Assembly (NCBI GenBank): GCA_020348445.1
Contig: CP070751.1
Coordinates: 4,886,101-4,950,100, forward strand
DNA from: Thermoplasmata archaeon
GTDB lineage: Archaea; Thermoplasmatota; Thermoplasmata; GCA-020350865
Direction of reading: 5' to 3'
Length of the DNA stretch: 64,000 bases
Numbering within the stretch: position 1 is the stretch's first letter; the number at the start of each line of letters is the position of its first letter. A program made the translations under genes and the position numbers. Positions 1-64,000 of the stretch are shown here, piece by piece. Below the pieces are notes generated by a model, which saw only the letters and a list, made by a program, of their open reading frames with translations, was not told the origin of the DNA and made no database searches.

Positions 1-354
1 CACCTTCTCAACCACTGCATCAAGAGTCTCTGAGAGCAAAACTTGATCCATCCCCTCATTTACGAGGCACATCACCATTGCCTTGGTATCTGCACCTGTT
101 ATTATGACATCCCCGTCATTTGTCTCAATAATTATCCTTGAGGGCAGGCCCATATCACTTTTTAAGGTTATGTTCTTTGCTGCTCCTAGGATCGTGGCGC
201 CCATCATGGCAAATATCTCTTGCGGCATCGTATACTTATCAAAATTCGAGGCCAAAAGAGCCCCATCTTTTCTGATAATGGCGGCTGCATCCACAGCTTT
301 CTTTTCCTTCAGATCGTCAACGATATCCTTCATCTGTTCTCTGGTAGTTACCAT
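1..354 (-). CDS. Roadblock/LC7 (MglB-like) domain protein, 3' end runs off the window
   Basis: Translated by hand from the minus strand: ATG at 354 with AGGGGT upstream, 118 open codons: MVTTREQMKDIVDDLKEKKAVDAAAIIRKDGALLASNF...IFAMMGATILGAAKNITLKSDMGLPSRIIIETNDGDVIITGA. This matches the roadblock pattern (AAII-R-DG-LLAS, long helix, IIIET-G-VII). Not in the ORF track because there is no stop inside the window. Confidence 0.85.
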   Translation of the reverse strand, partial: MVTTREQMKDIVDDLKEKKAVDAAAIIRKDGALLASNFDKYTMPQEIFAMMGATILGAAKNITLKSDMGLPSRIIIETNDGDVIITGADTKAMVMCLVNEGMDQVLLSETLDAVVEKV

Positions 355-539
355 ATTTTCAACCCCTGATTGTGGATTTTCCCCCTTTTTCCCTGAAACT
401 ACATCATAAATAATAACTTTTTCTGTATAAATTTCGTGCAAGAGAATGATGTTTACATTTTGTTCGTCTACTCGATCTTATATATGAAACGAGGTAGCGA
501 AAAATAAATGCCAATTAGAATGCATTATAGTGCGAGAAA

Positions 540-1130
540 ATGGATGTACCCCACGCCCTTTACATCGAATGTCCTTCATGCAAAGAAGAAACCCTTCACA
601 GGGTTATCAAGGGTAGTTTAAGTGAAAAAAAGGAAATTGTTCTGGATGCCCTTGTGAAGTGTTCCAAATGCGGCCATAGGCACCCAAGTATCATACGGAC
701 CGAGAGACCTGTGGTGGTACCAGTTATCGTAAGTGAACAAGAAAAATCGCAAAAAAACGAACTTGAGCTTCCAAGTCAAGAAAATGTAAATATTGGAAAT
801 GAGTTTCAATTGGGCAGAGGTATGATTAAAATAACGGCAATAGAGACCAAATTCGGGAGAGTGGATAGTGCCATTGGAAAGGATGTGACAACCCTATGGG
901 CAAAAAAGTTCGATAGATTAAAGCTGAAGATATCCATAAACAAAGGGGGAAAAACATTAACCAGAACAATCTGGGCTGTTCCTGATGAGGAGTTCTTCAT
1001 CGGTGATGTGATGAGAATAAAGGGTCTGAACTTCACAATTCATCGAATCAAAACCCAGGATAAGATCATAAAGAAGGGAAGCGTCCCTGCAAGGAACATA
1101 GTAAGGCTCTATGGGAAACCCATCAGATAA
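540..1130 (+). CDS. HVO_0476-family zinc-finger protein
   Basis: CPSC...ETLHRVIKG...VKCSKCGHRH pattern; 196 aa; sits directly upstream of pcm, the usual archaeal context. Confidence 0.8.
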   Translation: MDVPHALYIECPSCKEETLHRVIKGSLSEKKEIVLDALVKCSKCGHRHPSIIRTERPVVVPVIVSEQEKSQKNELELPSQENVNIGNEFQLGRGMIKITAIETKFGRVDSAIGKDVTTLWAKKFDRLKLKISINKGGKTLTRTIWAVPDEEFFIGDVMRIKGLNFTIHRIKTQDKIIKKGSVPARNIVRLYGKPIR

Positions 1131-1139
1131 GGTGATCTA

Positions 1140-1796
1140 TTGGAATATGAATTAGAAAGAAAAAAACTCATAGATAGTCTTGTTCGTCGGGGATACATTT
1201 CCAAACCCGAGATCATCAAGGCCATGATGAAAGTACCCAGACATCTTTTTGTACCAAAGGAGATCGAGCCCTATGCATATCACGATTGCCCGCAACAGAT
1301 TGGCTGTGGGCAAACCATCTCTGCACCGCATATGGTGGGCATCATGGTGGAGAAACTGGATCTTGCACCTGGGCAGAAGGTACTGGAGGTTGGGGGCGGA
1401 AGTGGATACCATGCCGCTGTTGTGGCACAGATTGTGGGTCTAAAAGGACATGTTTATTCTGTGGAATTTGTTAAAGAGTTGACAAAAATTGGGAAGGAGA
1501 ACATAAAAAAGTGCGGTCTTGGAGAAATCGTAACCATGATAAATGGCGACGGTTCATTGGGTCTTCCTGAGTACGCCCCGTACGATAGGATATATGTTAC
1601 ATGTGCTTCACCTGACTTACCTGCTCCACTGATTGAGCAGCTCAAGGACAAGGGAAAGCTCTTGATACCCTCAGGAGGGAGACATTATCAGACCCTGGTT
1701 TATCTTGAAAAGAAGGGCAAGAAGATCGTAAAAAAGGATTACGGTGGTTGTGTTTTCGTGCCACTGAGAGGTGAGTACGGATTCAAATTATATTAA
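1140..1796 (+). CDS. pcm: Protein-L-isoaspartate O-methyltransferase
   Basis: VPRHLFVP, GQTISAPHMV, KVLEVGGGSGYHAA (SAM motif), APYDRIYVT; TTG start with AGGTGA RBS. Confidence 0.95.
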   Translation: MEYELERKKLIDSLVRRGYISKPEIIKAMMKVPRHLFVPKEIEPYAYHDCPQQIGCGQTISAPHMVGIMVEKLDLAPGQKVLEVGGGSGYHAAVVAQIVGLKGHVYSVEFVKELTKIGKENIKKCGLGEIVTMINGDGSLGLPEYAPYDRIYVTCASPDLPAPLIEQLKDKGKLLIPSGGRHYQTLVYLEKKGKKIVKKDYGGCVFVPLRGEYGFKLY

Positions 1797-1920
1797 ATGT
1801 CAGCATAGTATTTTAAAAGTTAAGCATGTGGGATTGCCTTTTTATGCAAGTTAAAATTGTTAGAATTCTTCAAGGAGGATTCGTTAAATTATTTTAATTT
1901 TTTCAGATTGATAGTAATAT

Positions 1921-1930
1921 TTTTATAGCC
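1921..1930 (+). promoter_or_regulatory. Probable TATA box for the 2914-aa gene, implying a leader of about 150 nt
   Basis: TTTTATAG in an AT-rich intergenic stretch; position is plausible but the transcription start is not determined. Confidence 0.35.
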
Positions 1931-2100
1931 ATAATGTGTTTAAGGTCACACTGGGGAGGAGTCTAAGGCAATGCGTAAAAAAAGAGGGGCGAGGATAGAA
2001 ATTCTACAAAAGTAACGGACTGATGTTGAGACCTTTTCTCTTCTTTTTGGCGCTCCCTTTTGGCTGAGCCCTAGGAAAAATTGATAGGAGGAAGATGTAA

Positions 2101-5100
2101 ATGAAACCAAAGATAATACTTGCGTTTTTGTGTGTGTTTGTGGTGGCTACTGTTATTGCGGTAGCGGTGAACGTTGGTGTGCAAATAGGGGACACGACAC
2201 CAAATGACTTGGATGGCGGGGGAATGGTAACAAAAGAACAACCTGAGCCTGGTGAAGAACTTCCCGAAATGATGCCCGAAGATGTATCCTCCACCGAAAC
2301 AGTCGATGAAGAAAACCTTCCCGTAAATCCACCTGAAGAAGAACCTAAAAATGAGTTATATTACGATGATTGGATCGTCTCTGAGGAGATAATCATAGAA
2401 AACAGTCGGATAACAGTGGACGGTAACATCGTAGTGACTTCCACTGGCTCTCTGATTCTGAAAAACGTAGAGCTAACATGTCATGACGTCAATATAGAGG
2501 CAGGGGGAAATTTTTGGATTGACCCGAGCGTGGTGATAAGCCATGATGTCTATGTGGGTTCGGGTTCAACACTGACACTGATTGCCACCACATGGATGAT
2601 GGATTGCACCTACGATGGACAGTATGGAATACAGGTGAATAGCTCGGCCACCATGATCATAAAAAGTGGAAGCATAATCACAGCTGTGAATCCAGATTAT
2701 GAATACTGGTTTAAGGTGAATAATGGAGCAGTATTCGAAATGCGGGATAGTGAATTGCATGAGTGCGGGTGGCAGTGGCCCCCGGGTGGATTAGAGATAA
2801 ATACACCAAATGTGATTATCGATAATAACTTGATCTCCAACAACTATTATGGTTTCCTTTTGACTTCCGACAATAATTACATCGCAAACAATACAATTAC
2901 CGATAACCAAAGGGGTATGTATGTTTATGGTTCGAATAACAATCTGATTGTGAACAACATAGTTACAAACAACGTTGGCAGAGGTATCAATTTAGGATAT
3001 TACAGTGATAACAACCTTATTACTGACAACTGGTGCTCAGGCAATACCATCGGAATTCGCGTGGGTCACTATAATGATAACAACCTCATTACAGATAACA
3101 CATGCTTTTCGAATAGCCAGTGGGGTATAAATCTCTATTTATCGGATTCGAATATAATCACGAACAATAATGTATCGAACAATGCAGGGGGCATTGGTCT
3201 GGAGTCCTCGAATAATAACCTAGTATATCATAACAATATCATAGGAAACTCCGTTCAGGCAAATGATGACGCACCAGCAAATAACGATTGGCATGATACC
3301 GGTCTACTCGAAGGTAACTACTGGTCCGACTATACAGGTGTGGACGATGGCTCAGGAATGGGAAAACATGCAGACCAAGGAGACGGCATCGGTGATACCC
3401 TAATTCCTCATCCTACCACAGATTACGATTTCTATCCCTTGGTCCATTCCTGGGGATCTGTCATAAATATAAATACAGGAGAGATATTTCCTGCTATCCA
3501 ACCCGCGATTGATGATTCGAATACCCTTAATGGACACATGATAAAGGTGTATGGTGGAACATACCACGAAAATGTGAAGGTGTATAAAGAGGTATATGTA
3601 ATTGGAGAGGGTTGGGATGTAACCACTGTTGAGGCATTTGACCCAAATGACCATGGATTTTATGTCACCGCTGATTTCACTAGAATTGCTGGATTCAAAG
3701 TAACTGGGGCAACTGGAGGATCACCATATTTTGCCTCTGGAATATATTTCGATGATATTGATTTATTCGACTGTATTTATAACAATCTAACAGGAAACCA
3801 CTATGGCATTTATGCCGAGGATTGCTACAAAGGCCTGATAGGACACAATAGTGTTTCTCAAAATCACTTTGGGATTTACCCAGCATATAATAATGATCAG
3901 AATCTCATATCACAAAACGTGGCAAATTTCAACACATATTATGGAATAGTATTATGGTCTGGTTCTGATTATAATACCATTAGTCATAACAGTGTTAGAT
4001 ATAATGGAGCAGGTGGCATCACTTTAGGATTCAGCGATTGGAACGCTATCTATTCCAATGAAGCTAAGAATAATAAATATGGTATAGAATTCCAGCAGCC
4101 AAGTGATAATAACACAATAAAGCTTAACACTATTATGTATAATGAACATGGAATTAATTTAAAAGGATCGAGTTCAAATACCATTGAAAAAAATACCATA
4201 ACGAACAACGACTACGGAATCTATCTTAGATTATCGAGTTTATATAACGAGGTTCATTACAACAATATCAATGGTGATGATAACAAATATTATGGCATTT
4301 ATGCAAATCCTGATTCACCTGTTAATGCGACCTTAAACTGGTGGGGACATCCCAGCGGTCCATACGACCCCTCAGATGATACAGGATCCGGTGGCTGGTA
4401 TAATCCTTTTGGGCTTGGTGACAATGTCTCTGATTATGTTGAATACGATCCTTGGTTGGGTGCACCATTTAATACACTTTATGTCGACGATGACGCTACC
4501 GGCTTTGAGGATGGATCACTTGCGCATCCGTACAACACCATTACCGAGGCAGTGAACAATGCGATGCCAGGGTATAATGTTTTTATTTTTGATGGAACAT
4601 ATTATGAGAATGTGGTGATAAATAAGATACTAACATTCTACAGTAACACTGCAGGTATACATTTAAATGGCCATCTGACAATAGTAAGTGGTGGAAGTCT
4701 AACACTAAAATGCTTTAAACTGATGATGAACTCCACAGTTATGGGTGAGTTCGGGATCTACGTTAACCACGGTGGCAAGTTATTTATTATGGGCTCTCCA
4801 GGTACACCTTCGATTATTACCAATGGAGTCAATGCATCAGCATATTATGAGTTCCAGGTAAGAAATGGATCAAAATTCGAGATGTTCGACAGTGAGGTGG
4901 AATATGCGGGACATGCTTGGAACCTTCCTGAGTACAACGAGGCAGGGCTTTGGATTAATACAGACAATGTTCTTATCCATAATAGCGAGATACACCACAA
5001 CAATTACCATGGGCTCATACTTTACAACTCCAGTGGCCATCACATTATCAATTGCACCATCCACCACAACTCCTGGAGCGGTATCTGGGGAAGGAATTCA

Positions 5101-8100
5101 CAAAATAATCTAATAGATGAAAACACCATTTATAATAATGGATGGGACGGAATTCGCCTTTCAAATGCAGCAGGTTCCGTAATCAATCAAAATACCATTA
5201 ATTCAAATGGTGATGATGGTATCGACGTATCATCTGGCACGGTAATAATTGGCAATGTTGTAAATAACGCAGCTGATAATGGAATCGAAGTGAGTAATTC
5301 ACCATTTTCCTTAATCATTGCTAACATCGTGACAAATAGTGGGGATGATGGAATATTAATAAAGAATTCACCGAATAGTATAATATTCGATAATATGGCC
5401 AAGTTCAACGATGTCCCAGTGGATGACGGAACAGGCCTTGTTGTGTTGGATTCTGATAACTGCCAAATAACATATAATATATTGGAAGAGAATTGGCGCG
5501 GAATGTACCTCCAGGACTCGGATTACTGCACAATAAGTAACAATGCTGTAAATTATAATTCCGGGGACCATGGAATCGAACTGTACCAAGCCTACCATAG
5601 TACCATAACAAATAATACCGCAAACAACAATGGTTACACAGGAATCACCGCACCCACTGTCGATATCATCTATAATAACACGGCAAATGACAACGGCAAT
5701 GACGGGATTTCTATAACATCATCCCCCAATATAGAACTACATCATAATACGGTGATAGATAACGGGGATGATGGTATCGCAGTATCATCTTCACATGATA
5801 TTATAATACACAACAATTCAGCATATGACAATGGAGACGATGGGATCGTTGTTTCATCTTCTGAATATGCGATAATTAAGGACAACATGGCCAGTGATAA
5901 TCATGGAGATGGCGTGTCAGTATCCTCTTCACAAGGGACTGTTATATATAATGTTATAGCGACTGGTAACGGTCATGTGGGAATCAGAGTAACTCATTCC
6001 AAAGATAGCAAAATTACAGATAATACGGCAAGCTTTAGCGGACACGGTATATACGTGGGTTCATCATCTGACTGCTTGATAGACAACAACTATGCAAACA
6101 ACTGTGGAGACGATGGAATCATCGTAAGTGGTTCTCCAAGGTGTGTAATAAGCAACAACTTTGCCAATCTAAATAACGTAGCATCAGATATCGGAACCGG
6201 TTTTGTGGTTCTATCTTCTGCCGAAACAGAAATAAAATATAATGAAGCGATTCTCAACTATCGTGGGATGTATGTCGAAAACTCCTTAAGTTGTGACATT
6301 CACGATAATGAGGTGAATGAAAACACCTGGTACGGCGTCCATCTCTATTATTCTGATAACAGCACTATAACCGGTAACAACGTGAGTTTCAATTCAGGGG
6401 AATGGGATTCAGTGGGAGTCTATCTTTCGTATTCTGATGATCCTGTAATTACATCCAACTTAATCTCTTCAAATTGGCATGGATTAAAATTGTGGCACTC
6501 CCATGATAGTACAATTACACATAATGAAGTGAACATGAACTCGAGATCTGGTATATCTCTGGAGTACAGCGGAAAAGTCAGCACCAATCCACTTATATAC
6601 GATAATACCGCGAATTCAAACGGTGGAAGCGGCATTTCTCTGACACATTCAGATTATGTAGATATTGACTTCAACGTCGCAATGTTCAACTCCCGTGGCA
6701 TTTCACTTACTTCATCAGATCATGTTACAATAACTGACAATACAGCAAACAGCAACGGCTATGGCATATATTTGGGTGGATCAAACCATAACGTGATCTA
6801 CAATAACTATGCTGAAAGGATTGGAGGAGCGGGCACATACGGTATTTATCTGAGATCTTCTAGCAATAACAACATATCACATAATTACGCAAAATACAAC
6901 TATTTTGGCATCTCACTTGTATGGTCCAGCAATCATAACACTGTATTACTTAACGATGTGAGATTCTGCATAGATTACGGTGCATATTTGTACAGAGCCC
7001 ATCACAATACATTGGATCAAAATGATTTCGAAACCTCAAACGGAATTGGTGTCTATCTGGAGCAGTCCGACAATAATGACATAACCTACAATAATGTGAT
7101 GTTTGCCTCAAATTATGGCATTAGCCTCTTTGAATCAGATTTGAACACGATGTTCAAAAATACAGCAGAATATTGTGATATCGGGATCTCATTAAGATGG
7201 TCACATTATAATGATATAATAAGTAATTGGGTGGATAATAACAACAACATAGGAGTCGATTTGTGGCTTTCAGACAACAACACGGTAACCGACAACTCAG
7301 TTGATAATAATCCCAACTATGGGATACATCTATACTCCTCAGACAATAACCTCATCATCGATAACGATGCTAATTCTAACGGAATAGGCATTTATCTGGA
7401 CTGGTCAAAGAACAACATCATAGATTCAAATACCGCTACCTTAAATAACCTGATAGGTATAGCAGTGTTCTGGGAAAGTGACGGAAATATAATCATCGAT
7501 AACAACGCGAACTTTAACGTGAACGAAAGCATCCGTATTTCCTATTCGGATAACAATCTTGTAGAGGACAACCAGGCATCCGGAAGCATCATCGGAATAC
7601 ATCTAGACTGGTCGGATAATAATATTGTCCAGTACAACAACGCAGATAATAATGTCGTGGGCATCCGTTGCGAATGGTTCAGCGACAATAATGTGATAGA
7701 GGACAATTCGGCCACTGGTGGTGTTATTGGAATTTCTCTGGAATGGTCCTCTTTAAATGATGTCATTGGCAATGATGCTAGCTACAACAATGTAAGTATA
7801 ATGCTGGAATGGTACAGTGACATCAATACTATCCTCGATAATATCGCTTGCTACAGTGATTTCGGTATCTATCTTGATTGGTACTGTGATAATAACTCGA
7901 TCTTGTACAACAATGCCAGTTATAATGTCCTAAACGGGATCACTTTGGAAAAATCCGAATATAATTTCGTGGATAACAATACGATCATTAGCAATGATAT
8001 CGGATTAAAGTTGACTTCCGGCCATAATAATATTATCGGTTTCAATTTTTTCATGCTAAACAACATAGCCATCTTCCTAGACCCATCAAATTACAATATT

Positions 8101-10845
8101 CTCTATGACAATATGGTTGTAAACAATCTAGTGGGCATAAATGTAGAGGAATCTGTGGGTAATTTGATATATCGCAACAATTTCAAAGACAATGTTGACC
8201 AAGCATGTTGCGAGCCCGACTGCGGTTGTGCTGATAATGATAACTTCTGGCATCACCCCGATCTGCTGGAAGGCAATTACTGGTCTGATTATCCAGGTGC
8301 TGACGACGGAAGCGGTACAGGGAAACATGCAATTGCAGGTGACGCAATAGGCGACACCGATTTACCGTGGGGATGCTATGACGACTATCCATTCGTGATA
8401 GAAAACGCATGGATAGGAGGAATAGAGCATGCGCCTTTTGCCAGTGCAAATGGTCCATATTCCGTGGACGAAGGTTCGCCTGTTAATTTCGATGCATCAG
8501 ATTCTTACGACCTCGACGGCGATCCACTAGAATACAGATGGGATATGGATGGTGATGGCATATGGGATACCCCATGGAGTACCAGTCCCTACGCAACGTA
8601 CACTTGGTACGACGATTATACTGGGATTGCTATAGTTGAGGTAACCGATGGTACATATTCAGATACTCACTCTACCAATGTCATCGTGAACAATGTCGCA
8701 CCTACAGCAGATTTTGGGAATAATGGGCCAAAGGATGAGGGGAGCACGGTGACAGTATCGTTCACCAACCAGTACGATCCCGGTCTTTTCGATACGGTCT
8801 TCACGTACTCATTCGACTGGGAAAATGATGGCACATATGATATTGTAGACCAGACAGGTTCCTCAGCCACGCATACCTGGAACGACAACGGGATCTTCAC
8901 CGTGAAAGGAAAAATCATGGACAAGGACGGTGGATATACCGAATACACCACCGATGTCACCGTGAACAATGTTGCACCAACCGTAGATGCGGGTTCTGAT
9001 CAAGCTGCAGACGAAGGAGACACTGTTTCATTCTCAGGCACATTCACAGATCCCGGCTCTGAGGATACACATACCATAGAATGGGATTACAACTATGACG
9101 GAATAACATTTACAGTGGATGATTCCGGTTCCTTAACAACAAGTACCGTGTTTGCTGATAACGGTGTTTTCATTGTGGCATTGAGGGTAACAGACGATGA
9201 TGGTGATGAAGGATTGGACACCCTCACAGTCACGGTGAGCAATGTTCCACCTATTGCAATTGCTGAGGTTTCGCAATACGTTGTTGATGAAGGCACTCCT
9301 TTGAATTTCTATGGAAGCCAAATTGATCCCGGAGCTGACACGTTCACATATCTTTGGGAGTTTGGTGATGGCGGCAGTAGCACCGATCAAAATCCAACGT
9401 ATGTGTATATGGATAACGGTGTGTATACTGTCGATTTCACAGTAACAGACGATGATGGTGATTCAGGCACCACGACATTAACGATATACGTAATTGACCA
9501 AGCACCAATAGCTGATGCAGGTCCAGACAGAACAGTAACCATAGTTGATGTAGTGACCTTCGATGCCTCTGGATCTTCGAGCTATCCAGATCCTTTGACA
9601 TTATATGCGTGGGACTACGACGGCGATGGGGAGTTTGATGCCACTGGACTTGTGGTGACGCATACCTTTGATAAAGTAGGTATATATACCGTGATTCTAA
9701 CTGTCACCGATGATGACGGAAGCATGGATACAGATACCGCGATAATCACGGTGCTTGCCCCAGGAGTGGACCTACTTCCAAGCGAGGTCACATTTTCACC
9801 AGAAAGTCCGGTAGATATAGGAGTTTCAGTGACAATTTCTGCAGATATCACGAATTTCGGTGCAACCGATGCTGCCAGTGTAATCGTAAGATTCTACGAC
9901 GGAAATCCTGATGAGAATGGGGACGGCAGCCCTGATACCGGAGCTGTTCAAATAGGAAGCGATATCGTATTTTCCAGCATCGCATCAGAAGAGACTGTTT
10001 TCGCTTCTGTAACATGGACTTCGACGCTAGGTTATCATGATATCTATGTTTGGGCAGATCCCGACAATTATGTTCCTGAATACGATGATACAAACAACCA
10101 GGCATTTGATATGATCCTTGTAGGGCCAGATCTTGTTCCCAGCAACCTGGTATTTTCACCGGAAAGTCCAGTAGGTGAGGGAGATACAGTCACAATTTCC
10201 GTGGATATCACAAATGAAGGAGGTACCACAGTCACCAATGTTCTCGTTCGATTCTACGAAGAATATCCGGATGCAAACGACGACGGTTTCGAGGATCCAA
10301 GTGCCGATCAGATAGGTGATGTAATAATACCAAGCCTTGGCCCAGGAGCCACGACCACAGTTACAATGACATGGATTCCATCTAGCATAGGCACATATGA
10401 AATCTCAGTATGGGTGGACCCAGCAATCCAGCCAGATCATAATGGAGCGATATTGGAAGCAATAGAAACGAACAACATCGCATCGGAAGTAATGAACGTC
10501 GGACCCGATCTCTCAATCGTATTCACAGACATTTCATTCTCAGATAATCCAGCTTCAGAAGGGACCATTGTCACGATAACGGCAGTAATCCACAACGATG
10601 GTGGACAGGATGCAAATGATGTTGTGGTCAACATTTATGACAATGAGAAAAAGAAGAAGAACCTGATTGGCAGCATCACCATATCCACTATACCTGCAGG
10701 TGATTCATATACAGTGACCATCACGTTCGATACTACCGGGGAAGCTGGATATCACAATATTTGGGTGGTAATAGATCCCAAGGACGATATCGAAGAGTAC
10801 GACGAAACCAATAACGAAGCTTACAATGTGTTGAACGTTGTATAA
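2101..10845 (+). CDS. Giant exported protein (2914 aa): right-handed parallel beta-helix (NosD/PbH1-type) modules + 5 PKD + 3 CARDB domains
   Basis: N-terminal hydrophobic segment (ILAFLCVFVVATVIAVAV); dozens of ~22-aa GIxLxxSxxNxIxxN coils; two GNYWSDY...DxIGDT caps; NNVAP..DEG..WD.GDG..VTDDDG PKD units; GPDL...SPESP CARDB units; AGGAGGA RBS. Confidence 0.9.
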   Translation: MKPKIILAFLCVFVVATVIAVAVNVGVQIGDTTPNDLDGGGMVTKEQPEPGEELPEMMPEDVSSTETVDEENLPVNPPEEEPKNELYYDDWIVSEEIIIENSRITVDGNIVVTSTGSLILKNVELTCHDVNIEAGGNFWIDPSVVISHDVYVGSGSTLTLIATTWMMDCTYDGQYGIQVNSSATMIIKSGSIITAVNPDYEYWFKVNNGAVFEMRDSELHECGWQWPPGGLEINTPNVIIDNNLISNNYYGFLLTSDNNYIANNTITDNQRGMYVYGSNNNLIVNNIVTNNVGRGINLGYYSDNNLITDNWCSGNTIGIRVGHYNDNNLITDNTCFSNSQWGINLYLSDSNIITNNNVSNNAGGIGLESSNNNLVYHNNIIGNSVQANDDAPANNDWHDTGLLEGNYWSDYTGVDDGSGMGKHADQGDGIGDTLIPHPTTDYDFYPLVHSWGSVININTGEIFPAIQPAIDDSNTLNGHMIKVYGGTYHENVKVYKEVYVIGEGWDVTTVEAFDPNDHGFYVTADFTRIAGFKVTGATGGSPYFASGIYFDDIDLFDCIYNNLTGNHYGIYAEDCYKGLIGHNSVSQNHFGIYPAYNNDQNLISQNVANFNTYYGIVLWSGSDYNTISHNSVRYNGAGGITLGFSDWNAIYSNEAKNNKYGIEFQQPSDNNTIKLNTIMYNEHGINLKGSSSNTIEKNTITNNDYGIYLRLSSLYNEVHYNNINGDDNKYYGIYANPDSPVNATLNWWGHPSGPYDPSDDTGSGGWYNPFGLGDNVSDYVEYDPWLGAPFNTLYVDDDATGFEDGSLAHPYNTITEAVNNAMPGYNVFIFDGTYYENVVINKILTFYSNTAGIHLNGHLTIVSGGSLTLKCFKLMMNSTVMGEFGIYVNHGGKLFIMGSPGTPSIITNGVNASAYYEFQVRNGSKFEMFDSEVEYAGHAWNLPEYNEAGLWINTDNVLIHNSEIHHNNYHGLILYNSSGHHIINCTIHHNSWSGIWGRNSQNNLIDENTIYNNGWDGIRLSNAAGSVINQNTINSNGDDGIDVSSGTVIIGNVVNNAADNGIEVSNSPFSLIIANIVTNSGDDGILIKNSPNSIIFDNMAKFNDVPVDDGTGLVVLDSDNCQITYNILEENWRGMYLQDSDYCTISNNAVNYNSGDHGIELYQAYHSTITNNTANNNGYTGITAPTVDIIYNNTANDNGNDGISITSSPNIELHHNTVIDNGDDGIAVSSSHDIIIHNNSAYDNGDDGIVVSSSEYAIIKDNMASDNHGDGVSVSSSQGTVIYNVIATGNGHVGIRVTHSKDSKITDNTASFSGHGIYVGSSSDCLIDNNYANNCGDDGIIVSGSPRCVISNNFANLNNVASDIGTGFVVLSSAETEIKYNEAILNYRGMYVENSLSCDIHDNEVNENTWYGVHLYYSDNSTITGNNVSFNSGEWDSVGVYLSYSDDPVITSNLISSNWHGLKLWHSHDSTITHNEVNMNSRSGISLEYSGKVSTNPLIYDNTANSNGGSGISLTHSDYVDIDFNVAMFNSRGISLTSSDHVTITDNTANSNGYGIYLGGSNHNVIYNNYAERIGGAGTYGIYLRSSSNNNISHNYAKYNYFGISLVWSSNHNTVLLNDVRFCIDYGAYLYRAHHNTLDQNDFETSNGIGVYLEQSDNNDITYNNVMFASNYGISLFESDLNTMFKNTAEYCDIGISLRWSHYNDIISNWVDNNNNIGVDLWLSDNNTVTDNSVDNNPNYGIHLYSSDNNLIIDNDANSNGIGIYLDWSKNNIIDSNTATLNNLIGIAVFWESDGNIIIDNNANFNVNESIRISYSDNNLVEDNQASGSIIGIHLDWSDNNIVQYNNADNNVVGIRCEWFSDNNVIEDNSATGGVIGISLEWSSLNDVIGNDASYNNVSIMLEWYSDINTILDNIACYSDFGIYLDWYCDNNSILYNNASYNVLNGITLEKSEYNFVDNNTIISNDIGLKLTSGHNNIIGFNFFMLNNIAIFLDPSNYNILYDNMVVNNLVGINVEESVGNLIYRNNFKDNVDQACCEPDCGCADNDNFWHHPDLLEGNYWSDYPGADDGSGTGKHAIAGDAIGDTDLPWGCYDDYPFVIENAWIGGIEHAPFASANGPYSVDEGSPVNFDASDSYDLDGDPLEYRWDMDGDGIWDTPWSTSPYATYTWYDDYTGIAIVEVTDGTYSDTHSTNVIVNNVAPTADFGNNGPKDEGSTVTVSFTNQYDPGLFDTVFTYSFDWENDGTYDIVDQTGSSATHTWNDNGIFTVKGKIMDKDGGYTEYTTDVTVNNVAPTVDAGSDQAADEGDTVSFSGTFTDPGSEDTHTIEWDYNYDGITFTVDDSGSLTTSTVFADNGVFIVALRVTDDDGDEGLDTLTVTVSNVPPIAIAEVSQYVVDEGTPLNFYGSQIDPGADTFTYLWEFGDGGSSTDQNPTYVYMDNGVYTVDFTVTDDDGDSGTTTLTIYVIDQAPIADAGPDRTVTIVDVVTFDASGSSSYPDPLTLYAWDYDGDGEFDATGLVVTHTFDKVGIYTVILTVTDDDGSMDTDTAIITVLAPGVDLLPSEVTFSPESPVDIGVSVTISADITNFGATDAASVIVRFYDGNPDENGDGSPDTGAVQIGSDIVFSSIASEETVFASVTWTSTLGYHDIYVWADPDNYVPEYDDTNNQAFDMILVGPDLVPSNLVFSPESPVGEGDTVTISVDITNEGGTTVTNVLVRFYEEYPDANDDGFEDPSADQIGDVIIPSLGPGATTTVTMTWIPSSIGTYEISVWVDPAIQPDHNGAILEAIETNNIASEVMNVGPDLSIVFTDISFSDNPASEGTIVTITAVIHNDGGQDANDVVVNIYDNEKKKKNLIGSITISTIPAGDSYTVTITFDTTGEAGYHNIWVVIDPKDDIEEYDETNNEAYNVLNVV

Positions 10846-10953
10846 TATAACTGAGAAACAGTTGATAGGAATAACCGAAGACTGGTGTAGCATCTGCTTT
10901 ATCGACAAAAATTTAATATGCACCCACCACCTTTGGGAACCCTGGGATGAACC

Positions 10954-11607
10954 ATGGTGAAAATCGCTCCTTCAATTTTATCTGCAGATTTCGGGAATCT
11001 AGCCTCCGCTTTGAAAGAAGCTGAGCAGGGAGGTGCAGACATGATCCACATCGACGTTATGGACGGCAATTTTGTTTCCAATATAACCATTGGACCAGTT
11101 GTAATCGCGGGTGTTAGGAATGTGACAAAACTGCCTTTTGATGTACATCTTATGATCAACAATCCAGAAAAATACATTTCTGACTATGTAAAAGCTGGAA
11201 GTGACATTCTAACTGTTCATGCCGAGGCTTCAGACCACCTCCATGGCGTGATCCAGAAAATAAAGAAACAGGATATCAAAGCAGGAGTGGCATTGAATCC
11301 CTCCACACCTATTAGCGTATTAGAGAATGTTATGGGGGACATCGACATGGTGGTCATAATGACCGTGAACCCAGGTTTCGGTGGTCAGAAATTCATTGAA
11401 TCCATTGTTCCCAAGATAAGGGATACAAAGGAAGCAATAAAAAAGAGCGGATTTAATATCGAATTACAAGTGGATGGCGGAATCTCCCCGAAAAATGCCA
11501 AGATAGCAGCAGATGCCGGAGCAGATATTCTCGTGGCTGGCAGTGCTATATTCAAGGGGGAAGGGACCATAAAGGAGAATATAGCCGCGATTAAGGGTGC
11601 ATTATAA
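10954..11607 (+). CDS. rpe: Ribulose-phosphate 3-epimerase
   Basis: IAPSILSADF, HIDVMDGNFV, DVHLMI, MTVNPGFGGQKF, LQVDGGI, VAGSAIF. Confidence 0.97.
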   Translation: MVKIAPSILSADFGNLASALKEAEQGGADMIHIDVMDGNFVSNITIGPVVIAGVRNVTKLPFDVHLMINNPEKYISDYVKAGSDILTVHAEASDHLHGVIQKIKKQDIKAGVALNPSTPISVLENVMGDIDMVVIMTVNPGFGGQKFIESIVPKIRDTKEAIKKSGFNIELQVDGGISPKNAKIAADAGADILVAGSAIFKGEGTIKENIAAIKGAL

Positions 11608-11634
11608 GGATATCATGTTTTTGGATAAATTCTC

Positions 11635-12660
11635 CTAAATGATCTCGTCGAACTTATAGTCCTCCCATTTTGCCTCCCCTAAGACAATTCTCAACTCCTG
11701 CGGTGTTAGCATTGGAGCCTCGTACATCAAATAATCATCAATTGCGATCCTAGGGCATGCAGTTGACACGTAGGCATCGATTTTAAAAGGTTTCAAGTGT
11801 ATGGGTGAGAATTGGTTCAAAATCAGAATATACCCCTTCTTTTGGTGTTTTTCCAATAACTTTTTCAGTTCATATGCCATTTCTAATCGGGTTTGACCAG
11901 GTTTTGTACCAACAAGGATTCCATAACTACTTGCATCCTTTGCCCTGGCAATTGCTCCATGTCTCTGTCTTAAAAATCTCTCAATTAAGGACCCGGTTTC
12001 CCTCACCTCGTTTTGATATGGATCAGCTATGAAAACAGGTTTTTTAGTGACTATTGCCACTCCCAAAGCATGAAAATTCCCGCTACCGATAAATAGATAA
12101 CAATCAATCAGAGAAGAAATCGTGGTTGCACTTGAAATATCGCATCCCAAAACCTGACCATTGTTTTCGGATCTAAAGGAGCCCTTACCGATTCTTGTAG
12201 AAAAACCGTTTTTGGTAAGAAAATTCTTGACCTCTTGGAGCTTGTGAATATGTTGAACTGTGCTTATTATGCCAACCGTACCATTAAGATGTTTCATAGC
12301 CTTTTTAACGATTGGTATAACATCCAAGTCTGATTGGGCCTCTATGAACATTGTGGGAACAGAACATGTTATATTCGGAATGTTAGAATGACCGAACTGC
12401 ACAAGAAGATCAATTTTAAGATCACTTAGTGATAAAGGGATATCGCATGCTCCAAAGCAAGGATCAGCAGATATAATAACGGTGGCATCTGTTCTTTCCT
12501 CAATTATATCCCTGACATCTGTTGCAATTTTTTTCAGTCCCTCAGGAAACTGGATGAGGATGATTTTATACCGATTCTCCATTACAGTATCGAAAATTTC
12601 TTGGAGTCTGAGATCGTAATCAAACTTCTTTGTATCATGCGATTTTGAGTTGCCTATCAT
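11635..12660 (-). CDS. dph2: Diphthamide biosynthesis enzyme Dph2 (2-(3-amino-3-carboxypropyl)histidine synthase)
   Basis: IQFPEGLK, PCFGACD, GQVLGCD, GSGNFH, KPGQ, STACPRIAIDD, with the three Fe-S cysteines. Confidence 0.95.
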   Translation of the reverse strand: MIGNSKSHDTKKFDYDLRLQEIFDTVMENRYKIILIQFPEGLKKIATDVRDIIEERTDATVIISADPCFGACDIPLSLSDLKIDLLVQFGHSNIPNITCSVPTMFIEAQSDLDVIPIVKKAMKHLNGTVGIISTVQHIHKLQEVKNFLTKNGFSTRIGKGSFRSENNGQVLGCDISSATTISSLIDCYLFIGSGNFHALGVAIVTKKPVFIADPYQNEVRETGSLIERFLRQRHGAIARAKDASSYGILVGTKPGQTRLEMAYELKKLLEKHQKKGYILILNQFSPIHLKPFKIDAYVSTACPRIAIDDYLMYEAPMLTPQELRIVLGEAKWEDYKFDEII

Positions 12661-12663
12661 ATA

Positions 12664-14136
12664 TCACACAACCTGCGTCTTAAGCACCACAGTATTTGCC
12701 ACCATATCCCCTATCCTCTGACTTTTAGGATATCTGCTCATTAAAAGCAAACTCACGGCATAAATAAACATCGTCATATCAAGAAGCCGAACCACATTTC
12801 TTGTGAAAGCATCCATAAACCCACATTTTCCCCGCTCGTCCGTTGCGACCTTAATGCCTACCAGCCTCTTGCCTGGGGTATGTCCAAATGCACCCTCGAA
12901 AATTGTAAAGTACACGACCTGAGCCACCCACAACCACATAATGAAGGCAATAAACCAGATGGACATAAGAAGCACACGAAGGTCTGTTAGATCGTAAAGA
13001 CCCGCAACACCCCCAACATATAAAAATGGTATCATTATCCCGATGATGATCGATATATCAATTAAGAAGGCCACTATCCTCTGAGAAGACGTGGCATAAA
13101 GTCTCCTCTCCACTCTGTTTAACTCGCGAATAATATGTCTTGCAGTCATTTGAGCACGAAGGGCATCATCCTCTGTTATATTACCTAATCTTGCCGAATT
13201 TACAAGCAGCCAGTAATCGTTTCTTATATAGGGGTGCACGGAAAGTACATCCAGTATTACATATGGACTTTGAGCTATTTTGAATTTGCTCCCTAAATCC
13301 GTAATCTTCATATCAACGGCCCTTAAAGAGGTTTTGAAAGCACCTTCAAAATCACCGCTTTCTGCCTTTTTCCCCGCCATAGATAGGGTATTTTTCAGGT
13401 TTTTATCAAAGGCTCTCGAAGGTGAGAGCTCAGGCTTCGAATGTCTCAGTATACGGGGTGCTAGGAAAAATAAGGGAGCAATTGCAATAAGTCCTGCCAA
13501 AAACACCAAGTCAAGCCCTCCTGCACCGCCAATGGAGCCTGCGGCAAAGGGTAAACCCATCTCCTCCCTTATCTCCTCGAGTCCTACCATAACCTGTGGT
13601 ATGCGGACGATATCTGCTCCGATGAGCACCCCAAATGTTGTTGTTGCGTACGCAAATGGAATTCCCATGGTGATCTTCTTTCTGTAGACCAACAAAGCCA
13701 AGGCAATGGCAGAAAAAGATGGGAACAGGAAATAAGGAAATTCCGAAACTATCCCCAGAGGGGGCCGAAATTCCGTGGTCATATATGTTATCAATCCGAT
13801 TATCGCAACCGCACCTATTACAGCAGGCATGTTCAGTTTCTTGATTTTTATAAGATACAATGAAAGTACAATAGGTATTATGGCTCCCCCCAAATCAATG
13901 GCCAATAAAGAGCCTTGGTATATTAACAATGGTACACCGTACAATCCGAGAGGGCCCAATACTATCCCAACCAATCCACCTACCAAAAGGAGTCCCACCT
14001 CCCTTCTACCCAATCCGCATTTTTCTAATAAGCCAGCATAATCCATATGACCGATGTACAGCTCCACAAATAGCAAAACTGGTATTGCTATGAATACGAC
14101 AACTGCAATCACATCTATCCATTGCGCATATTCCAT
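12664..14136 (-). CDS. DUF1614-family membrane domain fused through a helical (HEPN-like) linker to an RDD domain
   Basis: N-terminal multi-TM region with LAIDLGGAIIP, GVLIGADI and SIGGAGGLD (DUF1614-like); C-terminal QRIVAFLID...GHTPGKRLVGIKV...QRIGDMVANTVV (RDD). Start moved to the ATG at 14136. Confidence 0.75.
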   Translation of the reverse strand: MEYAQWIDVIAVVVFIAIPVLLFVELYIGHMDYAGLLEKCGLGRREVGLLLVGGLVGIVLGPLGLYGVPLLIYQGSLLAIDLGGAIIPIVLSLYLIKIKKLNMPAVIGAVAIIGLITYMTTEFRPPLGIVSEFPYFLFPSFSAIALALLVYRKKITMGIPFAYATTTFGVLIGADIVRIPQVMVGLEEIREEMGLPFAAGSIGGAGGLDLVFLAGLIAIAPLFFLAPRILRHSKPELSPSRAFDKNLKNTLSMAGKKAESGDFEGAFKTSLRAVDMKITDLGSKFKIAQSPYVILDVLSVHPYIRNDYWLLVNSARLGNITEDDALRAQMTARHIIRELNRVERRLYATSSQRIVAFLIDISIIIGIMIPFLYVGGVAGLYDLTDLRVLLMSIWFIAFIMWLWVAQVVYFTIFEGAFGHTPGKRLVGIKVATDERGKCGFMDAFTRNVVRLLDMTMFIYAVSLLLMSRYPKSQRIGDMVANTVVLKTQVV

Positions 14137-14228
14137 TGTGACACCCAAAAGCAGTAATTATTGATATCATTTGCCCAAAGTCATGGAAAAAAGATAAATT
14201 CTTCTATTATGCTGAAATAAGTTACTAC

Positions 14229-14612
14229 TCATTCCTCTTCTTTATGTCTGCTCCATACATCATCGGAAATTTCATCATAAATTGCATAATCTTCATTTGT
14301 TGGGACCTCATCAACGAGGTTTGCGAGCCGCAGAATCTCCCTCTTCTTTAATACCCAGTAATGTATACGCCAGATCTTGCCTTTTTTGATGGTTATCTGA
14401 TCCTGGAATGTGGTTAGTATTCCCACATCCTGGAGCGTGTAAAAAACGTCTCTATCTTTAGCTTTGAGAAGGTTGTCTGAGATGGTGTCTTCAAAACCAA
14501 AGAAGTTCATCACATATTCAGCCAGCTTTTTAACCTCTTCCTTCTCCATGCCCTTTTTGCCCAATGTGTTCATCAGGGCACGTTCCACATCCTGGACAGT
14601 GATGGTGGTCAT
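14229..14612 (-). CDS. DUF6015-family protein (Thermoplasmata-type, function unknown)
   Basis: FFGFEDTISDNLL...RDVFYTLQDVGIL...WRIHYWVL pattern; AGAGGA RBS. Confidence 0.7.
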   Translation of the reverse strand: MTTITVQDVERALMNTLGKKGMEKEEVKKLAEYVMNFFGFEDTISDNLLKAKDRDVFYTLQDVGILTTFQDQITIKKGKIWRIHYWVLKKREILRLANLVDEVPTNEDYAIYDEISDDVWSRHKEEE

Positions 14613-14773
14613 TTAAACATCCTCTGCAGGATCGCGATTTCATCCAAATATCGCATTGATACCAAATTCTGCGCAACCACCTAATCGATTATTCATTAAT
14701 GTAACTTTCGATTGGAATATCAGGGTGGATTTTTTAGAAATTCTGTGTTTTTAACGAAAAAACCGGGATACTC

Positions 14774-15079
14774 TCATCCATAAGCGAAGCCATCGTACTC
14801 CTTCGTACTTTTCTTTCCACCGCTTCGTTTTATTGATTTGCGCTGAGAGGCCTTCCTGCCTATAAAATGAAAATCCCTTCTAAGAAGCCTGATGAAAACC
14901 TTATCAGGCAGTGACTCGAGAGCGATTATACCCCGTGTTTGAAGGCGGGCAAGGCCCCTTTCCAACATCTTCTCAGAGATAGCAAGCTCCTTTCTAAGCT
15001 CCTCGGTGGTAATTGGGTAAACCTCCAAAAGGACCTCTATGATCCTCGCCTCCAAACTGCCTCGTTCTATTTCGATCAT
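14774..15079 (-). CDS. Small winged-HTH protein with a basic C-terminal tail
   Basis: LEARIIEVLLEVYPITTEELRKELAISEKMLERGLARLQTRGII helix-turn-helix pattern. Confidence 0.7.
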   Translation of the reverse strand: MIEIERGSLEARIIEVLLEVYPITTEELRKELAISEKMLERGLARLQTRGIIALESLPDKVFIRLLRRDFHFIGRKASQRKSIKRSGGKKSTKEYDGFAYG

Positions 15080-15156
15080 TATAACATAATCGAATTTAAG
15101 GTTAAATAATCTATCTGACGCTTGATATAATAACAGGAACGAAAAGTCTCACTTGC

Positions 15157-15459
15157 CTAGTAGTATTCAGCCCTTTCAGATACCAACTTCCTCAGTTTTC
15201 TGACTTTTTGCTTGCCGCCTGTGTTCACAAAGCTGGGAAAATATTTCAAAAGGACCATATCACCAACAGAATCTATCCAACGAAAGGGAATCAGTACGCT
15301 CCCAGATTCCTCAACGAGCAGCGGGTTCGTGTTTCTAACATATATGCCGTATATATTCCTGGTATCTACATCGACTACAATATTATCTACATTGCCCAGA
15401 TATAGGGCCTCGTTCGTGTAAACTTCTAACCCTAGGATTTCCATAAGTTCCGTCATCAT
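15157..15459 (-). CDS. PRC-barrel domain protein (resembles archaeal CdpB cell-division proteins)
   Basis: LGLEVYTNEALYLGNVDNIVVD...IPFRWIDSVGDMVLL is a PRC-barrel signature. Confidence 0.8.
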   Translation of the reverse strand: MMTELMEILGLEVYTNEALYLGNVDNIVVDVDTRNIYGIYVRNTNPLLVEESGSVLIPFRWIDSVGDMVLLKYFPSFVNTGGKQKVRKLRKLVSERAEYY

Positions 15460-15587
15460 GGTTATCAGGTTCGGTATGGTATTTGTATTATATCAAAATT
15501 ACGCAGGTTTGAAAGGGTATGTACCAATCAAAGAATTAATAACAATGTAGAGCATTTCCGTATCAGAATTTCAGTGGGGATATTGAT

Positions 15588-17138
15588 ATGGATGCAATTA
15601 TAAACTCTGTGGGAAGGAAAATTCCAGAAGAAATAGATGGGAGAAAGCTTAAGCCATATCAAGGGGCCTTTTCTACAGCACCTGAACCCTGGAAGGCGCC
15701 TATGAAAGCAGGTTTTATAAAACCGGGAGAGAGTAAGATACTGGCATCTTTGGAGGAGTCCATAAAGAAAACTGGCCTTACAGATGGGATGACGGTATCC
15801 TTTCACCACCATCTAAGAAATGGAGATGGTGTTATTAACATGGTGATGGACGCCATTGCCCAGATGGGGATAAAGAACATCAGAATATTCCCCACAGCTC
15901 TCTTTCCTGTTCATGAACATTTAATACCCCACATAGAAAGCGGAGTCATAACCTCAATCGAGGGCAGCATGAACGGCCCTGTTGGAGCTGCTGCGACATA
16001 TGGCATTCTTCCCAAGTGCGCAGTTCTGAGATCCCACGGCGGAAGGATAAGGGCTATACATTCTGGGGATGTGAAGGTTGATGTGGCCTTTTTGGCAGCT
16101 TCATCAGCTGATCCTTACGGGAATTGTAACGGTGTCTTTGGACCCAACTTCTTTGGACCAGTGGGATTGGCCAGGGCCGATGCCATGTTCGGTGAGCATG
16201 TGGTTATTGTGACAGATAACCTAGTGGAATACCCCTGCTATCCAATCAGTATATCACAGAAATACGTGGATTATGTAGTTGAGGTTCCTTCTATCGGGGA
16301 TCATGCGGGCATAGTATCTGGAACAACTGAGGTCACAAAGGATCCAAAACAGCTTGCAATGGCTGAGCAGATTGTAAAACTAATTGAGCAGTCTGGCCTT
16401 CTTAAGGAGGGTATGTCCTTTCAGGCAGGAGCTGGAGGGGTTTCCCTTGCTTCCATGAAAGTACTTCACGATTACATGAGGGAAAAAGGGATTCACGGTA
16501 ACTTTGCAATTGGGGGCACAACCAAGTACCTGGTTGATATGCTAAGGGATGGTACTATTCGGGTTCTTTTAACTGGTCAATCTTTTGATCTAGAATCCAT
16601 AGAATCCATTGCCAAGGATTACGGCCACCAGGAGATTACAACCGATTTTTATGCCAACATCCACAATAAGGGCTGTGCAGTCAACTGGCTGGATGTCGTT
16701 ATTCTCGGGGCCACAGAAGTTGATGTGGATTTTAACGTTAATGTGAACACACACTCTGATGGTAAGTTGCTACATGGAATAGGGGGTCATCAGGATACTG
16801 CTGCAGGAGCCAAACTGACAATTATCGTATGTCCGCTTTTCAGGAAGAAAATACCCATTGTCAGGGAGTCTGTGACCACTGTAACCACACCTGGTGAGAC
16901 AGTGGATGCAATTGTCACAAATGAGGGAATAGCAATAAATCCAAGAAGGCAGGACCTTGTGAAAAAATTACAGGAAAGTGACTTACCCATAAGAAAGATT
17001 GAGGATCTGCAAAAACAGGCATATGAGATAACTGGCGGTCCTCCAGAATTGGTAACAACTGATAGGATCATCGCTTTAATCGAATACCGTGACGGATCAA
17101 TAATAGACGTTGTCAGGGGATTGAAAAAGGATTCTTAG
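15588..17138 (+). CDS. citF: Citrate lyase alpha subunit / citrate CoA-transferase (family II CoA-transferase)
   Basis: MTVSFHHHLRNGD, RSHGGR, SFQAGAGG, DVVILGATEVDVDFNVNV, GGHQDTAAGA; 516 aa is typical of CitF. Confidence 0.9.
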   Translation: MDAIINSVGRKIPEEIDGRKLKPYQGAFSTAPEPWKAPMKAGFIKPGESKILASLEESIKKTGLTDGMTVSFHHHLRNGDGVINMVMDAIAQMGIKNIRIFPTALFPVHEHLIPHIESGVITSIEGSMNGPVGAAATYGILPKCAVLRSHGGRIRAIHSGDVKVDVAFLAASSADPYGNCNGVFGPNFFGPVGLARADAMFGEHVVIVTDNLVEYPCYPISISQKYVDYVVEVPSIGDHAGIVSGTTEVTKDPKQLAMAEQIVKLIEQSGLLKEGMSFQAGAGGVSLASMKVLHDYMREKGIHGNFAIGGTTKYLVDMLRDGTIRVLLTGQSFDLESIESIAKDYGHQEITTDFYANIHNKGCAVNWLDVVILGATEVDVDFNVNVNTHSDGKLLHGIGGHQDTAAGAKLTIIVCPLFRKKIPIVRESVTTVTTPGETVDAIVTNEGIAINPRRQDLVKKLQESDLPIRKIEDLQKQAYEITGGPPELVTTDRIIALIEYRDGSIIDVVRGLKKDS

Positions 17139-17150
17139 GAAGCTGGTATT

Positions 17151-17912
17151 ATGGATGCTGTAAAATGGAAAACAGGAATCACGAAGGTGGAGCCAAACAA
17201 GATAGTAACAAGAGGTTATCCTCAGGATGAACTCATTGGGAACGTCCCTTTTTCTCACGTTGTGTTTCTTCTCATGAAAGGGGAAATGCCCTCAGAGAGC
17301 GAGGGAAAAATGATGGATGCAATACTCACAGCCTGTGTAGATCACGGTGTGACACCTCCTTCCTCCCAGGCCTCGAGGGTGGTGGCCTCAGGGGGTGTTC
17401 CAATGCCAACTGCCATAGCCGCGGGGCTTATGTCAATAGGTGATTTTCACGGAGGGGCCATCGAAAAAGGTGCCTTGTTTTTACAGGATGGGGTAAAGCG
17501 TATGAAAGATGAGGGAAAAAGTGCTGAGAAGATGGCTTCTATATTGGTTAAGGAGTCAAAGGAAAAGGGCAAGAGGATTCTGGGCTTTGGACACAGGATT
17601 CATACAGACGACCCAAGGACAAAGAAGCTGCTTTTACTGGCGGAGGAACTTGGAATCGCAAAGGAACATGTGGCACTTTCAAGGGCAATTGCAGTTGAGC
17701 TTGAAAAGACCCTAGGTAAGAAATTGCCCATAAATGTTGATGGTTGTGTGGCTGCATTGATTTCTGACATGGGATTTGACTGGAGGTTGGGTAAGGCTTT
17801 TTTTGTAATAGGGAGGACTGCAGGCTTGACCGCGCAGGTTTACGAGGAGATATCCAGGGAGAAGCCTATGAGGAGGATGTGGAGCGCGGATGTTGAGTAC
17901 GATGGGCCATAG
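17151..17912 (+). CDS. ccl: Citryl-CoA lyase (short citrate-synthase-fold protein)
   Basis: WKTGITKV..RGY, DHG, GDFHGGA, GFGHRIH, PINVDG, GRTAGL; 253 aa is too short for citrate synthase and typical of Ccl; starts 12 bp after citF. Confidence 0.85.
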   Translation: MDAVKWKTGITKVEPNKIVTRGYPQDELIGNVPFSHVVFLLMKGEMPSESEGKMMDAILTACVDHGVTPPSSQASRVVASGGVPMPTAIAAGLMSIGDFHGGAIEKGALFLQDGVKRMKDEGKSAEKMASILVKESKEKGKRILGFGHRIHTDDPRTKKLLLLAEELGIAKEHVALSRAIAVELEKTLGKKLPINVDGCVAALISDMGFDWRLGKAFFVIGRTAGLTAQVYEEISREKPMRRMWSADVEYDGP

Positions 17913-18036
17913 GAAGGGAAGGTTTGAGTGAGATAGAAGTTTTTATTTGAATAGACAAGTGAAAAAGGATTTTTAAGCGTCCCCCTCACCCTTGACACAC
18001 AAACCCTTATATACAATCTTTCTTCATGCCAGCTCA

Positions 18037-20136
18037 ATGAAATCCCCTTCTAAATCCAATCGCTTGATCAATGAAAAGAGTCCTTATCTTTTGCAGCATG
18101 CCCACAATCCAGTTGACTGGTACCCCTGGGGTGAGGTAGCTTTTGAGAAGGCAAAATCCCAGGACAGGCCTATATTCCTTTCCATTGGCTACTCCACTTG
18201 TCACTGGTGCCATGTCATGGAAAAGGAGTCCTTTGAAGATGAAAAGGTTGCGAGGCTTCTTAATGAAAACTTCGTGTGCATAAAAGTGGACAGGGAAGAG
18301 CGGCCAGATATAGACAACATCTACATGACAGTCTGTCAGATGTTGACAGGAAGCGGAGGATGGCCTCTTACAATTATAATGACTTCTGATAAAAAGCCCT
18401 TTTTTGCAGCAACATACATACCAAAAGAAAGTAGATTTGGAATGGCTGGTCTTTTGGATCTTATACCGAAAATATCACAAATTTGGGCAAACCAAAGAGG
18501 GGAAATTCTAAATTCAGCAGAACAGGTTATAACAACCCTAAAATGGTACCCTCAGACATCCAAAGGTGAAGAGCTGGATGCATCTATTCTCGACTCCGCA
18601 TATGGAGACCTTCTAAATTCATTTGATGAAAATTACGGGGGATTTGGGAGTGCACCCAAATTTCCCAGCCCCCATAATCTTATCTTTTTGCTTTGGTATT
18701 GGAAAAGGGCAGATCATCAAAAAGCCCTTCATATGGTTGAGGATACATTAAAGAAGATGAGACAAGGAGGAATCTGGGATCATGTGGGATTTGGATTCCA
18801 TAGATATTCAACTGACAGATTCTGGCTCGTTCCCCATTTTGAAAAGATGCTTTACGATCAGGCAATGCTGGCTCTGGCCTACACCGAGGCATTTTACGCA
18901 ACTGGTAAATCTGAATATAAAGAAACTGTAGAGGAATTATTGCAGTATGTTCTAAGGGACATGACCTCCTCTGAGGGGGGGTTTTACTCTGCTGAGGACG
19001 CGGATAGTGAAGGGGAGGAGGGTAAGTTCTATTTGTGGACTGAAGAGGAAATTAGAGGGAACTTGGGTGATGAAACAGAGAATTTTAAAAAAGTATTCAA
19101 TATATCAAAAGATGGCAACTATATCGACGAAATCAAGGGTAAAAAAACGAAAAAAAATATTCTCCATCTTAAGAAATCCTACTCAGACCTAGCAAAGGAT
19201 ATGGATGTTCCCCTCGAAGAACTCAAAATAAACATTGAAAAAGCTAGACAGATATTTTATGCAAACAGGGAAAAAAGAGTTCATCCTCACAAGGACGATA
19301 AAATACTAACAGACTGGAATGGACTTATGATAGCAGCCTTTGCAAAGGCTGGATTTGTTTTTGGTAATGCTGATTACATTGGGGTGGCAAAGAATGCTGC
19401 TGATTTCATTTTAACAAATATGGATGATAAAGATAATGGTCTTTTACATAGGTTTAGAGAAGGAGAAGCCGCGATACCTGGATTTCTCGATGACTATGCA
19501 TTCTTTGTTTGGGGTTTGATTGAACTTTATGAATCTACCTTTGAATTGAAATATCTGAGCCATGCAATTGAATATACAAAATACTCAATCGAGCATTTCT
19601 GGGATGAGGAGGGTGGTGGTTTTTTTTTAACTTCTGATCACGCAGAAAATCTTCTCGTTCGCCATAAAACAGGTTATGATGGTGCCATCCCATCTGGGAA
19701 CTCCATAGCAATGCTGAATTTAATAAGGCTGGCAAGAATCAGCGGGAATTCTGGAATGGAAGAAAAAGCTCAAAATGTCAAACTCGCATTTTCCAGCGAT
19801 ATCAATAATCATCCTCTATCTCATACCCAATTCCTGACGGCTTATGATTTTCTTGTAGGGCCCTCATTTGAGGTTGTTATTGTAGGAGATCTTGATTCAG
19901 AAGATACAAAAGATATAATGAATCTATTTCGTGAATATTATTTTCCAAATATGGTTCTTTTGCACAAACCCATTGATAGATCAACAAATATAGAATCCAT
20001 CTCACCTTTTACAAAAGATATGTCAACCATAAACGGAAAAACCACCGTATATGTTTGTCGTAACTTCAGTTGTGAGCTCCCAACAAACGATAAAGAAAAA
20101 ATACTGAAGCTGCTTAATGTAAAGAATATTTTATGA
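18037..20136 (+). CDS. YyaL/SSP411-family thioredoxin-domain protein (DUF255 + alpha/alpha barrel)
   Basis: [66 protein letters not shown]. Start moved to the ATG at 18037. Confidence 0.93.
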
Positions 20137-20218
20137 ATCAATAGAAATAGATGAATATTAGGACTAAGAAGAACCTACATGGACTACCCCAGGGAACCGT
20201 GTGCAAAAGGCTCTGACA

Positions 20219-20965
20219 TCACTTAGATCCATGCTCAAGGAAGTACTCAGCGTAATTTAATCCACGCTTTGCTATCATTGAAGTTGGTTTCAGCTCCAAG
20301 GCCTTTTCAAAGAATTTTTTGGCACCTTCGTAGTCACCAAGGCTTTCCATGGCAGTTCCACGTCTTGCATAGGCGTCAGGATTTATAGGATCTAGTTCTA
20401 TCACTTTATCAAAATACTCTATGGATTTCTCCACTTTCCCAAGGTTCAGATGCGCCATACCGTATTTGAACCACATTTTTGAATCATTCTCATATGCAGC
20501 TATTCTTTTTTCAATTTTATTGGTATCATTGCGTGCCTTCTCTATACTCTTTAAGGCCTTGGTATGGGCTGGGCCCGCAAGTTCATGAACTGGTATCAGT
20601 TCCAAGGCCTCGGCATAATATTCAACAGCCTTCACCTTGTTTCCATAGAAATCCTGCACTCTTCCCTTAAACTCCAAGTCATTGGCTCTCATGAGTTTGA
20701 TTTGATACTGGTAATGTGAAGATTTTTCTTTGTCGCCAAGTTCCTTAGCATGAAAAGTCAGCTTTTCGTAAACATCCCTTGAATCAACTGGCCTCCAGAA
20801 GTACTCCTCGATTTCCTCAACCTTTCTATGGATATTATCCAGCTTTTCTTTTGCTTCACTTGGATTTGCGGAATCAATTGTATCCATAGCCAGAAAAAGT
20901 GCCTCGATATTCCTTTTCATGCTATCTGTTACGTCCAATTCTATTAGTTCCTGCATTTTATTCAT
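20219..20965 (-). CDS. Tetratricopeptide-repeat protein
   Basis: WFKYGMAHLNLGKVEKSIEYFDKVIELDP and AYARRGTAMESLGDYEGAKKFFEKALELKP TPR motifs. Confidence 0.85.
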   Translation of the reverse strand: MNKMQELIELDVTDSMKRNIEALFLAMDTIDSANPSEAKEKLDNIHRKVEEIEEYFWRPVDSRDVYEKLTFHAKELGDKEKSSHYQYQIKLMRANDLEFKGRVQDFYGNKVKAVEYYAEALELIPVHELAGPAHTKALKSIEKARNDTNKIEKRIAAYENDSKMWFKYGMAHLNLGKVEKSIEYFDKVIELDPINPDAYARRGTAMESLGDYEGAKKFFEKALELKPTSMIAKRGLNYAEYFLEHGSK

Positions 20966-21176
20966 GGGCTGCGAAATGCTGTTTTAGGATTAATAGTTAG
21001 CTGTATAATTGTCATTGCAATAAATATCTTTTAAAACGCTCTAATCTATCTTAGGAAAGGGGGCCCAAGGGTGGATATCAGTATTTACGATAAATTGCAT
21101 AATGAATCCCCCACCAAACATTTAATAACAATCATGATATATGCTCCTTCCAATCTCAAGATAGGGGGGAAGATGT

Positions 21177-21950
21177 ATGGTAAACCAGTACAAAAACATT
21201 CAATTTGAGAAGGATGAGCATGTAGCAAAGATAACTCTTAACAGACCGCCTCTTAATGTTCTCAATATCGAGATGATGAGGGAAATCAATTCTGTTTTAG
21301 AAGGATTGGAGGACGATAAGAAATTGAAAGCCGTTATTTTTCAGGCTGAAGGTAAAGCCTTCTCAGCTGGCGTGGATGTTTCTGATCATACCAATGATAA
21401 GGTAGAGGAGATGATTCACGTCTTTCACATGATATTCTTTCATATGACAAAAATAAAGGCTCCCACCGTAGCACTGGTAAATGGTCCCGCGTTGGGTGGG
21501 GGGTGTGAACTTGCAGTATTCTGTGATATGGTCCTGGCTTCGGATAGCTCAAAATTCGGGCAGCCAGAGATCAAAGTGGGTGTGTTTCCACCCATCGCGG
21601 CTGTGATGTTTCCCTGGTACACGAACTTAAAAAAGGCCATGGAACTGCTTATGACTGGTGAGACCATATCTGCTTCCGAGGCAAAGGAAATTGGTCTGGT
21701 CAATGCCGTATACCCCATGGAGACTTTCGAAGAGGATGCCAAGGGTTTTATAGAAAAGCTGACAAGCCAAAGTTCTGTTGTTCTCCAATTGACAAAAGAA
21801 GCCATCGATGAGGCCTATGGTGAGAATTATCATATCGCCGTAGCAAAGGTGGAGAATGTCTATATGAACAAACTCATGAATACCCACGATGCTAACGAAG
21901 GCTTGAAAGCATTTTTGGAGAAGAGAAAGCCAGAATGGAAGAACGAATAA
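21177..21950 (+). CDS. Enoyl-CoA hydratase/crotonase, resembling cyclohexa-1,5-dienecarbonyl-CoA hydratase (Dch/BamR)
   Basis: ITLNRPPLNVLNI, FSAGVDVSDH, ALGGGCEL, FGQPEIKVGVFPPIAA, DANEGLKAFLEKRKP. The crotonase call is secure; the Dch subfamily is my recognition only. Confidence 0.85.
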   Translation: MVNQYKNIQFEKDEHVAKITLNRPPLNVLNIEMMREINSVLEGLEDDKKLKAVIFQAEGKAFSAGVDVSDHTNDKVEEMIHVFHMIFFHMTKIKAPTVALVNGPALGGGCELAVFCDMVLASDSSKFGQPEIKVGVFPPIAAVMFPWYTNLKKAMELLMTGETISASEAKEIGLVNAVYPMETFEEDAKGFIEKLTSQSSVVLQLTKEAIDEAYGENYHIAVAKVENVYMNKLMNTHDANEGLKAFLEKRKPEWKNE

Positions 21951-21964
21951 TAGGGGAGATTACA

Positions 21965-22708
21965 ATGGAGTTGGAAGGTCAAGTTGGAATAGTCACAGGT
22001 GGAAGCCTGGGTATAGGTTCTTCAATTGCTATTGCATTGGCAAAAAATGGTGCTGATGTTGCCTTAAATTACAGGAAACATGATGCTGAGGCAAAGGCCA
22101 TAGCAGAGAAAATTAACGGCATGGGCAGACGTGGTATGGTGGTTAAAGCGGACGTTTCAAAAACAGAAGATGCGCAGAATATGGTCAAGAAAGTTGTAGA
22201 GGATTTTGGAAGACTGGATATACTCGTCTGCAATGCAGGAATTAACATGGACAGCGTGATTTGGAAGATGACAGAAGAGCAGTGGGACACAGTGATGTCA
22301 GTTAATCTTAAGGGTTATTTTAACTACGCAAAGGCAGCGGCCCCCATATTCAAGGAGCAAAAGCATGGTAAGATAGTGAACATAACATCAATAAACGGTC
22401 TTAGAGGCAAGTTTGGGCAGTCCAATTACTCTGCAAGCAAAGGTGGAATAATTGCATTGACAAAAACCCTGGCCAAAGAGCTTGGAAGGTATAACGTGAA
22501 CGCCAATGCAGTGGCGCCTGGAATGATAGGTACTGAGATGATGTTAAAACTGCCTGAGGAATGGAAGCAAAAGGCAGTGGATGAAACAGTGCTTGGAAGA
22601 ATAGGCACACCAGAGGATGTGGCAAACGTTGTTGTTTTCCTATGCAGTGAAAATGCCAGGCATATCACAGGTGAGGTAATCAAAGTTGACGGCGGGCAGT
22701 ACATTTGA
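21965..22708 (+). CDS. SDR-family 3-oxoacyl-CoA/ACP reductase (FabG/PhaB-like)
   Basis: TGGSLGIG, NAGI, SINGLRGKFGQSNYSASK (YxxxK), VAPG. Start moved to the ATG at 21965 (GGGGAG RBS). Confidence 0.9.
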   Translation: MELEGQVGIVTGGSLGIGSSIAIALAKNGADVALNYRKHDAEAKAIAEKINGMGRRGMVVKADVSKTEDAQNMVKKVVEDFGRLDILVCNAGINMDSVIWKMTEEQWDTVMSVNLKGYFNYAKAAAPIFKEQKHGKIVNITSINGLRGKFGQSNYSASKGGIIALTKTLAKELGRYNVNANAVAPGMIGTEMMLKLPEEWKQKAVDETVLGRIGTPEDVANVVVFLCSENARHITGEVIKVDGGQYI

Positions 22709-22725
22709 ATTGCTGAGGGATGAAT

Positions 22726-23874
22726 ATGAAAATCGGAGTTGCGGGTATTGGTCACGGTGTCTTTGGAAAAAGAAATGATGCAACAGCCCAGGAGCTTGCC
22801 TTTGAGCCTTTTTCTGAGGCCATGGAGGACTGCGGAATCACGCAGCAGGATATCGATGCCACGATAATTGGTTCTTCTCCAGAATATCACAAGCAGCGCT
22901 CACTTCCAGGCGTGGTTACCGAATATATTGGCATGAATCCCAAGCCCGCTTTTTTAACTGAAGCTGCATGTGCCTCAGGATCGGCTGCCCTTCTCAGTGC
23001 CTATGGATTCATCAGGGCTGGAATGTTCGATGTCGTGGCAGTTATTGGTGTTCAGAAGATGATGGAGCTTTCCACCCCAGAGATTTTGGCTTTAATGGGT
23101 AGGGTAGGGGACGTGCAGTGGGAGTCCAACTTTGGTACCACATTTCCTGGTTACTATGCCCTGTATGCTCGAAGGCACATGCATGAGTTCGGTACAACAG
23201 AGGAGCAGATGGCCCAGGTGGCGATAAAGAACCATTTTTATGGTACAAAGAATCCAAAAGCTAGGTTTCAGAAAGAGGTGAGCATGGAGAAGATAATGTC
23301 CTCTAAAATCGTGGCTTCTCCCTTGAAGATGTTCGACTGCTGTGCAAATGCTGACGGTGCAGCATGTCTTATCATAGCAAATGAGGATAAGGCCAGGAAG
23401 ATATCGGATACACCGATCTGGCTTGAGGGTGTGGGTAGTGCAACTGCTCCCTTCTCAGTTTTAAATAGAGCCTCTATCTCCACAATACCAAGTGCAGTTG
23501 AGGCAGGAAAGCAGGCCTTTAAAATGGCAGATTGTGAACCAAAAAACATCCATGTTGCCGATGTTCATGACTGTTTCACAATTGCCGAGCTTATGGCCTA
23601 TGAAGATCTGGGATTCTGCAAAAGAGGCGAGGGAGGTAAGTTCATAGAGGAGAAGCAGTCCTACATTGGAGGAAAGATCCCTGTAAATGTGGATGGAGGT
23701 CTTAAATCCAAGGGACATCCTGTGGGTGCAACTGGCACTTCAATGGCCTATGAGGCTGTAAAACAATTGCGGGGTGAGGCAGGGGAAAGACAGGTTGATG
23801 GTGCCGAGATAGCCCTGACCCACAATGTCGGAGGTATAGGACAGTACTGCTTTGTAAATATCTACAAGAGGTGA
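22726..23874 (+). CDS. Archaeal/SCP2-type thiolase
   Basis: EAACASGS (catalytic Cys), HDCFTIAE, NVDGGLKSKGHPVGATG, HNVGG. Confidence 0.92.
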   Translation: MKIGVAGIGHGVFGKRNDATAQELAFEPFSEAMEDCGITQQDIDATIIGSSPEYHKQRSLPGVVTEYIGMNPKPAFLTEAACASGSAALLSAYGFIRAGMFDVVAVIGVQKMMELSTPEILALMGRVGDVQWESNFGTTFPGYYALYARRHMHEFGTTEEQMAQVAIKNHFYGTKNPKARFQKEVSMEKIMSSKIVASPLKMFDCCANADGAACLIIANEDKARKISDTPIWLEGVGSATAPFSVLNRASISTIPSAVEAGKQAFKMADCEPKNIHVADVHDCFTIAELMAYEDLGFCKRGEGGKFIEEKQSYIGGKIPVNVDGGLKSKGHPVGATGTSMAYEAVKQLRGEAGERQVDGAEIALTHNVGGIGQYCFVNIYKR

Positions 23875-23880
23875 TGAGAA

Positions 23881-24291
23881 ATGGGATTTGAGAGGTTCGG
23901 AAAGGTTTCCTTTGCTCCATTTACAAAGGTCTCGAAGTTCGTGGATTTTTTGGATGAAGGGAAGATCAAAGGAACAGTTTGCAAGAAATGTAGCACTTTC
24001 CATTTTCCTCCCCGGGGAGATTGTGTTTCCTGTCCTTCCTCAGAAATAGACTGGAAGGAGATCTCAGGGAATTGCAAGCTCGTCACCTATACAACTATTC
24101 ATTCGGCTCCACAGGGTTTCGAGGACGACAAACCTTATACCCTGGCAATGGTTGATCTGGAGGAAGGGGGCAGAGCTTTAGGCTGGACAGAAGGTCTTTC
24201 TGAGGAGGATTTGAAAATCGGGATGGCCTTGAAATTGGAGATAAAAAAGCTACCTGATGAGAGGTTGACCTTTGTTTTGAAGGGCCAGTGA
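23881..24291 (+). CDS. DUF35 Zn-ribbon/OB-fold thiolase partner
   Basis: CKKCSTFHFPPRGDCVSC, then LVTYTTIH..P.GF...PYTLAMVDLEEG; 6 bp downstream of the thiolase. Confidence 0.92.
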   Translation: MGFERFGKVSFAPFTKVSKFVDFLDEGKIKGTVCKKCSTFHFPPRGDCVSCPSSEIDWKEISGNCKLVTYTTIHSAPQGFEDDKPYTLAMVDLEEGGRALGWTEGLSEEDLKIGMALKLEIKKLPDERLTFVLKGQ

Positions 24292-24297
24292 TTTGAG

Positions 24298-27200
24298 TTA
24301 TTCCAACGTTCCCTTAATGCCGCAACTTGGGCATTGAACATCTATAGGACCTTCGGTTTTTGTAACATTAAACATATAACCGCAATCTGGGCAGGAAATA
24401 TTAATTGCGTTTTGCTGAGCGAAACCCTCAGACTGGATCATGCCATGACCATTATCCTTTTTTCTTGTGGTAAGTACACCAACTACAATTATGATTATCG
24501 CCACTATAACTATCAATAATAGCAATATGAAGGGGTTTATTATCGTAGATGTTTCTTCCCCCTCATCCTTCTCCTCGGGCTTTTGTTTTGTTGTGAACTC
24601 AAATACATATTTATTCTCCAATCGATGGCCTGCCAAATCCTTTGCCTTGGTGCTGATAGAGATTTGGTAAAGAGTGCCATCAGCAAATGGCTCAGTAGCA
24701 TTTAGAGTTAAGGTTTTATCGTCGTTACTCCATGAATAGGTATATTCTGTATAAGGTATGATAGAAATTGCAGGTTCCACTGATTCAATGTCCATAGGTT
24801 CACTAAATTCTATAATAACTTCTGTATTAACTAAAACATCGATTGCCGCATTATCTGGTTGAGTGGATATAACCGAAGGAGATGTAAAATCAATACTAAT
24901 TACAAAATATTTTTCGTTCACATTACCCGCGACATCAAGAGCCCTAATAGTTATCGTATATGTTCCATCTTCCCAACCAGTAGTATCAAGATCATACGGT
25001 GCCTCCAAAGTCTGTAATTTCCCCTGATTGATAAAATAGCTCACAGAATCCAAATTATTATCTGAGACTTCAAAGTCCAAGATTTTTACATCAGTTAACA
25101 AAGAGTTGTTTTCTGGTGAATTTAATGAAATCTCTGGTAAAGTGAAATCTTTTGGAATCCCTTTTTTGAACTTGAACCATTTCTCGTTGATGTTACCTGC
25201 CAAATCGTCTGCATAGATACTTATGGTATATTCTCCATCAGGCCATTCATTTGTGTCTATTATATAAGGTTGTGTAAGGAGCCTTGGCGCGTCACCATTT
25301 TTGGAATAAGTAACATGGTTCAGATTTGCGTCCGAAATTGTGAATCTTATTTCAACACCTTCTCCAATATTGGAGTTGTTCGAAGGTGAGTTTAGTGTTA
25401 TAATAGGAAGTTTACTATCCTTGATAAAGATAAACCAATTCTCGTTGGAATTACCCGCCAAATCTTCGACATGTATTGTTAAAGTATGTTCTTTATCCTG
25501 CCAATCGTTTGTTTCGATGATGTAAGGCGGCGTAAGGAGTTCAAAAGGACCCTCGTTTTTAGAATATGTGACTGTATTGAGGTTTGCATCTGAGATTAAT
25601 AGGTTAATCTCTACATTTGATTTAATATATGTGTTGTTGGGTGGCGAGTTCAGCTCAATTGCGGGAGGAGAAGAATCAATTGTGAAATTGTACCAGGTTA
25701 CTTTAAAGTTGTTTGCGAGGTCACTTGCATTTAAGGTAACAATATAATTATCATCAATCCAAGTATCGGTAATTATATCATAAGGCTGATTAAGTTCCTC
25801 CCACGCACCATCATCAATAGAATAAAAAACACTATCTAAATTTGTATCTGATACTGAAACGTCAATTACGGTTGCAGCTGGTATTATTGAATTGTTCTCA
25901 GGCGAATTCAACATAATTTCCGGGGGAGTTGAATCGATAGTAAAACTGAACCATAAAGCGGCAACATTGTCGTGGGTATCTTTTGCAGTAATGTCTATGA
26001 CATGACTTTCATCCTCCCATTCAGTTGTAAGTATATCATAAGGAGCAACTAGGGATTGAGTTGGCCCATCATTTACAGTATAAGTTACTTCATACAGATT
26101 AGGATCAGAAATAGAAAAATCGATTGTAGTGCCAGACCTGATTATCGAGTTATTAGAAGGTGAAATCAGTTCTATTATTGGAGGGGAATTGTCAAACTTC
26201 ACTGGTCTGATTAACGGATAATTGTCTTGATCGTATTCGGATATAATATAAGGATTCTTCCCTCCTCCCTGAGCTGATCCATTATCTACTATACCATCGC
26301 TTCCCACCATATCTTGATTTTCTCCTTGAAAATCGTCATATGCATCTTCACCCGGTTCATCCAAATCAGACCAATAATTTCCACCTGAGGGGTAAGTATT
26401 ATTCCAAGTGTTGTTTCCATTGTCGTACGCTTGAGGAAACGCGATATTGTTGATGAAATTATTGTGAAGGATATTGTTTTGTTCTGAAGATTCCATATAA
26501 ATTCCATACTCTGTGTTACAGGTGATGTTGTTGTAGATAACTGTATTGTTACTGCACCAGCGGATAAAAACGCCATACCCGTCATTTGAGTGGATAGTAT
26601 TGTTGTCTATGGTATTGTATTTACAACTCTCCCGAAGCCAAATACCCCCATTATTGTTTGAAACGTTGTTGTTGGATATAATATTACCATCTGAAGTAGA
26701 GCGTAAGACAATGCCATCCCTGTTGTTAGAATGTATGCTATTGTACGCTATCGAATTGCCAGTGCTCCATTCGAGATATATTCCATACCAATTGTTAGAA
26801 TAAATACTATTGGCTGTCATTACGTTGCCTGGACTTGACCATACGATTATACCGTATTCATTGTTCAAAACATCGTTGTCAGATAAGGTATTACCAGAGC
26901 TCTTTTGAAGGTATATACCATAATAATTGTTTGAAAAACTGCTGTTTGTAATTCTAATGGAATTTGAATATCCCAATTCGATACCAACATCAGTATAAGC
27001 CATACCAACGTTATTTATGGTAATCAATGAGCAGTTGACAAGTATTATTCCCCCCACCGTAATACCATCAATAGTGATACCTTCACGGTTCTTATAGTAG
27101 ATTAGGGGTTCACCATTTATCAAGTTTCCTGGAGGTATTTCATGAATAAAATGAGAAATCCTATCTGCCTCTCCATCTATAAAAAGACCATCATTTGTGA

Positions 27201-28122
27201 AGATGTTATCAATGATATAATTGTTAGAACTTGCCCAAAGATGGATGCCATGATAATTATTTGAATAGATTCTATTTTTGGATATCGTGTTATTAGAGCT
27301 TTCCCAGAGGTAAATGCCGTGCCACTCATTTGAATGGATGCTGTTGTTAGATATGATATTTCTTGAACTGTAGTATAGATTTATACCATAGTAATCATTT
27401 GATGAGGCGTTGTTATTGGATACAGTATTGCCAGGACTGAAACCCACATATATGCCATTATAATCGTTTAAATAGACTGTGTTGTTTGTTATGGTATTGT
27501 TTGAGTCTATCAGGGGTTCATACTCGTTATTGAGCACTATACCATAATGATTATTTAAAACGCTGTTGTTTGATATGGTGTTGCTATTGCAATTCGAGTA
27601 GAGATATATACCATACATATCGTTTGAATAGACGCTGTTATTGTGTATGATATTGCTGTTGCAACTCGATTCAAAATATATTCCCTCTCTAATGTTATTG
27701 TGAATTTCATTATCAGATATTCTGTTATTCCTTGATAAGTAGAAGTTAATTCCATCATGATTATTATAAATCTCGCTTTTTTCTATGGCTCCATTCTCTA
27801 CATTTCTAAAGTATATTCCATTGAAATTGCTGCCGCCTTCATGAATATTGCTGTTTCTAATCACAAAATAGACATCTGTGTTTCTTATGTCGATGCCATT
27901 TGCAAAATATGCATAGATAATATAATCCTCGATAATATATGGATTGCTTTCTGTCCCTTCTCCTGGCCATCCCTCCTGCGCTGCCTTTGCGGCAAAATCT
28001 GCATTTCCATCTATAAATATTGGCTGGTCGGCAGATACTGTGAAGGATATTAATGTTATTACATGGATGAGACCGCCCATAAGGATCATCAAAACGATAA
28101 TTGAGCTACCCACTTTTTTCAT
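24298..28122 (-). CDS. Membrane-anchored surface protein (1274 aa): NosD-type beta-helix, 5 Ig-like repeats, Big_5-like domain, TM helix, cytoplasmic zinc ribbon
   Basis: Signal-like N-terminus; GIYL..SxxN coils; GGNYWSD cap; five D..PP.I.LNSP.NNS...WxDG.Y...D.AGN units; IEFSEPMD domain; TM PFILLLLIVIVAIIIIVVGVL; terminal CPDC-x16-CPSC-GIKGTLE. Confidence 0.88.
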   Translation of the reverse strand: MKKVGSSIIVLMILMGGLIHVITLISFTVSADQPIFIDGNADFAAKAAQEGWPGEGTESNPYIIEDYIIYAYFANGIDIRNTDVYFVIRNSNIHEGGSNFNGIYFRNVENGAIEKSEIYNNHDGINFYLSRNNRISDNEIHNNIREGIYFESSCNSNIIHNNSVYSNDMYGIYLYSNCNSNTISNNSVLNNHYGIVLNNEYEPLIDSNNTITNNTVYLNDYNGIYVGFSPGNTVSNNNASSNDYYGINLYYSSRNIISNNSIHSNEWHGIYLWESSNNTISKNRIYSNNYHGIHLWASSNNYIIDNIFTNDGLFIDGEADRISHFIHEIPPGNLINGEPLIYYKNREGITIDGITVGGIILVNCSLITINNVGMAYTDVGIELGYSNSIRITNSSFSNNYYGIYLQKSSGNTLSDNDVLNNEYGIIVWSSPGNVMTANSIYSNNWYGIYLEWSTGNSIAYNSIHSNNRDGIVLRSTSDGNIISNNNVSNNNGGIWLRESCKYNTIDNNTIHSNDGYGVFIRWCSNNTVIYNNITCNTEYGIYMESSEQNNILHNNFINNIAFPQAYDNGNNTWNNTYPSGGNYWSDLDEPGEDAYDDFQGENQDMVGSDGIVDNGSAQGGGKNPYIISEYDQDNYPLIRPVKFDNSPPIIELISPSNNSIIRSGTTIDFSISDPNLYEVTYTVNDGPTQSLVAPYDILTTEWEDESHVIDITAKDTHDNVAALWFSFTIDSTPPEIMLNSPENNSIIPAATVIDVSVSDTNLDSVFYSIDDGAWEELNQPYDIITDTWIDDNYIVTLNASDLANNFKVTWYNFTIDSSPPAIELNSPPNNTYIKSNVEINLLISDANLNTVTYSKNEGPFELLTPPYIIETNDWQDKEHTLTIHVEDLAGNSNENWFIFIKDSKLPIITLNSPSNNSNIGEGVEIRFTISDANLNHVTYSKNGDAPRLLTQPYIIDTNEWPDGEYTISIYADDLAGNINEKWFKFKKGIPKDFTLPEISLNSPENNSLLTDVKILDFEVSDNNLDSVSYFINQGKLQTLEAPYDLDTTGWEDGTYTITIRALDVAGNVNEKYFVISIDFTSPSVISTQPDNAAIDVLVNTEVIIEFSEPMDIESVEPAISIIPYTEYTYSWSNDDKTLTLNATEPFADGTLYQISISTKAKDLAGHRLENKYVFEFTTKQKPEEKDEGEETSTIINPFILLLLIVIVAIIIIVVGVLTTRKKDNGHGMIQSEGFAQQNAINISCPDCGYMFNVTKTEGPIDVQCPSCGIKGTLE

Positions 28123-28343
28123 CTTTTTGACTCCTTTATGGTTTAGAAGGAGATTTGCTCCTAAATAGAGGTATCACCACAACCTCACATTCATTACCTT
28201 CCACATTTTACCAGTATATAAGGACTGTTTATACAAGGCAAATATTGGTGTTGAACATATATATAATTTAAGGAGTCATATTGAAATAGTGACGAGGAAA
28301 ATCGAAATAATCATCTATAAATGCGAAAAAAAGGTGAAAAGAG

Positions 28344-31300
28344 CTATTCCAAGGTTCCCTTAATGCCACAGCTTGGGCATTGAACCTGCATAGGTCCTTT
28401 TGTTTTGATTACCGAAAATCCATGTCTGCACTGGGGACAGGCGATTTGCATTGTGGGCAGCTGAGGCTGTGGTTGTTCTTCAAGAGATTTTTGTGATTCT
28501 ACTTTCATGACCATCGAGCAGAATGGGCATTTGATGTTCATTGTTGTGCCGAGATCATCAAACTGGAGAATGTTATTGCACCCAGGGCATTTAATTTGGA
28601 TGGCAGCTGGGATTTCAATCCCTGGTTCGGCTTTTTCTTTGGATGGTTTCTTTTTAGCAATAACCAGAACTACTATGATCACGACCACGATGATGGCAAT
28701 TAGTAATGTTAGAAAGAAATACATTATCGGGACTCCTTCTTCCTCCTTTTCTTTTGGCTTTTTCTGGGTTGTGAAACCAAACTCGAATTTATCATCCAGC
28801 CTTCGATCTGCCATATCTTTTGCTCCTGTGCCTATGGAAATTTTGTATTGGGTTTCATATTCAAGAGGTTCAGAGAAGTTCAGAATCAATGTCTTGTTGT
28901 CCTCAGTCCACGAGCAGGTGTAATCAACATAAGGATCCATGGAAATCGCAGATTCCACAGATTTTGTATCCATGGGTTCGCTGAACTCTATGACAATTTC
29001 GGTTTTTATAGAGACATCTGTTGCACCTTCATCGATGGATGCTGATGCGATAGAAGGCGGGGATATATCGAATTTGAAGAAAAACCATCTTTCAATGGTC
29101 CAACCAGCAGCATCCCCAGCTCTTATTTCTATAATATATTCGCCATCTTCCCAATCTGAGGCATCCAGGTCATAAGGTGCTTCAAAGATCCTCAATGCAC
29201 CCTGATTTATAGAGTAGTATACTGACTCTAAATTTTCATCATAAACATCAAAATCTATGGTTTGGACCTCAAACAGAAGCGATTCATTATCAGGATTGTT
29301 TAAAACAATGGATGGCAAGGTGGTGTCCTTGGTAAATATAAACCATTTCTCATTGAAATTACCTGCTAAGTCATCGGCATATATTTTTATGTTGTACTCC
29401 CCGTCTTGCCAATCGCTTGTATCGATGATATATGGCTCGGAAAAAGTGTATGCTGGACCGCTGTTTTTGGTGTACGATACCTTTTTAAGGTTTGCGTCCG
29501 AGATTGTGAAGTCAATTTCTGCTTCTATGGCGATAAACGAGTTATTATCAGGTGAATTCAGTGTGATTTTTGGAGATGTTGAATCGATAACGAAATTGAA
29601 CCACAAAAAGTTATAATTGCCAGCATGATCGCTTGCATTTATTGAAATAACATAGCTTCTATCATCCCACGAATTTGTGTTAAGGTCATAAGGTGAAGAG
29701 ATTATTTCATTAACGCCGTTGATAGAACAAATAACTTGCTTTAAATGGATGTCTTGGATCGAGAACTCAATGGGAATTCCAGCCTTGATTATTGAACCAT
29801 CATCGGGTGAGTTTAGGACTACAGTAGGGGATATCGAGTCTATAGTGAAGTTGTACCATTTTGTGTTGACATTGTTGTGGGTATCAATTGCATAGACCTC
29901 AACAATGTAATTATCATCCTCCCATTCCATTGTTTCGATTTCGAACGGTGAGGTTATTCTCTGATGCGAACCACCATTTAATGAATAGGTTACTTTATAC
30001 AAATGTGGGTCCAAAATAGAAAGGTCTATGATTATCCCTGGCTTGATAATGGAATTGTTAGAAGGAGAATCGAGCTGTAATATCGGTGGGGTATTGTCAG
30101 GTGCCCAAGGTTCCATAAGTGGATAATTATCCTGGGTATCTGAATCAATTATATAAGGCGAGTCACCTATGCCGTCCCCTCCCTCTTCATTCTGGCCTGG
30201 GCCAGAAAAATCATCTGCGCCGGTGTAATCGCTCCAGTAATTACCTCCCGAGGGATAGCCGTTGTCCCAGTAATTATCACTACGATTATCGAATGCTTGA
30301 TGATTATTACTTATAATGTTATTGTGATAAATTCGGTTATTTGAGCAATCTTCGAGGAGAATTCCATAAATACTATTTGATGAAATATTGTTTCTAAAAA
30401 TCATGTTATTATTGGATAAAAACCAGATATAGATGCCATAATTGTTATCTGCGAGGTTGTTGGTGGTAATATCGTTATTGTCGGATCCCAGACAGAGATA
30501 GATACCGTAATAGTTATCCGTGGCGATATTATTAGAGACATTGTTTCCGTCGGACTCTTGGAGACGGATACCAAATAGATTATTAAAGGCATTATTATCA
30601 AAGATGAAGTTATCATCTGAAGAATAAACAGAGATACCATACAAATTGTTTTCGAAAGCGATATTGTCTGTAACATTATTCAAGTCCGATTCCCATAGAC
30701 GGATGCCATATAATCCGTTAGAGTAAACCGTATTAGCAGCGATATTATTTCCATTTGAATAATAAAGATGTATGCCATTCCCGTTGTTCAAGGATACGAT
30801 ATTGCCTGTTATGTTGTTGTAATTAGAATACTCGAGATAGATGCCATAATGATTATTCGATGAGGCATCGTTATCTATAATAGTATTATGCGAGGAGAAT
30901 CCCAGCTCAATACCGACAGCACCATACGTTAGTTCTTGGTTCTCTACTATGATGTTGAAGCAGTTGGCAAGTATTACTTGACCTGCCCCAGAAGGGATTA
31001 TACCACCTGTTTGATTCTTCCAGTAGTACACAGGTTTTCCACTGACGGTATTGAATGTGTCAATAATGTGTGTATTCCAGTACTCTAGTAAATCACCAGT
31101 GATAAGAATCCCATTCTCTATCATCTGGTTGCTAGTAAGGCGGTTACTGCTGGAATCATAGAGGTATATGCCATAGCGATCGTTTGAGATGAAGATGTTA
31201 CCATTTAAGCTGTTTTGGTTGGATCGAAAGAGTATGATACCATTATCGTTGTGCGAAATATTGTTACCAGTTATGTTGTTGTTTGATGACAAACAGAGAT

Positions 31301-34300
31301 CGAAGGCATATCCGTTGTTTGGGAAGAGGATGTTGTTAGTGATGGTGTTACCACTGGAAGATTCGAGAGATATTCCCTCATCATTGTTTGAGACATTGTT
31401 ACCTTTGATGTTGTTATTTAATGATGAGTCAAGATAGATACCCCAATGGTTGCTTGAAGCTATGTTATCAGTGATCTTATTCCTACTTGAAGAATATAGA
31501 ACGATACCATGACCATCATTCAATGAGATGTTATTGTTGAATATCCAACAGTTCTGAACATTATCAAGTTTTATCCCTGCATACGGCCACCAACCACCTC
31601 CGGTGATCGTAAAATCCGTGATATTTACCCAATCAGCAGTAATTTCAATAACATCGCTAATCCCTCTACCATCTAAAATCGTAGTGTTCTTATCCTCACC
31701 CATTAGGGTGACTGTAACATCCACAACAACACTTTCGTAGTAAGTCCCATTTCTCACGAAAATCGTATTCCCTGAGTCGGCATCGTCAATAGCCTCTTGG
31801 ATCGTATCATAGTAGGTCCCTTTATCAATATTATGAACCGGCTTGAGAGGAGGTATAATAATATAAGGGCTCATAAGTGGATAGTAATCAATTGTGTCGG
31901 AATCGATTCCGTACTCAGTATCACCGATTCCGTCGCTGCCTGGCTCGTCTTGATTCGGTCCCGAGCGCTCGTCTGAGCCAGTGTAATCACTCCAAAAGTT
32001 GCCGCCAGAAGGATACCCGTTATCCCAAAAATTAACATCATTATCAAAACCTTGAAGTGTATTGTCGATTAGGTTGTTGTGGAAAATGTAGTTGTTCGAG
32101 GAAGAGATAAAATAGATACCATAAATATTATTGGAAGCATTGTTTACAGTTATATTATTTTCAAAAGAATTATCGATATAAATTCCCCATCTGCCACCTG
32201 AGATGTTGTTGCCTGTTATGTTAATATTCGAACAAAAGCCAACTGCGATACCAACAGTTCCGTTATGCAATTCTTGGTTCTCTACGCTAACGTTGGTGCA
32301 ATTCGCAAGTATCACCTCCCCCGCTCCATCTGGGACTACCCCCTCGGTTTGATTCTTCCAGTAGTAAATTGATTTTCCATTTACCGTGTTCGTTGTATCT
32401 ATATAATGGGTATTCCAAAATTCTATATAATCCCCGCAAATATGTATCCCGTTATGGATCAATGTATTGGAAGCGAGTGTATTATGGAGCGAGGATCCGA
32501 AGTAGATGCCAAAATCTGAGTTATACAGGATGGAATTATCAATCATGTTGTTGTTGTTGCCACCCCAACATCCAAATCCAAATCGATTATGGCAAACGTA
32601 ATTGTCAATAAAAGTATTGTTTTCACAATCTAGACAAAGATGGATACCTTCAATGCTATTTAAGATCGTATTTTCCATTATAATATTCCAGCAGGAATTT
32701 TCTAAATGCATACCCCAATCATCGTTAGAAAAGAAGTTGTTATCAGAAATGTTGTTCCAGCTGGAATGGGGCATAAAGATGCCCCCACCATTTGCCGAGA
32801 TGTTATTTCCTATGATGCTGTTATTAAAAGATGTGTCGAGCAATATTCCAAGCCCATAGTTCGAAGATATGTTATTAATAAGAATAGTGTTCCAATTAGT
32901 ATCCTGATCTAGATAGATGCCGCATGTATTGTCCTGGAGATTGTTTTCGGAAATTGAGGTGTAATTGGATTCTATCTTTACTCCGGCATTATTTCCAGAT
33001 GTTCCGCTATTGTTAATTGTAAAACCAGTGATGTTCGCCCAATCTGCGGTAATTCTAACAACATCTCCATTTCCCCCACCGTCGATTATGGTGGTGTTCA
33101 TATCTTCCCCCATCAAGTTTATGGTCTTGTTTACGATCACGTTCTCAAGATATATTCCACTACTTACCAAAATCGTATTTCCAGGATCAGCGTCATCGAT
33201 TGCTTCTTGGATTGTATCGTAGTAGGTATCCTTTTCGATATTGTAGACAGGTCCGAAAAGAGTTCCATTCCCAAAAGGTTCCATAAGTGGATAATTATCC
33301 TGGGAATCTACATCGATGACATAAGGTGTATCACCAATACCATCGCTGCCTAGTTGATCTTGGTTGGGACCAGATAGATTATCATAACCTGTGTAGTCAC
33401 TCCAGTAATTGCCACCCAAGGGATATCCATTATCCCAATAATTGATATTTCCATCAATGGCTTGATCTGAATTATTTTTAATATTGTTGTGATATATTCG
33501 AGCGCCAGTGCTATCTGCTTCTATATTTATACCGCTACCAGTGTTTGAGAAAATCTCGTTTCCTATGATATTTACTTCATCTAAATAATCAAGGTAGATC
33601 CCATGAAGATTATTATAAACCATGTTAAATGTAATGTTATTTAAACCAGGTCCATAAAGGAAGATACCATATCTATTATTATAGGCTGTATTACCCGTTA
33701 CGTTGTTGTCTTCAGAATTACTAATATAGATACCACTTTCGGAATTTGAAGTTGTGGTATTGGAAATCCTGTTATGATTAGCTGAATATAAAGCAATGGC
33801 ATTTCTATATCGACATGAAGCTGAACCACCGCTGATAGTATTCCAATCAGAATATTCCATGCGGATTGCACTGGAATCCACTGAAGTGACTGCGTTTTCA
33901 GCCAAGTAATTATTTGAAGAGAAACCAAGTAAAATGCCATGAGGGCAATCATGGATTTGCTGGTTCTCTACCCTAATATTATCACAGTTGGCGAGAATAA
34001 CTTGTCCTGCATCTGAGGGGATAGATCCTCCTGATTGATTTTTCCAATAATATACAGGTTTGTCATTTACTTTATTTGAGGTATCTATTATGTGTGTATT
34101 CCAGTGTTCTAATGATCCACCGGCGATAGATATTCCTTCCCCTGTCATGGAATTACCAAAAAGGTAGTTCGAAGTTGATTCTGCAAGAACAATAGTATTT
34201 TCATTATTTATACCGGTGTTGTTGGTGATGTTATTCCAACTGGATGAAATCAGATAGATACCGTCCCACAGGTTCGAAGTGACGGTATTTCCTGTGATAT

Positions 34301-35114
34301 TATTTCCATTAGAAGATTCAAGAGCAATACCAAGCATACTACTCGAAACCGAATTTACAGAAATGTTATTTCCATTGGAAGACTCAAGATTGATACCGAT
34401 AAAGAGGTTCGAATCCAAAGTGTTATCATCAACAGTGTTTCCTTCTGATGAAATAAGCATAATACCATTTGAACCGCCGAAAATGCTATTACCTGAGATA
34501 AGATTCCTAATTGAAGAATCCAAAATAATTCCATCCCCCCCATTTAAAATGACCACATTATTTAATAAATGATTATCATTTGAAGAATCTAGATAAATAC
34601 CATTACTATTATCATCTATAGTGTTGTGTGAAATGTTATTATATGATGCCGACCATAAATAGATACCACTTTCGCTATTTGAGGTAATATTATTGTGGGT
34701 AATCAAACAGTTCTGAACATTGTTTAGTTCCATCCCTGCATCTGTGGAAACTGTTCCGCTCCCAGTAACTGTAAATCCGGTGATATTCGACCAACTTGCA
34801 CTTACAAAAACAACATCTCCAACCCCACCTCCATCTATAATCGTTGTATCCCTACATTCTCCGGTAATGTTCAAGGTTTTGTATACTAATAAATTCTCAT
34901 AGTAGGTTCCATTATAAACATAGATCGTATCTCCATCTTCAGCTACATTAATAGCTACCTGAATACTCGTATACGCCCCACCGCTGCCAGTTTCATTTAC
35001 ATAATGTGTGGTCCCAGTTACACTAGATGTAATATCAATAACAATATCCAATACATAGACCAAGCTGAATATCATTATCATGCTCAACCAGAATGCAATT
35101 ACCTTCCTGCCCAT
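28344..35114 (-). CDS. Membrane-anchored surface protein (2256 aa): three beta-helix modules, 4 Ig-like repeats, Big_5-like domain, TM helix, two cytoplasmic zinc ribbons
   Basis: Three SIQ/TIQxAIxxAxxGxTI...GNY/FWSDY modules; same Ig stalk and IEFSEPMD domain as its neighbour; TM FFLTLLIAIIVVVIIVVLVIA; CPGC-x16-CPFC and CPQC-x16-CPSC-GIKGTLE. Confidence 0.88.
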   Translation of the reverse strand: MGRKVIAFWLSMIMIFSLVYVLDIVIDITSSVTGTTHYVNETGSGGAYTSIQVAINVAEDGDTIYVYNGTYYENLLVYKTLNITGECRDTTIIDGGGVGDVVFVSASWSNITGFTVTGSGTVSTDAGMELNNVQNCLITHNNITSNSESGIYLWSASYNNISHNTIDDNSNGIYLDSSNDNHLLNNVVILNGGDGIILDSSIRNLISGNSIFGGSNGIMLISSEGNTVDDNTLDSNLFIGINLESSNGNNISVNSVSSSMLGIALESSNGNNITGNTVTSNLWDGIYLISSSWNNITNNTGINNENTIVLAESTSNYLFGNSMTGEGISIAGGSLEHWNTHIIDTSNKVNDKPVYYWKNQSGGSIPSDAGQVILANCDNIRVENQQIHDCPHGILLGFSSNNYLAENAVTSVDSSAIRMEYSDWNTISGGSASCRYRNAIALYSANHNRISNTTTSNSESGIYISNSEDNNVTGNTAYNNRYGIFLYGPGLNNITFNMVYNNLHGIYLDYLDEVNIIGNEIFSNTGSGINIEADSTGARIYHNNIKNNSDQAIDGNINYWDNGYPLGGNYWSDYTGYDNLSGPNQDQLGSDGIGDTPYVIDVDSQDNYPLMEPFGNGTLFGPVYNIEKDTYYDTIQEAIDDADPGNTILVSSGIYLENVIVNKTINLMGEDMNTTIIDGGGNGDVVRITADWANITGFTINNSGTSGNNAGVKIESNYTSISENNLQDNTCGIYLDQDTNWNTILINNISSNYGLGILLDTSFNNSIIGNNISANGGGIFMPHSSWNNISDNNFFSNDDWGMHLENSCWNIIMENTILNSIEGIHLCLDCENNTFIDNYVCHNRFGFGCWGGNNNNMIDNSILYNSDFGIYFGSSLHNTLASNTLIHNGIHICGDYIEFWNTHYIDTTNTVNGKSIYYWKNQTEGVVPDGAGEVILANCTNVSVENQELHNGTVGIAVGFCSNINITGNNISGGRWGIYIDNSFENNITVNNASNNIYGIYFISSSNNYIFHNNLIDNTLQGFDNDVNFWDNGYPSGGNFWSDYTGSDERSGPNQDEPGSDGIGDTEYGIDSDTIDYYPLMSPYIIIPPLKPVHNIDKGTYYDTIQEAIDDADSGNTIFVRNGTYYESVVVDVTVTLMGEDKNTTILDGRGISDVIEITADWVNITDFTITGGGWWPYAGIKLDNVQNCWIFNNNISLNDGHGIVLYSSSRNKITDNIASSNHWGIYLDSSLNNNIKGNNVSNNDEGISLESSSGNTITNNILFPNNGYAFDLCLSSNNNITGNNISHNDNGIILFRSNQNSLNGNIFISNDRYGIYLYDSSSNRLTSNQMIENGILITGDLLEYWNTHIIDTFNTVSGKPVYYWKNQTGGIIPSGAGQVILANCFNIIVENQELTYGAVGIELGFSSHNTIIDNDASSNNHYGIYLEYSNYNNITGNIVSLNNGNGIHLYYSNGNNIAANTVYSNGLYGIRLWESDLNNVTDNIAFENNLYGISVYSSDDNFIFDNNAFNNLFGIRLQESDGNNVSNNIATDNYYGIYLCLGSDNNDITTNNLADNNYGIYIWFLSNNNMIFRNNISSNSIYGILLEDCSNNRIYHNNIISNNHQAFDNRSDNYWDNGYPSGGNYWSDYTGADDFSGPGQNEEGGDGIGDSPYIIDSDTQDNYPLMEPWAPDNTPPILQLDSPSNNSIIKPGIIIDLSILDPHLYKVTYSLNGGSHQRITSPFEIETMEWEDDNYIVEVYAIDTHNNVNTKWYNFTIDSISPTVVLNSPDDGSIIKAGIPIEFSIQDIHLKQVICSINGVNEIISSPYDLNTNSWDDRSYVISINASDHAGNYNFLWFNFVIDSTSPKITLNSPDNNSFIAIEAEIDFTISDANLKKVSYTKNSGPAYTFSEPYIIDTSDWQDGEYNIKIYADDLAGNFNEKWFIFTKDTTLPSIVLNNPDNESLLFEVQTIDFDVYDENLESVYYSINQGALRIFEAPYDLDASDWEDGEYIIEIRAGDAAGWTIERWFFFKFDISPPSIASASIDEGATDVSIKTEIVIEFSEPMDTKSVESAISMDPYVDYTCSWTEDNKTLILNFSEPLEYETQYKISIGTGAKDMADRRLDDKFEFGFTTQKKPKEKEEEGVPIMYFFLTLLIAIIVVVIIVVLVIAKKKPSKEKAEPGIEIPAAIQIKCPGCNNILQFDDLGTTMNIKCPFCSMVMKVESQKSLEEQPQPQLPTMQIACPQCRHGFSVIKTKGPMQVQCPSCGIKGTLE

Positions 35115-35169
35115 GAATGTAAGTTATTGAGATAACCAGATAAATACCTTGTGATTTACTATTAGACTT

Positions 35170-35883
35170 TTAGTCTAGTATCTCCATCAACAGCTCAGGC
35201 ATATCCAGCACCCTAATCTTCGAGTCATTCCTCCCAGCAGCCTCCCTCAAGGCAAAAGTACAAAATGGACAGGCAGAAGTTAATACATCGGCACCTGTCT
35301 CCTCGGCTTCTTTTAGTCTTGTATCAGCCATCTGATCAGATAACTCGGGAAATCCCGCCCTAACTCCCCCACCTGCACCGCAGCATCTTGCATTCTGTCT
35401 GCTTCTGGCCATCTCCACGAGTGCAAGGCCAGGAATACTCTTTAAAATGTCTCTTGGGACATCGTACAAACCTGAATGCCTGCCCAAATGACATGGGTCG
35501 TGGTATGTGACCTTCAACTTTGTTTCTGGGAATTTCAAAGAGCCTTTGTCAATGAGATCAACAAGGAGCTCCAAAACATGCTTTACCTCAAAATCCAATG
35601 AGCCAGTCATCGTTTCATAATCTTGTTTTAGAGTACGGAAACACCCGGAGCACGAGGTCACAACAACGTCAGCACCGCTTTTATTTATGGCATCCACATT
35701 ATGTTCCATCATATCCTTTCCAACTTCCATGTTGCCTGTTCTTAGCATGACTGAGCCGCAGCACCATTCGTCCTCACCCAACAAGATGAACTCAACATCT
35801 GCCTTCTTTAAAAGTTCAATCGTGCTTTTAGCGATATCCTTTGCACGATACGTTGCCATGCAGCCAGGGAAGTAGAGTATCAT
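35170..35883 (-). CDS. CCG-domain (Fe-S)-binding protein (GlcF/HdrB/LutA-like)
   Basis: LYFPGC, EWCCGS, TSCSGC, TYHDPCHLGR, ARCCGAGGG, SACPFC; ATGA overlap with the upstream gene. Confidence 0.9.
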   Translation of the reverse strand: MILYFPGCMATYRAKDIAKSTIELLKKADVEFILLGEDEWCCGSVMLRTGNMEVGKDMMEHNVDAINKSGADVVVTSCSGCFRTLKQDYETMTGSLDFEVKHVLELLVDLIDKGSLKFPETKLKVTYHDPCHLGRHSGLYDVPRDILKSIPGLALVEMARSRQNARCCGAGGGVRAGFPELSDQMADTRLKEAEETGADVLTSACPFCTFALREAAGRNDSKIRVLDMPELLMEILD

Positions 35884-37724
35884 TTACTCCCCTCCTTGGC
35901 CAGATCAGCAAGTTCTTTTCTTGCCTTGTCATCCTCTCCAAATGGATTATGATATTCCTTTATGTTATCTGCTATCTTCTTGTGACTTTCAAGCTCAAAG
36001 CCCTGCTCAACAAGATATGCCCTTATACTCTCCACAATATCAGGAACCTTGATCTGAGAGGGACAGGTAATTGTGCAGTTCATGCAGGTGGTACACTGAT
36101 AGAGCTTGTCGGCAAGTTCTTTTGAGGGCTCTAACTTACCTATCATGAGATTGTAGGCAAGGATGACCTTTCCCCTGGCATTGGTAGATTCTAAGGATGT
36201 TTGACCGAACACTGGGCAACCGATTCTGCAGAAGCCGCACTTTACGCAAACCAATATTTCATTGTCAGCGTGCTTTCCAAAACTTTTTATGATCTCTGGC
36301 TTTTCTATTAGATCCTTGTATGCAAAGAAGTCGAATATGTCGGTTTCTTTACCGTCAAGGGAAAGCTTGCCTGGATTTAGTATGTTGTTTGGATCCAAGG
36401 CCTCCTTTATTTTCCTCATTATAGAAACGGCATAACCGTGCTCCTTTTCCAAAAATGGGGCTCTTGCCCTTCCCACGCCATGTTCTGCTGTTACCGTACC
36501 ATTGTACTTCATTGGGATAGAAATCAGTTCATCGGCTACCTTCTTTACCTTACCCCATCCTTCCTCATTTCTAACATCCAAGATGAAGGTTGTGTGAAGA
36601 TTTCCGTCTCCGATATGTCCAAAGGATGCGATTATAATATCGTTTTCTTTTGAAATCCTCTGGGCTTCTTTTATGGCCTCTGGAATCTTGGAAATTGGAA
36701 TGCCAAAGTCCTCGGCAATGGGTATAAGTCTGAAACCTTCCATGTACCTTGAGAGGGCGGAAACAAGACCTGATCTCACCTTCCATATCTCTTGTCTTTC
36801 GTTCGGTTCATCAGACCATCTTAGATCCTTGCCATTGTGCCTCTTACAAATTTCCAGGATCTTGTGAATGTGGCGCTCCACAGCCTCCTTGTTTCCATCC
36901 ACCTCCATCATGAGCATGCCTTCGATTCCCTCCAAATCAAGGTTCATGGACTCGCTTACGACCTTGATGCTGATATTATCCAGAATCTCGCATGCTGAAA
37001 GGGGTATCCCCGAGGAAAAAATCTCGGCTATGGCAGATCCTGCATCGTCCATATTTACGAAGGAAGCCACAGAAAATGCAATGTACTCGGGCATTGGGAC
37101 GATCCTGAACGTTATTTCAGTTATTATGCCCAAGGTGCCCTCGGCACTCACGAAAAGTCTTGTGAGATCGTAACCTGAGGATGTCTTTGGAGCCTTTGTT
37201 CCTGTCCTTATTGTCTTACCATCTGCAAGGACCACCTCCAGGCCGAGGACATAATCCTTTGTGGTTCCATATTTTATGGCCCTGACACCACTTGCGTTTG
37301 TTGATACCATACCACCGACGGTACATATTGCCGAACTCCCGGGATCAGGTGGGAAGAAATAATCTGGTGCTAGTGCTTTGTTCAAATCCTGACAAATCAC
37401 ACCTGGCTCCACAATAATGTATCTGTCCTCGACTCTGATCTCCTTTATGCTGTTCATTTTGCCCATATCAAGGATTATTCCGCCGAAAACAGGCAAAACA
37501 GCCCCTGTTACGCTGGTTCCGGAGCCCCTGGCTGTAACGGGAATTTTCTGTTCATGCGCCAGAGCCAGTATCTTCGACACTTCCTCAGATGAGCCGGGAA
37601 ATACGATGGCATTGGGCTTTCCCACATGAACAGACATGTCCCTTGAGTAGCATATCAGCTCTATTTCGTCGACAACGACGTTCTGCTCCCCCACTATGTC
37701 CTCAAGTTGCCTTTTATAATCCAC
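35880..37724 (-). CDS. FAD-linked oxidase (GlcD / D-lactate dehydrogenase family) fused to a 2x[4Fe-4S] domain
   Basis: ARGSGTSVTG, PPDPGS, GGMVSTNASG, GYDLTRLFVSAEGTLG, GHIGDGNLH, AEHGVG, NILNPGK; CVKCGFCRIGCP and CTTCMNCTITCP; GTG start. Confidence 0.9.
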   Translation of the reverse strand: MDYKRQLEDIVGEQNVVVDEIELICYSRDMSVHVGKPNAIVFPGSSEEVSKILALAHEQKIPVTARGSGTSVTGAVLPVFGGIILDMGKMNSIKEIRVEDRYIIVEPGVICQDLNKALAPDYFFPPDPGSSAICTVGGMVSTNASGVRAIKYGTTKDYVLGLEVVLADGKTIRTGTKAPKTSSGYDLTRLFVSAEGTLGIITEITFRIVPMPEYIAFSVASFVNMDDAGSAIAEIFSSGIPLSACEILDNISIKVVSESMNLDLEGIEGMLMMEVDGNKEAVERHIHKILEICKRHNGKDLRWSDEPNERQEIWKVRSGLVSALSRYMEGFRLIPIAEDFGIPISKIPEAIKEAQRISKENDIIIASFGHIGDGNLHTTFILDVRNEEGWGKVKKVADELISIPMKYNGTVTAEHGVGRARAPFLEKEHGYAVSIMRKIKEALDPNNILNPGKLSLDGKETDIFDFFAYKDLIEKPEIIKSFGKHADNEILVCVKCGFCRIGCPVFGQTSLESTNARGKVILAYNLMIGKLEPSKELADKLYQCTTCMNCTITCPSQIKVPDIVESIRAYLVEQGFELESHKKIADNIKEYHNPFGEDDKARKELADLAKEGSK

Positions 37725-37949
37725 GAAATTACCCCCCTTTTTAAGGCAGAGTGTATAAGATATTCTCAGTATTTATTGTTTGGGGAATGGAAATATTCAG
37801 GCCCGGGGATAGTATATTAGGGATGGTTGGATGAACTGTGTCTATTTTATGGGTAAACACATCCAATCAATGATATGTCCCAAAATCCCCGAGATAACAG
37901 TGAGATAAAATATATATCCTTTAAAGAATTATCATCACGCGGTGAAAAT

Positions 37950-38459
37950 ATGGAATCCCAACTTATCGGCGAAAATAAAGGCGATAATGCCCAAATTCCC
38001 CCAGATTCAATGGAAAAGGAAAGTTATCCTAATTACCCACAACCACCAGGCCGTCCCCCCGGGGCTGTGGCTGACCTCACAAAGAGATTCAAACAAACAG
38101 ACAAGGTAATGAAGCTCATTGTATTCGGTATAATCTTCATGTTCATTGGAACTATTTTCATATCCATCGTATCAATGGGTGGAGGCCCAAATCAATGGGA
38201 TGAGAAGTACGATAAGAATGATGACGGAGTAATTGATGAGGACAAGAGGAACAATTACTATAAGGATTTGAGATTGTACGACACAGTCCGTGATATCGGT
38301 GTTTTAATTGGTAAAATCATCATCAATATCGGAATCCTGATTCTGGTGCTCGCCCTTTTTGGAGGGGGCCTAGTAAACGATGATCTGGATAAATATGTGC
38401 GCATTGGCATGATCATAGCAGCAGGCCTCATCATCGGTTGGTCAGGTATGATGATCTGA
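37950..38459 (+). CDS. Hypothetical 3-TM membrane protein with a DxNxDG loop
   Basis: Three hydrophobic segments; loop DKNDDGVID; GGTGA RBS before the ATG at 37950. Confidence 0.6.
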   Translation: MESQLIGENKGDNAQIPPDSMEKESYPNYPQPPGRPPGAVADLTKRFKQTDKVMKLIVFGIIFMFIGTIFISIVSMGGGPNQWDEKYDKNDDGVIDEDKRNNYYKDLRLYDTVRDIGVLIGKIIINIGILILVLALFGGGLVNDDLDKYVRIGMIIAAGLIIGWSGMMI

Positions 38460-38489
38460 TCATCTTCCCCTTATAATTCCAAGATTATT

Positions 38490-39341
38490 TCAATAACCAA
38501 GCGCCTTTGCCAATTCTTTGGCCACAGAAACAACGCTGGTTTCGTTCTCGATTGTATCTGTTGATATTACCTTGTCGCAAACCGATTTTAACCTAGGAAG
38601 TGCGTTTTTGGCAAAAAGTCCATGAGTACAGGCAGCGTAGACCTCATCTGCACCTTGGGACTTAAGCTGCTCAGTTGCTTTTACAATTGTGCCGCCAGTT
38701 GCGATGATGTCGTCCACTATGGCCACCTTTTTTCCTGAGACCGAAACGTTCTTTGCCTTCATTTCTACAGTCTCACCGTCTATTCGGATTTTCTCGAGGT
38801 AATCCCATTTGCAGCCAGTGAACTCTGCCGCTATCTTAGCAAGTTCCAGTGCCCCCTCATCAGGGGCGATTATAATGTCAGGGGCCAAGTTTTTAAGATA
38901 TGCTCCTATTTGCGGCATGCTAGAGATGTTTTTTGTTGGTTTTTCAGAGATCTCCAATACACTCTCTTCATGGATATCCACCGTAATCAAGGAGTCAGAG
39001 GAGAGCTGAATATGCTTAACCAGTGTTTTGGCGGAAATGGGCTCCCCCAAATTGAATTTCTTGTCCTGTCTTGCATACCCGAAGTAAGGAACCACTGTAA
39101 TGAGGTTTTTAATATCGAATTCCCTTATCGCATCTTGAAGCAGAAACAGCTCAATTATCTTCTCATCAGGATACGATGTTTGAACAAGAACAACCTCCTC
39201 CCCATCCAGATTTTCATGGATTCTCACATAGCATTCAAAATCAGGAAAGCGCCTTGATTCCACATTGGCCAAAGCACAGCCCGTTTCCTCGGCAAGTGTA
39301 TTTGACAAGGATTTCGAAGCAGAACCTGAAACAACTATCAT
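38490..39341 (-). CDS. prs: Ribose-phosphate pyrophosphokinase
   Basis: RRFPDFECYVRI, PYFGYARQDK, LITVDIH, IAPDEGA, IVDDIIATGGT, ACTHGLF. Start moved to the ATG at 39341. Confidence 0.96.
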   Translation of the reverse strand: MIVVSGSASKSLSNTLAEETGCALANVESRRFPDFECYVRIHENLDGEEVVLVQTSYPDEKIIELFLLQDAIREFDIKNLITVVPYFGYARQDKKFNLGEPISAKTLVKHIQLSSDSLITVDIHEESVLEISEKPTKNISSMPQIGAYLKNLAPDIIIAPDEGALELAKIAAEFTGCKWDYLEKIRIDGETVEMKAKNVSVSGKKVAIVDDIIATGGTIVKATEQLKSQGADEVYAACTHGLFAKNALPRLKSVCDKVISTDTIENETSVVSVAKELAKALGY

Positions 39342-39398
39342 CCTTACACCCACAGGGTGAATGGCGATATAGAATTTTTATACTTTCGATTGAATGTC

Positions 39399-39423
39399 AA
39401 AAACAAAAAAAAGAAAAGAAGAA
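39399..39423 (-). terminator. U-rich archaeal-type terminator tract after the small CxxC gene
   Basis: Plus strand AAAAACAAAAAAAAGAAAAGAAGAA gives a long U/pyrimidine tract on the minus-strand transcript, about 35 nt after the stop codon. Confidence 0.5.
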
Positions 39424-39458
39424 TGATAGAATCCGAAGGAGTCCTCATTCATTCCTTA

Positions 39459-39632
39459 TTAGAACCTTCGTGGCGGCCTGCGCTTCCTATAACACTCCTG
39501 GCAATAAACAGGTCTGGTGCCATCGGGCTTAAACGGTACCTGGGCCTCTTTTCCACAATCAGCACATGTTACCGTATGCATTTCTCTGGGAGGACGGTTA
39601 TATCCGCCTCCTCCTCTTCTCTCTCTATACAT
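39459..39632 (-). CDS. CxxC-x17-CxxC domain small protein (57 aa)
   Basis: Translated by hand: MYRERRGGGGYNRPPREMHTVTCADCGKEAQVPFKPDGTRPVYCQECYRKRRPPRRF*. Exactly 17 residues between the CxxC motifs, with the VPFKP..RPVYC signature. Below the ORF-track size cutoff. Confidence 0.92.
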   Translation of the reverse strand: MYRERRGGGGYNRPPREMHTVTCADCGKEAQVPFKPDGTRPVYCQECYRKRRPPRRF

Positions 39633-39829
39633 TTATATACTACCTATCTTTTCGCAAGTTCCATTTTGGAAACTTGTTGAGTAACTGAATAATCCTATAC
39701 TATTTAATACTATTTGGTGAAAACTTTGAGGGCTTGTGAATTGCCATATGCTTCAAAATATACCCTGAACCACCAATACCATTATCTTAATAAACTAAAA
39801 CCCTTATTACTGCAATATCCGGTGAAGAA

Positions 39830-41437
39830 ATGGACGAATGGATTATTTACACGCTATTATTGATACTTATTAATATCATTATATTGGTCATATTAAAATC
39901 AATTGGTGCCTTCAAGGAGAAGAAGGTCTCTTTGTGGGGCCCTTTTCTTATGTGGCGCACTGAAAAGGGTAAGAAGCTCATTGAAAAGCTGGCGCGTCCT
40001 AAAAGAATTTGGCGATGGTACGGTAACGTTTCTGTTGCCATATGTCTTGTTACAATGATTCTTATGATGGTCTTCCTGATCTGGACAACCACTTTGGTTT
40101 CCAGAATACCAAGAGAAAGCGCACCCTCCCCGCAGCTTCTTCTTGGCATACCTGGTGTGAATCCCATCATACCATTGTGGTACGGGATTTTGGCCCTTGC
40201 GGTGGCCATCATAATACATGAATTCGCACATGGCATCCTATCCAGGGTAGGGAAATTAAAATTAAAATCTCTCGGAATCATATATTTTCTATTCCCCTGG
40301 GGGGCCTTTGTTGAGCCTGATGAGGAGGAGCTTAGAACCACCACCAAGAAAAAGCGGATGAGAATATTTGCTGCAGGACCTTCTACGAACATCATATTCG
40401 CCATAATATGCGCACTCATTTTCTCCTGGGGTTTTATAGGCTCTATCTCGCCTGTAACCGAGGGTGTTTTCATAAGTGGGGCATTGGCAGACAGCCCAGC
40501 TCACGAGGCTGGTTTGAGCAAGATGTGGATGGAGATAGTTGAAATAAATGACACACCAATTAAGGATATCGAGGACTTTGAAAACGTGCCTGCTCCCAAG
40601 CCCCTTGAGAACACCACAGTGAAATATTTTTACGAGGGTAATTTTCGCACTGTAAATGTAACGTCTGGGGTTGTGATACTGCACGTATCTGAGGATTACC
40701 CCGCAGATGATGCCGGAGTGGAAAGTGGGATGATCCTATTGGAGATCAACGGCACCGAGATTCGCAACGATGGGGATTTTCAGGATGCCATGAAATTGAC
40801 AAGACCCAATCAGAATGTGAATATAACCCTTTATGAATACAACGAGACCACAGATTCCTATACGTTGTTCAACACCACCGTGACCTTGGAGGACAAATAC
40901 GAGTACTACGAGGAGCACTATCCACAGGTCAACAAAGAGTCCTTTCGGAATGTGGGATTTCTGGGTGTCAGCCATGGGTATCTTGGTCTAAAACCGGGTG
41001 GAAATCCAAAAGCCTTAGCAGACATGCTCTCACACCCTTTTTCCAATGTGGACTCAATGGACGAGGCAACGTACAACATGCTCATCTACATTCTGCTGCC
41101 ATTTCAGGGATTGTCTCCTTTTCCTGAGCCCATGACAGAACTATACGAGGTAACTGGTCCTCTTGCGGTCTTACCCTCGGGAGTATTCTGGACCCTAGCC
41201 AATATTTTTTATTGGCTCTTTTGGCTGAACCTCATGGTAGGGTGGACTAACACCCTACCTGCCGTTCCCCTGGACGGAGGTCATCTGTTCAAGGACTCCT
41301 TGGATGGCATCATATCAAAAATTAAAAGGCAGCTTGACAAGGAAACCCGTGAGAGGTATGTTGCAGCCATCACATACTCACTGGCCCTTCTTGTGCTTGT
41401 CATGATTTTATATCCCCTTATAGGCCCGAGGCTTTGA
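39830..41437 (+). CDS. Site-2 protease (M50 intramembrane metalloprotease) with PDZ-like inserts
   Basis: IIHEFAHG (HExxH), GAFVEPD, FAAGPSTN, NTLPAVPLDGGH (NxxPxxxxDG); two PDZ-like segments (DSPAHEAGL, DYPADDAGV). Confidence 0.93.
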   Translation: MDEWIIYTLLLILINIIILVILKSIGAFKEKKVSLWGPFLMWRTEKGKKLIEKLARPKRIWRWYGNVSVAICLVTMILMMVFLIWTTTLVSRIPRESAPSPQLLLGIPGVNPIIPLWYGILALAVAIIIHEFAHGILSRVGKLKLKSLGIIYFLFPWGAFVEPDEEELRTTTKKKRMRIFAAGPSTNIIFAIICALIFSWGFIGSISPVTEGVFISGALADSPAHEAGLSKMWMEIVEINDTPIKDIEDFENVPAPKPLENTTVKYFYEGNFRTVNVTSGVVILHVSEDYPADDAGVESGMILLEINGTEIRNDGDFQDAMKLTRPNQNVNITLYEYNETTDSYTLFNTTVTLEDKYEYYEEHYPQVNKESFRNVGFLGVSHGYLGLKPGGNPKALADMLSHPFSNVDSMDEATYNMLIYILLPFQGLSPFPEPMTELYEVTGPLAVLPSGVFWTLANIFYWLFWLNLMVGWTNTLPAVPLDGGHLFKDSLDGIISKIKRQLDKETRERYVAAITYSLALLVLVMILYPLIGPRL

Positions 41438-41593
41438 AAGGTTAATTCCTTATTTTTTTGTGTGTACTTATGACAATCCTAGCAAATTTAATAGGGAGGC
41501 TCTTCTAAAATATCTAAGGTAGGGAGGGCGGCGGGGGTAAGGTGGAGGGGGGAAATAGGGAAGGGCAAAATTCATAAAAAGCCAGTAAAAAGG

Positions 41594-41620
41594 TATAAAT
41601 ACCCAATAATCATATGATTA
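41594..41620 (+). promoter_or_regulatory. TATA box plus 14-bp palindromic operator upstream of the S8 peptidase gene
   Basis: AAAAAGG-TATAAATA (41587-41601) followed by the perfect palindrome TAATCATATGATTA (41607-41620). Confidence 0.55.
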
Positions 41621-41659
41621 ACCCAGTTATTGATTTGTTTAACCTCTGGGGGATATCAG

Positions 41660-44600
41660 ATGAAAAAGGGACCTGCAAAAGGTCTATTTTGCATGATTAT
41701 CGTTTTGGTTTTTCTCCTTTCCTCGTTTAATATCGCGGCTTTTAGTGGTATTACCATTAAAAAACATCCTGAAGATAACCTGCATTTTGACACCGAGATT
41801 CCCCAGGATAAGGTTGTTCCGGAGCCCGAACCGAATTTTGATACCACTGGAATACAAGAGGATGCAACAGGTAATTCAGATTTCAAACCTTCCCCTTCTG
41901 GTCAGGTGAGCACGAACGCGGATTTTAAAGGAAATGGTTTACCTTTCTGGAAGATCGAAACTACTCTCTTGGCACAATTAAAGGACACGGATTCCGTCAA
42001 GGTGATCATCACCTCAACTGACATGGGCCAGGTAAGGGAATTATTAGGCCAAGGAAACCAAGATTTCACATCCAGACATAAAAAAAATAATGCAAGACTC
42101 GAAACATCAATACTTGAAGTTCAAAGCCATATGGTTCTGAAAATCGCATCCTTGGAGAGAGTGATTAGCATACAGAGTTACAGACTTCCACAGCCTCCAA
42201 AATTCCCTGAAGGAATCGAAGGTACAGGGGATTTCGATTCTGAATACGAACCCACCATGTGGAACGCAGTAAAATACCACGGAGCTGATACTGCCTGGGA
42301 TCTTGGGTACAACGGCTCAGGAGTAAATGTTGCAGTCATAGATACCGGGGCGGATTTCGGTCATCCAGATTTGAACGGGACCCAAGCCAGGGATGAGAAT
42401 CCCGCTTCCCCATATTACGGATGGCCTTTGGCTTTTGATTCAAGGTCCATGCTAAGCTATCTTTCCTCGGGAGGGCAGGGTTTTACAGGTTCAGGTGGAG
42501 AGGACAACTGGTTTTCAGATACCAATACTACAGACACTGACAGCAATGGAAACGGAACCCTGGATACGTCAGGTTACAATGTCACTGGTATTATAAGCCA
42601 AAGCGGGATTTACCGCCTTGGCAAGCATCCAGATACTAGATTGAGGAACATATATGGGGATTATCCTGGTGTGCTTGTTGTGGATGAGAATTCCCCTGAT
42701 GTTTACGATACAGTCTATGTTGATCTGGACAGCGACATGAACTTCACAGATGAGAAACCGTGCAGAAAATGGGACGAGGTTCCCTCACATGATCTGGGAA
42801 GTGATGGCATTCCCGACAGATCCGGGGGAATGATTTATTTTATTGCAGATGGAACAAATCCTGTACCATACTCTGATGTCATAGCAGATGAGAACGGATA
42901 TACCCTTCCCATACCAGCTAACGGCAGTCTTGTGGTTTTCATGCTCAACGATCCCACAGAATCGGGGGGAAATCACGGTACCTTGTGTGCCTCAGCAGTT
43001 GCAGGACAAGGGGTAATTGCCTCAGGAAGGGTGATTGGCACTGCACCTGAAGCAAAGATAATATCCATAGGGAATGTCTACGGTGGCGGGAACTTTATCG
43101 ATTCCTACTATTTTGCAGTTGAAGGTTACGATGGCATACCTGGAACAGGTGATGAGGCCCAGATTGTGAGCTGCAGCTTTGGAGATTCCCATGTCGTTCA
43201 TGGAGGTTGGGATTATACTTCTAGGCTCGTGGATAATCTGACAACCTATTATGCGCCAAACGTTACCTTCTGTGTTGCCAGTGGAAACGGGGGATACGGA
43301 TACGGCACAGTAGCTTCGCCTGGCTCATCCATGGGTGTGATTACATGTGGGGCGGCCCTAAATAAAAAGGTAACTGAGGTGGTATACTGGTCCAATCGTG
43401 GTCCAAATGCCGTGGGTCAGGTTGATCCTGATATCGTATCTGTGGGTGTTTCTGCATTTGGGGATATGGCATTGAACCAAAGGAACAATGGCAACAATGC
43501 ATATAGATCATGGAGCGGAACGAGCCTGTCAACTCCAGTTACAGCAGGTATAGTCGCTCTGATTTATGACGCATATTTCCAGTCAAATAGTGATTTCCCC
43601 ACATCCAAACTGTCGAGAGAGATTCTCATGTCCACCGCTGATAACATTAACTATGATCCACTTGTTCAGGGTGCAGGTTTTTCCAATGCCACAAGGGCCA
43701 CAAAGGTCGCAAATAACATCTCTGGTCTTTTATTATCACCAACTTTTTGGACTGCAGGGGATTATCGGGGTGTAGATTATGATGCCTTTGCCCACATCAT
43801 GTTTCCTGGAGAGTCGGACAACATTACAATATCTGTTTCGAATGCTGATTACAACAATTCAGTTGATGTAAAAGTTTCAGATTACGTTCTCTCTCTTTCA
43901 GAAACATACACAACTGAAATAGAAGCCAACAAATCCAGAGAGGACGCTTCCACTGCTCGTCCTGATTTTTTGATTGCCCTAAACGATTCAAAGAACAATA
44001 TCTCTCGGATTCCAATAGATACGGCTCTGCTCAAGGTCTCGGGATACATGCCCTATGATGAGTTCGATTCAGATCTCAATTACTTCCAGGAGAACAAGTT
44101 CTGGATCACGATTTACAACTGGAAAGACAACAATGGAAATGGAAGCTACTGGAACGATTCAAACGGCGATGACACAGCCCAGCAGTCGGAAATTGAATGG
44201 TCGGAACTTACGAGCATTTGCTCATCCTCCATTACTGCAACAACCCAAGAGGCTAGAATGCACGATCCTTTATCAAGAATCGATGATGGCCTTATCGTGG
44301 GCATGTTCCATCAGCCAGGAGGGGCTGCTCCCAATATCACTCATCTGTACATTCGATCCCAGTGTTACAATAGAACAGATTGGGATTGGCTTTCAACGAA
44401 CACTACAAATCTAACCATTGGTGCATCTGGTACATCCACGTTCCATGCTTCTATTACTGTGCCGCCTTCAACACCAATTGGGATTTACCAGGGTATCATC
44501 CTAATAAACGATACAAGAAACGAAACTGCAATGCCAGTGATTGTAAATGTTGCTTCAAACTCTCCCCTGTTCACCTTCGGTGGAAACACTCTATCAGAAG

Positions 44601-47600
44601 AACTATACGCCAATGATCAGGTTTTCGGTGCATTCAGATGGGGTTGGAGGTACGAAGGCGGCGATTGGAGGTTCTATTTCATCGACATCCCAGATTCATA
44701 TGATGTCAATCCAGGAACAAAAATAGTGGCTGACGTGAAATGGAATGAATATCCCACTGATATCGATGTTTTCATACTTGGTGAATCATCTGATACTTTT
44801 TCTTATGAAACACCGGAGAGATTCGGGCCCCATACAATGGAGATAAAGGGCAGAAGTGCAGATTCATACATGTGGGGCGGGAAGTTCAGGTTCAATACCA
44901 CGACGGGGGGCCCACAGGAGATTATCTCAGCTGACTTGAGTCCTGGGTTGAACGAGATAATTTTACACAATGTTCTTTTTGGGGGCCAGTCTTTTACTGA
45001 AAATGTAACAGGCCAACTCGGAACTGTCAATGTCACACCCTATCCCTGGGATTTAGGATACATCGATAAAGTTCCCAATTTAACAGGCACACAGGAATTT
45101 ACTGTGCTATCGAGCTTTAATTTATCTGGAATCAATACCAAAGCATATGGTGTATTCCCCCCCATGGAATATCCAAACCAGCAGGTCTATCAAAATGATC
45201 CCAGTGATAAGACTACCTCCAACTGGTCAAGGGAGTTCAACGTAAGTGGAGCAGAATACATCAGGGTCAACGTCTCAAGTCCAATAAGCATGGATATCGA
45301 TCTATTCCTTTTGAGGGACATAAACACCAATGGCATTCCAAACTGGGGCTCGGAACAGGTGGCATCCTCGACTTCGCCGAACGAGGAAGAGGAAATCCTC
45401 CTAAATCTACCTGCAGATGGAAGGTACTGGGTTTTTGTCCACGGATGGAGCGTGCCTTCAAATCCATCACCATTTGACTGCTTTATCGAGGTGGTCTACG
45501 GGGATGATATCGTCACAACGGACGTTCCCTCTGGTCCTTTTAATGCAAATGAAGCTGTAAATTTCAATGCTTCCTATAACCTACCGCCAAATGCTGGGGA
45601 GTTTCGAGGTGTTGTTCTTGTTGGTGTTACAAATATGTCTGCTTCAATTGAGGTTCCTTTCATAGTAAGATTGGAGAGTGAGATACCTTTAATATCGGGC
45701 TTTGTTCCAGAGCCCGACTCTTGGGTAAATTCTACACAGCCTACAATAGGAGCGCAGTATTATGACTCTGGCTCAGGAGTCGATACTTCCAGGGTGTACA
45801 TCTTTTTGGACGGAATAAATCAAACTGTTAATGCCACGAAAAATCCAGATTCCATAACACTTGTTCCTTCATATTCATTGTCTGAGGGCTTTCACACAGT
45901 TTATTTGATAGTGACGGACATGTTCGGAAATGAAAATTACACCGCATGGATATTTTATGTGGACAGCATTGATCCCATTGCCGTTGCCGGAGATGATAAG
46001 TCGTCCTTTGAGGACGAGATAGTATATTTTGATGGCTCTGCAAGCTCTGATGAAAAAGAACTCCGCAACCTTACCTGGGATTTTGGAGACGGTTTCCTCG
46101 GCTATGGAACATATCCAGATCATGTATTTACTGAGGCTGGGACATACACTGTAACTTTGATAGCAAGGGATATCGCAAATAATACAGGAACCGATACCTT
46201 ATTCGTTTTTGTGGACAATGTGGCGCCTGTGGCAAATGCAGGAATCGATCAAATCGTGGATGAAGGAGAAATGACTTATTTCAACGGCAGCGACTCGTAC
46301 GATACTCCCTCTGATATGTCCACCTTGATTTACACCTGGTATTTTGAAGATAGCACAGTTTTATTAGGAATCAATGTAAGCCATTCGTTTTCGGACAACG
46401 GTAATTACGCTGTTACACTGGTTGTGGAGGATAACAACGGTTTTACAGATTCAGATACAATTTTTGTTACTGTGAACAATGTGGCTCCAATTGCTGATGC
46501 CAATGGACCCTATTCAGGAACCGAGGGCGTGGGTGTTATCTTCACTGGCTCGGCAACTGATCCTGGTGAGGATACATTTACCTATGATTGGGACTTCGAT
46601 GATTCAGATGGGATTACCTATTTGGATGCAACTAGTCCAAACCCTACTTGGACTTGGTCCGATGAGTTTTCGGGAATGATATATCTTCGAGTGACTGATG
46701 ATGACGGTGACATTGGATTTGATTCGGCCTCTGTTACAATTACCAATACCGCACCTGTCGCTGATTGCGGCGGACCTTACTCTGGATACGAAGGCACGGC
46801 AATTGCACTCTCGGGCTCAGCTTCCGACCCTGGTGCAGATTCATTAACCTATGAATGGGACCTTGACAACGATGGCCTATTCGATGATGCAACAGGTCAA
46901 AATCCTGAATGGACATGGTACGACAACGGTGTGTTTACAATAAGCCTGAGAGTAAGTGATTCTGACGGTGGAGAAGATTCAGACAAGGAGATTGTGACAA
47001 TCAACAATGTGGCTCCAACAGCTGATGCTGGGGGACCGTATTCTGAGGATGAAGGTTCCGTCGTTTCGTTTACAGGGGTGGCATCCGATCCTGGATCTTT
47101 GGATACATTTACCTACTATTGGGACTTTGGTGATGGAGAAAGTTCAAGCCAGCAGAATCCAACACATGTATATTCAGATGACGGGATTTATATTGCCACA
47201 TTAACTGTTACTGATGACGACGGTGGAACTAATTCAAATAATACTTTTGTAATGATAAACAATGTTGCGCCTACTGCCTACGCACAAGGTCCGTACTCTG
47301 GGGACGAAGGTGCACCTGTGAGCTTTTTCAGCTCAGCAACAGACCCTGGCACTGACACCTTTACCTATGAATGGGACTTTGATGACTCTGATGGAGTGAC
47401 GTATTCAGATGCAACCGGGCCCAATCCCACTTGGACCTGGCCAGACGATTTTTCAGGGACAATTTACCTGAGGGTTATAGATGATGATGGGGGAATTGAT
47501 ATCGATAATACAACTGTTACCATTAATAACATCGCACCTATCCCTGATCCAGGCGGTCCTTACTCAGGATACGAAGGTACATCCTTGGATTTCTCGGCCT

Positions 47601-49213
47601 CTGCTTTGGATCCTGGATCCGATACATTCACGTACAAATGGGATATGGACAACGACGGTCAATATGATGATGCAGATGGCCAAAGTCCATCATGGACATG
47701 GTACGACAATGGAGCTTTTTTGGTGAGCTTAAAAATAACAGATGATGATGGGGATTTTGGTATTGATACTACCCTAGTGACCATTATTAATGTTGCTCCT
47801 TCTGCTGATGCAGGTGTGATTTACTATGAGGGGGAAGGGACTGCCATTTTCTTCAAAGGTAATTATTCTGATCCTGGTATTTCAGATTCACACACATTCT
47901 TGTGGGATTTTGGAGATGGAACGATTAGCACAGAACAGAATCCAACCCATGTTTATGCTGACGATGATGTATACACTGTCGTACTTTCTGTCACAGATGA
48001 TGATGGTGGGATGGGAACTGATTCTGTTTTTGCGATCATCTTCAATTCCGCACCCATCCCCGAAAAATCGAATATTGACGCGACCGCCAAAGAGGGGCAC
48101 CTTTTTACCTTGAAGATCAATGCCACGGATGCAGTAGGGGACAAGATAACTTTCACAGATAATACTGATATGTTCGATATCGATCCCACATCCGGTGTAA
48201 TCCAATTCATACCAACAAATGAGGATGTTGGCTTAAATGCAGTTACCGTCGAAATAAACGATGATGATAAAGGGACATCCACTGTTATTCTTTTGTTGCG
48301 CATAACAAACGAAAATGATCCACCAACTCTCGAGCAAATCGGCTCTCTTATCGCCTATGAAGATTCAGAATTCAGTTATACTGTATTAGCAAGTGATGTG
48401 GATTCTGATGACACACTGACCTTTTCTGAAGATACAGAGCTTTTTGAAATCGATTCAGAAACTGGCATAATTACCTTTACACCCACGAATGACCAGGTTG
48501 GGATAGAAGTCATCACCATCACAGTAACTGATTCTCAAGGTGCAATAGATTCTGAGACTTTGACATTCACGGTTCTCAATACGAACGATCCACCTGTATT
48601 AAGCAGCATCCCCAATCAATTTGCAGAAGTAGGAAAGCAGTTTACTTATACAGTATCAGCAACTGACGATGATGATGCTGTCCTTATCTTCTCTGACAAT
48701 TCTGATCTGTTTGTAATAGATACTGTAACAGGGACCATTTCATTTACTCCAAGAAAAGGAGATGAGGGTGTTCATAGGATAACAATTACAGTCATCGATG
48801 GTCAAGGTGAACAAGATTCACAGGTTGTGACATTTGAGATCGAGGGTGGACCTGAACCTGATGACGAGATAGAATGGCTGTCTATAATTCTGCTTATCCT
48901 CGTGATAGTCCTTTTCATTTTTCTTCTTTTACATACTTTCTGGCAAAGGGAAGAAGAAAAGAAGGAAGGTGAAGAGAAAGGGATTCCAGTGCAGACAACT
49001 GAGGACAAGAAAATTAAAATGTCCAAAGAGCCTAAAAAATTACCAAAATCCAAGCCCCGTAAAAAACGTCCTAAACCAAAAATCATTGAAAAAGAATTAC
49101 CGCCTCCAGAGCCAATAGAGCCTCCGCCACCACCCCCTGAGCCAAAAGAGGCTCCACCACCACCTCCGGAGCCAAAGGAGGTTCCTCCACCTCCCCCTGA
49201 TACTTCAGATTAG
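41660..49213 (+). CDS. Membrane-anchored S8 (subtilisin/pyrolysin-like) serine peptidase with 8 PKD and 3 cadherin-like domains, TM helix and Pro-rich tail
   Basis: VAVIDTG (Asp), NHGTLCAS (His), SGTSLSTP (Ser), ASGNGG (oxyanion Asn); large insert between Asp and His; PKD NNVAP units; NDPP cadherin-like units; TM LSIILLILVIVLFIFLLL. Start moved to the ATG at 41660. Confidence 0.92.
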   Translation: MKKGPAKGLFCMIIVLVFLLSSFNIAAFSGITIKKHPEDNLHFDTEIPQDKVVPEPEPNFDTTGIQEDATGNSDFKPSPSGQVSTNADFKGNGLPFWKIETTLLAQLKDTDSVKVIITSTDMGQVRELLGQGNQDFTSRHKKNNARLETSILEVQSHMVLKIASLERVISIQSYRLPQPPKFPEGIEGTGDFDSEYEPTMWNAVKYHGADTAWDLGYNGSGVNVAVIDTGADFGHPDLNGTQARDENPASPYYGWPLAFDSRSMLSYLSSGGQGFTGSGGEDNWFSDTNTTDTDSNGNGTLDTSGYNVTGIISQSGIYRLGKHPDTRLRNIYGDYPGVLVVDENSPDVYDTVYVDLDSDMNFTDEKPCRKWDEVPSHDLGSDGIPDRSGGMIYFIADGTNPVPYSDVIADENGYTLPIPANGSLVVFMLNDPTESGGNHGTLCASAVAGQGVIASGRVIGTAPEAKIISIGNVYGGGNFIDSYYFAVEGYDGIPGTGDEAQIVSCSFGDSHVVHGGWDYTSRLVDNLTTYYAPNVTFCVASGNGGYGYGTVASPGSSMGVITCGAALNKKVTEVVYWSNRGPNAVGQVDPDIVSVGVSAFGDMALNQRNNGNNAYRSWSGTSLSTPVTAGIVALIYDAYFQSNSDFPTSKLSREILMSTADNINYDPLVQGAGFSNATRATKVANNISGLLLSPTFWTAGDYRGVDYDAFAHIMFPGESDNITISVSNADYNNSVDVKVSDYVLSLSETYTTEIEANKSREDASTARPDFLIALNDSKNNISRIPIDTALLKVSGYMPYDEFDSDLNYFQENKFWITIYNWKDNNGNGSYWNDSNGDDTAQQSEIEWSELTSICSSSITATTQEARMHDPLSRIDDGLIVGMFHQPGGAAPNITHLYIRSQCYNRTDWDWLSTNTTNLTIGASGTSTFHASITVPPSTPIGIYQGIILINDTRNETAMPVIVNVASNSPLFTFGGNTLSEELYANDQVFGAFRWGWRYEGGDWRFYFIDIPDSYDVNPGTKIVADVKWNEYPTDIDVFILGESSDTFSYETPERFGPHTMEIKGRSADSYMWGGKFRFNTTTGGPQEIISADLSPGLNEIILHNVLFGGQSFTENVTGQLGTVNVTPYPWDLGYIDKVPNLTGTQEFTVLSSFNLSGINTKAYGVFPPMEYPNQQVYQNDPSDKTTSNWSREFNVSGAEYIRVNVSSPISMDIDLFLLRDINTNGIPNWGSEQVASSTSPNEEEEILLNLPADGRYWVFVHGWSVPSNPSPFDCFIEVVYGDDIVTTDVPSGPFNANEAVNFNASYNLPPNAGEFRGVVLVGVTNMSASIEVPFIVRLESEIPLISGFVPEPDSWVNSTQPTIGAQYYDSGSGVDTSRVYIFLDGINQTVNATKNPDSITLVPSYSLSEGFHTVYLIVTDMFGNENYTAWIFYVDSIDPIAVAGDDKSSFEDEIVYFDGSASSDEKELRNLTWDFGDGFLGYGTYPDHVFTEAGTYTVTLIARDIANNTGTDTLFVFVDNVAPVANAGIDQIVDEGEMTYFNGSDSYDTPSDMSTLIYTWYFEDSTVLLGINVSHSFSDNGNYAVTLVVEDNNGFTDSDTIFVTVNNVAPIADANGPYSGTEGVGVIFTGSATDPGEDTFTYDWDFDDSDGITYLDATSPNPTWTWSDEFSGMIYLRVTDDDGDIGFDSASVTITNTAPVADCGGPYSGYEGTAIALSGSASDPGADSLTYEWDLDNDGLFDDATGQNPEWTWYDNGVFTISLRVSDSDGGEDSDKEIVTINNVAPTADAGGPYSEDEGSVVSFTGVASDPGSLDTFTYYWDFGDGESSSQQNPTHVYSDDGIYIATLTVTDDDGGTNSNNTFVMINNVAPTAYAQGPYSGDEGAPVSFFSSATDPGTDTFTYEWDFDDSDGVTYSDATGPNPTWTWPDDFSGTIYLRVIDDDGGIDIDNTTVTINNIAPIPDPGGPYSGYEGTSLDFSASALDPGSDTFTYKWDMDNDGQYDDADGQSPSWTWYDNGAFLVSLKITDDDGDFGIDTTLVTIINVAPSADAGVIYYEGEGTAIFFKGNYSDPGISDSHTFLWDFGDGTISTEQNPTHVYADDDVYTVVLSVTDDDGGMGTDSVFAIIFNSAPIPEKSNIDATAKEGHLFTLKINATDAVGDKITFTDNTDMFDIDPTSGVIQFIPTNEDVGLNAVTVEINDDDKGTSTVILLLRITNENDPPTLEQIGSLIAYEDSEFSYTVLASDVDSDDTLTFSEDTELFEIDSETGIITFTPTNDQVGIEVITITVTDSQGAIDSETLTFTVLNTNDPPVLSSIPNQFAEVGKQFTYTVSATDDDDAVLIFSDNSDLFVIDTVTGTISFTPRKGDEGVHRITITVIDGQGEQDSQVVTFEIEGGPEPDDEIEWLSIILLILVIVLFIFLLLHTFWQREEEKKEGEEKGIPVQTTEDKKIKMSKEPKKLPKSKPRKKRPKPKIIEKELPPPEPIEPPPPPPEPKEAPPPPPEPKEVPPPPPDTSD
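49109..49198 (+). repeat. Three imperfect 30-bp coding tandem repeats (EPxExPPPPP)
   Basis: GAGCCAATAGAGCCTCCGCCACCACCCCCT / GAGCCAAAAGAGGCTCCACCACCACCTCCG / GAGCCAAAGGAGGTTCCTCCACCTCCCCCT. Confidence 0.9.
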
Positions 49214-49292
49214 TTCTATGCAATGATGAATATGAACCTAGATTAGAGGGAAGTTTTAATAAAGCTCAAGAATATCAAAGGTCGGTGTGAAA

Positions 49293-50000
49293 ATGACTGA
49301 GCTTCTTTACATGAAGGACATAGAGGGAAATTATATAAAAGAATTTGATGCAAAGGTTGTAAAGAAAAAAGACAATTACGTTGTATTGGACAAGAGCGCT
49401 TTCTATCCACTTGGTGGAGGACAACCATCTGACACAGGTGTTCTGAGATGGCCTGGGGGGGAGAGCAGGGTCGCCGAGGTCCAAAAGAAGGGAATAATAA
49501 AGCACATAATAACCGGCGATTTACCTGAGGGGGATGTGCATGGAACCCTTGACTGGGAGAAAAGATATGGACATATGAAGATGCACACTGCACAGCATGT
49601 GATATCAGGTGTTGTGTACGATCTATTCAATGCAAGGACAGTGGGGAACCAGATTCATGCTGATTACTCGAGGGTGGATTTCTATCCAATCAGCTTATCA
49701 GATGATGATCTTAAGAAAATAGAGGATGCATCCAACGAAGTTATCCAAAGAAACTCCCCTGTTAAAATCTATGCGGAGGAGAGGGAAAGCCTTGAAAAAA
49801 GAACAGATCCTCTGCGATCCAATCTCGATCTCATACCCTCCTCCATCAAAACCCTACGCATAGTTGAAATCGAAGGTTTCGATGTCTGCCCCTGTGCAGG
49901 AACACATGTCAAATCCACCCAGGAACTTGGGACACTACAAATCACAAAGAAGGAAAACAAGGGAAAGGACAAGGAAAGAATCGTCTACACATTAAAGTAA
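49293..50000 (+). CDS. alaX: Alanyl-tRNA editing protein AlaX-M
   Basis: FYPLGGGQPSDTG, MKMHTAQHVIS (HxxxH), CPCAGTHV (CxxxH). Confidence 0.93.
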   Translation: MTELLYMKDIEGNYIKEFDAKVVKKKDNYVVLDKSAFYPLGGGQPSDTGVLRWPGGESRVAEVQKKGIIKHIITGDLPEGDVHGTLDWEKRYGHMKMHTAQHVISGVVYDLFNARTVGNQIHADYSRVDFYPISLSDDDLKKIEDASNEVIQRNSPVKIYAEERESLEKRTDPLRSNLDLIPSSIKTLRIVEIEGFDVCPCAGTHVKSTQELGTLQITKKENKGKDKERIVYTLK

Positions 50001-50027
50001 ACAATCTTAGTAATTCTAAGTGATTTT

Positions 50028-51938
50028 ATGGGCGTTGTGAGATTAGGAAAATTAGCATTAAGATGGTGTTTTGAGTGCAACCTTCCGATTCTTGAGTCAA
50101 AAGAATGCGGAACATGCAACAGCGAAACGAACGAAGTTAGACTCACACCACCTGGAGATGTAAGACCTGCTTTTGATGAAGAACTGAGATTAATAAGGGC
50201 GCAAATCGACGGTCAGTTTGGATCTGGATGCGGAAAAGAGCTTGTCCCAGAAGACAAAATAGTTGTTCTTAATAGGGCTCCGGCCTTGGATCGGATGGAT
50301 GAGATAATAATGGACGGCCGCGTTTTGGGTGCATTGCGCTACGATCCAGGGGAGAGATACAAGGTGATCCTTAGAATGCACGCGGCTCAGGCCATAGAAA
50401 AAAACCTAACCAAGAACTGGGTGATCGTGGATCCTGGGGCCGTGAATCCAATAATGAAGGGGGCTAACGCCCTTTGTGTGGGCATAACAGATGCCCATCC
50501 AGATATTGCATTTGGGGATGAGGCCGTGGTCCTTGATCCTGATAAGAATGTCATTGCATTGGGAAAAGCCATGTTGCCTGGAAAAGAGATGGTGGGAAAC
50601 AAGGGTGTTGGAGTAAAAACCAGATGGCACGGCAGAGAGGAAGTATCCTTACTTCCCTCCGGTCGTACTTGGGAGGATGCTATTTCAGCTAATTCGTGGT
50701 TCTTCGAAAAAAAGGTTCCAAAGGCCATACAATTCATAAAGAGGGTTGTCGAAAGAGAGGATAAGGAAGTTGCCTGCTCCTTTTCAGGGGGAAAGGACAG
50801 CCTTGCCACTTTGCTGCTTGCACTGGATGCAGGACTTTCTCCTAAAATACTGTTTGTGGATACAGGATTGGAATTTGAGGAAACAAAATCCCATGTAGAT
50901 GAAATAGCCAAGATGTTCGACTTGGAGGTCGTAAAAGAAAACGCCCATGATGCCTTCTGGGAGAATGTCCCAAATTTCGGTCCTCCAGGCAAAGATTTTC
51001 GATGGTGCTGTAAAAGCTGTAAACTTGGTCCCACTGTAAGGCTCATATCAAAGCATTTTCCAGATGGTGTGGTATCTCTCATAGGCCAGAGAGCCTATGA
51101 ATCTGAACAGAGGGCTAAAAAGGGCAGGATCTGGGAGAATCCCTGGGTCCCTGGTCAGCTAGGTGTGTCTCCAATTCAGGACTGGACTGCGCTGCATATC
51201 TGGCTCTATATCTTTTCCAAGAAGGTCCCTTATAATATATGGTACGAAAGAGGTCTTGAGAGGATAGGGTGCTTTATGTGCCCTGCATCAGACATGGCAG
51301 ATTTGGAGATCGTAAAAAGCTATTCTTCTTCCTATGAAAAGTGGGGAAGATTTTTATCGGATTTCGCGGACGATAAAGGTTATCCAAAAGAATGGTTGGA
51401 ATTTGGACTTTGGAGGTGGCGAAAACTTCCTGCGGGTATGCTGGATCTTGTAGAGAGGAAGGGTATCGATTTGAAGGGTAGAGAAAAAAAGCCCCCACCA
51501 GAGGGACAAGGAAGAATCGAATTCTTATCAGCTGAGGGTTACCAGCCCTGTGAGGGAGGAGTGAGTATCGAAGGTGTTTTCACAAGAAACCTTGACATGG
51601 TCAGGATCTCGAACCTCATGAATATTCTCGGTGATGTTAGCTATGATGATAAAACAAATTCATGCTCAATTGCGAATGTAGATGTTTTTGGAGAGGGAGG
51701 AATGGTGGTAAGGGGAAAGGATGAAAAAGATACAAAGAAGCTCATGAATGATGTCAGGGACACGATAGTAAGAGCGCATCTTTGTATAGGGTGCGGAATA
51801 TGCACTGGAAGATGTGATGAAGGTGCATTGAAATTGGATGAACAGGTTTATTTGGATGAAGAGAAGTGCATTCACTGTGGGGAGTGTTTGGGACCGTGTC
51901 CTGTTATTGGTTATGGAGATAGGGAATTTGAGTTTTAA
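50028..51938 (+). CDS. PAPS-reductase-family (PP-loop) protein with N-terminal Zn ribbon, PUA domain and C-terminal 4Fe-4S dicluster
   Basis: WCFECNLPI..ECGTC; PUA-like WVIVDPGAVNPIMKGAN; SFSGGKDS; RWCCKSCKLGP; RIGCFMCP; CIGCGICTGRC and CIHCGECLGPC. Confidence 0.88.
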   Translation: MGVVRLGKLALRWCFECNLPILESKECGTCNSETNEVRLTPPGDVRPAFDEELRLIRAQIDGQFGSGCGKELVPEDKIVVLNRAPALDRMDEIIMDGRVLGALRYDPGERYKVILRMHAAQAIEKNLTKNWVIVDPGAVNPIMKGANALCVGITDAHPDIAFGDEAVVLDPDKNVIALGKAMLPGKEMVGNKGVGVKTRWHGREEVSLLPSGRTWEDAISANSWFFEKKVPKAIQFIKRVVEREDKEVACSFSGGKDSLATLLLALDAGLSPKILFVDTGLEFEETKSHVDEIAKMFDLEVVKENAHDAFWENVPNFGPPGKDFRWCCKSCKLGPTVRLISKHFPDGVVSLIGQRAYESEQRAKKGRIWENPWVPGQLGVSPIQDWTALHIWLYIFSKKVPYNIWYERGLERIGCFMCPASDMADLEIVKSYSSSYEKWGRFLSDFADDKGYPKEWLEFGLWRWRKLPAGMLDLVERKGIDLKGREKKPPPEGQGRIEFLSAEGYQPCEGGVSIEGVFTRNLDMVRISNLMNILGDVSYDDKTNSCSIANVDVFGEGGMVVRGKDEKDTKKLMNDVRDTIVRAHLCIGCGICTGRCDEGALKLDEQVYLDEEKCIHCGECLGPCPVIGYGDREFEF

Positions 51939-52145
51939 GGATAGCTTCATGAAATTATGCTTTGATAATTCAATTTCTTTTTAAAATGAAAAAGTGTTAA
52001 ACCGAATCTATGATTATTAAAATCGTCAAAAAAGTTATATATCATGACTCGGCCAGCAATGATTAAAATTACCGTTAAAATTCTTTTATACCTTTATGAA
52101 CTATCTATTTATTAAGCACATAAATTTCAAATAAAGGTGATAAAG

Positions 52146-54005
52146 ATGGACGACAAAAAATTATATGAAAATTGGATGACGATCATTATTGCCATATTAT
52201 GTATAGTAATAATCTCTAACCCAGCGAGCTTAACTCATTACGAAATCAAAACAAATAATATGGACATGGAAACGGATGTGGATCCATCAACAGATTACGA
52301 GATAAACGATTATGTGGGTATAGAGGCAAGAAATACTAGAGGGGGTGATAATAACTGGTTAGGGATTTGGACAACGAGGGCGCCGATGTCGATACACCGC
52401 CACGGAATTGGAGCTGCAGTTGTCAATGATAAGATTTATGTTCTTGGGGGTTACAATTTAGACATTAACGAGGAATATGATCCAGTAACCGATACTTGGA
52501 CTACGAAATCTCCTATGCCTCATCCACATGCCTATCCTGGAGTAGCTGTGGTGAAAAATAAGATTTATGTGATGGGGGGTGATGAAGGTGGGGGTAGTGG
52601 TACCGCAATAGATGTTTATGATCCAATTACAGATAATTGGACTACAAAAGCACCCATGCCATCAAAACGTAGGTATTTTGGAGTTGGGGTTGTAGCCGAT
52701 AAAATATACCTTATAGGTGGCGATGCATCTTCTTTAGAAGAAAATGAATCTGTTATGGAGTACGATCCGATTACAGAATTATGGACTAAAAAAACATCTA
52801 TGCCAATTATACGAGGAAAGTTGGGAGTGACAGTCCTAGATAATAAAATATATGCAATTGGCGGACAAGATGGTGATGGCTGGCAAGATGAGAACGAAAC
52901 CCAGGTATATGATCCTGTAACTGATAACTGGACAATCAAAACTTCGATGTTAAGAGAAAATTCGTGGTTTGGGATTGGTGTCCTAGATAACAAAATACAT
53001 ATTGTAGGCGGAAGAGCAAGTGCTGGTGAAACACATTATGTATATGATCCTGTAACAGACACCTGGGCAGAGTCCCTTCCTATGCCAACTGGCCGTGATA
53101 CTCTGGCTGTTGGGATTGTAAACAATGCATTATTCGCAATAGGCGGAAGAGGAGGAGGAGGGATTACTAAACAAAATGTAAACGAAGCATTCTACCCCAG
53201 TGGAGCAAATGATGACTTTGATAATGATGGATTGACAAACATTCAAGAGAATATGAACGGCACCTACCCAGATAATAAAGACACAGATGGCGATAATCTC
53301 GGTGATGGATTTGAAGTAATTTTTTCAAAAACAAACGCATCCTTATGGGATACAAACGGAAATGGTATTGGTGACGGTCTGGAATTTATTCAAAACAAGG
53401 GTTATTTGGGGTGGATCGAGAGTTTACCAGATGACTGGATTGGCATTACGATTACTTGGGACAATTATACTATACTGGCAAAAACAAACTCGTCTTTATT
53501 GGAAGGTGAATTTGATAAAGAAGAACACAAACTTAAGATCAAGGTATCAGGGCCCAATGGAACACAGGGAGTAACAGAAATCGAGGTACCAAAGAGTTTA
53601 TGCGAACCTGATGACATCGAAATCATGTTGGATGGGGAGCTGATAAATTACACAATTACCGAGAACGATACATATTACTATATTCACATCGAATATAACC
53701 ACAGTATTCATGATCTATCAGCGGATTTCAGTAAAATTGTTGAGGAACCAAGTGAATCTGAAGATGATGAAAAAGATCTATTCGCTAACATTTACTTGAT
53801 AGCCTTGATTATTGCTCTCGTTATTATTATCCTATTATCAGTCGTTGTTATTAGAAACAGGGGTAAAAGTGAGGATATCGGGGTACAAGAGTTACCACCT
53901 GACCAACTATCAATCCTGTTAGATAAAAAACACTCTGAAGGAAAATTATCGGATGAGACCTATAATGATGCTAAGTCATTATTAGAGAAATACCGCAGTG
54001 ATTGA
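52146..54005 (+). CDS. Membrane-anchored Kelch beta-propeller protein with Ca-binding DxDxDG repeats, TM helix and cytoplasmic SHOCT-like domain
   Basis: Six W....MP...IYxxGG Kelch blades; DFDNDGL, DTDGDNLGDG, DTNGNGIGDG; TM IYLIALIIALVIIILLSVVVI; tail LSILLDKKHSEGKLSDETYNDAKSLL. Start moved to the ATG at 52146 (AGGTGA RBS). Confidence 0.88.
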   Translation: MDDKKLYENWMTIIIAILCIVIISNPASLTHYEIKTNNMDMETDVDPSTDYEINDYVGIEARNTRGGDNNWLGIWTTRAPMSIHRHGIGAAVVNDKIYVLGGYNLDINEEYDPVTDTWTTKSPMPHPHAYPGVAVVKNKIYVMGGDEGGGSGTAIDVYDPITDNWTTKAPMPSKRRYFGVGVVADKIYLIGGDASSLEENESVMEYDPITELWTKKTSMPIIRGKLGVTVLDNKIYAIGGQDGDGWQDENETQVYDPVTDNWTIKTSMLRENSWFGIGVLDNKIHIVGGRASAGETHYVYDPVTDTWAESLPMPTGRDTLAVGIVNNALFAIGGRGGGGITKQNVNEAFYPSGANDDFDNDGLTNIQENMNGTYPDNKDTDGDNLGDGFEVIFSKTNASLWDTNGNGIGDGLEFIQNKGYLGWIESLPDDWIGITITWDNYTILAKTNSSLLEGEFDKEEHKLKIKVSGPNGTQGVTEIEVPKSLCEPDDIEIMLDGELINYTITENDTYYYIHIEYNHSIHDLSADFSKIVEEPSESEDDEKDLFANIYLIALIIALVIIILLSVVVIRNRGKSEDIGVQELPPDQLSILLDKKHSEGKLSDETYNDAKSLLEKYRSD

Positions 54006-54056
54006 AGGAAAATAGACAAATCCAAGAAAAATATTAAGGTAGTATAAAACCTTTCA

Positions 54057-54599
54057 ATGTTACCTATGAATTTGAAATCTAAATCTGAGAAATTAAATAA
54101 TGATCTTAGACCTAAAATTGTCAACTACATTCAGATACATCCAGGTTCACCCTTTAGTGACATCCAAACTATTTTTGATCTTCCAGAAAGTACTCTCAGA
54201 TATCATCTAAGATATTTGGAAAAGAACGGCGAAATATATTCGGATTCTAAGAAGAGGATATATTATCCCACTGAACATAAGGAGAAAAATAGGATTAGCA
54301 ATACTCAAATGTCATTGATTAATTCCATTAAAAAACATCCCGGCATAACGCAGAAGGAGCTTGCAGCCAAAACCAAGATAAATCGTTTAACTATTAGGAA
54401 GAATATAAATCTATTAGTTGAGAATGAAAGTGTTACTATTACAAGAATAGGCAACGAAGTTCACCATTTTTATATTTACCCAGAAGAACTTGAAAAAATT
54501 AAAACATTGAGGTTAATAACTAAATTAGTACAGGATAAGATCGACGAAGATACTTATTGGGATCTGAGGCGCAATTTTATTGGTGGAGATGAAAAATAA
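54057..54599 (+). CDS. Double winged-HTH transcriptional regulator with a C-terminal SHOCT-like helix
   Basis: IVNYIQIHPG..STLRYHLRYLEKNGEI and LINSIKKHPGITQKELA..TIRKNINLL; tail LITKLVQDKIDEDTYWDLRRNF. Confidence 0.8.
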   Translation: MLPMNLKSKSEKLNNDLRPKIVNYIQIHPGSPFSDIQTIFDLPESTLRYHLRYLEKNGEIYSDSKKRIYYPTEHKEKNRISNTQMSLINSIKKHPGITQKELAAKTKINRLTIRKNINLLVENESVTITRIGNEVHHFYIYPEELEKIKTLRLITKLVQDKIDEDTYWDLRRNFIGGDEK

Positions 54600-54733
54600 G
54601 ATACAAACTAGGGATTTTGGTGGGATTAGAACATAGTTTCCATTGTGGAGAACTGCAATGGGATCCCCCTCGAATAAATTATAAATAGACTTACAAAATG
54701 CTTATTAAGGATATTCCAACCCACGAAACTAAT

Positions 54734-55066
54734 TCAATGCGTAGCATCCACAATCAGTTTCTTCTTGCCTTCGGGACGAATCGTCACTTCCTCCCCTTCC
54801 TCAATCTCAACAAAATTTGCGATGGCCTTTGGAATTCTCACTATAAGTGAGTTACCAGAATGTGAGATCTTAGTCTTTTTCTCGATTCCCCAAAGTGCCA
54901 GTTCTCTTGCTTTCTTCTCGATGAGATCGGACGCCTCTTCTGTAAAGAATGACTCTCCGCATTTATTACAAATATCTGCATCATATTTACCAAAATACCA
55001 CTCCTTGTACGTGTAATCGATTTTCTTTTTTGTTAGTTTCCCTTTTTCACACACGGGACATTTCAT
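54734..55066 (-). CDS. Putative antitoxin: YgiT/MqsA-type zinc finger fused to an AbrB/MazE DNA-binding domain
   Basis: MKCPVC...ICNKCGESFF (YgiT type), then TKISHSGNSLIVRIPKAIA..IEEGEEVTI (AbrB); RBS AGAGGTGA lies inside the end of the toxin gene. Confidence 0.85.
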   Translation of the reverse strand: MKCPVCEKGKLTKKKIDYTYKEWYFGKYDADICNKCGESFFTEEASDLIEKKARELALWGIEKKTKISHSGNSLIVRIPKAIANFVEIEEGEEVTIRPEGKKKLIVDATH

Positions 55067-55068
55067 AT

Positions 55069-55275
55069 TTAATCACCTCTATAAACGGTTATTATAAATA
55101 AATGGCAAGGTTTTTTCTTATAAACCACTTCGATATTTCTGTGAAACGAAACTATCTTTTTTTTTCGCAATTTCTTTGCACCCTTATTGATAGTCTCAAC
55201 CATTTCCCTTTTAGACACACCCCGTTCTATCATCATATCTTGGGCATGTCTTGTGGGCCTGATTTTACATTCCAT
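55069..55275 (-). CDS. DUF4258-family putative RelE-like toxin
   Basis: TRHAQDMMIERGVSKREMVETINKG...IITVY signature; 68 aa; directly upstream of the antitoxin. Confidence 0.8.
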   Translation of the reverse strand: MECKIRPTRHAQDMMIERGVSKREMVETINKGAKKLRKKKIVSFHRNIEVVYKKKPCHLFIITVYRGD

Positions 55276-55277
55276 AA

Positions 55278-55328
55278 ATATACATGTATATACAGGTATT
55301 TATTTGTATCTATTAAAATATACGTATA
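55278..55328. promoter_or_regulatory. TATAC/GTATA palindromic operators over the TA promoter
   Basis: ATATACATGTATAT (55278-55291, perfect 14 bp), overlapping TATAC-AG-GTATT (55289-55300), and TATACGTATA (55319-55328, perfect 10 bp). Confidence 0.55.
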
Positions 55329-55591
55329 ATGCTAATTTCTTTTTACATTTCTATCATACTGAAATTATGCAATTTCGTTCATATTATAGGAGATGGATAG
55401 GGGGAATGGAGATTGAAATATCCCATGTCGGGATAATTACTGGGATGAAGTCTGGGATACATGGAACCAAAGTGATATAAATTTATATATGAGAATATCC
55501 GTATATAACTTAAGGCGAGGACAACTAAAAGCAAAGGGCCCTAATGATAAATTGCTTGAATGAAATGTAAATATCTTGGAAGGAAAACATC

Positions 55592-56311
55592 ATGAAAATT
55601 AAAGCCTCGGTTATTGTAATCTATGCACTATTACTATTAACTGCTTTTAATAGTGGGTGCTTTGAAGAAGATGGAGACGATAAAAAAGAGAGAAAAGTAA
55701 AAATCACTGAGGTTTCTCAGAATCCTAAATATCCTAAAGCGGGCGAAGAAATAATTATAACTGTATACGTTGAGAATTGTTCAGGAGTGGAGTTTAATCG
55801 TATGACATATTTTATGGGTGGAAACGTTGGAGGTTGGGGTATGGATAAAGTCAGTGATGGAAAGTATGAAACAAAGATTGGCCCTTTTAGCAATGGAACT
55901 GAGGTTTGGTATATTGTGAGTGCTAGCGGGTATAATGATGCCATATTTGTTACAGAGGAATATATAATACAAATAGGAGAAATTGAAAGAAGTGATGTTA
56001 CAACTCTAGCAATATTAAATATTCATCATTCTCCACAAAATCCGACAACGAAGGATTCTATTGTAACAATTACAGCAGATATTACAAGTAATATTACTCT
56101 CTCTTTAGCCTGGTTTGGTTTCGCATGGTTTTCCCGTAGTGAACAGTCCGGTCGAGGTGGGAAGATGCTTTATGTAAGTGGAAATACATATGAAAGTCAG
56201 ATATATTTGCCTTATGAAAATAAAAAAGGAACACAGGTATATTACAAAATAGCAGCACAGGATGAATCAGGAAATACAGCAGTGTCTCCAACATTTAATT
56301 TTACAATTTGA
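55592..56311 (+). CDS. Putative lipoprotein with two Ig-like repeats
   Basis: Signal ending AFNSG-C followed by FEEDGDDKKE; two related halves (ITEVSQNPKYP...VWYIVSA and ILNIHHSPQNP...VYYKIAA). Confidence 0.65.
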   Translation: MKIKASVIVIYALLLLTAFNSGCFEEDGDDKKERKVKITEVSQNPKYPKAGEEIIITVYVENCSGVEFNRMTYFMGGNVGGWGMDKVSDGKYETKIGPFSNGTEVWYIVSASGYNDAIFVTEEYIIQIGEIERSDVTTLAILNIHHSPQNPTTKDSIVTITADITSNITLSLAWFGFAWFSRSEQSGRGGKMLYVSGNTYESQIYLPYENKKGTQVYYKIAAQDESGNTAVSPTFNFTI

Positions 56312-56332
56312 TAAATAAACCCACCCAGATCG

Positions 56333-57601
56333 TTATTCCCTAAAAAACACACATACATCAGCCACATTCGTTCCCGTGGGCCCTGTCTTGATCAATCCAC
56401 CACAACCGCAAAAGAATGAATAAGAATCATTGTTTTCCAAAAATGTGTTTATATTGTACTCCATCGCCCGGGAGTTCTCCAAAACCCCATTATCACCTAT
56501 TGCCCCCGCAGCGTCAGTCATCCCATCAATCCCATCAGTACCAATGGAGACTATAATACCATTTTTTAATTCTTTCAATCCCGCCAAAACGAATTCCTGA
56601 TTTCTACCTCCCTGACCGCTCCCCTTAACAGTTACAGAAGTTTCTCCACCACCGATTATTACTTCACCATCGATTCTCATGAAGGTTTTTACAGCTAGAC
56701 GGGCTTCTCCGTGGAGGAATCCTCCATATCGAGTAGCAGCATATCCCAAAGACCTTGCCTTGTTGAGCATGGTTTCTTGTGCCCTGTCGTTATCTGCAAT
56801 AATATATGTTTCCACATTTTGAAAATAATTATCTTCGATGGGCCTATAACTTTTAATTTTTTTGAGAGTGTTATCCTCTAGTTTCTCCAGTAAATTGTAT
56901 TTTTTTACAACATCTTCAGGCTGAATTTTAAATGGATCCCACACTGTAGCGCCCGAGGCTATGTCTTCTAAATTATTTCCTGGGACATCAGAAATCACCA
57001 AATTAATGATCTTTGCAGGATAGGCAGCCTTGGCCAATCCACCGCCTTTACTTGAGGATAACGCCCTACGTATTGAGTTCATTTCATGAATGTCTGCTCC
57101 TGAGTCTAAAAGGAGTTTATAAGAATCTCTCAGATCCTCTAACTCTATACCATTTTGTGGTACCTCGAACATGGAAGAGCCACCTCCAGATATAAGGCAT
57201 AATAGAGTGTCCTCCTCTTTCAGTGCCTCTGCAATCGCAAGGAGCTTCCTTCCACTATCCAGCGATGACTCATCAGGTAAGGGGTGAGCTCCAGAAGAAG
57301 TGCGAATTTTTGAATTGCTCAATGATTTATCTTCCTCAGGCAAAGTTATTATATGGCCACCTAAAATATCTCCTTGATAGTTATTTTTAAATGCGGATAA
57401 CATTCCAATCGAAGCTTTCCCCCATCCAAGTACAGTGACTTCTGGTGGTAACTGTATGATCCCTCTCAAGAAAAAATCATTCACTGCTTTTTCTGGTAAG
57501 ACAGATAATACTCCTGCTTCTAGTATATCCAAAACATGGGCTCTTCCTATAGCTTCACCATCTACATCCAGCAACTCTTTTTGATTCTGAAAAATGCTCA
57601 T
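56333..57601 (-). CDS. gck: Glycerate kinase type 2 (MOFRL/DUF4147 family)
   Basis: GWGKAS, GAHPLPD, LISGGGSSM, SDVPG, IASG, GGETSV, GGRNQE, GTDGIDG, TGPTGTNVAD. Confidence 0.92.
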   Translation of the reverse strand: MSIFQNQKELLDVDGEAIGRAHVLDILEAGVLSVLPEKAVNDFFLRGIIQLPPEVTVLGWGKASIGMLSAFKNNYQGDILGGHIITLPEEDKSLSNSKIRTSSGAHPLPDESSLDSGRKLLAIAEALKEEDTLLCLISGGGSSMFEVPQNGIELEDLRDSYKLLLDSGADIHEMNSIRRALSSSKGGGLAKAAYPAKIINLVISDVPGNNLEDIASGATVWDPFKIQPEDVVKKYNLLEKLEDNTLKKIKSYRPIEDNYFQNVETYIIADNDRAQETMLNKARSLGYAATRYGGFLHGEARLAVKTFMRIDGEVIIGGGETSVTVKGSGQGGRNQEFVLAGLKELKNGIIVSIGTDGIDGMTDAAGAIGDNGVLENSRAMEYNINTFLENNDSYSFFCGCGGLIKTGPTGTNVADVCVFFRE

Positions 57602-58572
57602 GCTCCCAATACCTCGGGATTAACTATGTGAGTCGGTTTTCTACCCTCAAGTACATCTATCACCGCAGAAGCCGCCATCTCAGCCATTTTTGATCTTGTC
57701 TCTAAACTAGCACTGCCCATATGGGGTGCCAGCACAACATTATCGAGTTCATACAACTTAGGATTGACATTGGTTGGCTCTCCCCAAAATACATCCAGAC
57801 CTGCTCCTCGAATCTTTTTATCTTTCAATACTTCAAGTAAGGCAGGCTCATCCACAACCTCGCCCCTAGAGGTGTTTATCAGAATGGCACTTGGTTTCAT
57901 GAGTTCAAATTCTCTCTTACCAATGAGACCTTTTGTCGCAGAAGTAAGAGGCACATGCAGTGATACAAAATCAGACTTATTTAGCAACTCATCCAATTCA
58001 GCATACTTCACACCTAGTTCCTGTTCGACATTTGGTTTTCTATTGGCACTGTGATATAACACCTGCATATCAAAACCCAAGGCACGCTTTGCTACAAGTA
58101 TACCGATTCTTCCCAATCCGATTACGCCCAATGTCTTACCGTATACATCAGTGCCCAGCATCAATTCAGGAGCCCAACCTCTGAATTTACCCTCACGCAT
58201 GAACTTGTCTCCCTCAGGAATACGCCTTGCAGTAGCAATAAGGAGGGCAAAAGCCAAATCGGCTGTGGTCTCAGAAAGCACTCCAGGTGTGTTGGTCACT
58301 ATTATACCTTTTGAGGTTGCATAATCCACATCTATGTTATTGTAGCCAACAGCGTAGTTTGAGATTATCTTAAGATTTGAGCCTGCTTCGATAATATCCT
58401 TGTCTATGGTATCGGTTAACAGGCAGACGAGTGCATCTACATCCTTGACACCGGATGCAATTTCCTCTTTGGTAAGAACCCTGTCATGAGGATTGACCTC
58501 TACTTCGTATTTTTCTTTCAGCATCCTTATTCCTGGCTCTGGAAGGGCCCGTGTGATAAATACTTGCTTCAT
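57598..58572 (-). CDS. gyaR: Glyoxylate/hydroxypyruvate reductase (D-2-hydroxyacid dehydrogenase)
   Basis: YAVGYNNIDV, TNTPGVLSETTAD, GVIGLGRIG, INTSRGEVVDE, AGLDVF, PHMGSA; ATGA overlap with gck. Confidence 0.9.
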   Translation of the reverse strand: MKQVFITRALPEPGIRMLKEKYEVEVNPHDRVLTKEEIASGVKDVDALVCLLTDTIDKDIIEAGSNLKIISNYAVGYNNIDVDYATSKGIIVTNTPGVLSETTADLAFALLIATARRIPEGDKFMREGKFRGWAPELMLGTDVYGKTLGVIGLGRIGILVAKRALGFDMQVLYHSANRKPNVEQELGVKYAELDELLNKSDFVSLHVPLTSATKGLIGKREFELMKPSAILINTSRGEVVDEPALLEVLKDKKIRGAGLDVFWGEPTNVNPKLYELDNVVLAPHMGSASLETRSKMAEMAASAVIDVLEGRKPTHIVNPEVLGA

Positions 58573-58655
58573 AATTAGCAGAATGCAAAAGAGGGTTTAA
58601 AAAGTTGTGTCTCTTCGTATCTGCTCAACCTATTCATCTTTGTAAGCAAACTCAA

Positions 58656-59582
58656 TCAAAACAAAAATAGTATCGCCACACCACATACTGCAACCAAAGC
58701 CCCTAGTATCCCCCTTGAGGTTGTCTTTTCCCTGTAAAGGACCCAAACCATGGGTATTATGATAACTGGTGTTAGGGCCATCAGGGTCATGGCAATACCT
58801 GCCAGGGCATATGTCACAGCCACCATTGAGAGCCAGACACCTAGAAACGGTCCCACAAAGGCACCTGCTGAAGTCAGTTTGATAGCACGCCTATCTGAAA
58901 AACCGGATTTCATCTCATGAAACTTGCCCATTGCAATAATGCAAATCCAGACAAAAATCGCCCCAACAACCATCCTAATCAAGGCAGCAGAGAGAGAATC
59001 CAATGGAACAGAGGGATCGTCTGCCACAGTTACCATCCCATACTTAGAAATGACAAGACCTACACCTTGACCTACTGCACCAATTATTCCAAGAAATATA
59101 CCCAATTTCTTTTTCTCTGGTTCTATCTTATAATCATCTGGATCCTCTTTCTTTTCAAGAATCACGATTATGATTCCAATAAGTGTGACAGTAATACCTA
59201 TTGCAGACCAGATTCCCAAGCCCTCGTTGAGTACTATAAAACCCGCGAACACCGAGCACACGGGAGCTAGAGCCATGAGAAGCAGTGATCTTTTAGGACC
59301 GATAATCACGAAGGCGGCAAACAATGCAAAATCTCCTATCCCAAGACCCACTATTCCAGATATTCCCATCCAGAACCACTGGGCAGAATTTGCGGCCGGG
59401 AGAATAGTCCCGAAAAAGATGATGTGTGTCAGTCCCAAGAATGTACAGGCAAGAAGAATCCGAAATGCATTGACGCTGATTGCACCTATGCGCTTGCCTG
59501 CTGCAGTAAAGAGAATCGAGTTTGCTGTCCAAAGTACGGCAACAATGACTGCAGCTGTTTCTCCGAGTAGGGGTGGGGCCAT
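58656..59582 (-). CDS. DMT/EamA-family transporter
   Basis: About 10 TM segments in two EamA halves; GIVGLGIGDFALF, GILGALVAVCGVAILF. Start moved to the ATG at 59582. Confidence 0.88.
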   Translation of the reverse strand: MAPPLLGETAAVIVAVLWTANSILFTAAGKRIGAISVNAFRILLACTFLGLTHIIFFGTILPAANSAQWFWMGISGIVGLGIGDFALFAAFVIIGPKRSLLLMALAPVCSVFAGFIVLNEGLGIWSAIGITVTLIGIIIVILEKKEDPDDYKIEPEKKKLGIFLGIIGAVGQGVGLVISKYGMVTVADDPSVPLDSLSAALIRMVVGAIFVWICIIAMGKFHEMKSGFSDRRAIKLTSAGAFVGPFLGVWLSMVAVTYALAGIAMTLMALTPVIIIPMVWVLYREKTTSRGILGALVAVCGVAILFLF

Positions 59583-59740
59583 GGGTGCACCTTGTAAAGA
59601 CACTATGCAGAAACTTGTTAGGCTGAACCCGTATATTTCTATTCTATAATAAATAAATTGGAAAATAAAACCTATTCATAGCATTTAATCTCAAAAACTC
59701 ATAAGGATTAATTCATAGAAACTTTATTGCATTGTGCAAA

Positions 59741-62700
59741 TCACAGCGGAACGTTCCAGGTCACATCCTCTTTAGAATGGATATAGTAACCCTGTCCTTT
59801 CCTGAAAAGATCATTTTCACCCATCTTTTGCCACACATTTGAGTACGCGTCATACCACATTATGAGATTAATTTGGGTATCGAAATTTATGTTATTCAGC
59901 CCCTTCGTTCTGTTGTAGCTTGTAAGAGATGGATAAGCCACAAGGTTCCAACCAAGATGTAGGTTGATCTGTTGTGATTCCGTGGGTCGCAAGCCATAGA
60001 ACTCAAATAAAATCCCCGAAGGTTCGGTTATATGTATCCAGAATCCCATGGTGTTGTCGATACCACCCAAATCGTTAAGATGAGATGGTTTTGAAATATG
60101 GTGATGTTTCCAGGGATCATTCGCATCGGTTGCATTGTACCACTGAACTGCGTCATAAGAACCAGCGATGGACGCCAAAACGGTGTTCAAATCTGTATTA
60201 GTTTGGATATATGGAATGGAAATGAGATTCCAACCATAACATAGGAATATGGTGTTTTCATTGTACGGGTACATTAACGGATAGTAATCCTGGTTCCCGG
60301 TACCTCCTCCAATGTCAATATACGATGAGTCCCCTATCCCATCACTACCCCAGATATCCTGACCTGGACCCTTGTATTCGTCTGCACCTGAATAATCGTT
60401 GAAGTAGTTACCTCCTGTGGGATATGAAGTGTTCCATTTATTGATTAAGCCGTTGTCGTATCCTTGGTTGGTATTTCCAATCAAATTGTTATTGAAGATT
60501 TTGTTCGATTCTGATGATTCCAGATATATGCCGTAATCGCTACTTGAAACATTGTTGTATTTGATCAAATTGTTATTTGCCGATTTGAGATAGATACAAA
60601 TACCATTTCCTTTACTACCATCTGATCCATCAAATCCCCTTTTACCCCCGGCTCCTCCAACAATCGAGGATATCGAATTATATACGATGTCAAAATCCCA
60701 TGAGGATTCCATATATAGACCGACACCAAGTCCGCCTCGACCCCCTGATCCAAACCAACCACCAACTCCCCCCGTTCCACCTGTGACAGAGGAAAGAGTA
60801 TTGGTCGTTATGTAATTGAGATTCGAGTAGTACAGGTAGATACCCACACCAGTTCCGCCGATTCCTCCGTTTGCCTCGTATCCTCCATCGCCTGCCTCCC
60901 CGCCAGTAATTGAAGAGATTATATTGGAAACAAGGGTGATGTTGGTAGAAAATCGAAGATTGATACCGCAACCAGTTTCACCATTTTCTCCAATTACATG
61001 ATATCCCTTGTTTCCCCCGGCTAAACCTCGATAGTTGGCAATTACATTGTGTTTTATCGTGATGTTATCGCATTCGATTAAGGCTATCTTTCCGTAATTC
61101 GTGGGATTGGAATTTGCCTCCAAGGAGTATCCCTCTATTGTGATATTGGCTTGACTATAGTAGTAGATAATCGCATCACCATCAATGATGTTAGTTGTTT
61201 CAACTTTATTATCCAATGAATCCTGATCAATAAATAAACCGAATCCCACCTGATTGTTGCCTTTATAATCACCAGATTGGCCCTCATTACCCCCGAGTCC
61301 TCCTGTAATGGACGTCAAGGTGTTACTGGAAATATTATTATTTGTAGAAGATTGGAAATAAAAACCAACACCCATACCTCCTGTTCCACCGGTGGCATCG
61401 TTCCCTCCCCTTCCTCCTTTTCCTCCCTCGATTGATGAAATGACATTTGAGGATATGTTGTTATCCGAGGAAGACAGAAGATATATCCCAGCACCGACTC
61501 CACCTGTACCTCCCGCGGTATGTTCCTCACCAGTTCCACCAGTTCCTCCGAAGATAAAGGAGACTGTATTTGAAGTTATATTGGAATGCGTAACTGATCT
61601 AAGATATATCCCTGTCCCCATTCCACCTAACCTCATGTGCTGTCGGAATTCCCAGGTTTCCGCACCCATTCCATGATAGTTTGCTACCTCGTTGTTTTGT
61701 ACGGTAATAGAATGACAGTTGATACAGGCTATCTTCCCGAAGTTAGTGGGATTTGAATTTGCCAGAAGAACGTAATTTTCGATGAGAACATCTGTCTCGT
61801 TATAACGGTAAACAATAGGATCTCCGTCCAGGGTATTGGATAACATTATGCTATTGTTCAGTGAATCAGAATGAATATATATCCCAAATCCAACCTGTGA
61901 TGCACCGGGGGAGCCATGGAATCCTCCAGCTGCACCTGCTCCACCGTTAACATTCGATATCGTATTAGTAGAAATATTATTTTTAATGGACGAGTTAATA
62001 TATATCCCGCAACCAACTCCCCCTTCCCCACCGGAGCTATACCTTCCGCCCAGTCCACCAAGTCCACCACTAGACGACGGGATGATATTTGAAATGAGGT
62101 TGTTATTTGTTGAGTACAAAAGATAAATACCAGCACTGATTCCCCCTGAGCCGCCCGCTGATTGATAGCCCCCATTACCACCTGCTCCTCCGTGCAAGGA
62201 AGATAAATTGTTGGAGAAAATATCATTTCCCGTGCATGATTTAAGATAAATTCCAGTGCCTATCCCGCCATTACCTCCATCTATCCTTACGGTTCCACCA
62301 GTTCCCCCTGTAATCAATGATATATTATTGTAAGAGGCATTGCTTTGCTCACACAAAAAAAGATATATGCCTGTGCCCAAACCTCCAGGAGTAATAAATT
62401 GATCGTAATCACCTGTCTCCTGGCTCATTCCTGTAAAGTTTGAGATGATATTGTTCTTTATTTCAATGTTCATACACTCTATGCATACTATCTTACCCAA
62501 ATTAGTGGGATTTGAGTCAGCTTCAAGAATATAGTTATCGATGATGACCCCCGTCTTATTATAATAATAAACCACAGGATCACCGTCAACTGTGTTGGTG
62601 TTGAAAATCTCGTTGTCAAACGAATTCTCTTCAATGAATATTCCAAAACCCACTTGATCTGCCCCGTTGGAGCTGCTGAGTCCTCCGACTTCCCCTTCCC

Positions 62701-63511
62701 CTCCATTGACTGCAGATATCGTGTTTGAAGAAATATTATTTCTCAAAGATTGTTTGAGATATATTCCGGTTCCGATCCCACCGCAACCACCTCCCACTGC
62801 GTAATTTCCTCCCGTACCTCCTTTTCCTCCCGTCATGTTGAAGATGATGTTAGAAAAGATCCGGTTATTAGAAGATGAACGTAGATAAATTCCCGCCCCT
62901 GTCCCTCCGGTGCCACCTGCGCCCCAATGTCCTGAGTTTCCCCCTCGTCCCCCTGATACTGACGATATGTTGTTATCATGGATTGTTGCTTGCTCAGATG
63001 AATCAAGATAAATCCCAGAACCTACATTACCATCACCTGCAGGAATATACCATTCGGTAATGCTTGTTCCTGGAAATCCAGTAATGTTCTTGATGATATT
63101 ACCATATATACAGCAATTGTCACCTGTGACATTAATCCCGCAGGAGCCGTTTTCGATTGTAAATCCAGTTATATTTACCCAGGGCGCACTGACGAAGACG
63201 ACATTCCCACCTCCGACTCCGTCAATGATAGTTATGTTCCTATCCTCGCCTGTCAAATTGATTCTTTTGTTAACCACAACATCCTCGTAGTACCTCCCAC
63301 TATAGACAAAGATTGTATCGCCGTCAAATCCTGCGGTTATGGCATCCTGGATCGAGTCATAGGCTCCATTTGATCCTGTTTCATTCACATAAATGGTGTC
63401 ACCTGCGACATTCCCAATTAAAATGTTTGAGCTGTCGAAAACACAGAGCACAGTTATACCTGCGAGGGATAATAGTATACAAACCCATAGTGATATAAAT
63501 CGATTTAACAT
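59741..63511 (-). CDS. Exported beta-helix protein (1256 aa) with Gly-rich loop insertions and a duplicated GWNL C-terminal domain
   Basis: Signal-like N-terminus; YVNETGS..SIQDAI cap; about 17 GGxGGxGG..GGxGGxGxGIYL coils; GGNYFNDY cap; C-terminal GWNLISIP..GFWIH and GWNLVAYP..GYYIH; no C-terminal TM. Confidence 0.85.
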   Translation of the reverse strand: MLNRFISLWVCILLSLAGITVLCVFDSSNILIGNVAGDTIYVNETGSNGAYDSIQDAITAGFDGDTIFVYSGRYYEDVVVNKRINLTGEDRNITIIDGVGGGNVVFVSAPWVNITGFTIENGSCGINVTGDNCCIYGNIIKNITGFPGTSITEWYIPAGDGNVGSGIYLDSSEQATIHDNNISSVSGGRGGNSGHWGAGGTGGTGAGIYLRSSSNNRIFSNIIFNMTGGKGGTGGNYAVGGGCGGIGTGIYLKQSLRNNISSNTISAVNGGEGEVGGLSSSNGADQVGFGIFIEENSFDNEIFNTNTVDGDPVVYYYNKTGVIIDNYILEADSNPTNLGKIVCIECMNIEIKNNIISNFTGMSQETGDYDQFITPGGLGTGIYLFLCEQSNASYNNISLITGGTGGTVRIDGGNGGIGTGIYLKSCTGNDIFSNNLSSLHGGAGGNGGYQSAGGSGGISAGIYLLYSTNNNLISNIIPSSSGGLGGLGGRYSSGGEGGVGCGIYINSSIKNNISTNTISNVNGGAGAAGGFHGSPGASQVGFGIYIHSDSLNNSIMLSNTLDGDPIVYRYNETDVLIENYVLLANSNPTNFGKIACINCHSITVQNNEVANYHGMGAETWEFRQHMRLGGMGTGIYLRSVTHSNITSNTVSFIFGGTGGTGEEHTAGGTGGVGAGIYLLSSSDNNISSNVISSIEGGKGGRGGNDATGGTGGMGVGFYFQSSTNNNISSNTLTSITGGLGGNEGQSGDYKGNNQVGFGLFIDQDSLDNKVETTNIIDGDAIIYYYSQANITIEGYSLEANSNPTNYGKIALIECDNITIKHNVIANYRGLAGGNKGYHVIGENGETGCGINLRFSTNITLVSNIISSITGGEAGDGGYEANGGIGGTGVGIYLYYSNLNYITTNTLSSVTGGTGGVGGWFGSGGRGGLGVGLYMESSWDFDIVYNSISSIVGGAGGKRGFDGSDGSKGNGICIYLKSANNNLIKYNNVSSSDYGIYLESSESNKIFNNNLIGNTNQGYDNGLINKWNTSYPTGGNYFNDYSGADEYKGPGQDIWGSDGIGDSSYIDIGGGTGNQDYYPLMYPYNENTIFLCYGWNLISIPYIQTNTDLNTVLASIAGSYDAVQWYNATDANDPWKHHHISKPSHLNDLGGIDNTMGFWIHITEPSGILFEFYGLRPTESQQINLHLGWNLVAYPSLTSYNRTKGLNNINFDTQINLIMWYDAYSNVWQKMGENDLFRKGQGYYIHSKEDVTWNVPL

Positions 63512-63598
63512 GATTTTCAGAAAAAGGAAACGCTATATCCATTTATAAATCTGCTGATATGTCCAGTTTCTAAATTCTGAGTGAATTTCCTAAAATGT

Positions 63599-64000
63599 TT
63601 AAGCTGTCCCTTCTACTAAATCTCTTATGTCATCCATTTCTGCATCGGTCTTAAATCCAGTGGGGGAAAAGTGTGTTTTGCATGCTGAAAAACCGTGTTT
63701 CTTAAGCCTTTGCATCATGTCATCCAATGAGAGTGGTTGGGTCTTTGTAAGGCTAGCTACCTCGTTTTGATCGTAGAAATAGGGGGGCATTTCAGCCTCT
63801 TCTATCCACAGCTCCAAATACTTCTTCAACCTCTTATTAGTGCCTAGGCTTTCATCTAGTTTCATATTCTTAAGGTAGGTCCTATCATGAATATCCCCTA
63901 TCCAAAGGGGCCCCGCAATCTGTTCACTTCCTAGTTCTTTTGGAATATCAACTACCTTCTTGCGATCTCCTGTTCTTTTATCGCGAATTAGGTATCCCAC
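63599..64000 (-). CDS. trm1: tRNA (guanine-26-N2)-dimethyltransferase, C-terminal part (5' end outside the window)
   Basis: AGPLWIGDIHD, EEAEMPPYFYD, GFSACKTHFSPTGFKTDA are Trm1 C-terminal motifs. Confidence 0.9.
   Translation of the reverse strand: MGYLIRDKRTGDRKKVVDIPKELGSEQIAGPLWIGDIHDRTYLKNMKLDESLGTNKRLKKYLELWIEEAEMPPYFYDQNEVASLTKTQPLSLDDMMQRLKKHGFSACKTHFSPTGFKTDAEMDDIRDLVEGTA

Follow-up and report, generated by a model that had tools for sequence, protein, structure and literature searches.

The window analyzed in this study, a stretch of 64,000 nt from the genome of a Thermoplasmata archaeon, contained two neighboring genes for citrate metabolism, citF1 and ccl (Table 1). A sequence-only reading of the window had placed citF 12 bp upstream of ccl, and the coordinates of the two open reading frames on the forward strand agree with this. 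The short gap implies that the genes are co-transcribed. The T-run region after ccl is the probable end of a two-gene operon, in which it may serve as a terminator.

Table 1. Features of the citF1-ccl locus, in positions of the window
Feature	Position	Strand	Basis
citF1, citrate lyase alpha-type citrate CoA-transferase (516 aa)	15588..17138	+	TIGR01584, Pfam CitF and PDB matches
Spacer from the citF1 stop to the ccl ATG (12 nt)	17139..17150	+	Direct sequence reading
ccl, short citrate-synthase-fold citryl-CoA lyase (253 aa)	17151..17912	+	NF004866, 6hxp
Intergenic stretch 3' of ccl with T-run agtttttatttg	17913..17991	+	Direct sequence reading
DUF255/thioredoxin-like ORF, next after ccl	17992-20136		Profile match

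The identities of both genes were established by profile and structure matches. The citF1 product scored 598.9 bits against the citF equivalog TIGR01584 (cut-off 501) and 538 bits against Pfam CitF, and matched the PDB entries 2hj0 (1.9e-140) and 1xr4 (2.1e-131). Ccl scored 292.4 bits against the citryl-CoA lyase model NF004866 (cut-off 245) and far under the cut-off of every citrate synthase equivalog. It falls short of the size of full-length citrate synthases (about 370-430 aa), and its main match to Pfam Citrate_synt (PF00285) covered only positions 162-355 of 357. The solved CCL of Hydrogenobacter thermophilus (6hxp) aligned with it end to end (residues 6-252, 2e-66), and H100 (HGGA), H148 (GFGHR), and D197 (NVDG), all invariant across 24 relatives, fall at the citrate synthase and CCL motifs in the alignment. 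The genome has no PF00285 gene besides ccl, a situation compatible with a role in forming citrate and equally with one in cleaving it.

The genome is closed and consists of a single contig of 5.16 Mb, and no other part of a known citrate-cleaving system was identified in it. Family searches found no match for CitD (PF06857; the E. coli control was positive), CitC (TIGR00124), or CitG/CitX (PF01874, PF03802), and the sole match to PF03328 (HpcH_HpaI) was a 25-bit hit inside pyruvate kinase. Family search and tblastn (E. coli and archaeal queries) alike found no CitE. Queried by tblastn with archaeal CitD (three sequences), CitE, and CitD-E fusions, and with CitC/D/E/G/X/T of E. coli, the genome gave no match at E<=1e-3. 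Citryl-CoA synthetase (CcsA/CcsB) was not found in the genome either, the lone Ligase_CoA pair being true SucC/SucD above their equivalog cut-offs. No AclB-like sequence was detected by tblastn, and an archaeal AclA query matched only Ccl and SucD; PF16114 (Pfam Citrate_bind) had no match here and none in the control genomes. The absence of citD/E/C/G/X and ccs, noted previously for the window alone, is thereby established for the whole contig, and no citCDEG(X) set, which would have spoken against a carrier-free pair, occurs anywhere. The listed completeness of 81% is shared by another closed genome of the genus, indicating that this figure is a trait of the lineage and not a sign of missing DNA.

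The pairing of citF with ccl in genomes devoid of citD, proposed as a test along with the sequence-only reading, held in a sample of 401 genomes of the phylum Thermoplasmatota. Of these, 111 contained CitF, of which 60 also had CitD, 43 had a short Ccl, and none had both. Every genome with a short Ccl (43/43) had CitF adjoining it, and CitD was found in none (0/43); the genome studied here shows the same arrangement. Conservation of the pair was also evident within the genus, where citF1 orthologues with 86-90% identity adjoin ccl in 5/5 species, that is, in this genome and four congeners, and a search for citD in these congeners found none. Within the order, the sister family shows the arrangement Acn-HD-CitDE-CitF, and citF-ccl in the genus is a local replacement of CitDE-CitF.

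Inspection of 80 Ccl loci revealed that Ccl resides in a conserved module with an HD protein, LeuCD-type aconitases, and an isocitrate-type dehydrogenase. Its upstream neighbor was CitF in Thermoplasmatota, Calditrichota, and Caldisericota; WOR-3, Stahlbacteria, Aminicenantes, and Chloroflexota had a SucC/SucD-like (Ccs-type) ligase there. Seven genomes of the MBG-D family f23 had an AclA-like fused gene in place of CitF, and the gene order was HD-AclB-AclA in the two loci inspected. The earlier premise that Ccl usually partners Ccs or forms part of ATP-citrate lyase (ACL) is therefore well founded, as a Ccs-like ligase, AclB/AclA, or CitF occupies one and the same slot in related loci. This established exchange argues that CitF is the partner that forms or consumes citryl-CoA. 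A third type of partner was considered for WOR-3 and discarded; the ligase-free loci carry dapA/dapB and parA/parB upstream, with no transferase.

In the genome studied here, the HD protein and the aconitases lie 3.4 Mb from citF1-ccl, beside a second CitF gene (citF2) of the CitDE-linked clade. The HD protein matched only the generic HDIG domain in NCBIfam and only unnamed HD clusters in the atlas. It has no assigned role and travels with the module, and a missing Pfam match leaves room for a novel small protein, so that a carrier of a non-CitD family might serve the pair. We consider this extremely unlikely, since no conserved small ORF lies beside citF-ccl in the genus, the PRC-barrel, HTH, and DUF6015 neighbors found here are not kept in the MBG-D loci, and the proteins that build and charge the carrier (CitG, CitX, and CitC) are absent too.

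The module also bears on the substrate. All its aconitase-type genes belong to the LeuCD/homoaconitase family, the models that gave its dehydrogenase the highest scores were those for homoisocitrate and isopropylmalate dehydrogenases (none above the equivalog cut-off), and citramalate lyase is a CitDEF-like enzyme, all of which would suit a related acid such as citramalate, 2-methylcitrate, or homocitrate. Such a substrate is nevertheless very unlikely, because CitF1 lies above the citF equivalog cut-off, and Ccl matches over its full length, with its motif residues kept, an enzyme shown to cleave citryl-CoA.

CitF1 is of the canonical type in its sequence. At 16 columns that separate the carrier-free CitFs of MBG-D from CitDE-linked CitFs, it had the canonical residue in 15/16 and the MBG-D residue in 0/16; these marker columns held no sign of adaptation to free CoA. 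Its identity was 55-59% to archaeal and bacterial CitFs located beside CitD/E, 44% to E. coli CitF (tblastn), and 45-51% to MBG-D CitFs. Ccl was 64-73% identical to the Ccls of MBG-D and formed the sister of their clade (SH-aLRT 89). A chimera of an MBG-D-type Ccl and a canonical CitF was considered from the identities of CitF1 and its lack of the MBG-D signature residues, but it was not borne out: a tree with all archaeal Ccl-linked CitFs in one clade equaled the free tree (lnL +1.6, AU p=0.62), so that a single origin was not rejected, and Ccl is the sister of the MBG-D Ccls. In the Ccl tree, CitF-linked Ccls formed two groups with starred branches between them, each beside Ccs-linked relatives. 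The CitF-Ccl pairing of Calditrichota and Caldisericota looks independent on the starred branches of both trees, but an independent bacterial origin was not adopted, as a single clade of all 20 Ccl-linked CitFs was not rejected (AU p=0.115, lnL -36.7). These results suggest that Ccl can have a CitF of canonical residue type as its partner, which is the new point contributed by this window, and the hypothesis is therefore cheap to test with any CitF.

The gene content and its conservation lead us to favor, with somewhat better than even confidence, a two-enzyme citrate lyase that would operate on free CoA thioesters and require neither a carrier protein nor ATP. CitF1 would move CoA from an acyl-CoA, most simply acetyl-CoA, onto citrate, giving free citryl-CoA and a free acid, and Ccl would then cleave the citryl-CoA to yield oxaloacetate and acetyl-CoA. 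If the donor is acetyl-CoA, CoA would be catalytic and the net reaction would be citrate to acetate and oxaloacetate; the acyl-carrier subunit, the enzymes for its prosthetic group (CitG/CitX), and the activating ligase (CitC) would all be dispensable. Several points weigh against this reading: canonical CitF naturally acts on a dephospho-CoA thioester carried by ACP, citryl-CoA in its free form is a labile compound, and CitF1 has the canonical residues at the marker columns described above. In its favor, Dimroth and Eggerer reportedly found in the 1970s that the isolated alpha subunit of citrate lyase takes acetyl-CoA in place of acetyl-ACP. That the enzymes act on free CoA esters, which donor they use, and in which direction flux runs are inferences from sequence and genomic context.

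The donor might instead be succinyl-CoA or another acyl-CoA. With succinyl-CoA, citrate would be converted to acetyl-CoA, oxaloacetate, and succinate, a freely reversible equivalent of the ACL reaction that spends a thioester in place of ATP. The slot beside HD shared by CitF-Ccl and AclB/AclA in sister genomes suggests an equivalent output of acetyl-CoA, SucCD and the eleven POR_N-type 2-oxoacid:ferredoxin oxidoreductase matches in the genome could supply succinyl-CoA, and a search of the genome for a family-I succinyl-CoA:acetate transferase (PF02550) found none. However, CitF1 keeps the residues of the acetyl-thioester-using CitFs beside CitD/CitE, to which it is most similar by the identities given above, and the sequence offers no hint of succinyl-CoA as the donor. 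We thus regard this donor as unlikely.

The same chemistry could also run in reverse, as an energy-conserving split citrate synthase, a possibility that we hold to be real although doubtful. Ccl would join acetyl-CoA and oxaloacetate to citryl-CoA, and CitF would hand the CoA to acetate or succinate, so that the thioester would be kept and not lost by hydrolysis as in ordinary citrate synthase; citrate would then pass through a LeuCD-type aconitase and a dehydrogenase to 2-oxoglutarate and glutamate. This direction is consistent with Ccl being without another PF00285 gene in the genome, with aconitase-family genes that occur only beside citF2, with the isocitrate-type dehydrogenase in the module of relatives, and with the anabolic context of some WOR-3 bacteria, in which Ccl-AcnL-AcnS follows dapA-dapB. 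By contrast, the dehydrogenase gene beside citF2 is broken in this genome, making the link from citrate to 2-oxoglutarate uncertain, and a LeuA/homocitrate-synthase-like gene (397 aa, under all equivalog cut-offs) could encode a Re-citrate synthase. The equilibrium constant for cleavage of citrate to acetate and oxaloacetate is roughly 0.25-0.9 M, and with acetate as the acceptor (net oxaloacetate and acetate to citrate), sub-micromolar citrate would be expected at normal metabolite levels. Cleavage is the favored direction because the acetate-coupled equilibrium favors it at cellular concentrations. A further point against the proposed lyase is that a search for citrate-specific transporters found neither 2HCT nor CitT, the genome having one generic CitMHS-superfamily match.

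The proposed two-enzyme lyase resembles several known systems in part. It shares with bacterial CitDEF (EC 4.1.3.6; reference operon citCDEFXG of E. coli) the alpha subunit family CitF at the equivalog level, and would share the two partial reactions, namely CoA/acyl transfer to citrate and cleavage of the citryl thioester, and the expected net reaction. It differs in the absence of the acyl-carrier subunit, the aldolase-fold CitE, CitC, CitG, and CitX; a citrate-synthase-fold protein would carry out the lyase step, with free CoA esters as the intermediates. The CcsAB and Ccl system of H. thermophilus, reportedly described by Aoshima in 2004, has a Ccl of the same family and length, whereas no Ccs is present here and citryl-CoA is proposed to arise by CoA transfer, with no ATP. 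The C-terminal module of AclA in ATP-citrate lyase is homologous to Ccl (40% identity), and HD-AclB-AclA stands in for HD-CitF-Ccl in some MBG-D genomes; the pair studied here, in contrast, consists of two separate small genes with no ATP-grasp/CoA-ligase part and would use no ATP. The same gene pair occurs in MBG-D (class E2) within an HD-citF-ccl-aconitase operon; here it stands alone as a two-gene operon.

Established routes that split citrate into C2 and C4 units are carrier-based citrate lyase, ATP-citrate lyase or Ccs with Ccl, and reversed citrate synthase. No description of a CitF-Ccl citrate system was found in the literature. This route goes unmentioned in the reference genomic study of MBG-D (PMC6461988), and a 2026 preprint dismissed the surplus of ccl over ccsAB in surveys as false positives (10.64898/2026.09.02.748891). 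If the proposed reading is true, a CoA-transferase with Ccl would be a fourth route of citrate splitting, without ATP or prosthetic-group machinery, and would explain why ccl is far commoner than ccsAB in surveys. The scoring of carbon-fixation and TCA markers would then change in Thermoplasmatota, abundant inhabitants of sediments.

Somewhat speculatively, the pair may be both the citrate synthase of the organism and the entry to its oxidative branch, with CitF, Ccs, and ACL as interchangeable reversible couplers of an ancestral module of Ccl, aconitase, and dehydrogenase. As a citrate synthase, it would allow energy-starved sediment archaea that lack the ordinary enzyme to keep the thioester energy. 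Judging from its genes, the archaeon probably splits or makes citrate via free citryl-CoA, with no ATP and no carrier protein.

The genome is archaeal and forms a single contig of 5.16 Mb, in which the window occupies positions 4,886,101-4,950,100. Two genes of the window, citF1 and ccl, are a two-gene operon with a gap of 12 nt, bearing out the spacing given in the sequence-only reading. Solved structures related to CitF1 are 2hj0 and 1xr4. Ccl is closest to the citryl-CoA lyase of Hydrogenobacter thermophilus (6hxp; 2e-66, residues 6-252 aligned) and carries the HGGA, GFGHR, and NVDG motifs, in which citrate synthase has its catalytic His, His, and Asp; H100, H148, and D197 were invariant in 24 relatives. 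A T-run follows ccl, and then an unrelated DUF255/thioredoxin-like gene. Divergent from citF1 (12664-15459, minus strand) lie genes for DUF1614/RDD, DUF6015, small HTH, and PRC-barrel proteins, a block syntenic with CP070726.1 and not kept in the loci of MBG-D, related Thermoplasmatota with a carrier-free CitF-Ccl. The window also holds two giant ORFs, at 2101-10845 (plus strand, 2914 aa) and 24298-28122 (minus strand, 1274 aa).

Coordinates of the tricarboxylate genes (citF1 and ccl in the window; G000:C1, contig of this genome)
Feature	Position	Strand	Description
citF1	15588-17138	+	516 aa; TIGR01584 equivalog 598.9 bits (cut-off 501), Pfam CitF 538 bits
ccl	17151-17912	+	253 aa, short citrate-synthase-fold protein; NF004866 citryl-CoA lyase 292.4 bits (cut-off 245)
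citF2	G000:C1:1478093-1479484		last gene of an aconitase-HD operon
Dehydrogenase residues 1-67	G000:C1:1479504-1479704	+	directly after citF2
Dehydrogenase residues 305-357 (last 53)	G000:C1:4456741-4456899	-	3 Mb off, abuts a truncated photolyase

As far as sequence searches show, the carrier, CitE, Ccs, and ATP-citrate lyase (ACL) are all absent from the genome. Profile searches for CitD (PF06857), CitC (TIGR00124), CitG (PF01874), and CitX (PF03802), positive in the E. coli control, gave no match in the genome, and its sole HpcH_HpaI match was weak and corresponded to the pyruvate kinase barrel. Likewise, tblastn with the E. coli citC/D/E/G/X/T products and with archaeal CitD, CitE, and CitD-E fusions found nothing in the genome at E<=1e-3, while an archaeal AclA query matched only Ccl and SucD. 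Only one CoA-ligase pair is present, and it is a true succinyl-CoA synthetase, above both equivalog cut-offs. Thus, the absence of citD/E/C/G/X and ccs, first noted for the window, extends to the whole single-contig genome. The completeness estimate of 81.7% is of no concern, since the genome is one contig and a second, closed genome of the same genus also reaches 81%.

The same partition was found across the phylum. Among 401 Thermoplasmatota genomes, searched as one set for all three proteins, 111 had CitF, 62 had CitD, and 43 had a short Ccl (64-100% identical). CitF was present in all 43 short-Ccl genomes, adjacent to Ccl whenever both were on one contig, and CitD in none of them, so that the predicted co-occurrence of citF and ccl without citD was recovered. 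CitD accompanied CitF in 60 of 111 genomes, and no genome of the 401 had both CitD and short Ccl. Eight CitF genomes lacked both, four of them less than 80% complete. In family f23 (MBG-D type), CitF was found in 42 of 53 genomes and CitD in none (0/53); seven f23 genomes without CitF had an AclA-like fused gene instead. Two inspected loci of this kind (L047:5983-9934 and L048:6010-9961; genomes G175 and G167) showed the order HD-AclB-AclA, in the same position as HD-CitF-Ccl in related genomes. The window's own order comprises six species, five in its genus and one in a sister family. citF and ccl were adjacent in all five species of the genus, in none of which CitD was found, and four of the five, including this one, had a second citF. 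The sister-family species had aconitase-HD-CitD/E fusion-CitF and no Ccl. In two Thermoplasmatota genomes (L034:6015-8474 and L035:5986-8566), the gene after citF encodes a citrate-synthase-like protein that is longer (349-360 aa), covers nearly the whole Pfam model and so is intermediate between Ccl and citrate synthase.

A scan with the Ccl alignment, using one genome per species, yielded 80 loci, which were annotated by BLAST against the references of this analysis. A recurring module was identified: [aconitase]-HD-X-Ccl-[LeuC/LeuD-type pair]-[dehydrogenase]. In Thermoplasmatota, X was CitF at 32 loci, and two further loci end at a contig edge upstream of Ccl. Calditrichota and Caldisericota also have CitF as X, placed divergently. 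WOR-3, Stahlbacteria, Aminicenantes, Chloroflexota, and other groups have a ligase of the Ccs type, resembling SucC/SucD, in this slot. The HDIG-type HD protein (about 175 aa) accompanies the tricarboxylate module for every lyase type (L006:9386-9943, the second locus of this genome; L012, L040, L047, L098, and others), as HD-CitF-Ccl, HD-CitDE-CitF, HD-AclB-AclA, or HD-Ccs-Ccl, in archaea and several bacterial phyla. That one slot can hold CitF, Ccs, or ACL is the strongest available argument that CitF may make or consume citryl-CoA for Ccl. Two WOR-3 loci (L090:4286-8661 and L096) had dapA-dapB-ccl-LeuC/LeuD-type pair-DUF366-radical SAM; neither CitF nor a Ccs-like gene lay within 6 kb.

In the Ccl tree, CitF-linked Ccls formed two groups with starred branches between them, each adjoining Ccs-linked relatives, and in the CitF tree bacterial Ccl-linked CitFs were nested with CitDE-linked CitFs in a starred clade. 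Two origins of the pairing are favoured and not proven, because a single clade of all Ccl-linked CitFs was not rejected (AU test, p=0.115). CitF1 and its orthologues formed a separate clade of unsettled placement; a sister relationship to the MBG-D carrier-free CitFs was not rejected (AU p=0.62) and agrees with the Ccl tree. At the 16 columns that consistently separate MBG-D Ccl-linked from CitDE-linked CitFs, CitF1 had the canonical residue in 15 and the MBG-D residue in none, and no alignment column divided all Ccl-linked CitFs from other CitFs. CitF2 fell in a starred clade with CitDE-linked CitFs, though the genome has neither CitD nor CitE. Together, these results suggest that no specialised CitF is required for work with Ccl. 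This would fit the use of free acetyl-CoA by the isolated citrate lyase alpha subunit, as Dimroth and Eggerer are said to have described.

The citF2 operon contained the genome's only aconitase-family genes, in the order fused LeuCD-type aconitase (601 aa), split LeuC/LeuD-type pair (422 and 161 aa), HDIG-type HD (185 aa), and citF2. In relatives, an isocitrate/homoisocitrate-type dehydrogenase gene follows; here it is broken and its middle part is missing, which points to a large inversion with deletion, or to misassembly. A congener has it intact. The genome also harbored a LeuB-like dehydrogenase, an OadA/PycB-like carboxyltransferase adjoining an MmdA-like gene, eleven POR_N-type oxidoreductase matches, and one generic CitMHS-superfamily transporter; 2HCT, CitT, and family-I succinyl-CoA:acetate transferase were not found in it. 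A closed congener (G403:C1:260822-261445) has a distant second citrate-synthase-family gene, 35% identical to Ccl in a 307-aa frame and absent here.

CitF and Ccl are known as parts; their combination is new, and no description of a CitF-Ccl system was found in the literature searched. The reference study of MBG-D genomes treats the TCA cycle without it (PMC6461988), and a 2026 survey found ccl far commoner than ccsAB and discounted the excess as false positives (10.64898/2026.09.02.748891). The new points are the partition statistics, the replacement of CitDE within the window's own order, the slot shared by CitF, Ccs, and ACL, and the finding that this genus has a CitF of canonical type.

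In the most economical reading, CitF would convert citrate and acyl-CoA to citryl-CoA and acid, and Ccl would cleave citryl-CoA to oxaloacetate and acetyl-CoA, the ACP-free cycle proposed earlier. If acetyl-CoA is the donor, the overall reaction would equal that of citrate lyase; with succinyl-CoA, the earlier alternative, the pair would be an ACL equivalent without ATP, and the sequence is neutral on this second donor. A serious rival runs the pair in the opposite direction, as an energy-saving citrate synthase. ccl is the sole PF00285 gene, and therefore an ordinary citrate synthase is lacking here, as is any other apart from one short LeuA/homocitrate-synthase-like gene, under all cut-offs, which is possibly a Re-citrate synthase; the module also looks anabolic in some bacteria. 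Nevertheless, [oxaloacetate][acetate]/[citrate] is reportedly about 0.25-0.9 M (Guynn et al. 1973; Alberty tables), so that the concentrations found in cells favour cleavage, and citrate could form only with much acetate and strong removal of product downstream. Cleavage would be consistent with a redox-neutral route from glutamate (2-oxoglutarate to isocitrate, citrate, acetate plus oxaloacetate, and pyruvate), as might be expected of a peptide fermenter that has an OadA-like enzyme.

Follow-up and report, generated by a model that had tools for sequence, protein, structure and literature searches.

A candidate split transmembrane transcription regulator with SHOCT-like tails on both partners in a Thermoplasmata archaeon

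Introduction

In anti-sigma/ECF sigma pairs, a membrane protein that spans the membrane once and varies in its outer domain uses its cytoplasmic part to hold a co-encoded soluble transcription protein, without a kinase and typically with autoregulation. The features of these pairs have been summarised (PMC6193735), as have those of the LytTR regulatory systems HdrRM and BrsRM of Streptococcus mutans, two-gene operons of a regulator and a transmembrane inhibitor, for which autoregulation via direct repeats immediately preceding the promoter was demonstrated experimentally (PMC6193735). HAAS-PadR-like wHTH dyads, consisting of a membrane sensor and a wHTH regulator, were defined computationally and proposed as alternatives to two-component systems (PMC11237479). 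Transmembrane transcription regulators (TTRs), among them ToxR, CadC and the archaeal ArnR/ArnR1, were surveyed by Demey et al. 2023 (PMC10269533). In TTRs, an extracellular or membrane sensor is coupled to an HTH module at the membrane without phosphotransfer, and the transmembrane (TM) helix and the DNA-binding domain reside in one protein.

To our knowledge, the SHOCT domain has no established function, having stayed unexplained since 2013, and no heterotypic pairing has been proposed for it. SHOCT (PF09851; Eberhardt et al. 2013, PMC3581485) is a short C-terminal two-helix module, often located after a TM helix, with the pattern L..L...G-[EK]-I-[ST]-x-E-E-Y..hK..L. The one published SHOCT experiment, a homotypic test of a bacterial domain, did not support self-association (PMC3581485). 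SHOCT-like domains were proposed to serve diverse domains as inner-leaflet anchors, and HTH-SHOCT-like proteins (DUF2089) are found in membrane-stress operons (PMC11237479).

Here, we analysed a gene pair in a 64,000-nucleotide stretch of DNA (the window) from a Thermoplasmata archaeon. The pair encodes a membrane partner, M (ORF1), and a soluble regulator, R (ORF2), which together form a candidate split transmembrane transcription regulator.

Results

Architecture of the gene pair

ORF1 and ORF2 are encoded on the same strand with ORF2 downstream and a spacing of 51 nt (Table 1), exactly the layout given in the original prediction. Both share one reading frame, with a TGA and a TAA in-frame in the spacer. 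This common frame is absent from the orthologous locus L067 and is therefore regarded as a coincidence.

ORF1 starts with a signal/TM segment, which is followed by six Kelch repeats, a stalk, a TM helix and, last, a tail of 50 residues. The N-terminal segment is predicted to act as a signal peptide or else as a signal anchor. Pfam Kelch_1 matched in six stretches (172.8 bits, 7.8e-52) and Kelch_6 and Kelch_2 in five stretches each, which are enough repeats for a propeller; this propeller is the variable extracellular head of M. The stalk region, with weak matches to MtsC/CglD and TSP3, is common to paralogues that carry CARDB/BNR heads in place of Kelch, and residues 354-618 of ORF1 are 72% identical to a 957-aa CARDB/BNR protein (G002:C9). 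Directly after the C-terminal TM helix follows the basic stretch RNRGK, from which the positive-inside rule predicts a cytoplasmic tail.

ORF2 consists of two winged helices and a C-terminal tail. HTH_HVO_0163_N matched residues 16-79 with 41.2 bits (cut-off 31) and HTH_24/MarR residues 80-128 (HTH_24, 45.8 bits, cut-off 21.9), while MarR_2 and HTH_20 scored 32.9 and 28.5 bits, respectively (cut-off 27 for both). ArsR/MarR-type winged helices were thus found above the Pfam thresholds, the structural model shows two wHTH folds, and the recognition helix is ArsR-like (STLRYHL). A Foldseek comparison of the model with the PDB returned only generic tandem-wHTH and MarR/ArsR matches with TM-scores of ~0.3, the top fold matches including the tandem-wHTH proteins ScpB, SelB, TFIIIC and Rpc34.

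Table 1. Coordinates of the genes, protein segments and upstream elements of the M/R locus within the window
Feature	Position	Strand	Remarks
Conserved non-coding block, candidate promoter/operator	52005..52115	+	upstream of ORF1
Two boxes ATGATTA(TT)AAAAT-N2-4-GT[CT]AAAA	52010-52031 and 52059-52080	+	conserved
Invariant GCCAG	52052-52056	+	within block upstream of ORF1
TATA-like TTTTATAC	52084-52091	+	within block upstream of ORF1
Shine-Dalgarno motif GGTGA	52136-52140	+	before ORF1
ORF1, membrane partner M	52146..54005	+	619 aa
N-terminal hydrophobic segment of ORF1	52176..52226	+	~residues 11-27; hydropathy of translation
Six-bladed Kelch beta-propeller of ORF1	52353..53165	+	~residues 70-340; Pfam matches
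Membrane-proximal stalk of ORF1	53205..53780	+	~residues 354-545; TSP3-like acidic repeats, beta-rich region
C-terminal TM helix of ORF1	53781..53852	+	~residues 546-569; hydropathy
Predicted cytoplasmic tail of ORF1, 50 residues	53853-54002	+	contains KLSDETY
SHOCT-like helical hairpin of M	53895..53993	+	residues 584-616; hhalign and AlphaFold2
ORF2, soluble regulator R	54057..54599	+	180 aa; alternative start, ATG at 54066
wHTH1 of ORF2	54102..54293	+	ArsR-like (HTH_HVO_0163_N / HTH_20 / HTH_5)
wHTH2 of ORF2	54294..54476	+	MarR/HTH_24-like
SHOCT-like helical hairpin of R	54480..54590	+	residues 142-178; I-D-E-x-T invariant or near-invariant

Relationship of the two tails to SHOCT

The single tails of ORF1 and ORF2 gave no match to PF09851 (hmmscan, E<=10) and likewise no SHOCT match in NCBIfam, and neither reaches the Pfam gathering threshold of 27 bits. 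A six-frame genome scan with PF09851 detected five places elsewhere and none in the window, and among ten partner tails only that of locus L086 scored, with a sub-threshold 15.4 bits. Profile-profile comparisons, however, aligned both tails in register with genuine SHOCT, represented by 28 Pfam-positive domains of the same class. For the M-tail profile, hhalign gave 96.5% (E 9e-10, 32 columns), and for the R-tail profile a moderate 78.7% (E 1.7e-5, 28 columns). The M-tail and R-tail family profiles also aligned in register with each other (94.8%, E 5.4e-8; 91.7%, E 7.7e-7 in a second comparison), reversed-sequence controls reached at most 1.1%, and the M-tail profile (A3) cross-detected Pfam-positive SHOCT sites. 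Against the PDB sequences, the tail profiles returned nothing significant. Judged from the profile alignments and their reversed controls, the likeness of the M and R tails is beyond chance, and the tails share homology with each other and with SHOCT at this level of sequence comparison. Both differ from SHOCT in having T instead of E before the aromatic residue; in R, moreover, the glycine of the turn is often missing and helix 2 begins with D-E.

AlphaFold2 predicted a short two-helix hairpin at the extreme C-terminus of each protein, comprising helices 10-22 and 28-43 of the M tail (pLDDT ~90) and 139-155 and 161-175 of R (P0001 numbering, pLDDT ~85). The matching motif noted in the original prediction (KLSDETY in ORF1, KIDEDTY in ORF2) is therefore borne out by profiles that align in register. 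Its SHOCT assignments, made by eye, are backed by the profile-profile matches and predicted hairpins, while as single sequences the tails stay below the Pfam threshold. Its further premise, an association of SHOCT with oligomerisation, stands on weaker ground than was claimed, since the sole published test did not support self-association (PMC3581485).

The most conserved residues of R sit in its tail, where D160 and E161 are invariant and I159 and T163 are conserved to at least 90% (alignment A1). The R hairpin has additional hydrophobic positions (5, 9, 13 and 23) that make up a second hydrophobic stripe and could equally suit homodimerisation or packing on wHTH2.

Fused paralogues of the regulator

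R corresponds to the cytoplasmic module of a large fused ectodomain-TM-wHTH-wHTH family, which is the strongest argument of this analysis and was absent from the original prediction. The R module has ~25 relatives in this genome, and in ~18 of them it forms the C-terminus of a single chain with a signal/TM segment, an ectodomain of 300-2400 aa, a TM helix and the wHTH-wHTH module. These ~18 fused paralogues lack both a SHOCT-like tail and a 65-residue insert after the TM helix. Located elsewhere in the genome, they combine TM helix and DNA-binding domain in one polypeptide as TTRs do, whereas ORF2 has no TM helix and ORF1 no DNA-binding domain. In addition, the fused paralogues have a juxtamembrane motif, LPLYTRIKKEEVLDN, that aligns with the N-terminal stretch LPMNLKSKSEKLNN preceding wHTH1 in ORF2.

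A word-indexed search found no longer ORF2 homologues at E<=1e-8, weak evidence that was superseded by an exhaustive HMMER search, which yielded 2,421 representatives (E<=1e-10). In the top 150 of these, every match that included the tail lay in a protein of at most 198 aa, long proteins matched only profile positions ~4-147 at their own C-terminus, and the tail was present only on soluble forms. Tail-bearing soluble regulators make up well over 100 representative clusters, and the split regulators form one group in the tree (support 100/99).

Recurrence of the pair and conservation of its promoter

M/R gene pairs were detected at about 60 sites in sediment archaea, with outer domains of many kinds, and 31 pairs were curated. 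In five further genomes, which partly overlap the curated set, 30 of 37 evaluable regulators had an M-profile match at most 1.2 kb away; after inspection of the exceptions, ~35 of 36 adjoined a TM-plus-tail gene. These counts strongly confirm the predicted recurrence with varying sensor domains. All six regulators of the complete genome G325 were paired (chance ~7.5e-14), and strong M-type and R-type tails were equal in number in G000 (1/1), G002 (2/2) and G005 (1/1). Ectodomains of M range over Kelch, CARDB/BNR, WD40, NosD beta-helix and PKD, and pairs are either co-directional or, in six cases, convergent, with adjacency persisting through inversion and head swapping. The module is present in 19 of 24 sampled genomes of one Thermoplasmatota family, with up to 10 copies per genome, and no conserved third gene was found beside the pairs. 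Exceptions comprise unpaired SHOCT-like tails on membrane proteins (L152 and three additional matches in G325), regulators without an adjacent partner (L096/L098 and L151) and one partner located 2.7 kb from its regulator (L069). On the question of a heteromeric interface, covariation of M and R was weakly positive (partial Mantel r 0.17, p 0.036, an optimistic p), and M-tail columns covaried more with the R tail than with the R wHTH columns, a small signal whose p of 0.011 is likewise optimistic.

The non-coding block upstream of ORF1 shares ~85-90% nucleotide identity with the loci L067 and L087, compared to just 64% identity for the ORF1 protein. The block is single copy in the genome, and its architecture recurs before the partner genes of two convergent loci, L076 and L070. 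Rfam gave no match in positions 51800-54800. The conserved boxes (52010-52080) are a candidate operator.

Discussion

The observation behind the original prediction is confirmed, and its interpretation is supported in part, with two of its three tests, SHOCT relationship and recurrence, turning out favourably. The original prediction stated that no system of this form had been described. This holds for the searchable literature, in which we found no published description of a split M/R pair, although close functional analogues exist in anti-sigma/ECF sigma pairs, LytTR regulatory systems and HAAS-PadR dyads. The pair is probably an undescribed kinase-free route from the cell surface to genes. 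With anti-sigma/ECF sigma pairs it shares a co-encoded membrane protein and soluble transcription protein and the lack of a kinase, but this likeness is functional only: the anti-sigma domain wraps the sigma factor, whereas the proposed M/R contact involves two homologous hairpins. Neither a sigma-70 region 2/4 nor an anti-sigma domain was detected in ORF1 or ORF2 (Pfam, NCBIfam), and we know of no sigma factors in archaea. The pair of repeated boxes before ORF1 recalls the direct repeats of LytTR systems, but LytTR regulators have a DNA-binding fold other than the wHTH-wHTH of R, and their partners are small multi-pass membrane proteins (DUF3021/DUF2154) with neither a large ectodomain nor a SHOCT-like element. 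Pfam matched no LytTR domain or DUF3021/DUF2154 in either ORF. HAAS-PadR dyads are sensor-regulator pairs as well, and in DUF2089 (ZnR-HTH-SHOCT-like) a bacterial HTH precedes a SHOCT-like hairpin in membrane-stress contexts (PMC11237479). The dyads, however, are bacterial, couple through the three-helix HAAS domain rather than SHOCT and employ PadR instead of tandem ArsR/MarR-type wHTH, and matched SHOCT-like hairpins on both partners are not described for either (PMC11237479); in ORF1 and ORF2, Pfam matched neither HAAS (DUF1700/DUF1129/DUF1048) nor PadR at E<=10. The fused paralogues qualify as TTRs by definition, with a cytoplasmic module to which R is homologous, but M and R are separate proteins that both terminate in a SHOCT-like hairpin. 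Moreover, ToxR, CadC and ArnR have the reverse order of the fused paralogues, whose DNA-binding module is C-terminal, behind a large N-terminal ectodomain.

M and R are very probably linked in function. We consider it an even question whether ORF1 and ORF2 constitute a split transmembrane transcription regulator, a two-gene module whose halves dock through cognate SHOCT-like hairpins, and we infer a direct contact between the M and R tails on similarly balanced grounds. In such a regulator, M would display a variable ectodomain (here the Kelch propeller), cross the membrane once and present a SHOCT-like hairpin in the cytoplasm. R would be the double winged-helix DNA-binding module that its paralogues carry covalently behind a TM helix, with a second, related SHOCT-like hairpin in place of the covalent link. 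Docking of the two hairpins, probably as a small helical bundle, would allow the cognate M to hold R at the membrane, and a change in the ectodomain upon ligand binding, surface contact or clustering would alter docking and in turn the access of R to DNA. R might either be freed on signalling, as in anti-sigma systems, or be active while docked, as in fused TTRs. Its likely target would be the promoter of the M gene with its two conserved boxes, resulting in autoregulation; that R binds DNA, which promoter it targets and what kind of signal it follows, we infer. More tentatively, the SHOCT-like hairpins could be a heterotypic, cognate-specific plug and socket in a modular kinase-free two-protein system that arose by TTR fission, with up to 10 pairs per genome in Thermoplasmatota, which would give SHOCT a first concrete function.

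In favour of a split regulator, we count the fused paralogues with their R-like module together with the match of the R N-terminus to their juxtamembrane motif, the confinement of the tail to soluble forms among the best 150 of 2,421 representatives, and the recurrence, one-to-one tail counts and adjacency through inversion and head swaps. Tail homology, hairpin folds, R-tail conservation, the single tree group and the weak covariation point in the same direction, as does an M promoter conserved even in convergent loci. Against it, we count the lack of self-association in the published SHOCT test, tails below the Pfam threshold, the additional hydrophobic positions of R, unpaired SHOCT-like tails, partnerless regulators and the distance at L069.

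Several of these points would also suit a soluble R that acts as an ArsR/MarR-type repressor or activator of the adjoining surface-protein gene while the hairpins stay separate and M and R never touch. The R hairpin would then be a homodimerisation element of a regulator that lost its anchor, and the M hairpin would serve M oligomerisation or membrane-proximal packing. MarR and ArsR family proteins dimerise via terminal helices, and both families are among the structural neighbours of the ORF2 model; the second hydrophobic stripe of the R hairpin, the SHOCT-like tails on unpaired membrane proteins and a conserved M promoter with repeated boxes, as expected for plain regulator-target adjacency, fit in as well. 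We nevertheless regard this explanation as unlikely, because it does not account for a hairpin at the end of every target gene that is homologous to that of the regulator, irrespective of the ectodomain, for the one-to-one occurrence of strong M-type and R-type tails per genome, or for a regulator tail exactly where the covalent membrane link is missing. Alternatively, both hairpins might bind the inner leaflet, with R as a peripheral protein working near M in the manner of a fused TTR but without contact. Inner-leaflet anchoring inferred for SHOCT-like domains and the DUF2089 operons (PMC11237479), the negative oligomerisation test (PMC3581485) and the unpaired tails on other membrane proteins are in line with this. 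However, the M tail is already anchored by its TM helix and has no need of a lipid-binding hairpin, both hairpins are highly charged (D-E-E in R, E/K/K in M), and near-obligate adjacency and weak tail-specific covariation suggest a cognate specificity that lipid binding does not require, making co-localisation improbable.

It is very improbable that the tandem winged helices are a protein-protein adaptor in the style of ScpB, ESCRT-II or Rpc34 that links the surface protein with a cytoplasmic machine rather than with transcription. While ScpB, SelB, TFIIIC and Rpc34 are among the top fold matches, their TM-scores reflect the generic tandem-wHTH shape only; the ORF2 profiles above the Pfam thresholds are those of DNA-binding ArsR, MarR and HTH_24, its recognition helix agrees with them, and the pairs have no conserved third gene. 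Finally, the common frame and the two in-frame stops in the spacer could mark a fused regulator gene that nonsense mutations have interrupted, a decay product without functional significance. We give this next to no credence: frame sharing is not kept in the orthologue L067, some pairs are convergent, and tail residues are invariant across well over 100 representative clusters of soluble regulators, while the fused paralogues have neither the tail nor the 65-residue insert after the TM helix. The invariant tail residues, the L067 frame, the convergent pairs and the soluble-only tails effectively refute a broken fused gene.

Little is known of how uncultured sediment archaea transduce signals, and M/R pairs, abundant in parts of Thermoplasmatota, link a wide variety of surface domains to a DNA-binding protein with no kinase involved. 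Because the heads are exchanged while TM helix, tail and regulator stay constant as a chassis, the module could also be of interest to builders of sensors. If the hairpins dock, the pair would represent a new coupling device for receptor-regulator pairs and a natural example of a one-component membrane regulator split into two components, and the widespread SHOCT domain would gain a function that can be tested.

The membrane protein and regulator genes in the window

The genome that holds the window comprises 5.16 Mb in a single contig, and DNA of the window is also present in sediment metagenomes. The original prediction had described a Kelch-repeat membrane protein (ORF1, M) followed by a soluble double winged-helix (wHTH) regulator (ORF2, R), both with a related C-terminal tail. 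ORF positions, strand, the 51-nt gap, Pfam domains and tail motifs all agree with this layout and domain description, so that the observation is correct as written. ORF1 and ORF2 share a reading frame, in which only a TGA (54003) and a TAA (54045) intervene (54003-54056). We rejected this as meaningful and take it as coincidence, because the frame is not kept in the orthologous locus L067.

Features of the ORF1-ORF2 locus and a nearby surface protein gene (window coordinates)
Feature	Position	Strand	Description
Giant surface protein	41630-49213	+	2527 aa; subtilisin-like region, many PKD-like repeats, C-terminal TM helix, then Lys/Pro-rich cytoplasmic tail with repeated PPPPPEPKE
Upstream block	52005-52115		~110 nt, 5' of ORF1; 85-90% identical in two orthologous loci
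Block, boxes			two boxes, ATGATTA(TT)AAAAT-N2-4-GT[CT]AAAA
Block, GCCAG			invariant
Block, TATA-like			TTTTATAC
ORF1 (M)	52146-54005	+	619 aa from ATG preceded by GGTGA motif
ORF1, part 1			hydrophobic segment at N-terminus
ORF1, part 2			six Kelch repeats (Pfam Kelch_1, 7.8e-52)
ORF1, part 3			stalk, acidic, TSP3-like, beta-rich
ORF1, part 4	residues ~546-569		C-terminal TM helix
ORF1, part 5			tail, 50 residues; begins with basic RNRGK; includes KLSDETY
ORF2 (R)	54057-54599	+	180 aa; starts 51 nt 3' of ORF1
ORF2, wHTH1			ArsR-like (HTH_HVO_0163_N, 41.2 bits)
ORF2, wHTH2			MarR/HTH_24-like (45.8 bits)
ORF2, tail			includes KIDEDTY

Recurrence of the pair

The regulator alignment, used to scan species genomes and metagenomes, picked out 48 loci; from these and the window, 31 pairs were curated. 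M lies upstream of R in the same direction in 24 pairs (gaps of 9-93 nt), six are convergent with stop codons 7-27 nt apart, and in one (L069) the partner is 2.7 kb away. A same-genus genome has one co-directional copy with a Kelch head and a second, convergent copy with a CARDB/BNR head, and another family within the order also has the pair. Ectodomains differ widely across pairs (Kelch, CARDB/BNR, WD40 propellers, NosD-type beta-helix with Ig domains, PKD), and an identical TM-plus-tail was found on Kelch, CARDB, CARDB+BNR and headless proteins.

R-type tails were detected in 25 of 401 sampled genomes of the phylum, among them 19 of the 24 genomes of one family; a single genome can hold as many as 10 copies. 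Three genomes had strong M-type and R-type tails in numbers of 1/1, 2/2 and 1/1, matched and adjoining. Among the five genomes richest in R-type tails, which partially overlap with the curated set, an M-profile match lay within 1.2 kb of 30 of the 37 evaluable regulators; in a complete genome, this held for six of six (chance ~7.5e-14). Of the seven exceptions, one lies where its contig ends and one (L151) is genuine; for the remaining five, a TM protein encoded upstream carries a hairpin that is more divergent but can still be recognised. No partner was found at loci L096 and L098. We regard it as very probable that the M and R genes form one functional module.

Four sensor/regulator pairs with beta-helix/PKD heads lie in one ~17 kb array (L075 and L078; G281:C4, ~8300-24700); here the two-gene module has been amplified in tandem as a whole. 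At the syntenic locus of a same-genus genome (L065:5557-6834, +; G001:C1, ~1095556-1096833; CP070739), a 425-aa ORF has a GDP-mannose 4,6-dehydratase-like beginning and, as its in-frame end, the last ~95 residues of an ORF2 orthologue (81% identical, hairpin intact). It looks like a deletion remnant; with the Kelch partner gene missing and R reduced to these residues, the pair was lost jointly.

The tails as divergent SHOCT-like hairpins

Single-sequence searches matched SHOCT on neither the M nor the R tail (hmmscan, E<=10), a six-frame PF09851 scan of the whole genome hit five places elsewhere and none in the window, and only one of ten partner tails from other loci gave a PF09851 score, sub-threshold at 15.4 bits. 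We then compared profiles of 31 membrane tails, 30 regulator tails and 28 genuine SHOCT domains (at least 27 bits, from genomes of the same class) using hhalign. Membrane tails matched SHOCT at 96.5% (E 9e-10, 32 columns), regulator tails matched SHOCT at 78.7% (E 1.7e-5, 28 columns) and the two tail types matched each other at 94.8% (E 5.4e-8, 30 columns; 91.7% in a second run), all in register, with reversed-sequence controls at <=1.1% (E >=0.05). The membrane-tail profile cross-detected Pfam-positive SHOCT sites in other genomes, and AlphaFold2 predicted helical hairpins for the R tail (helices 139-155 and 161-175, pLDDT ~85) and the M tail (helices 10-22 and 28-43, pLDDT ~90). On family profiles and predicted structures, we call both tails divergent SHOCT-like hairpins. 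The proposal of a signalling system built from two SHOCT proteins thus stands in part: tail homology is recovered by profiles and recurrence with varying sensor domains by the 31 pairs and their many ectodomain types, whereas neither tail belongs to Pfam SHOCT in the strict sense, and docking between the two is hypothetical.

The genome of the window also encodes a 492-aa protein (L152:329-1807, +; G000:C1:3271328-3272806) that has a zinc ribbon at its N-terminus, long linkers rich in proline, several TM helices and, at its C-terminus, a SHOCT-like hairpin (LLTDRFLKGEISEKTYLEIKERF) scoring with M-tail and R-tail profiles alike; no regulator adjoins its gene.

Fused paralogues and the tail

R corresponds to the cytoplasmic module of a family of fused proteins. 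ORF2 has about 25 relatives within its own genome, ~18 of which carry the module at the C-terminus of single chains consisting of signal/TM, an ectodomain of 300-2400 aa, TM and wHTH-wHTH. These fused paralogues have, after the TM helix, a common motif, LPLYTRIKKEEVLDN..R..I, to which the ORF2 N-terminus (LPMNLKSKSEKLNNDLRPKI) aligns; their conserved juxtamembrane motif reads PLYTRIKKE.VLD. They are a large family of double winged-helix proteins, tethered to the membrane and expanded in this lineage, with sites (G000:C1) at, for example, 804270, 2882653, 981142, 4345361 and 947128, and further at 2045774, 2050007, 2025301, 2030326 and 3025675, four being clustered at 2.025-2.050 Mb.

Most fused paralogues end directly after wHTH2, without a tail. 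When the regulator profile was run in an exhaustive HMMER search, 7,655 representatives matched at E<=1e-3, of which 2,421 did so at E<=1e-10. In the top 150, tail-reaching matches (profile position >=166) were all in proteins of <=198 aa and long proteins (~270-1278 aa) matched only positions ~4-147, at their own C-terminus, so that in this set the regulator bears the hairpin exactly when it lacks the covalent link to the membrane. A tree of the module separates the 31 split regulators, as one group on a long stem (100/99 support), from the fused paralogues. Both forms coexist in one neighbourhood at L070, where a fused member (2080-5559, -; 1159 aa, TM then wHTH-wHTH) directly adjoins a split pair (6001-9430). 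The 211-aa regulator at L151 (4131-4766, +; G355:C115) has an IDEQTF hairpin and no adjoining TM-tail partner, and its residues 3-21 may form a hydrophobic segment at the N-terminus; if so, self-anchored plus tail would be a third arrangement.

Proposed mechanism and alternatives

We interpret the M-R pair as a split transmembrane transcription regulator. M would sense via its variable head, its cytoplasmic hairpin would dock the cognate hairpin of R, and docking would control whether R can reach the promoter of the M operon and, perhaps, further targets. Whereas the ORF1 protein is only 64% identical, the upstream block is conserved at 85-90%; it occurs once in the genome, matched no Rfam family, and its architecture is found 5' of M genes in two convergent loci. 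Given this conservation and recurrence, R could plausibly act on the M promoter. R is probably a DNA-binding regulator; that it is a non-transcriptional adaptor instead is unlikely. The pair is very unlikely to be a decayed fused gene.

That M and R couple by direct hairpin-to-hairpin docking is a hypothesis to which we give an even chance. Less probably, R is a local regulator whose hairpin is independent of that of M or, less probably still, the two co-localise at the membrane with no contact. The only published SHOCT experiment did not find self-association (PMC3581485), a later comparative study proposed membrane anchoring for SHOCT-like domains instead (PMC11237479), and unpaired membrane proteins also bear SHOCT-like tails, which counts against docking. 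The most conserved residues of R lie in its tail (D160 and E161 invariant). The two hairpins have a common fold core (positions 4, 8, G15, I17, T21, Y/F22, 25, K/R26 and 29) and differ systematically outside it: R has extra hydrophobic positions 5, 9, 13 and 23 and acidic D18-E19, whereas M has E9, K/R10-11 and S/T18. The R hairpin therefore bears a second apolar stripe, which needs some surface to pack against. Tail distances correlated with wHTH distance partialled out (partial Mantel 0.17, p 0.036; 28 pairs). In 42 non-redundant pairs, 10% of M-tail/R-tail column pairs exceeded z>3 as compared to 5.8% of M-tail/R-wHTH column pairs (one-sided p 0.011, which is optimistic since column pairs depend on one another). 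Covariation between the tails is thus weakly positive.

Comparison with known systems

The fused paralogues fit the broad definition of transmembrane transcription regulators by Demey et al. 2023, whereas the split pair falls outside it because TM helix and DNA-binding domain are on separate proteins. In function, the split pair would resemble anti-sigma/ECF sigma pairs, LytTR regulatory systems, which have been studied by experiment, and HAAS-PadR dyads, which were defined computationally; it has a defining domain in common with none of them. An HTH plus SHOCT-like combination is known in bacteria from DUF2089 (PMC11237479), but that study does not describe matched hairpins on both partners, as found here. 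No description of the split pair was found in literature on SHOCT, SHOCT-like domains, HVO_0163, membrane-bound archaeal regulators or Thermoplasmatota signalling. We regard the split pair as a variation on a known kind of system, in which a membrane sensor would tether its transcription factor.
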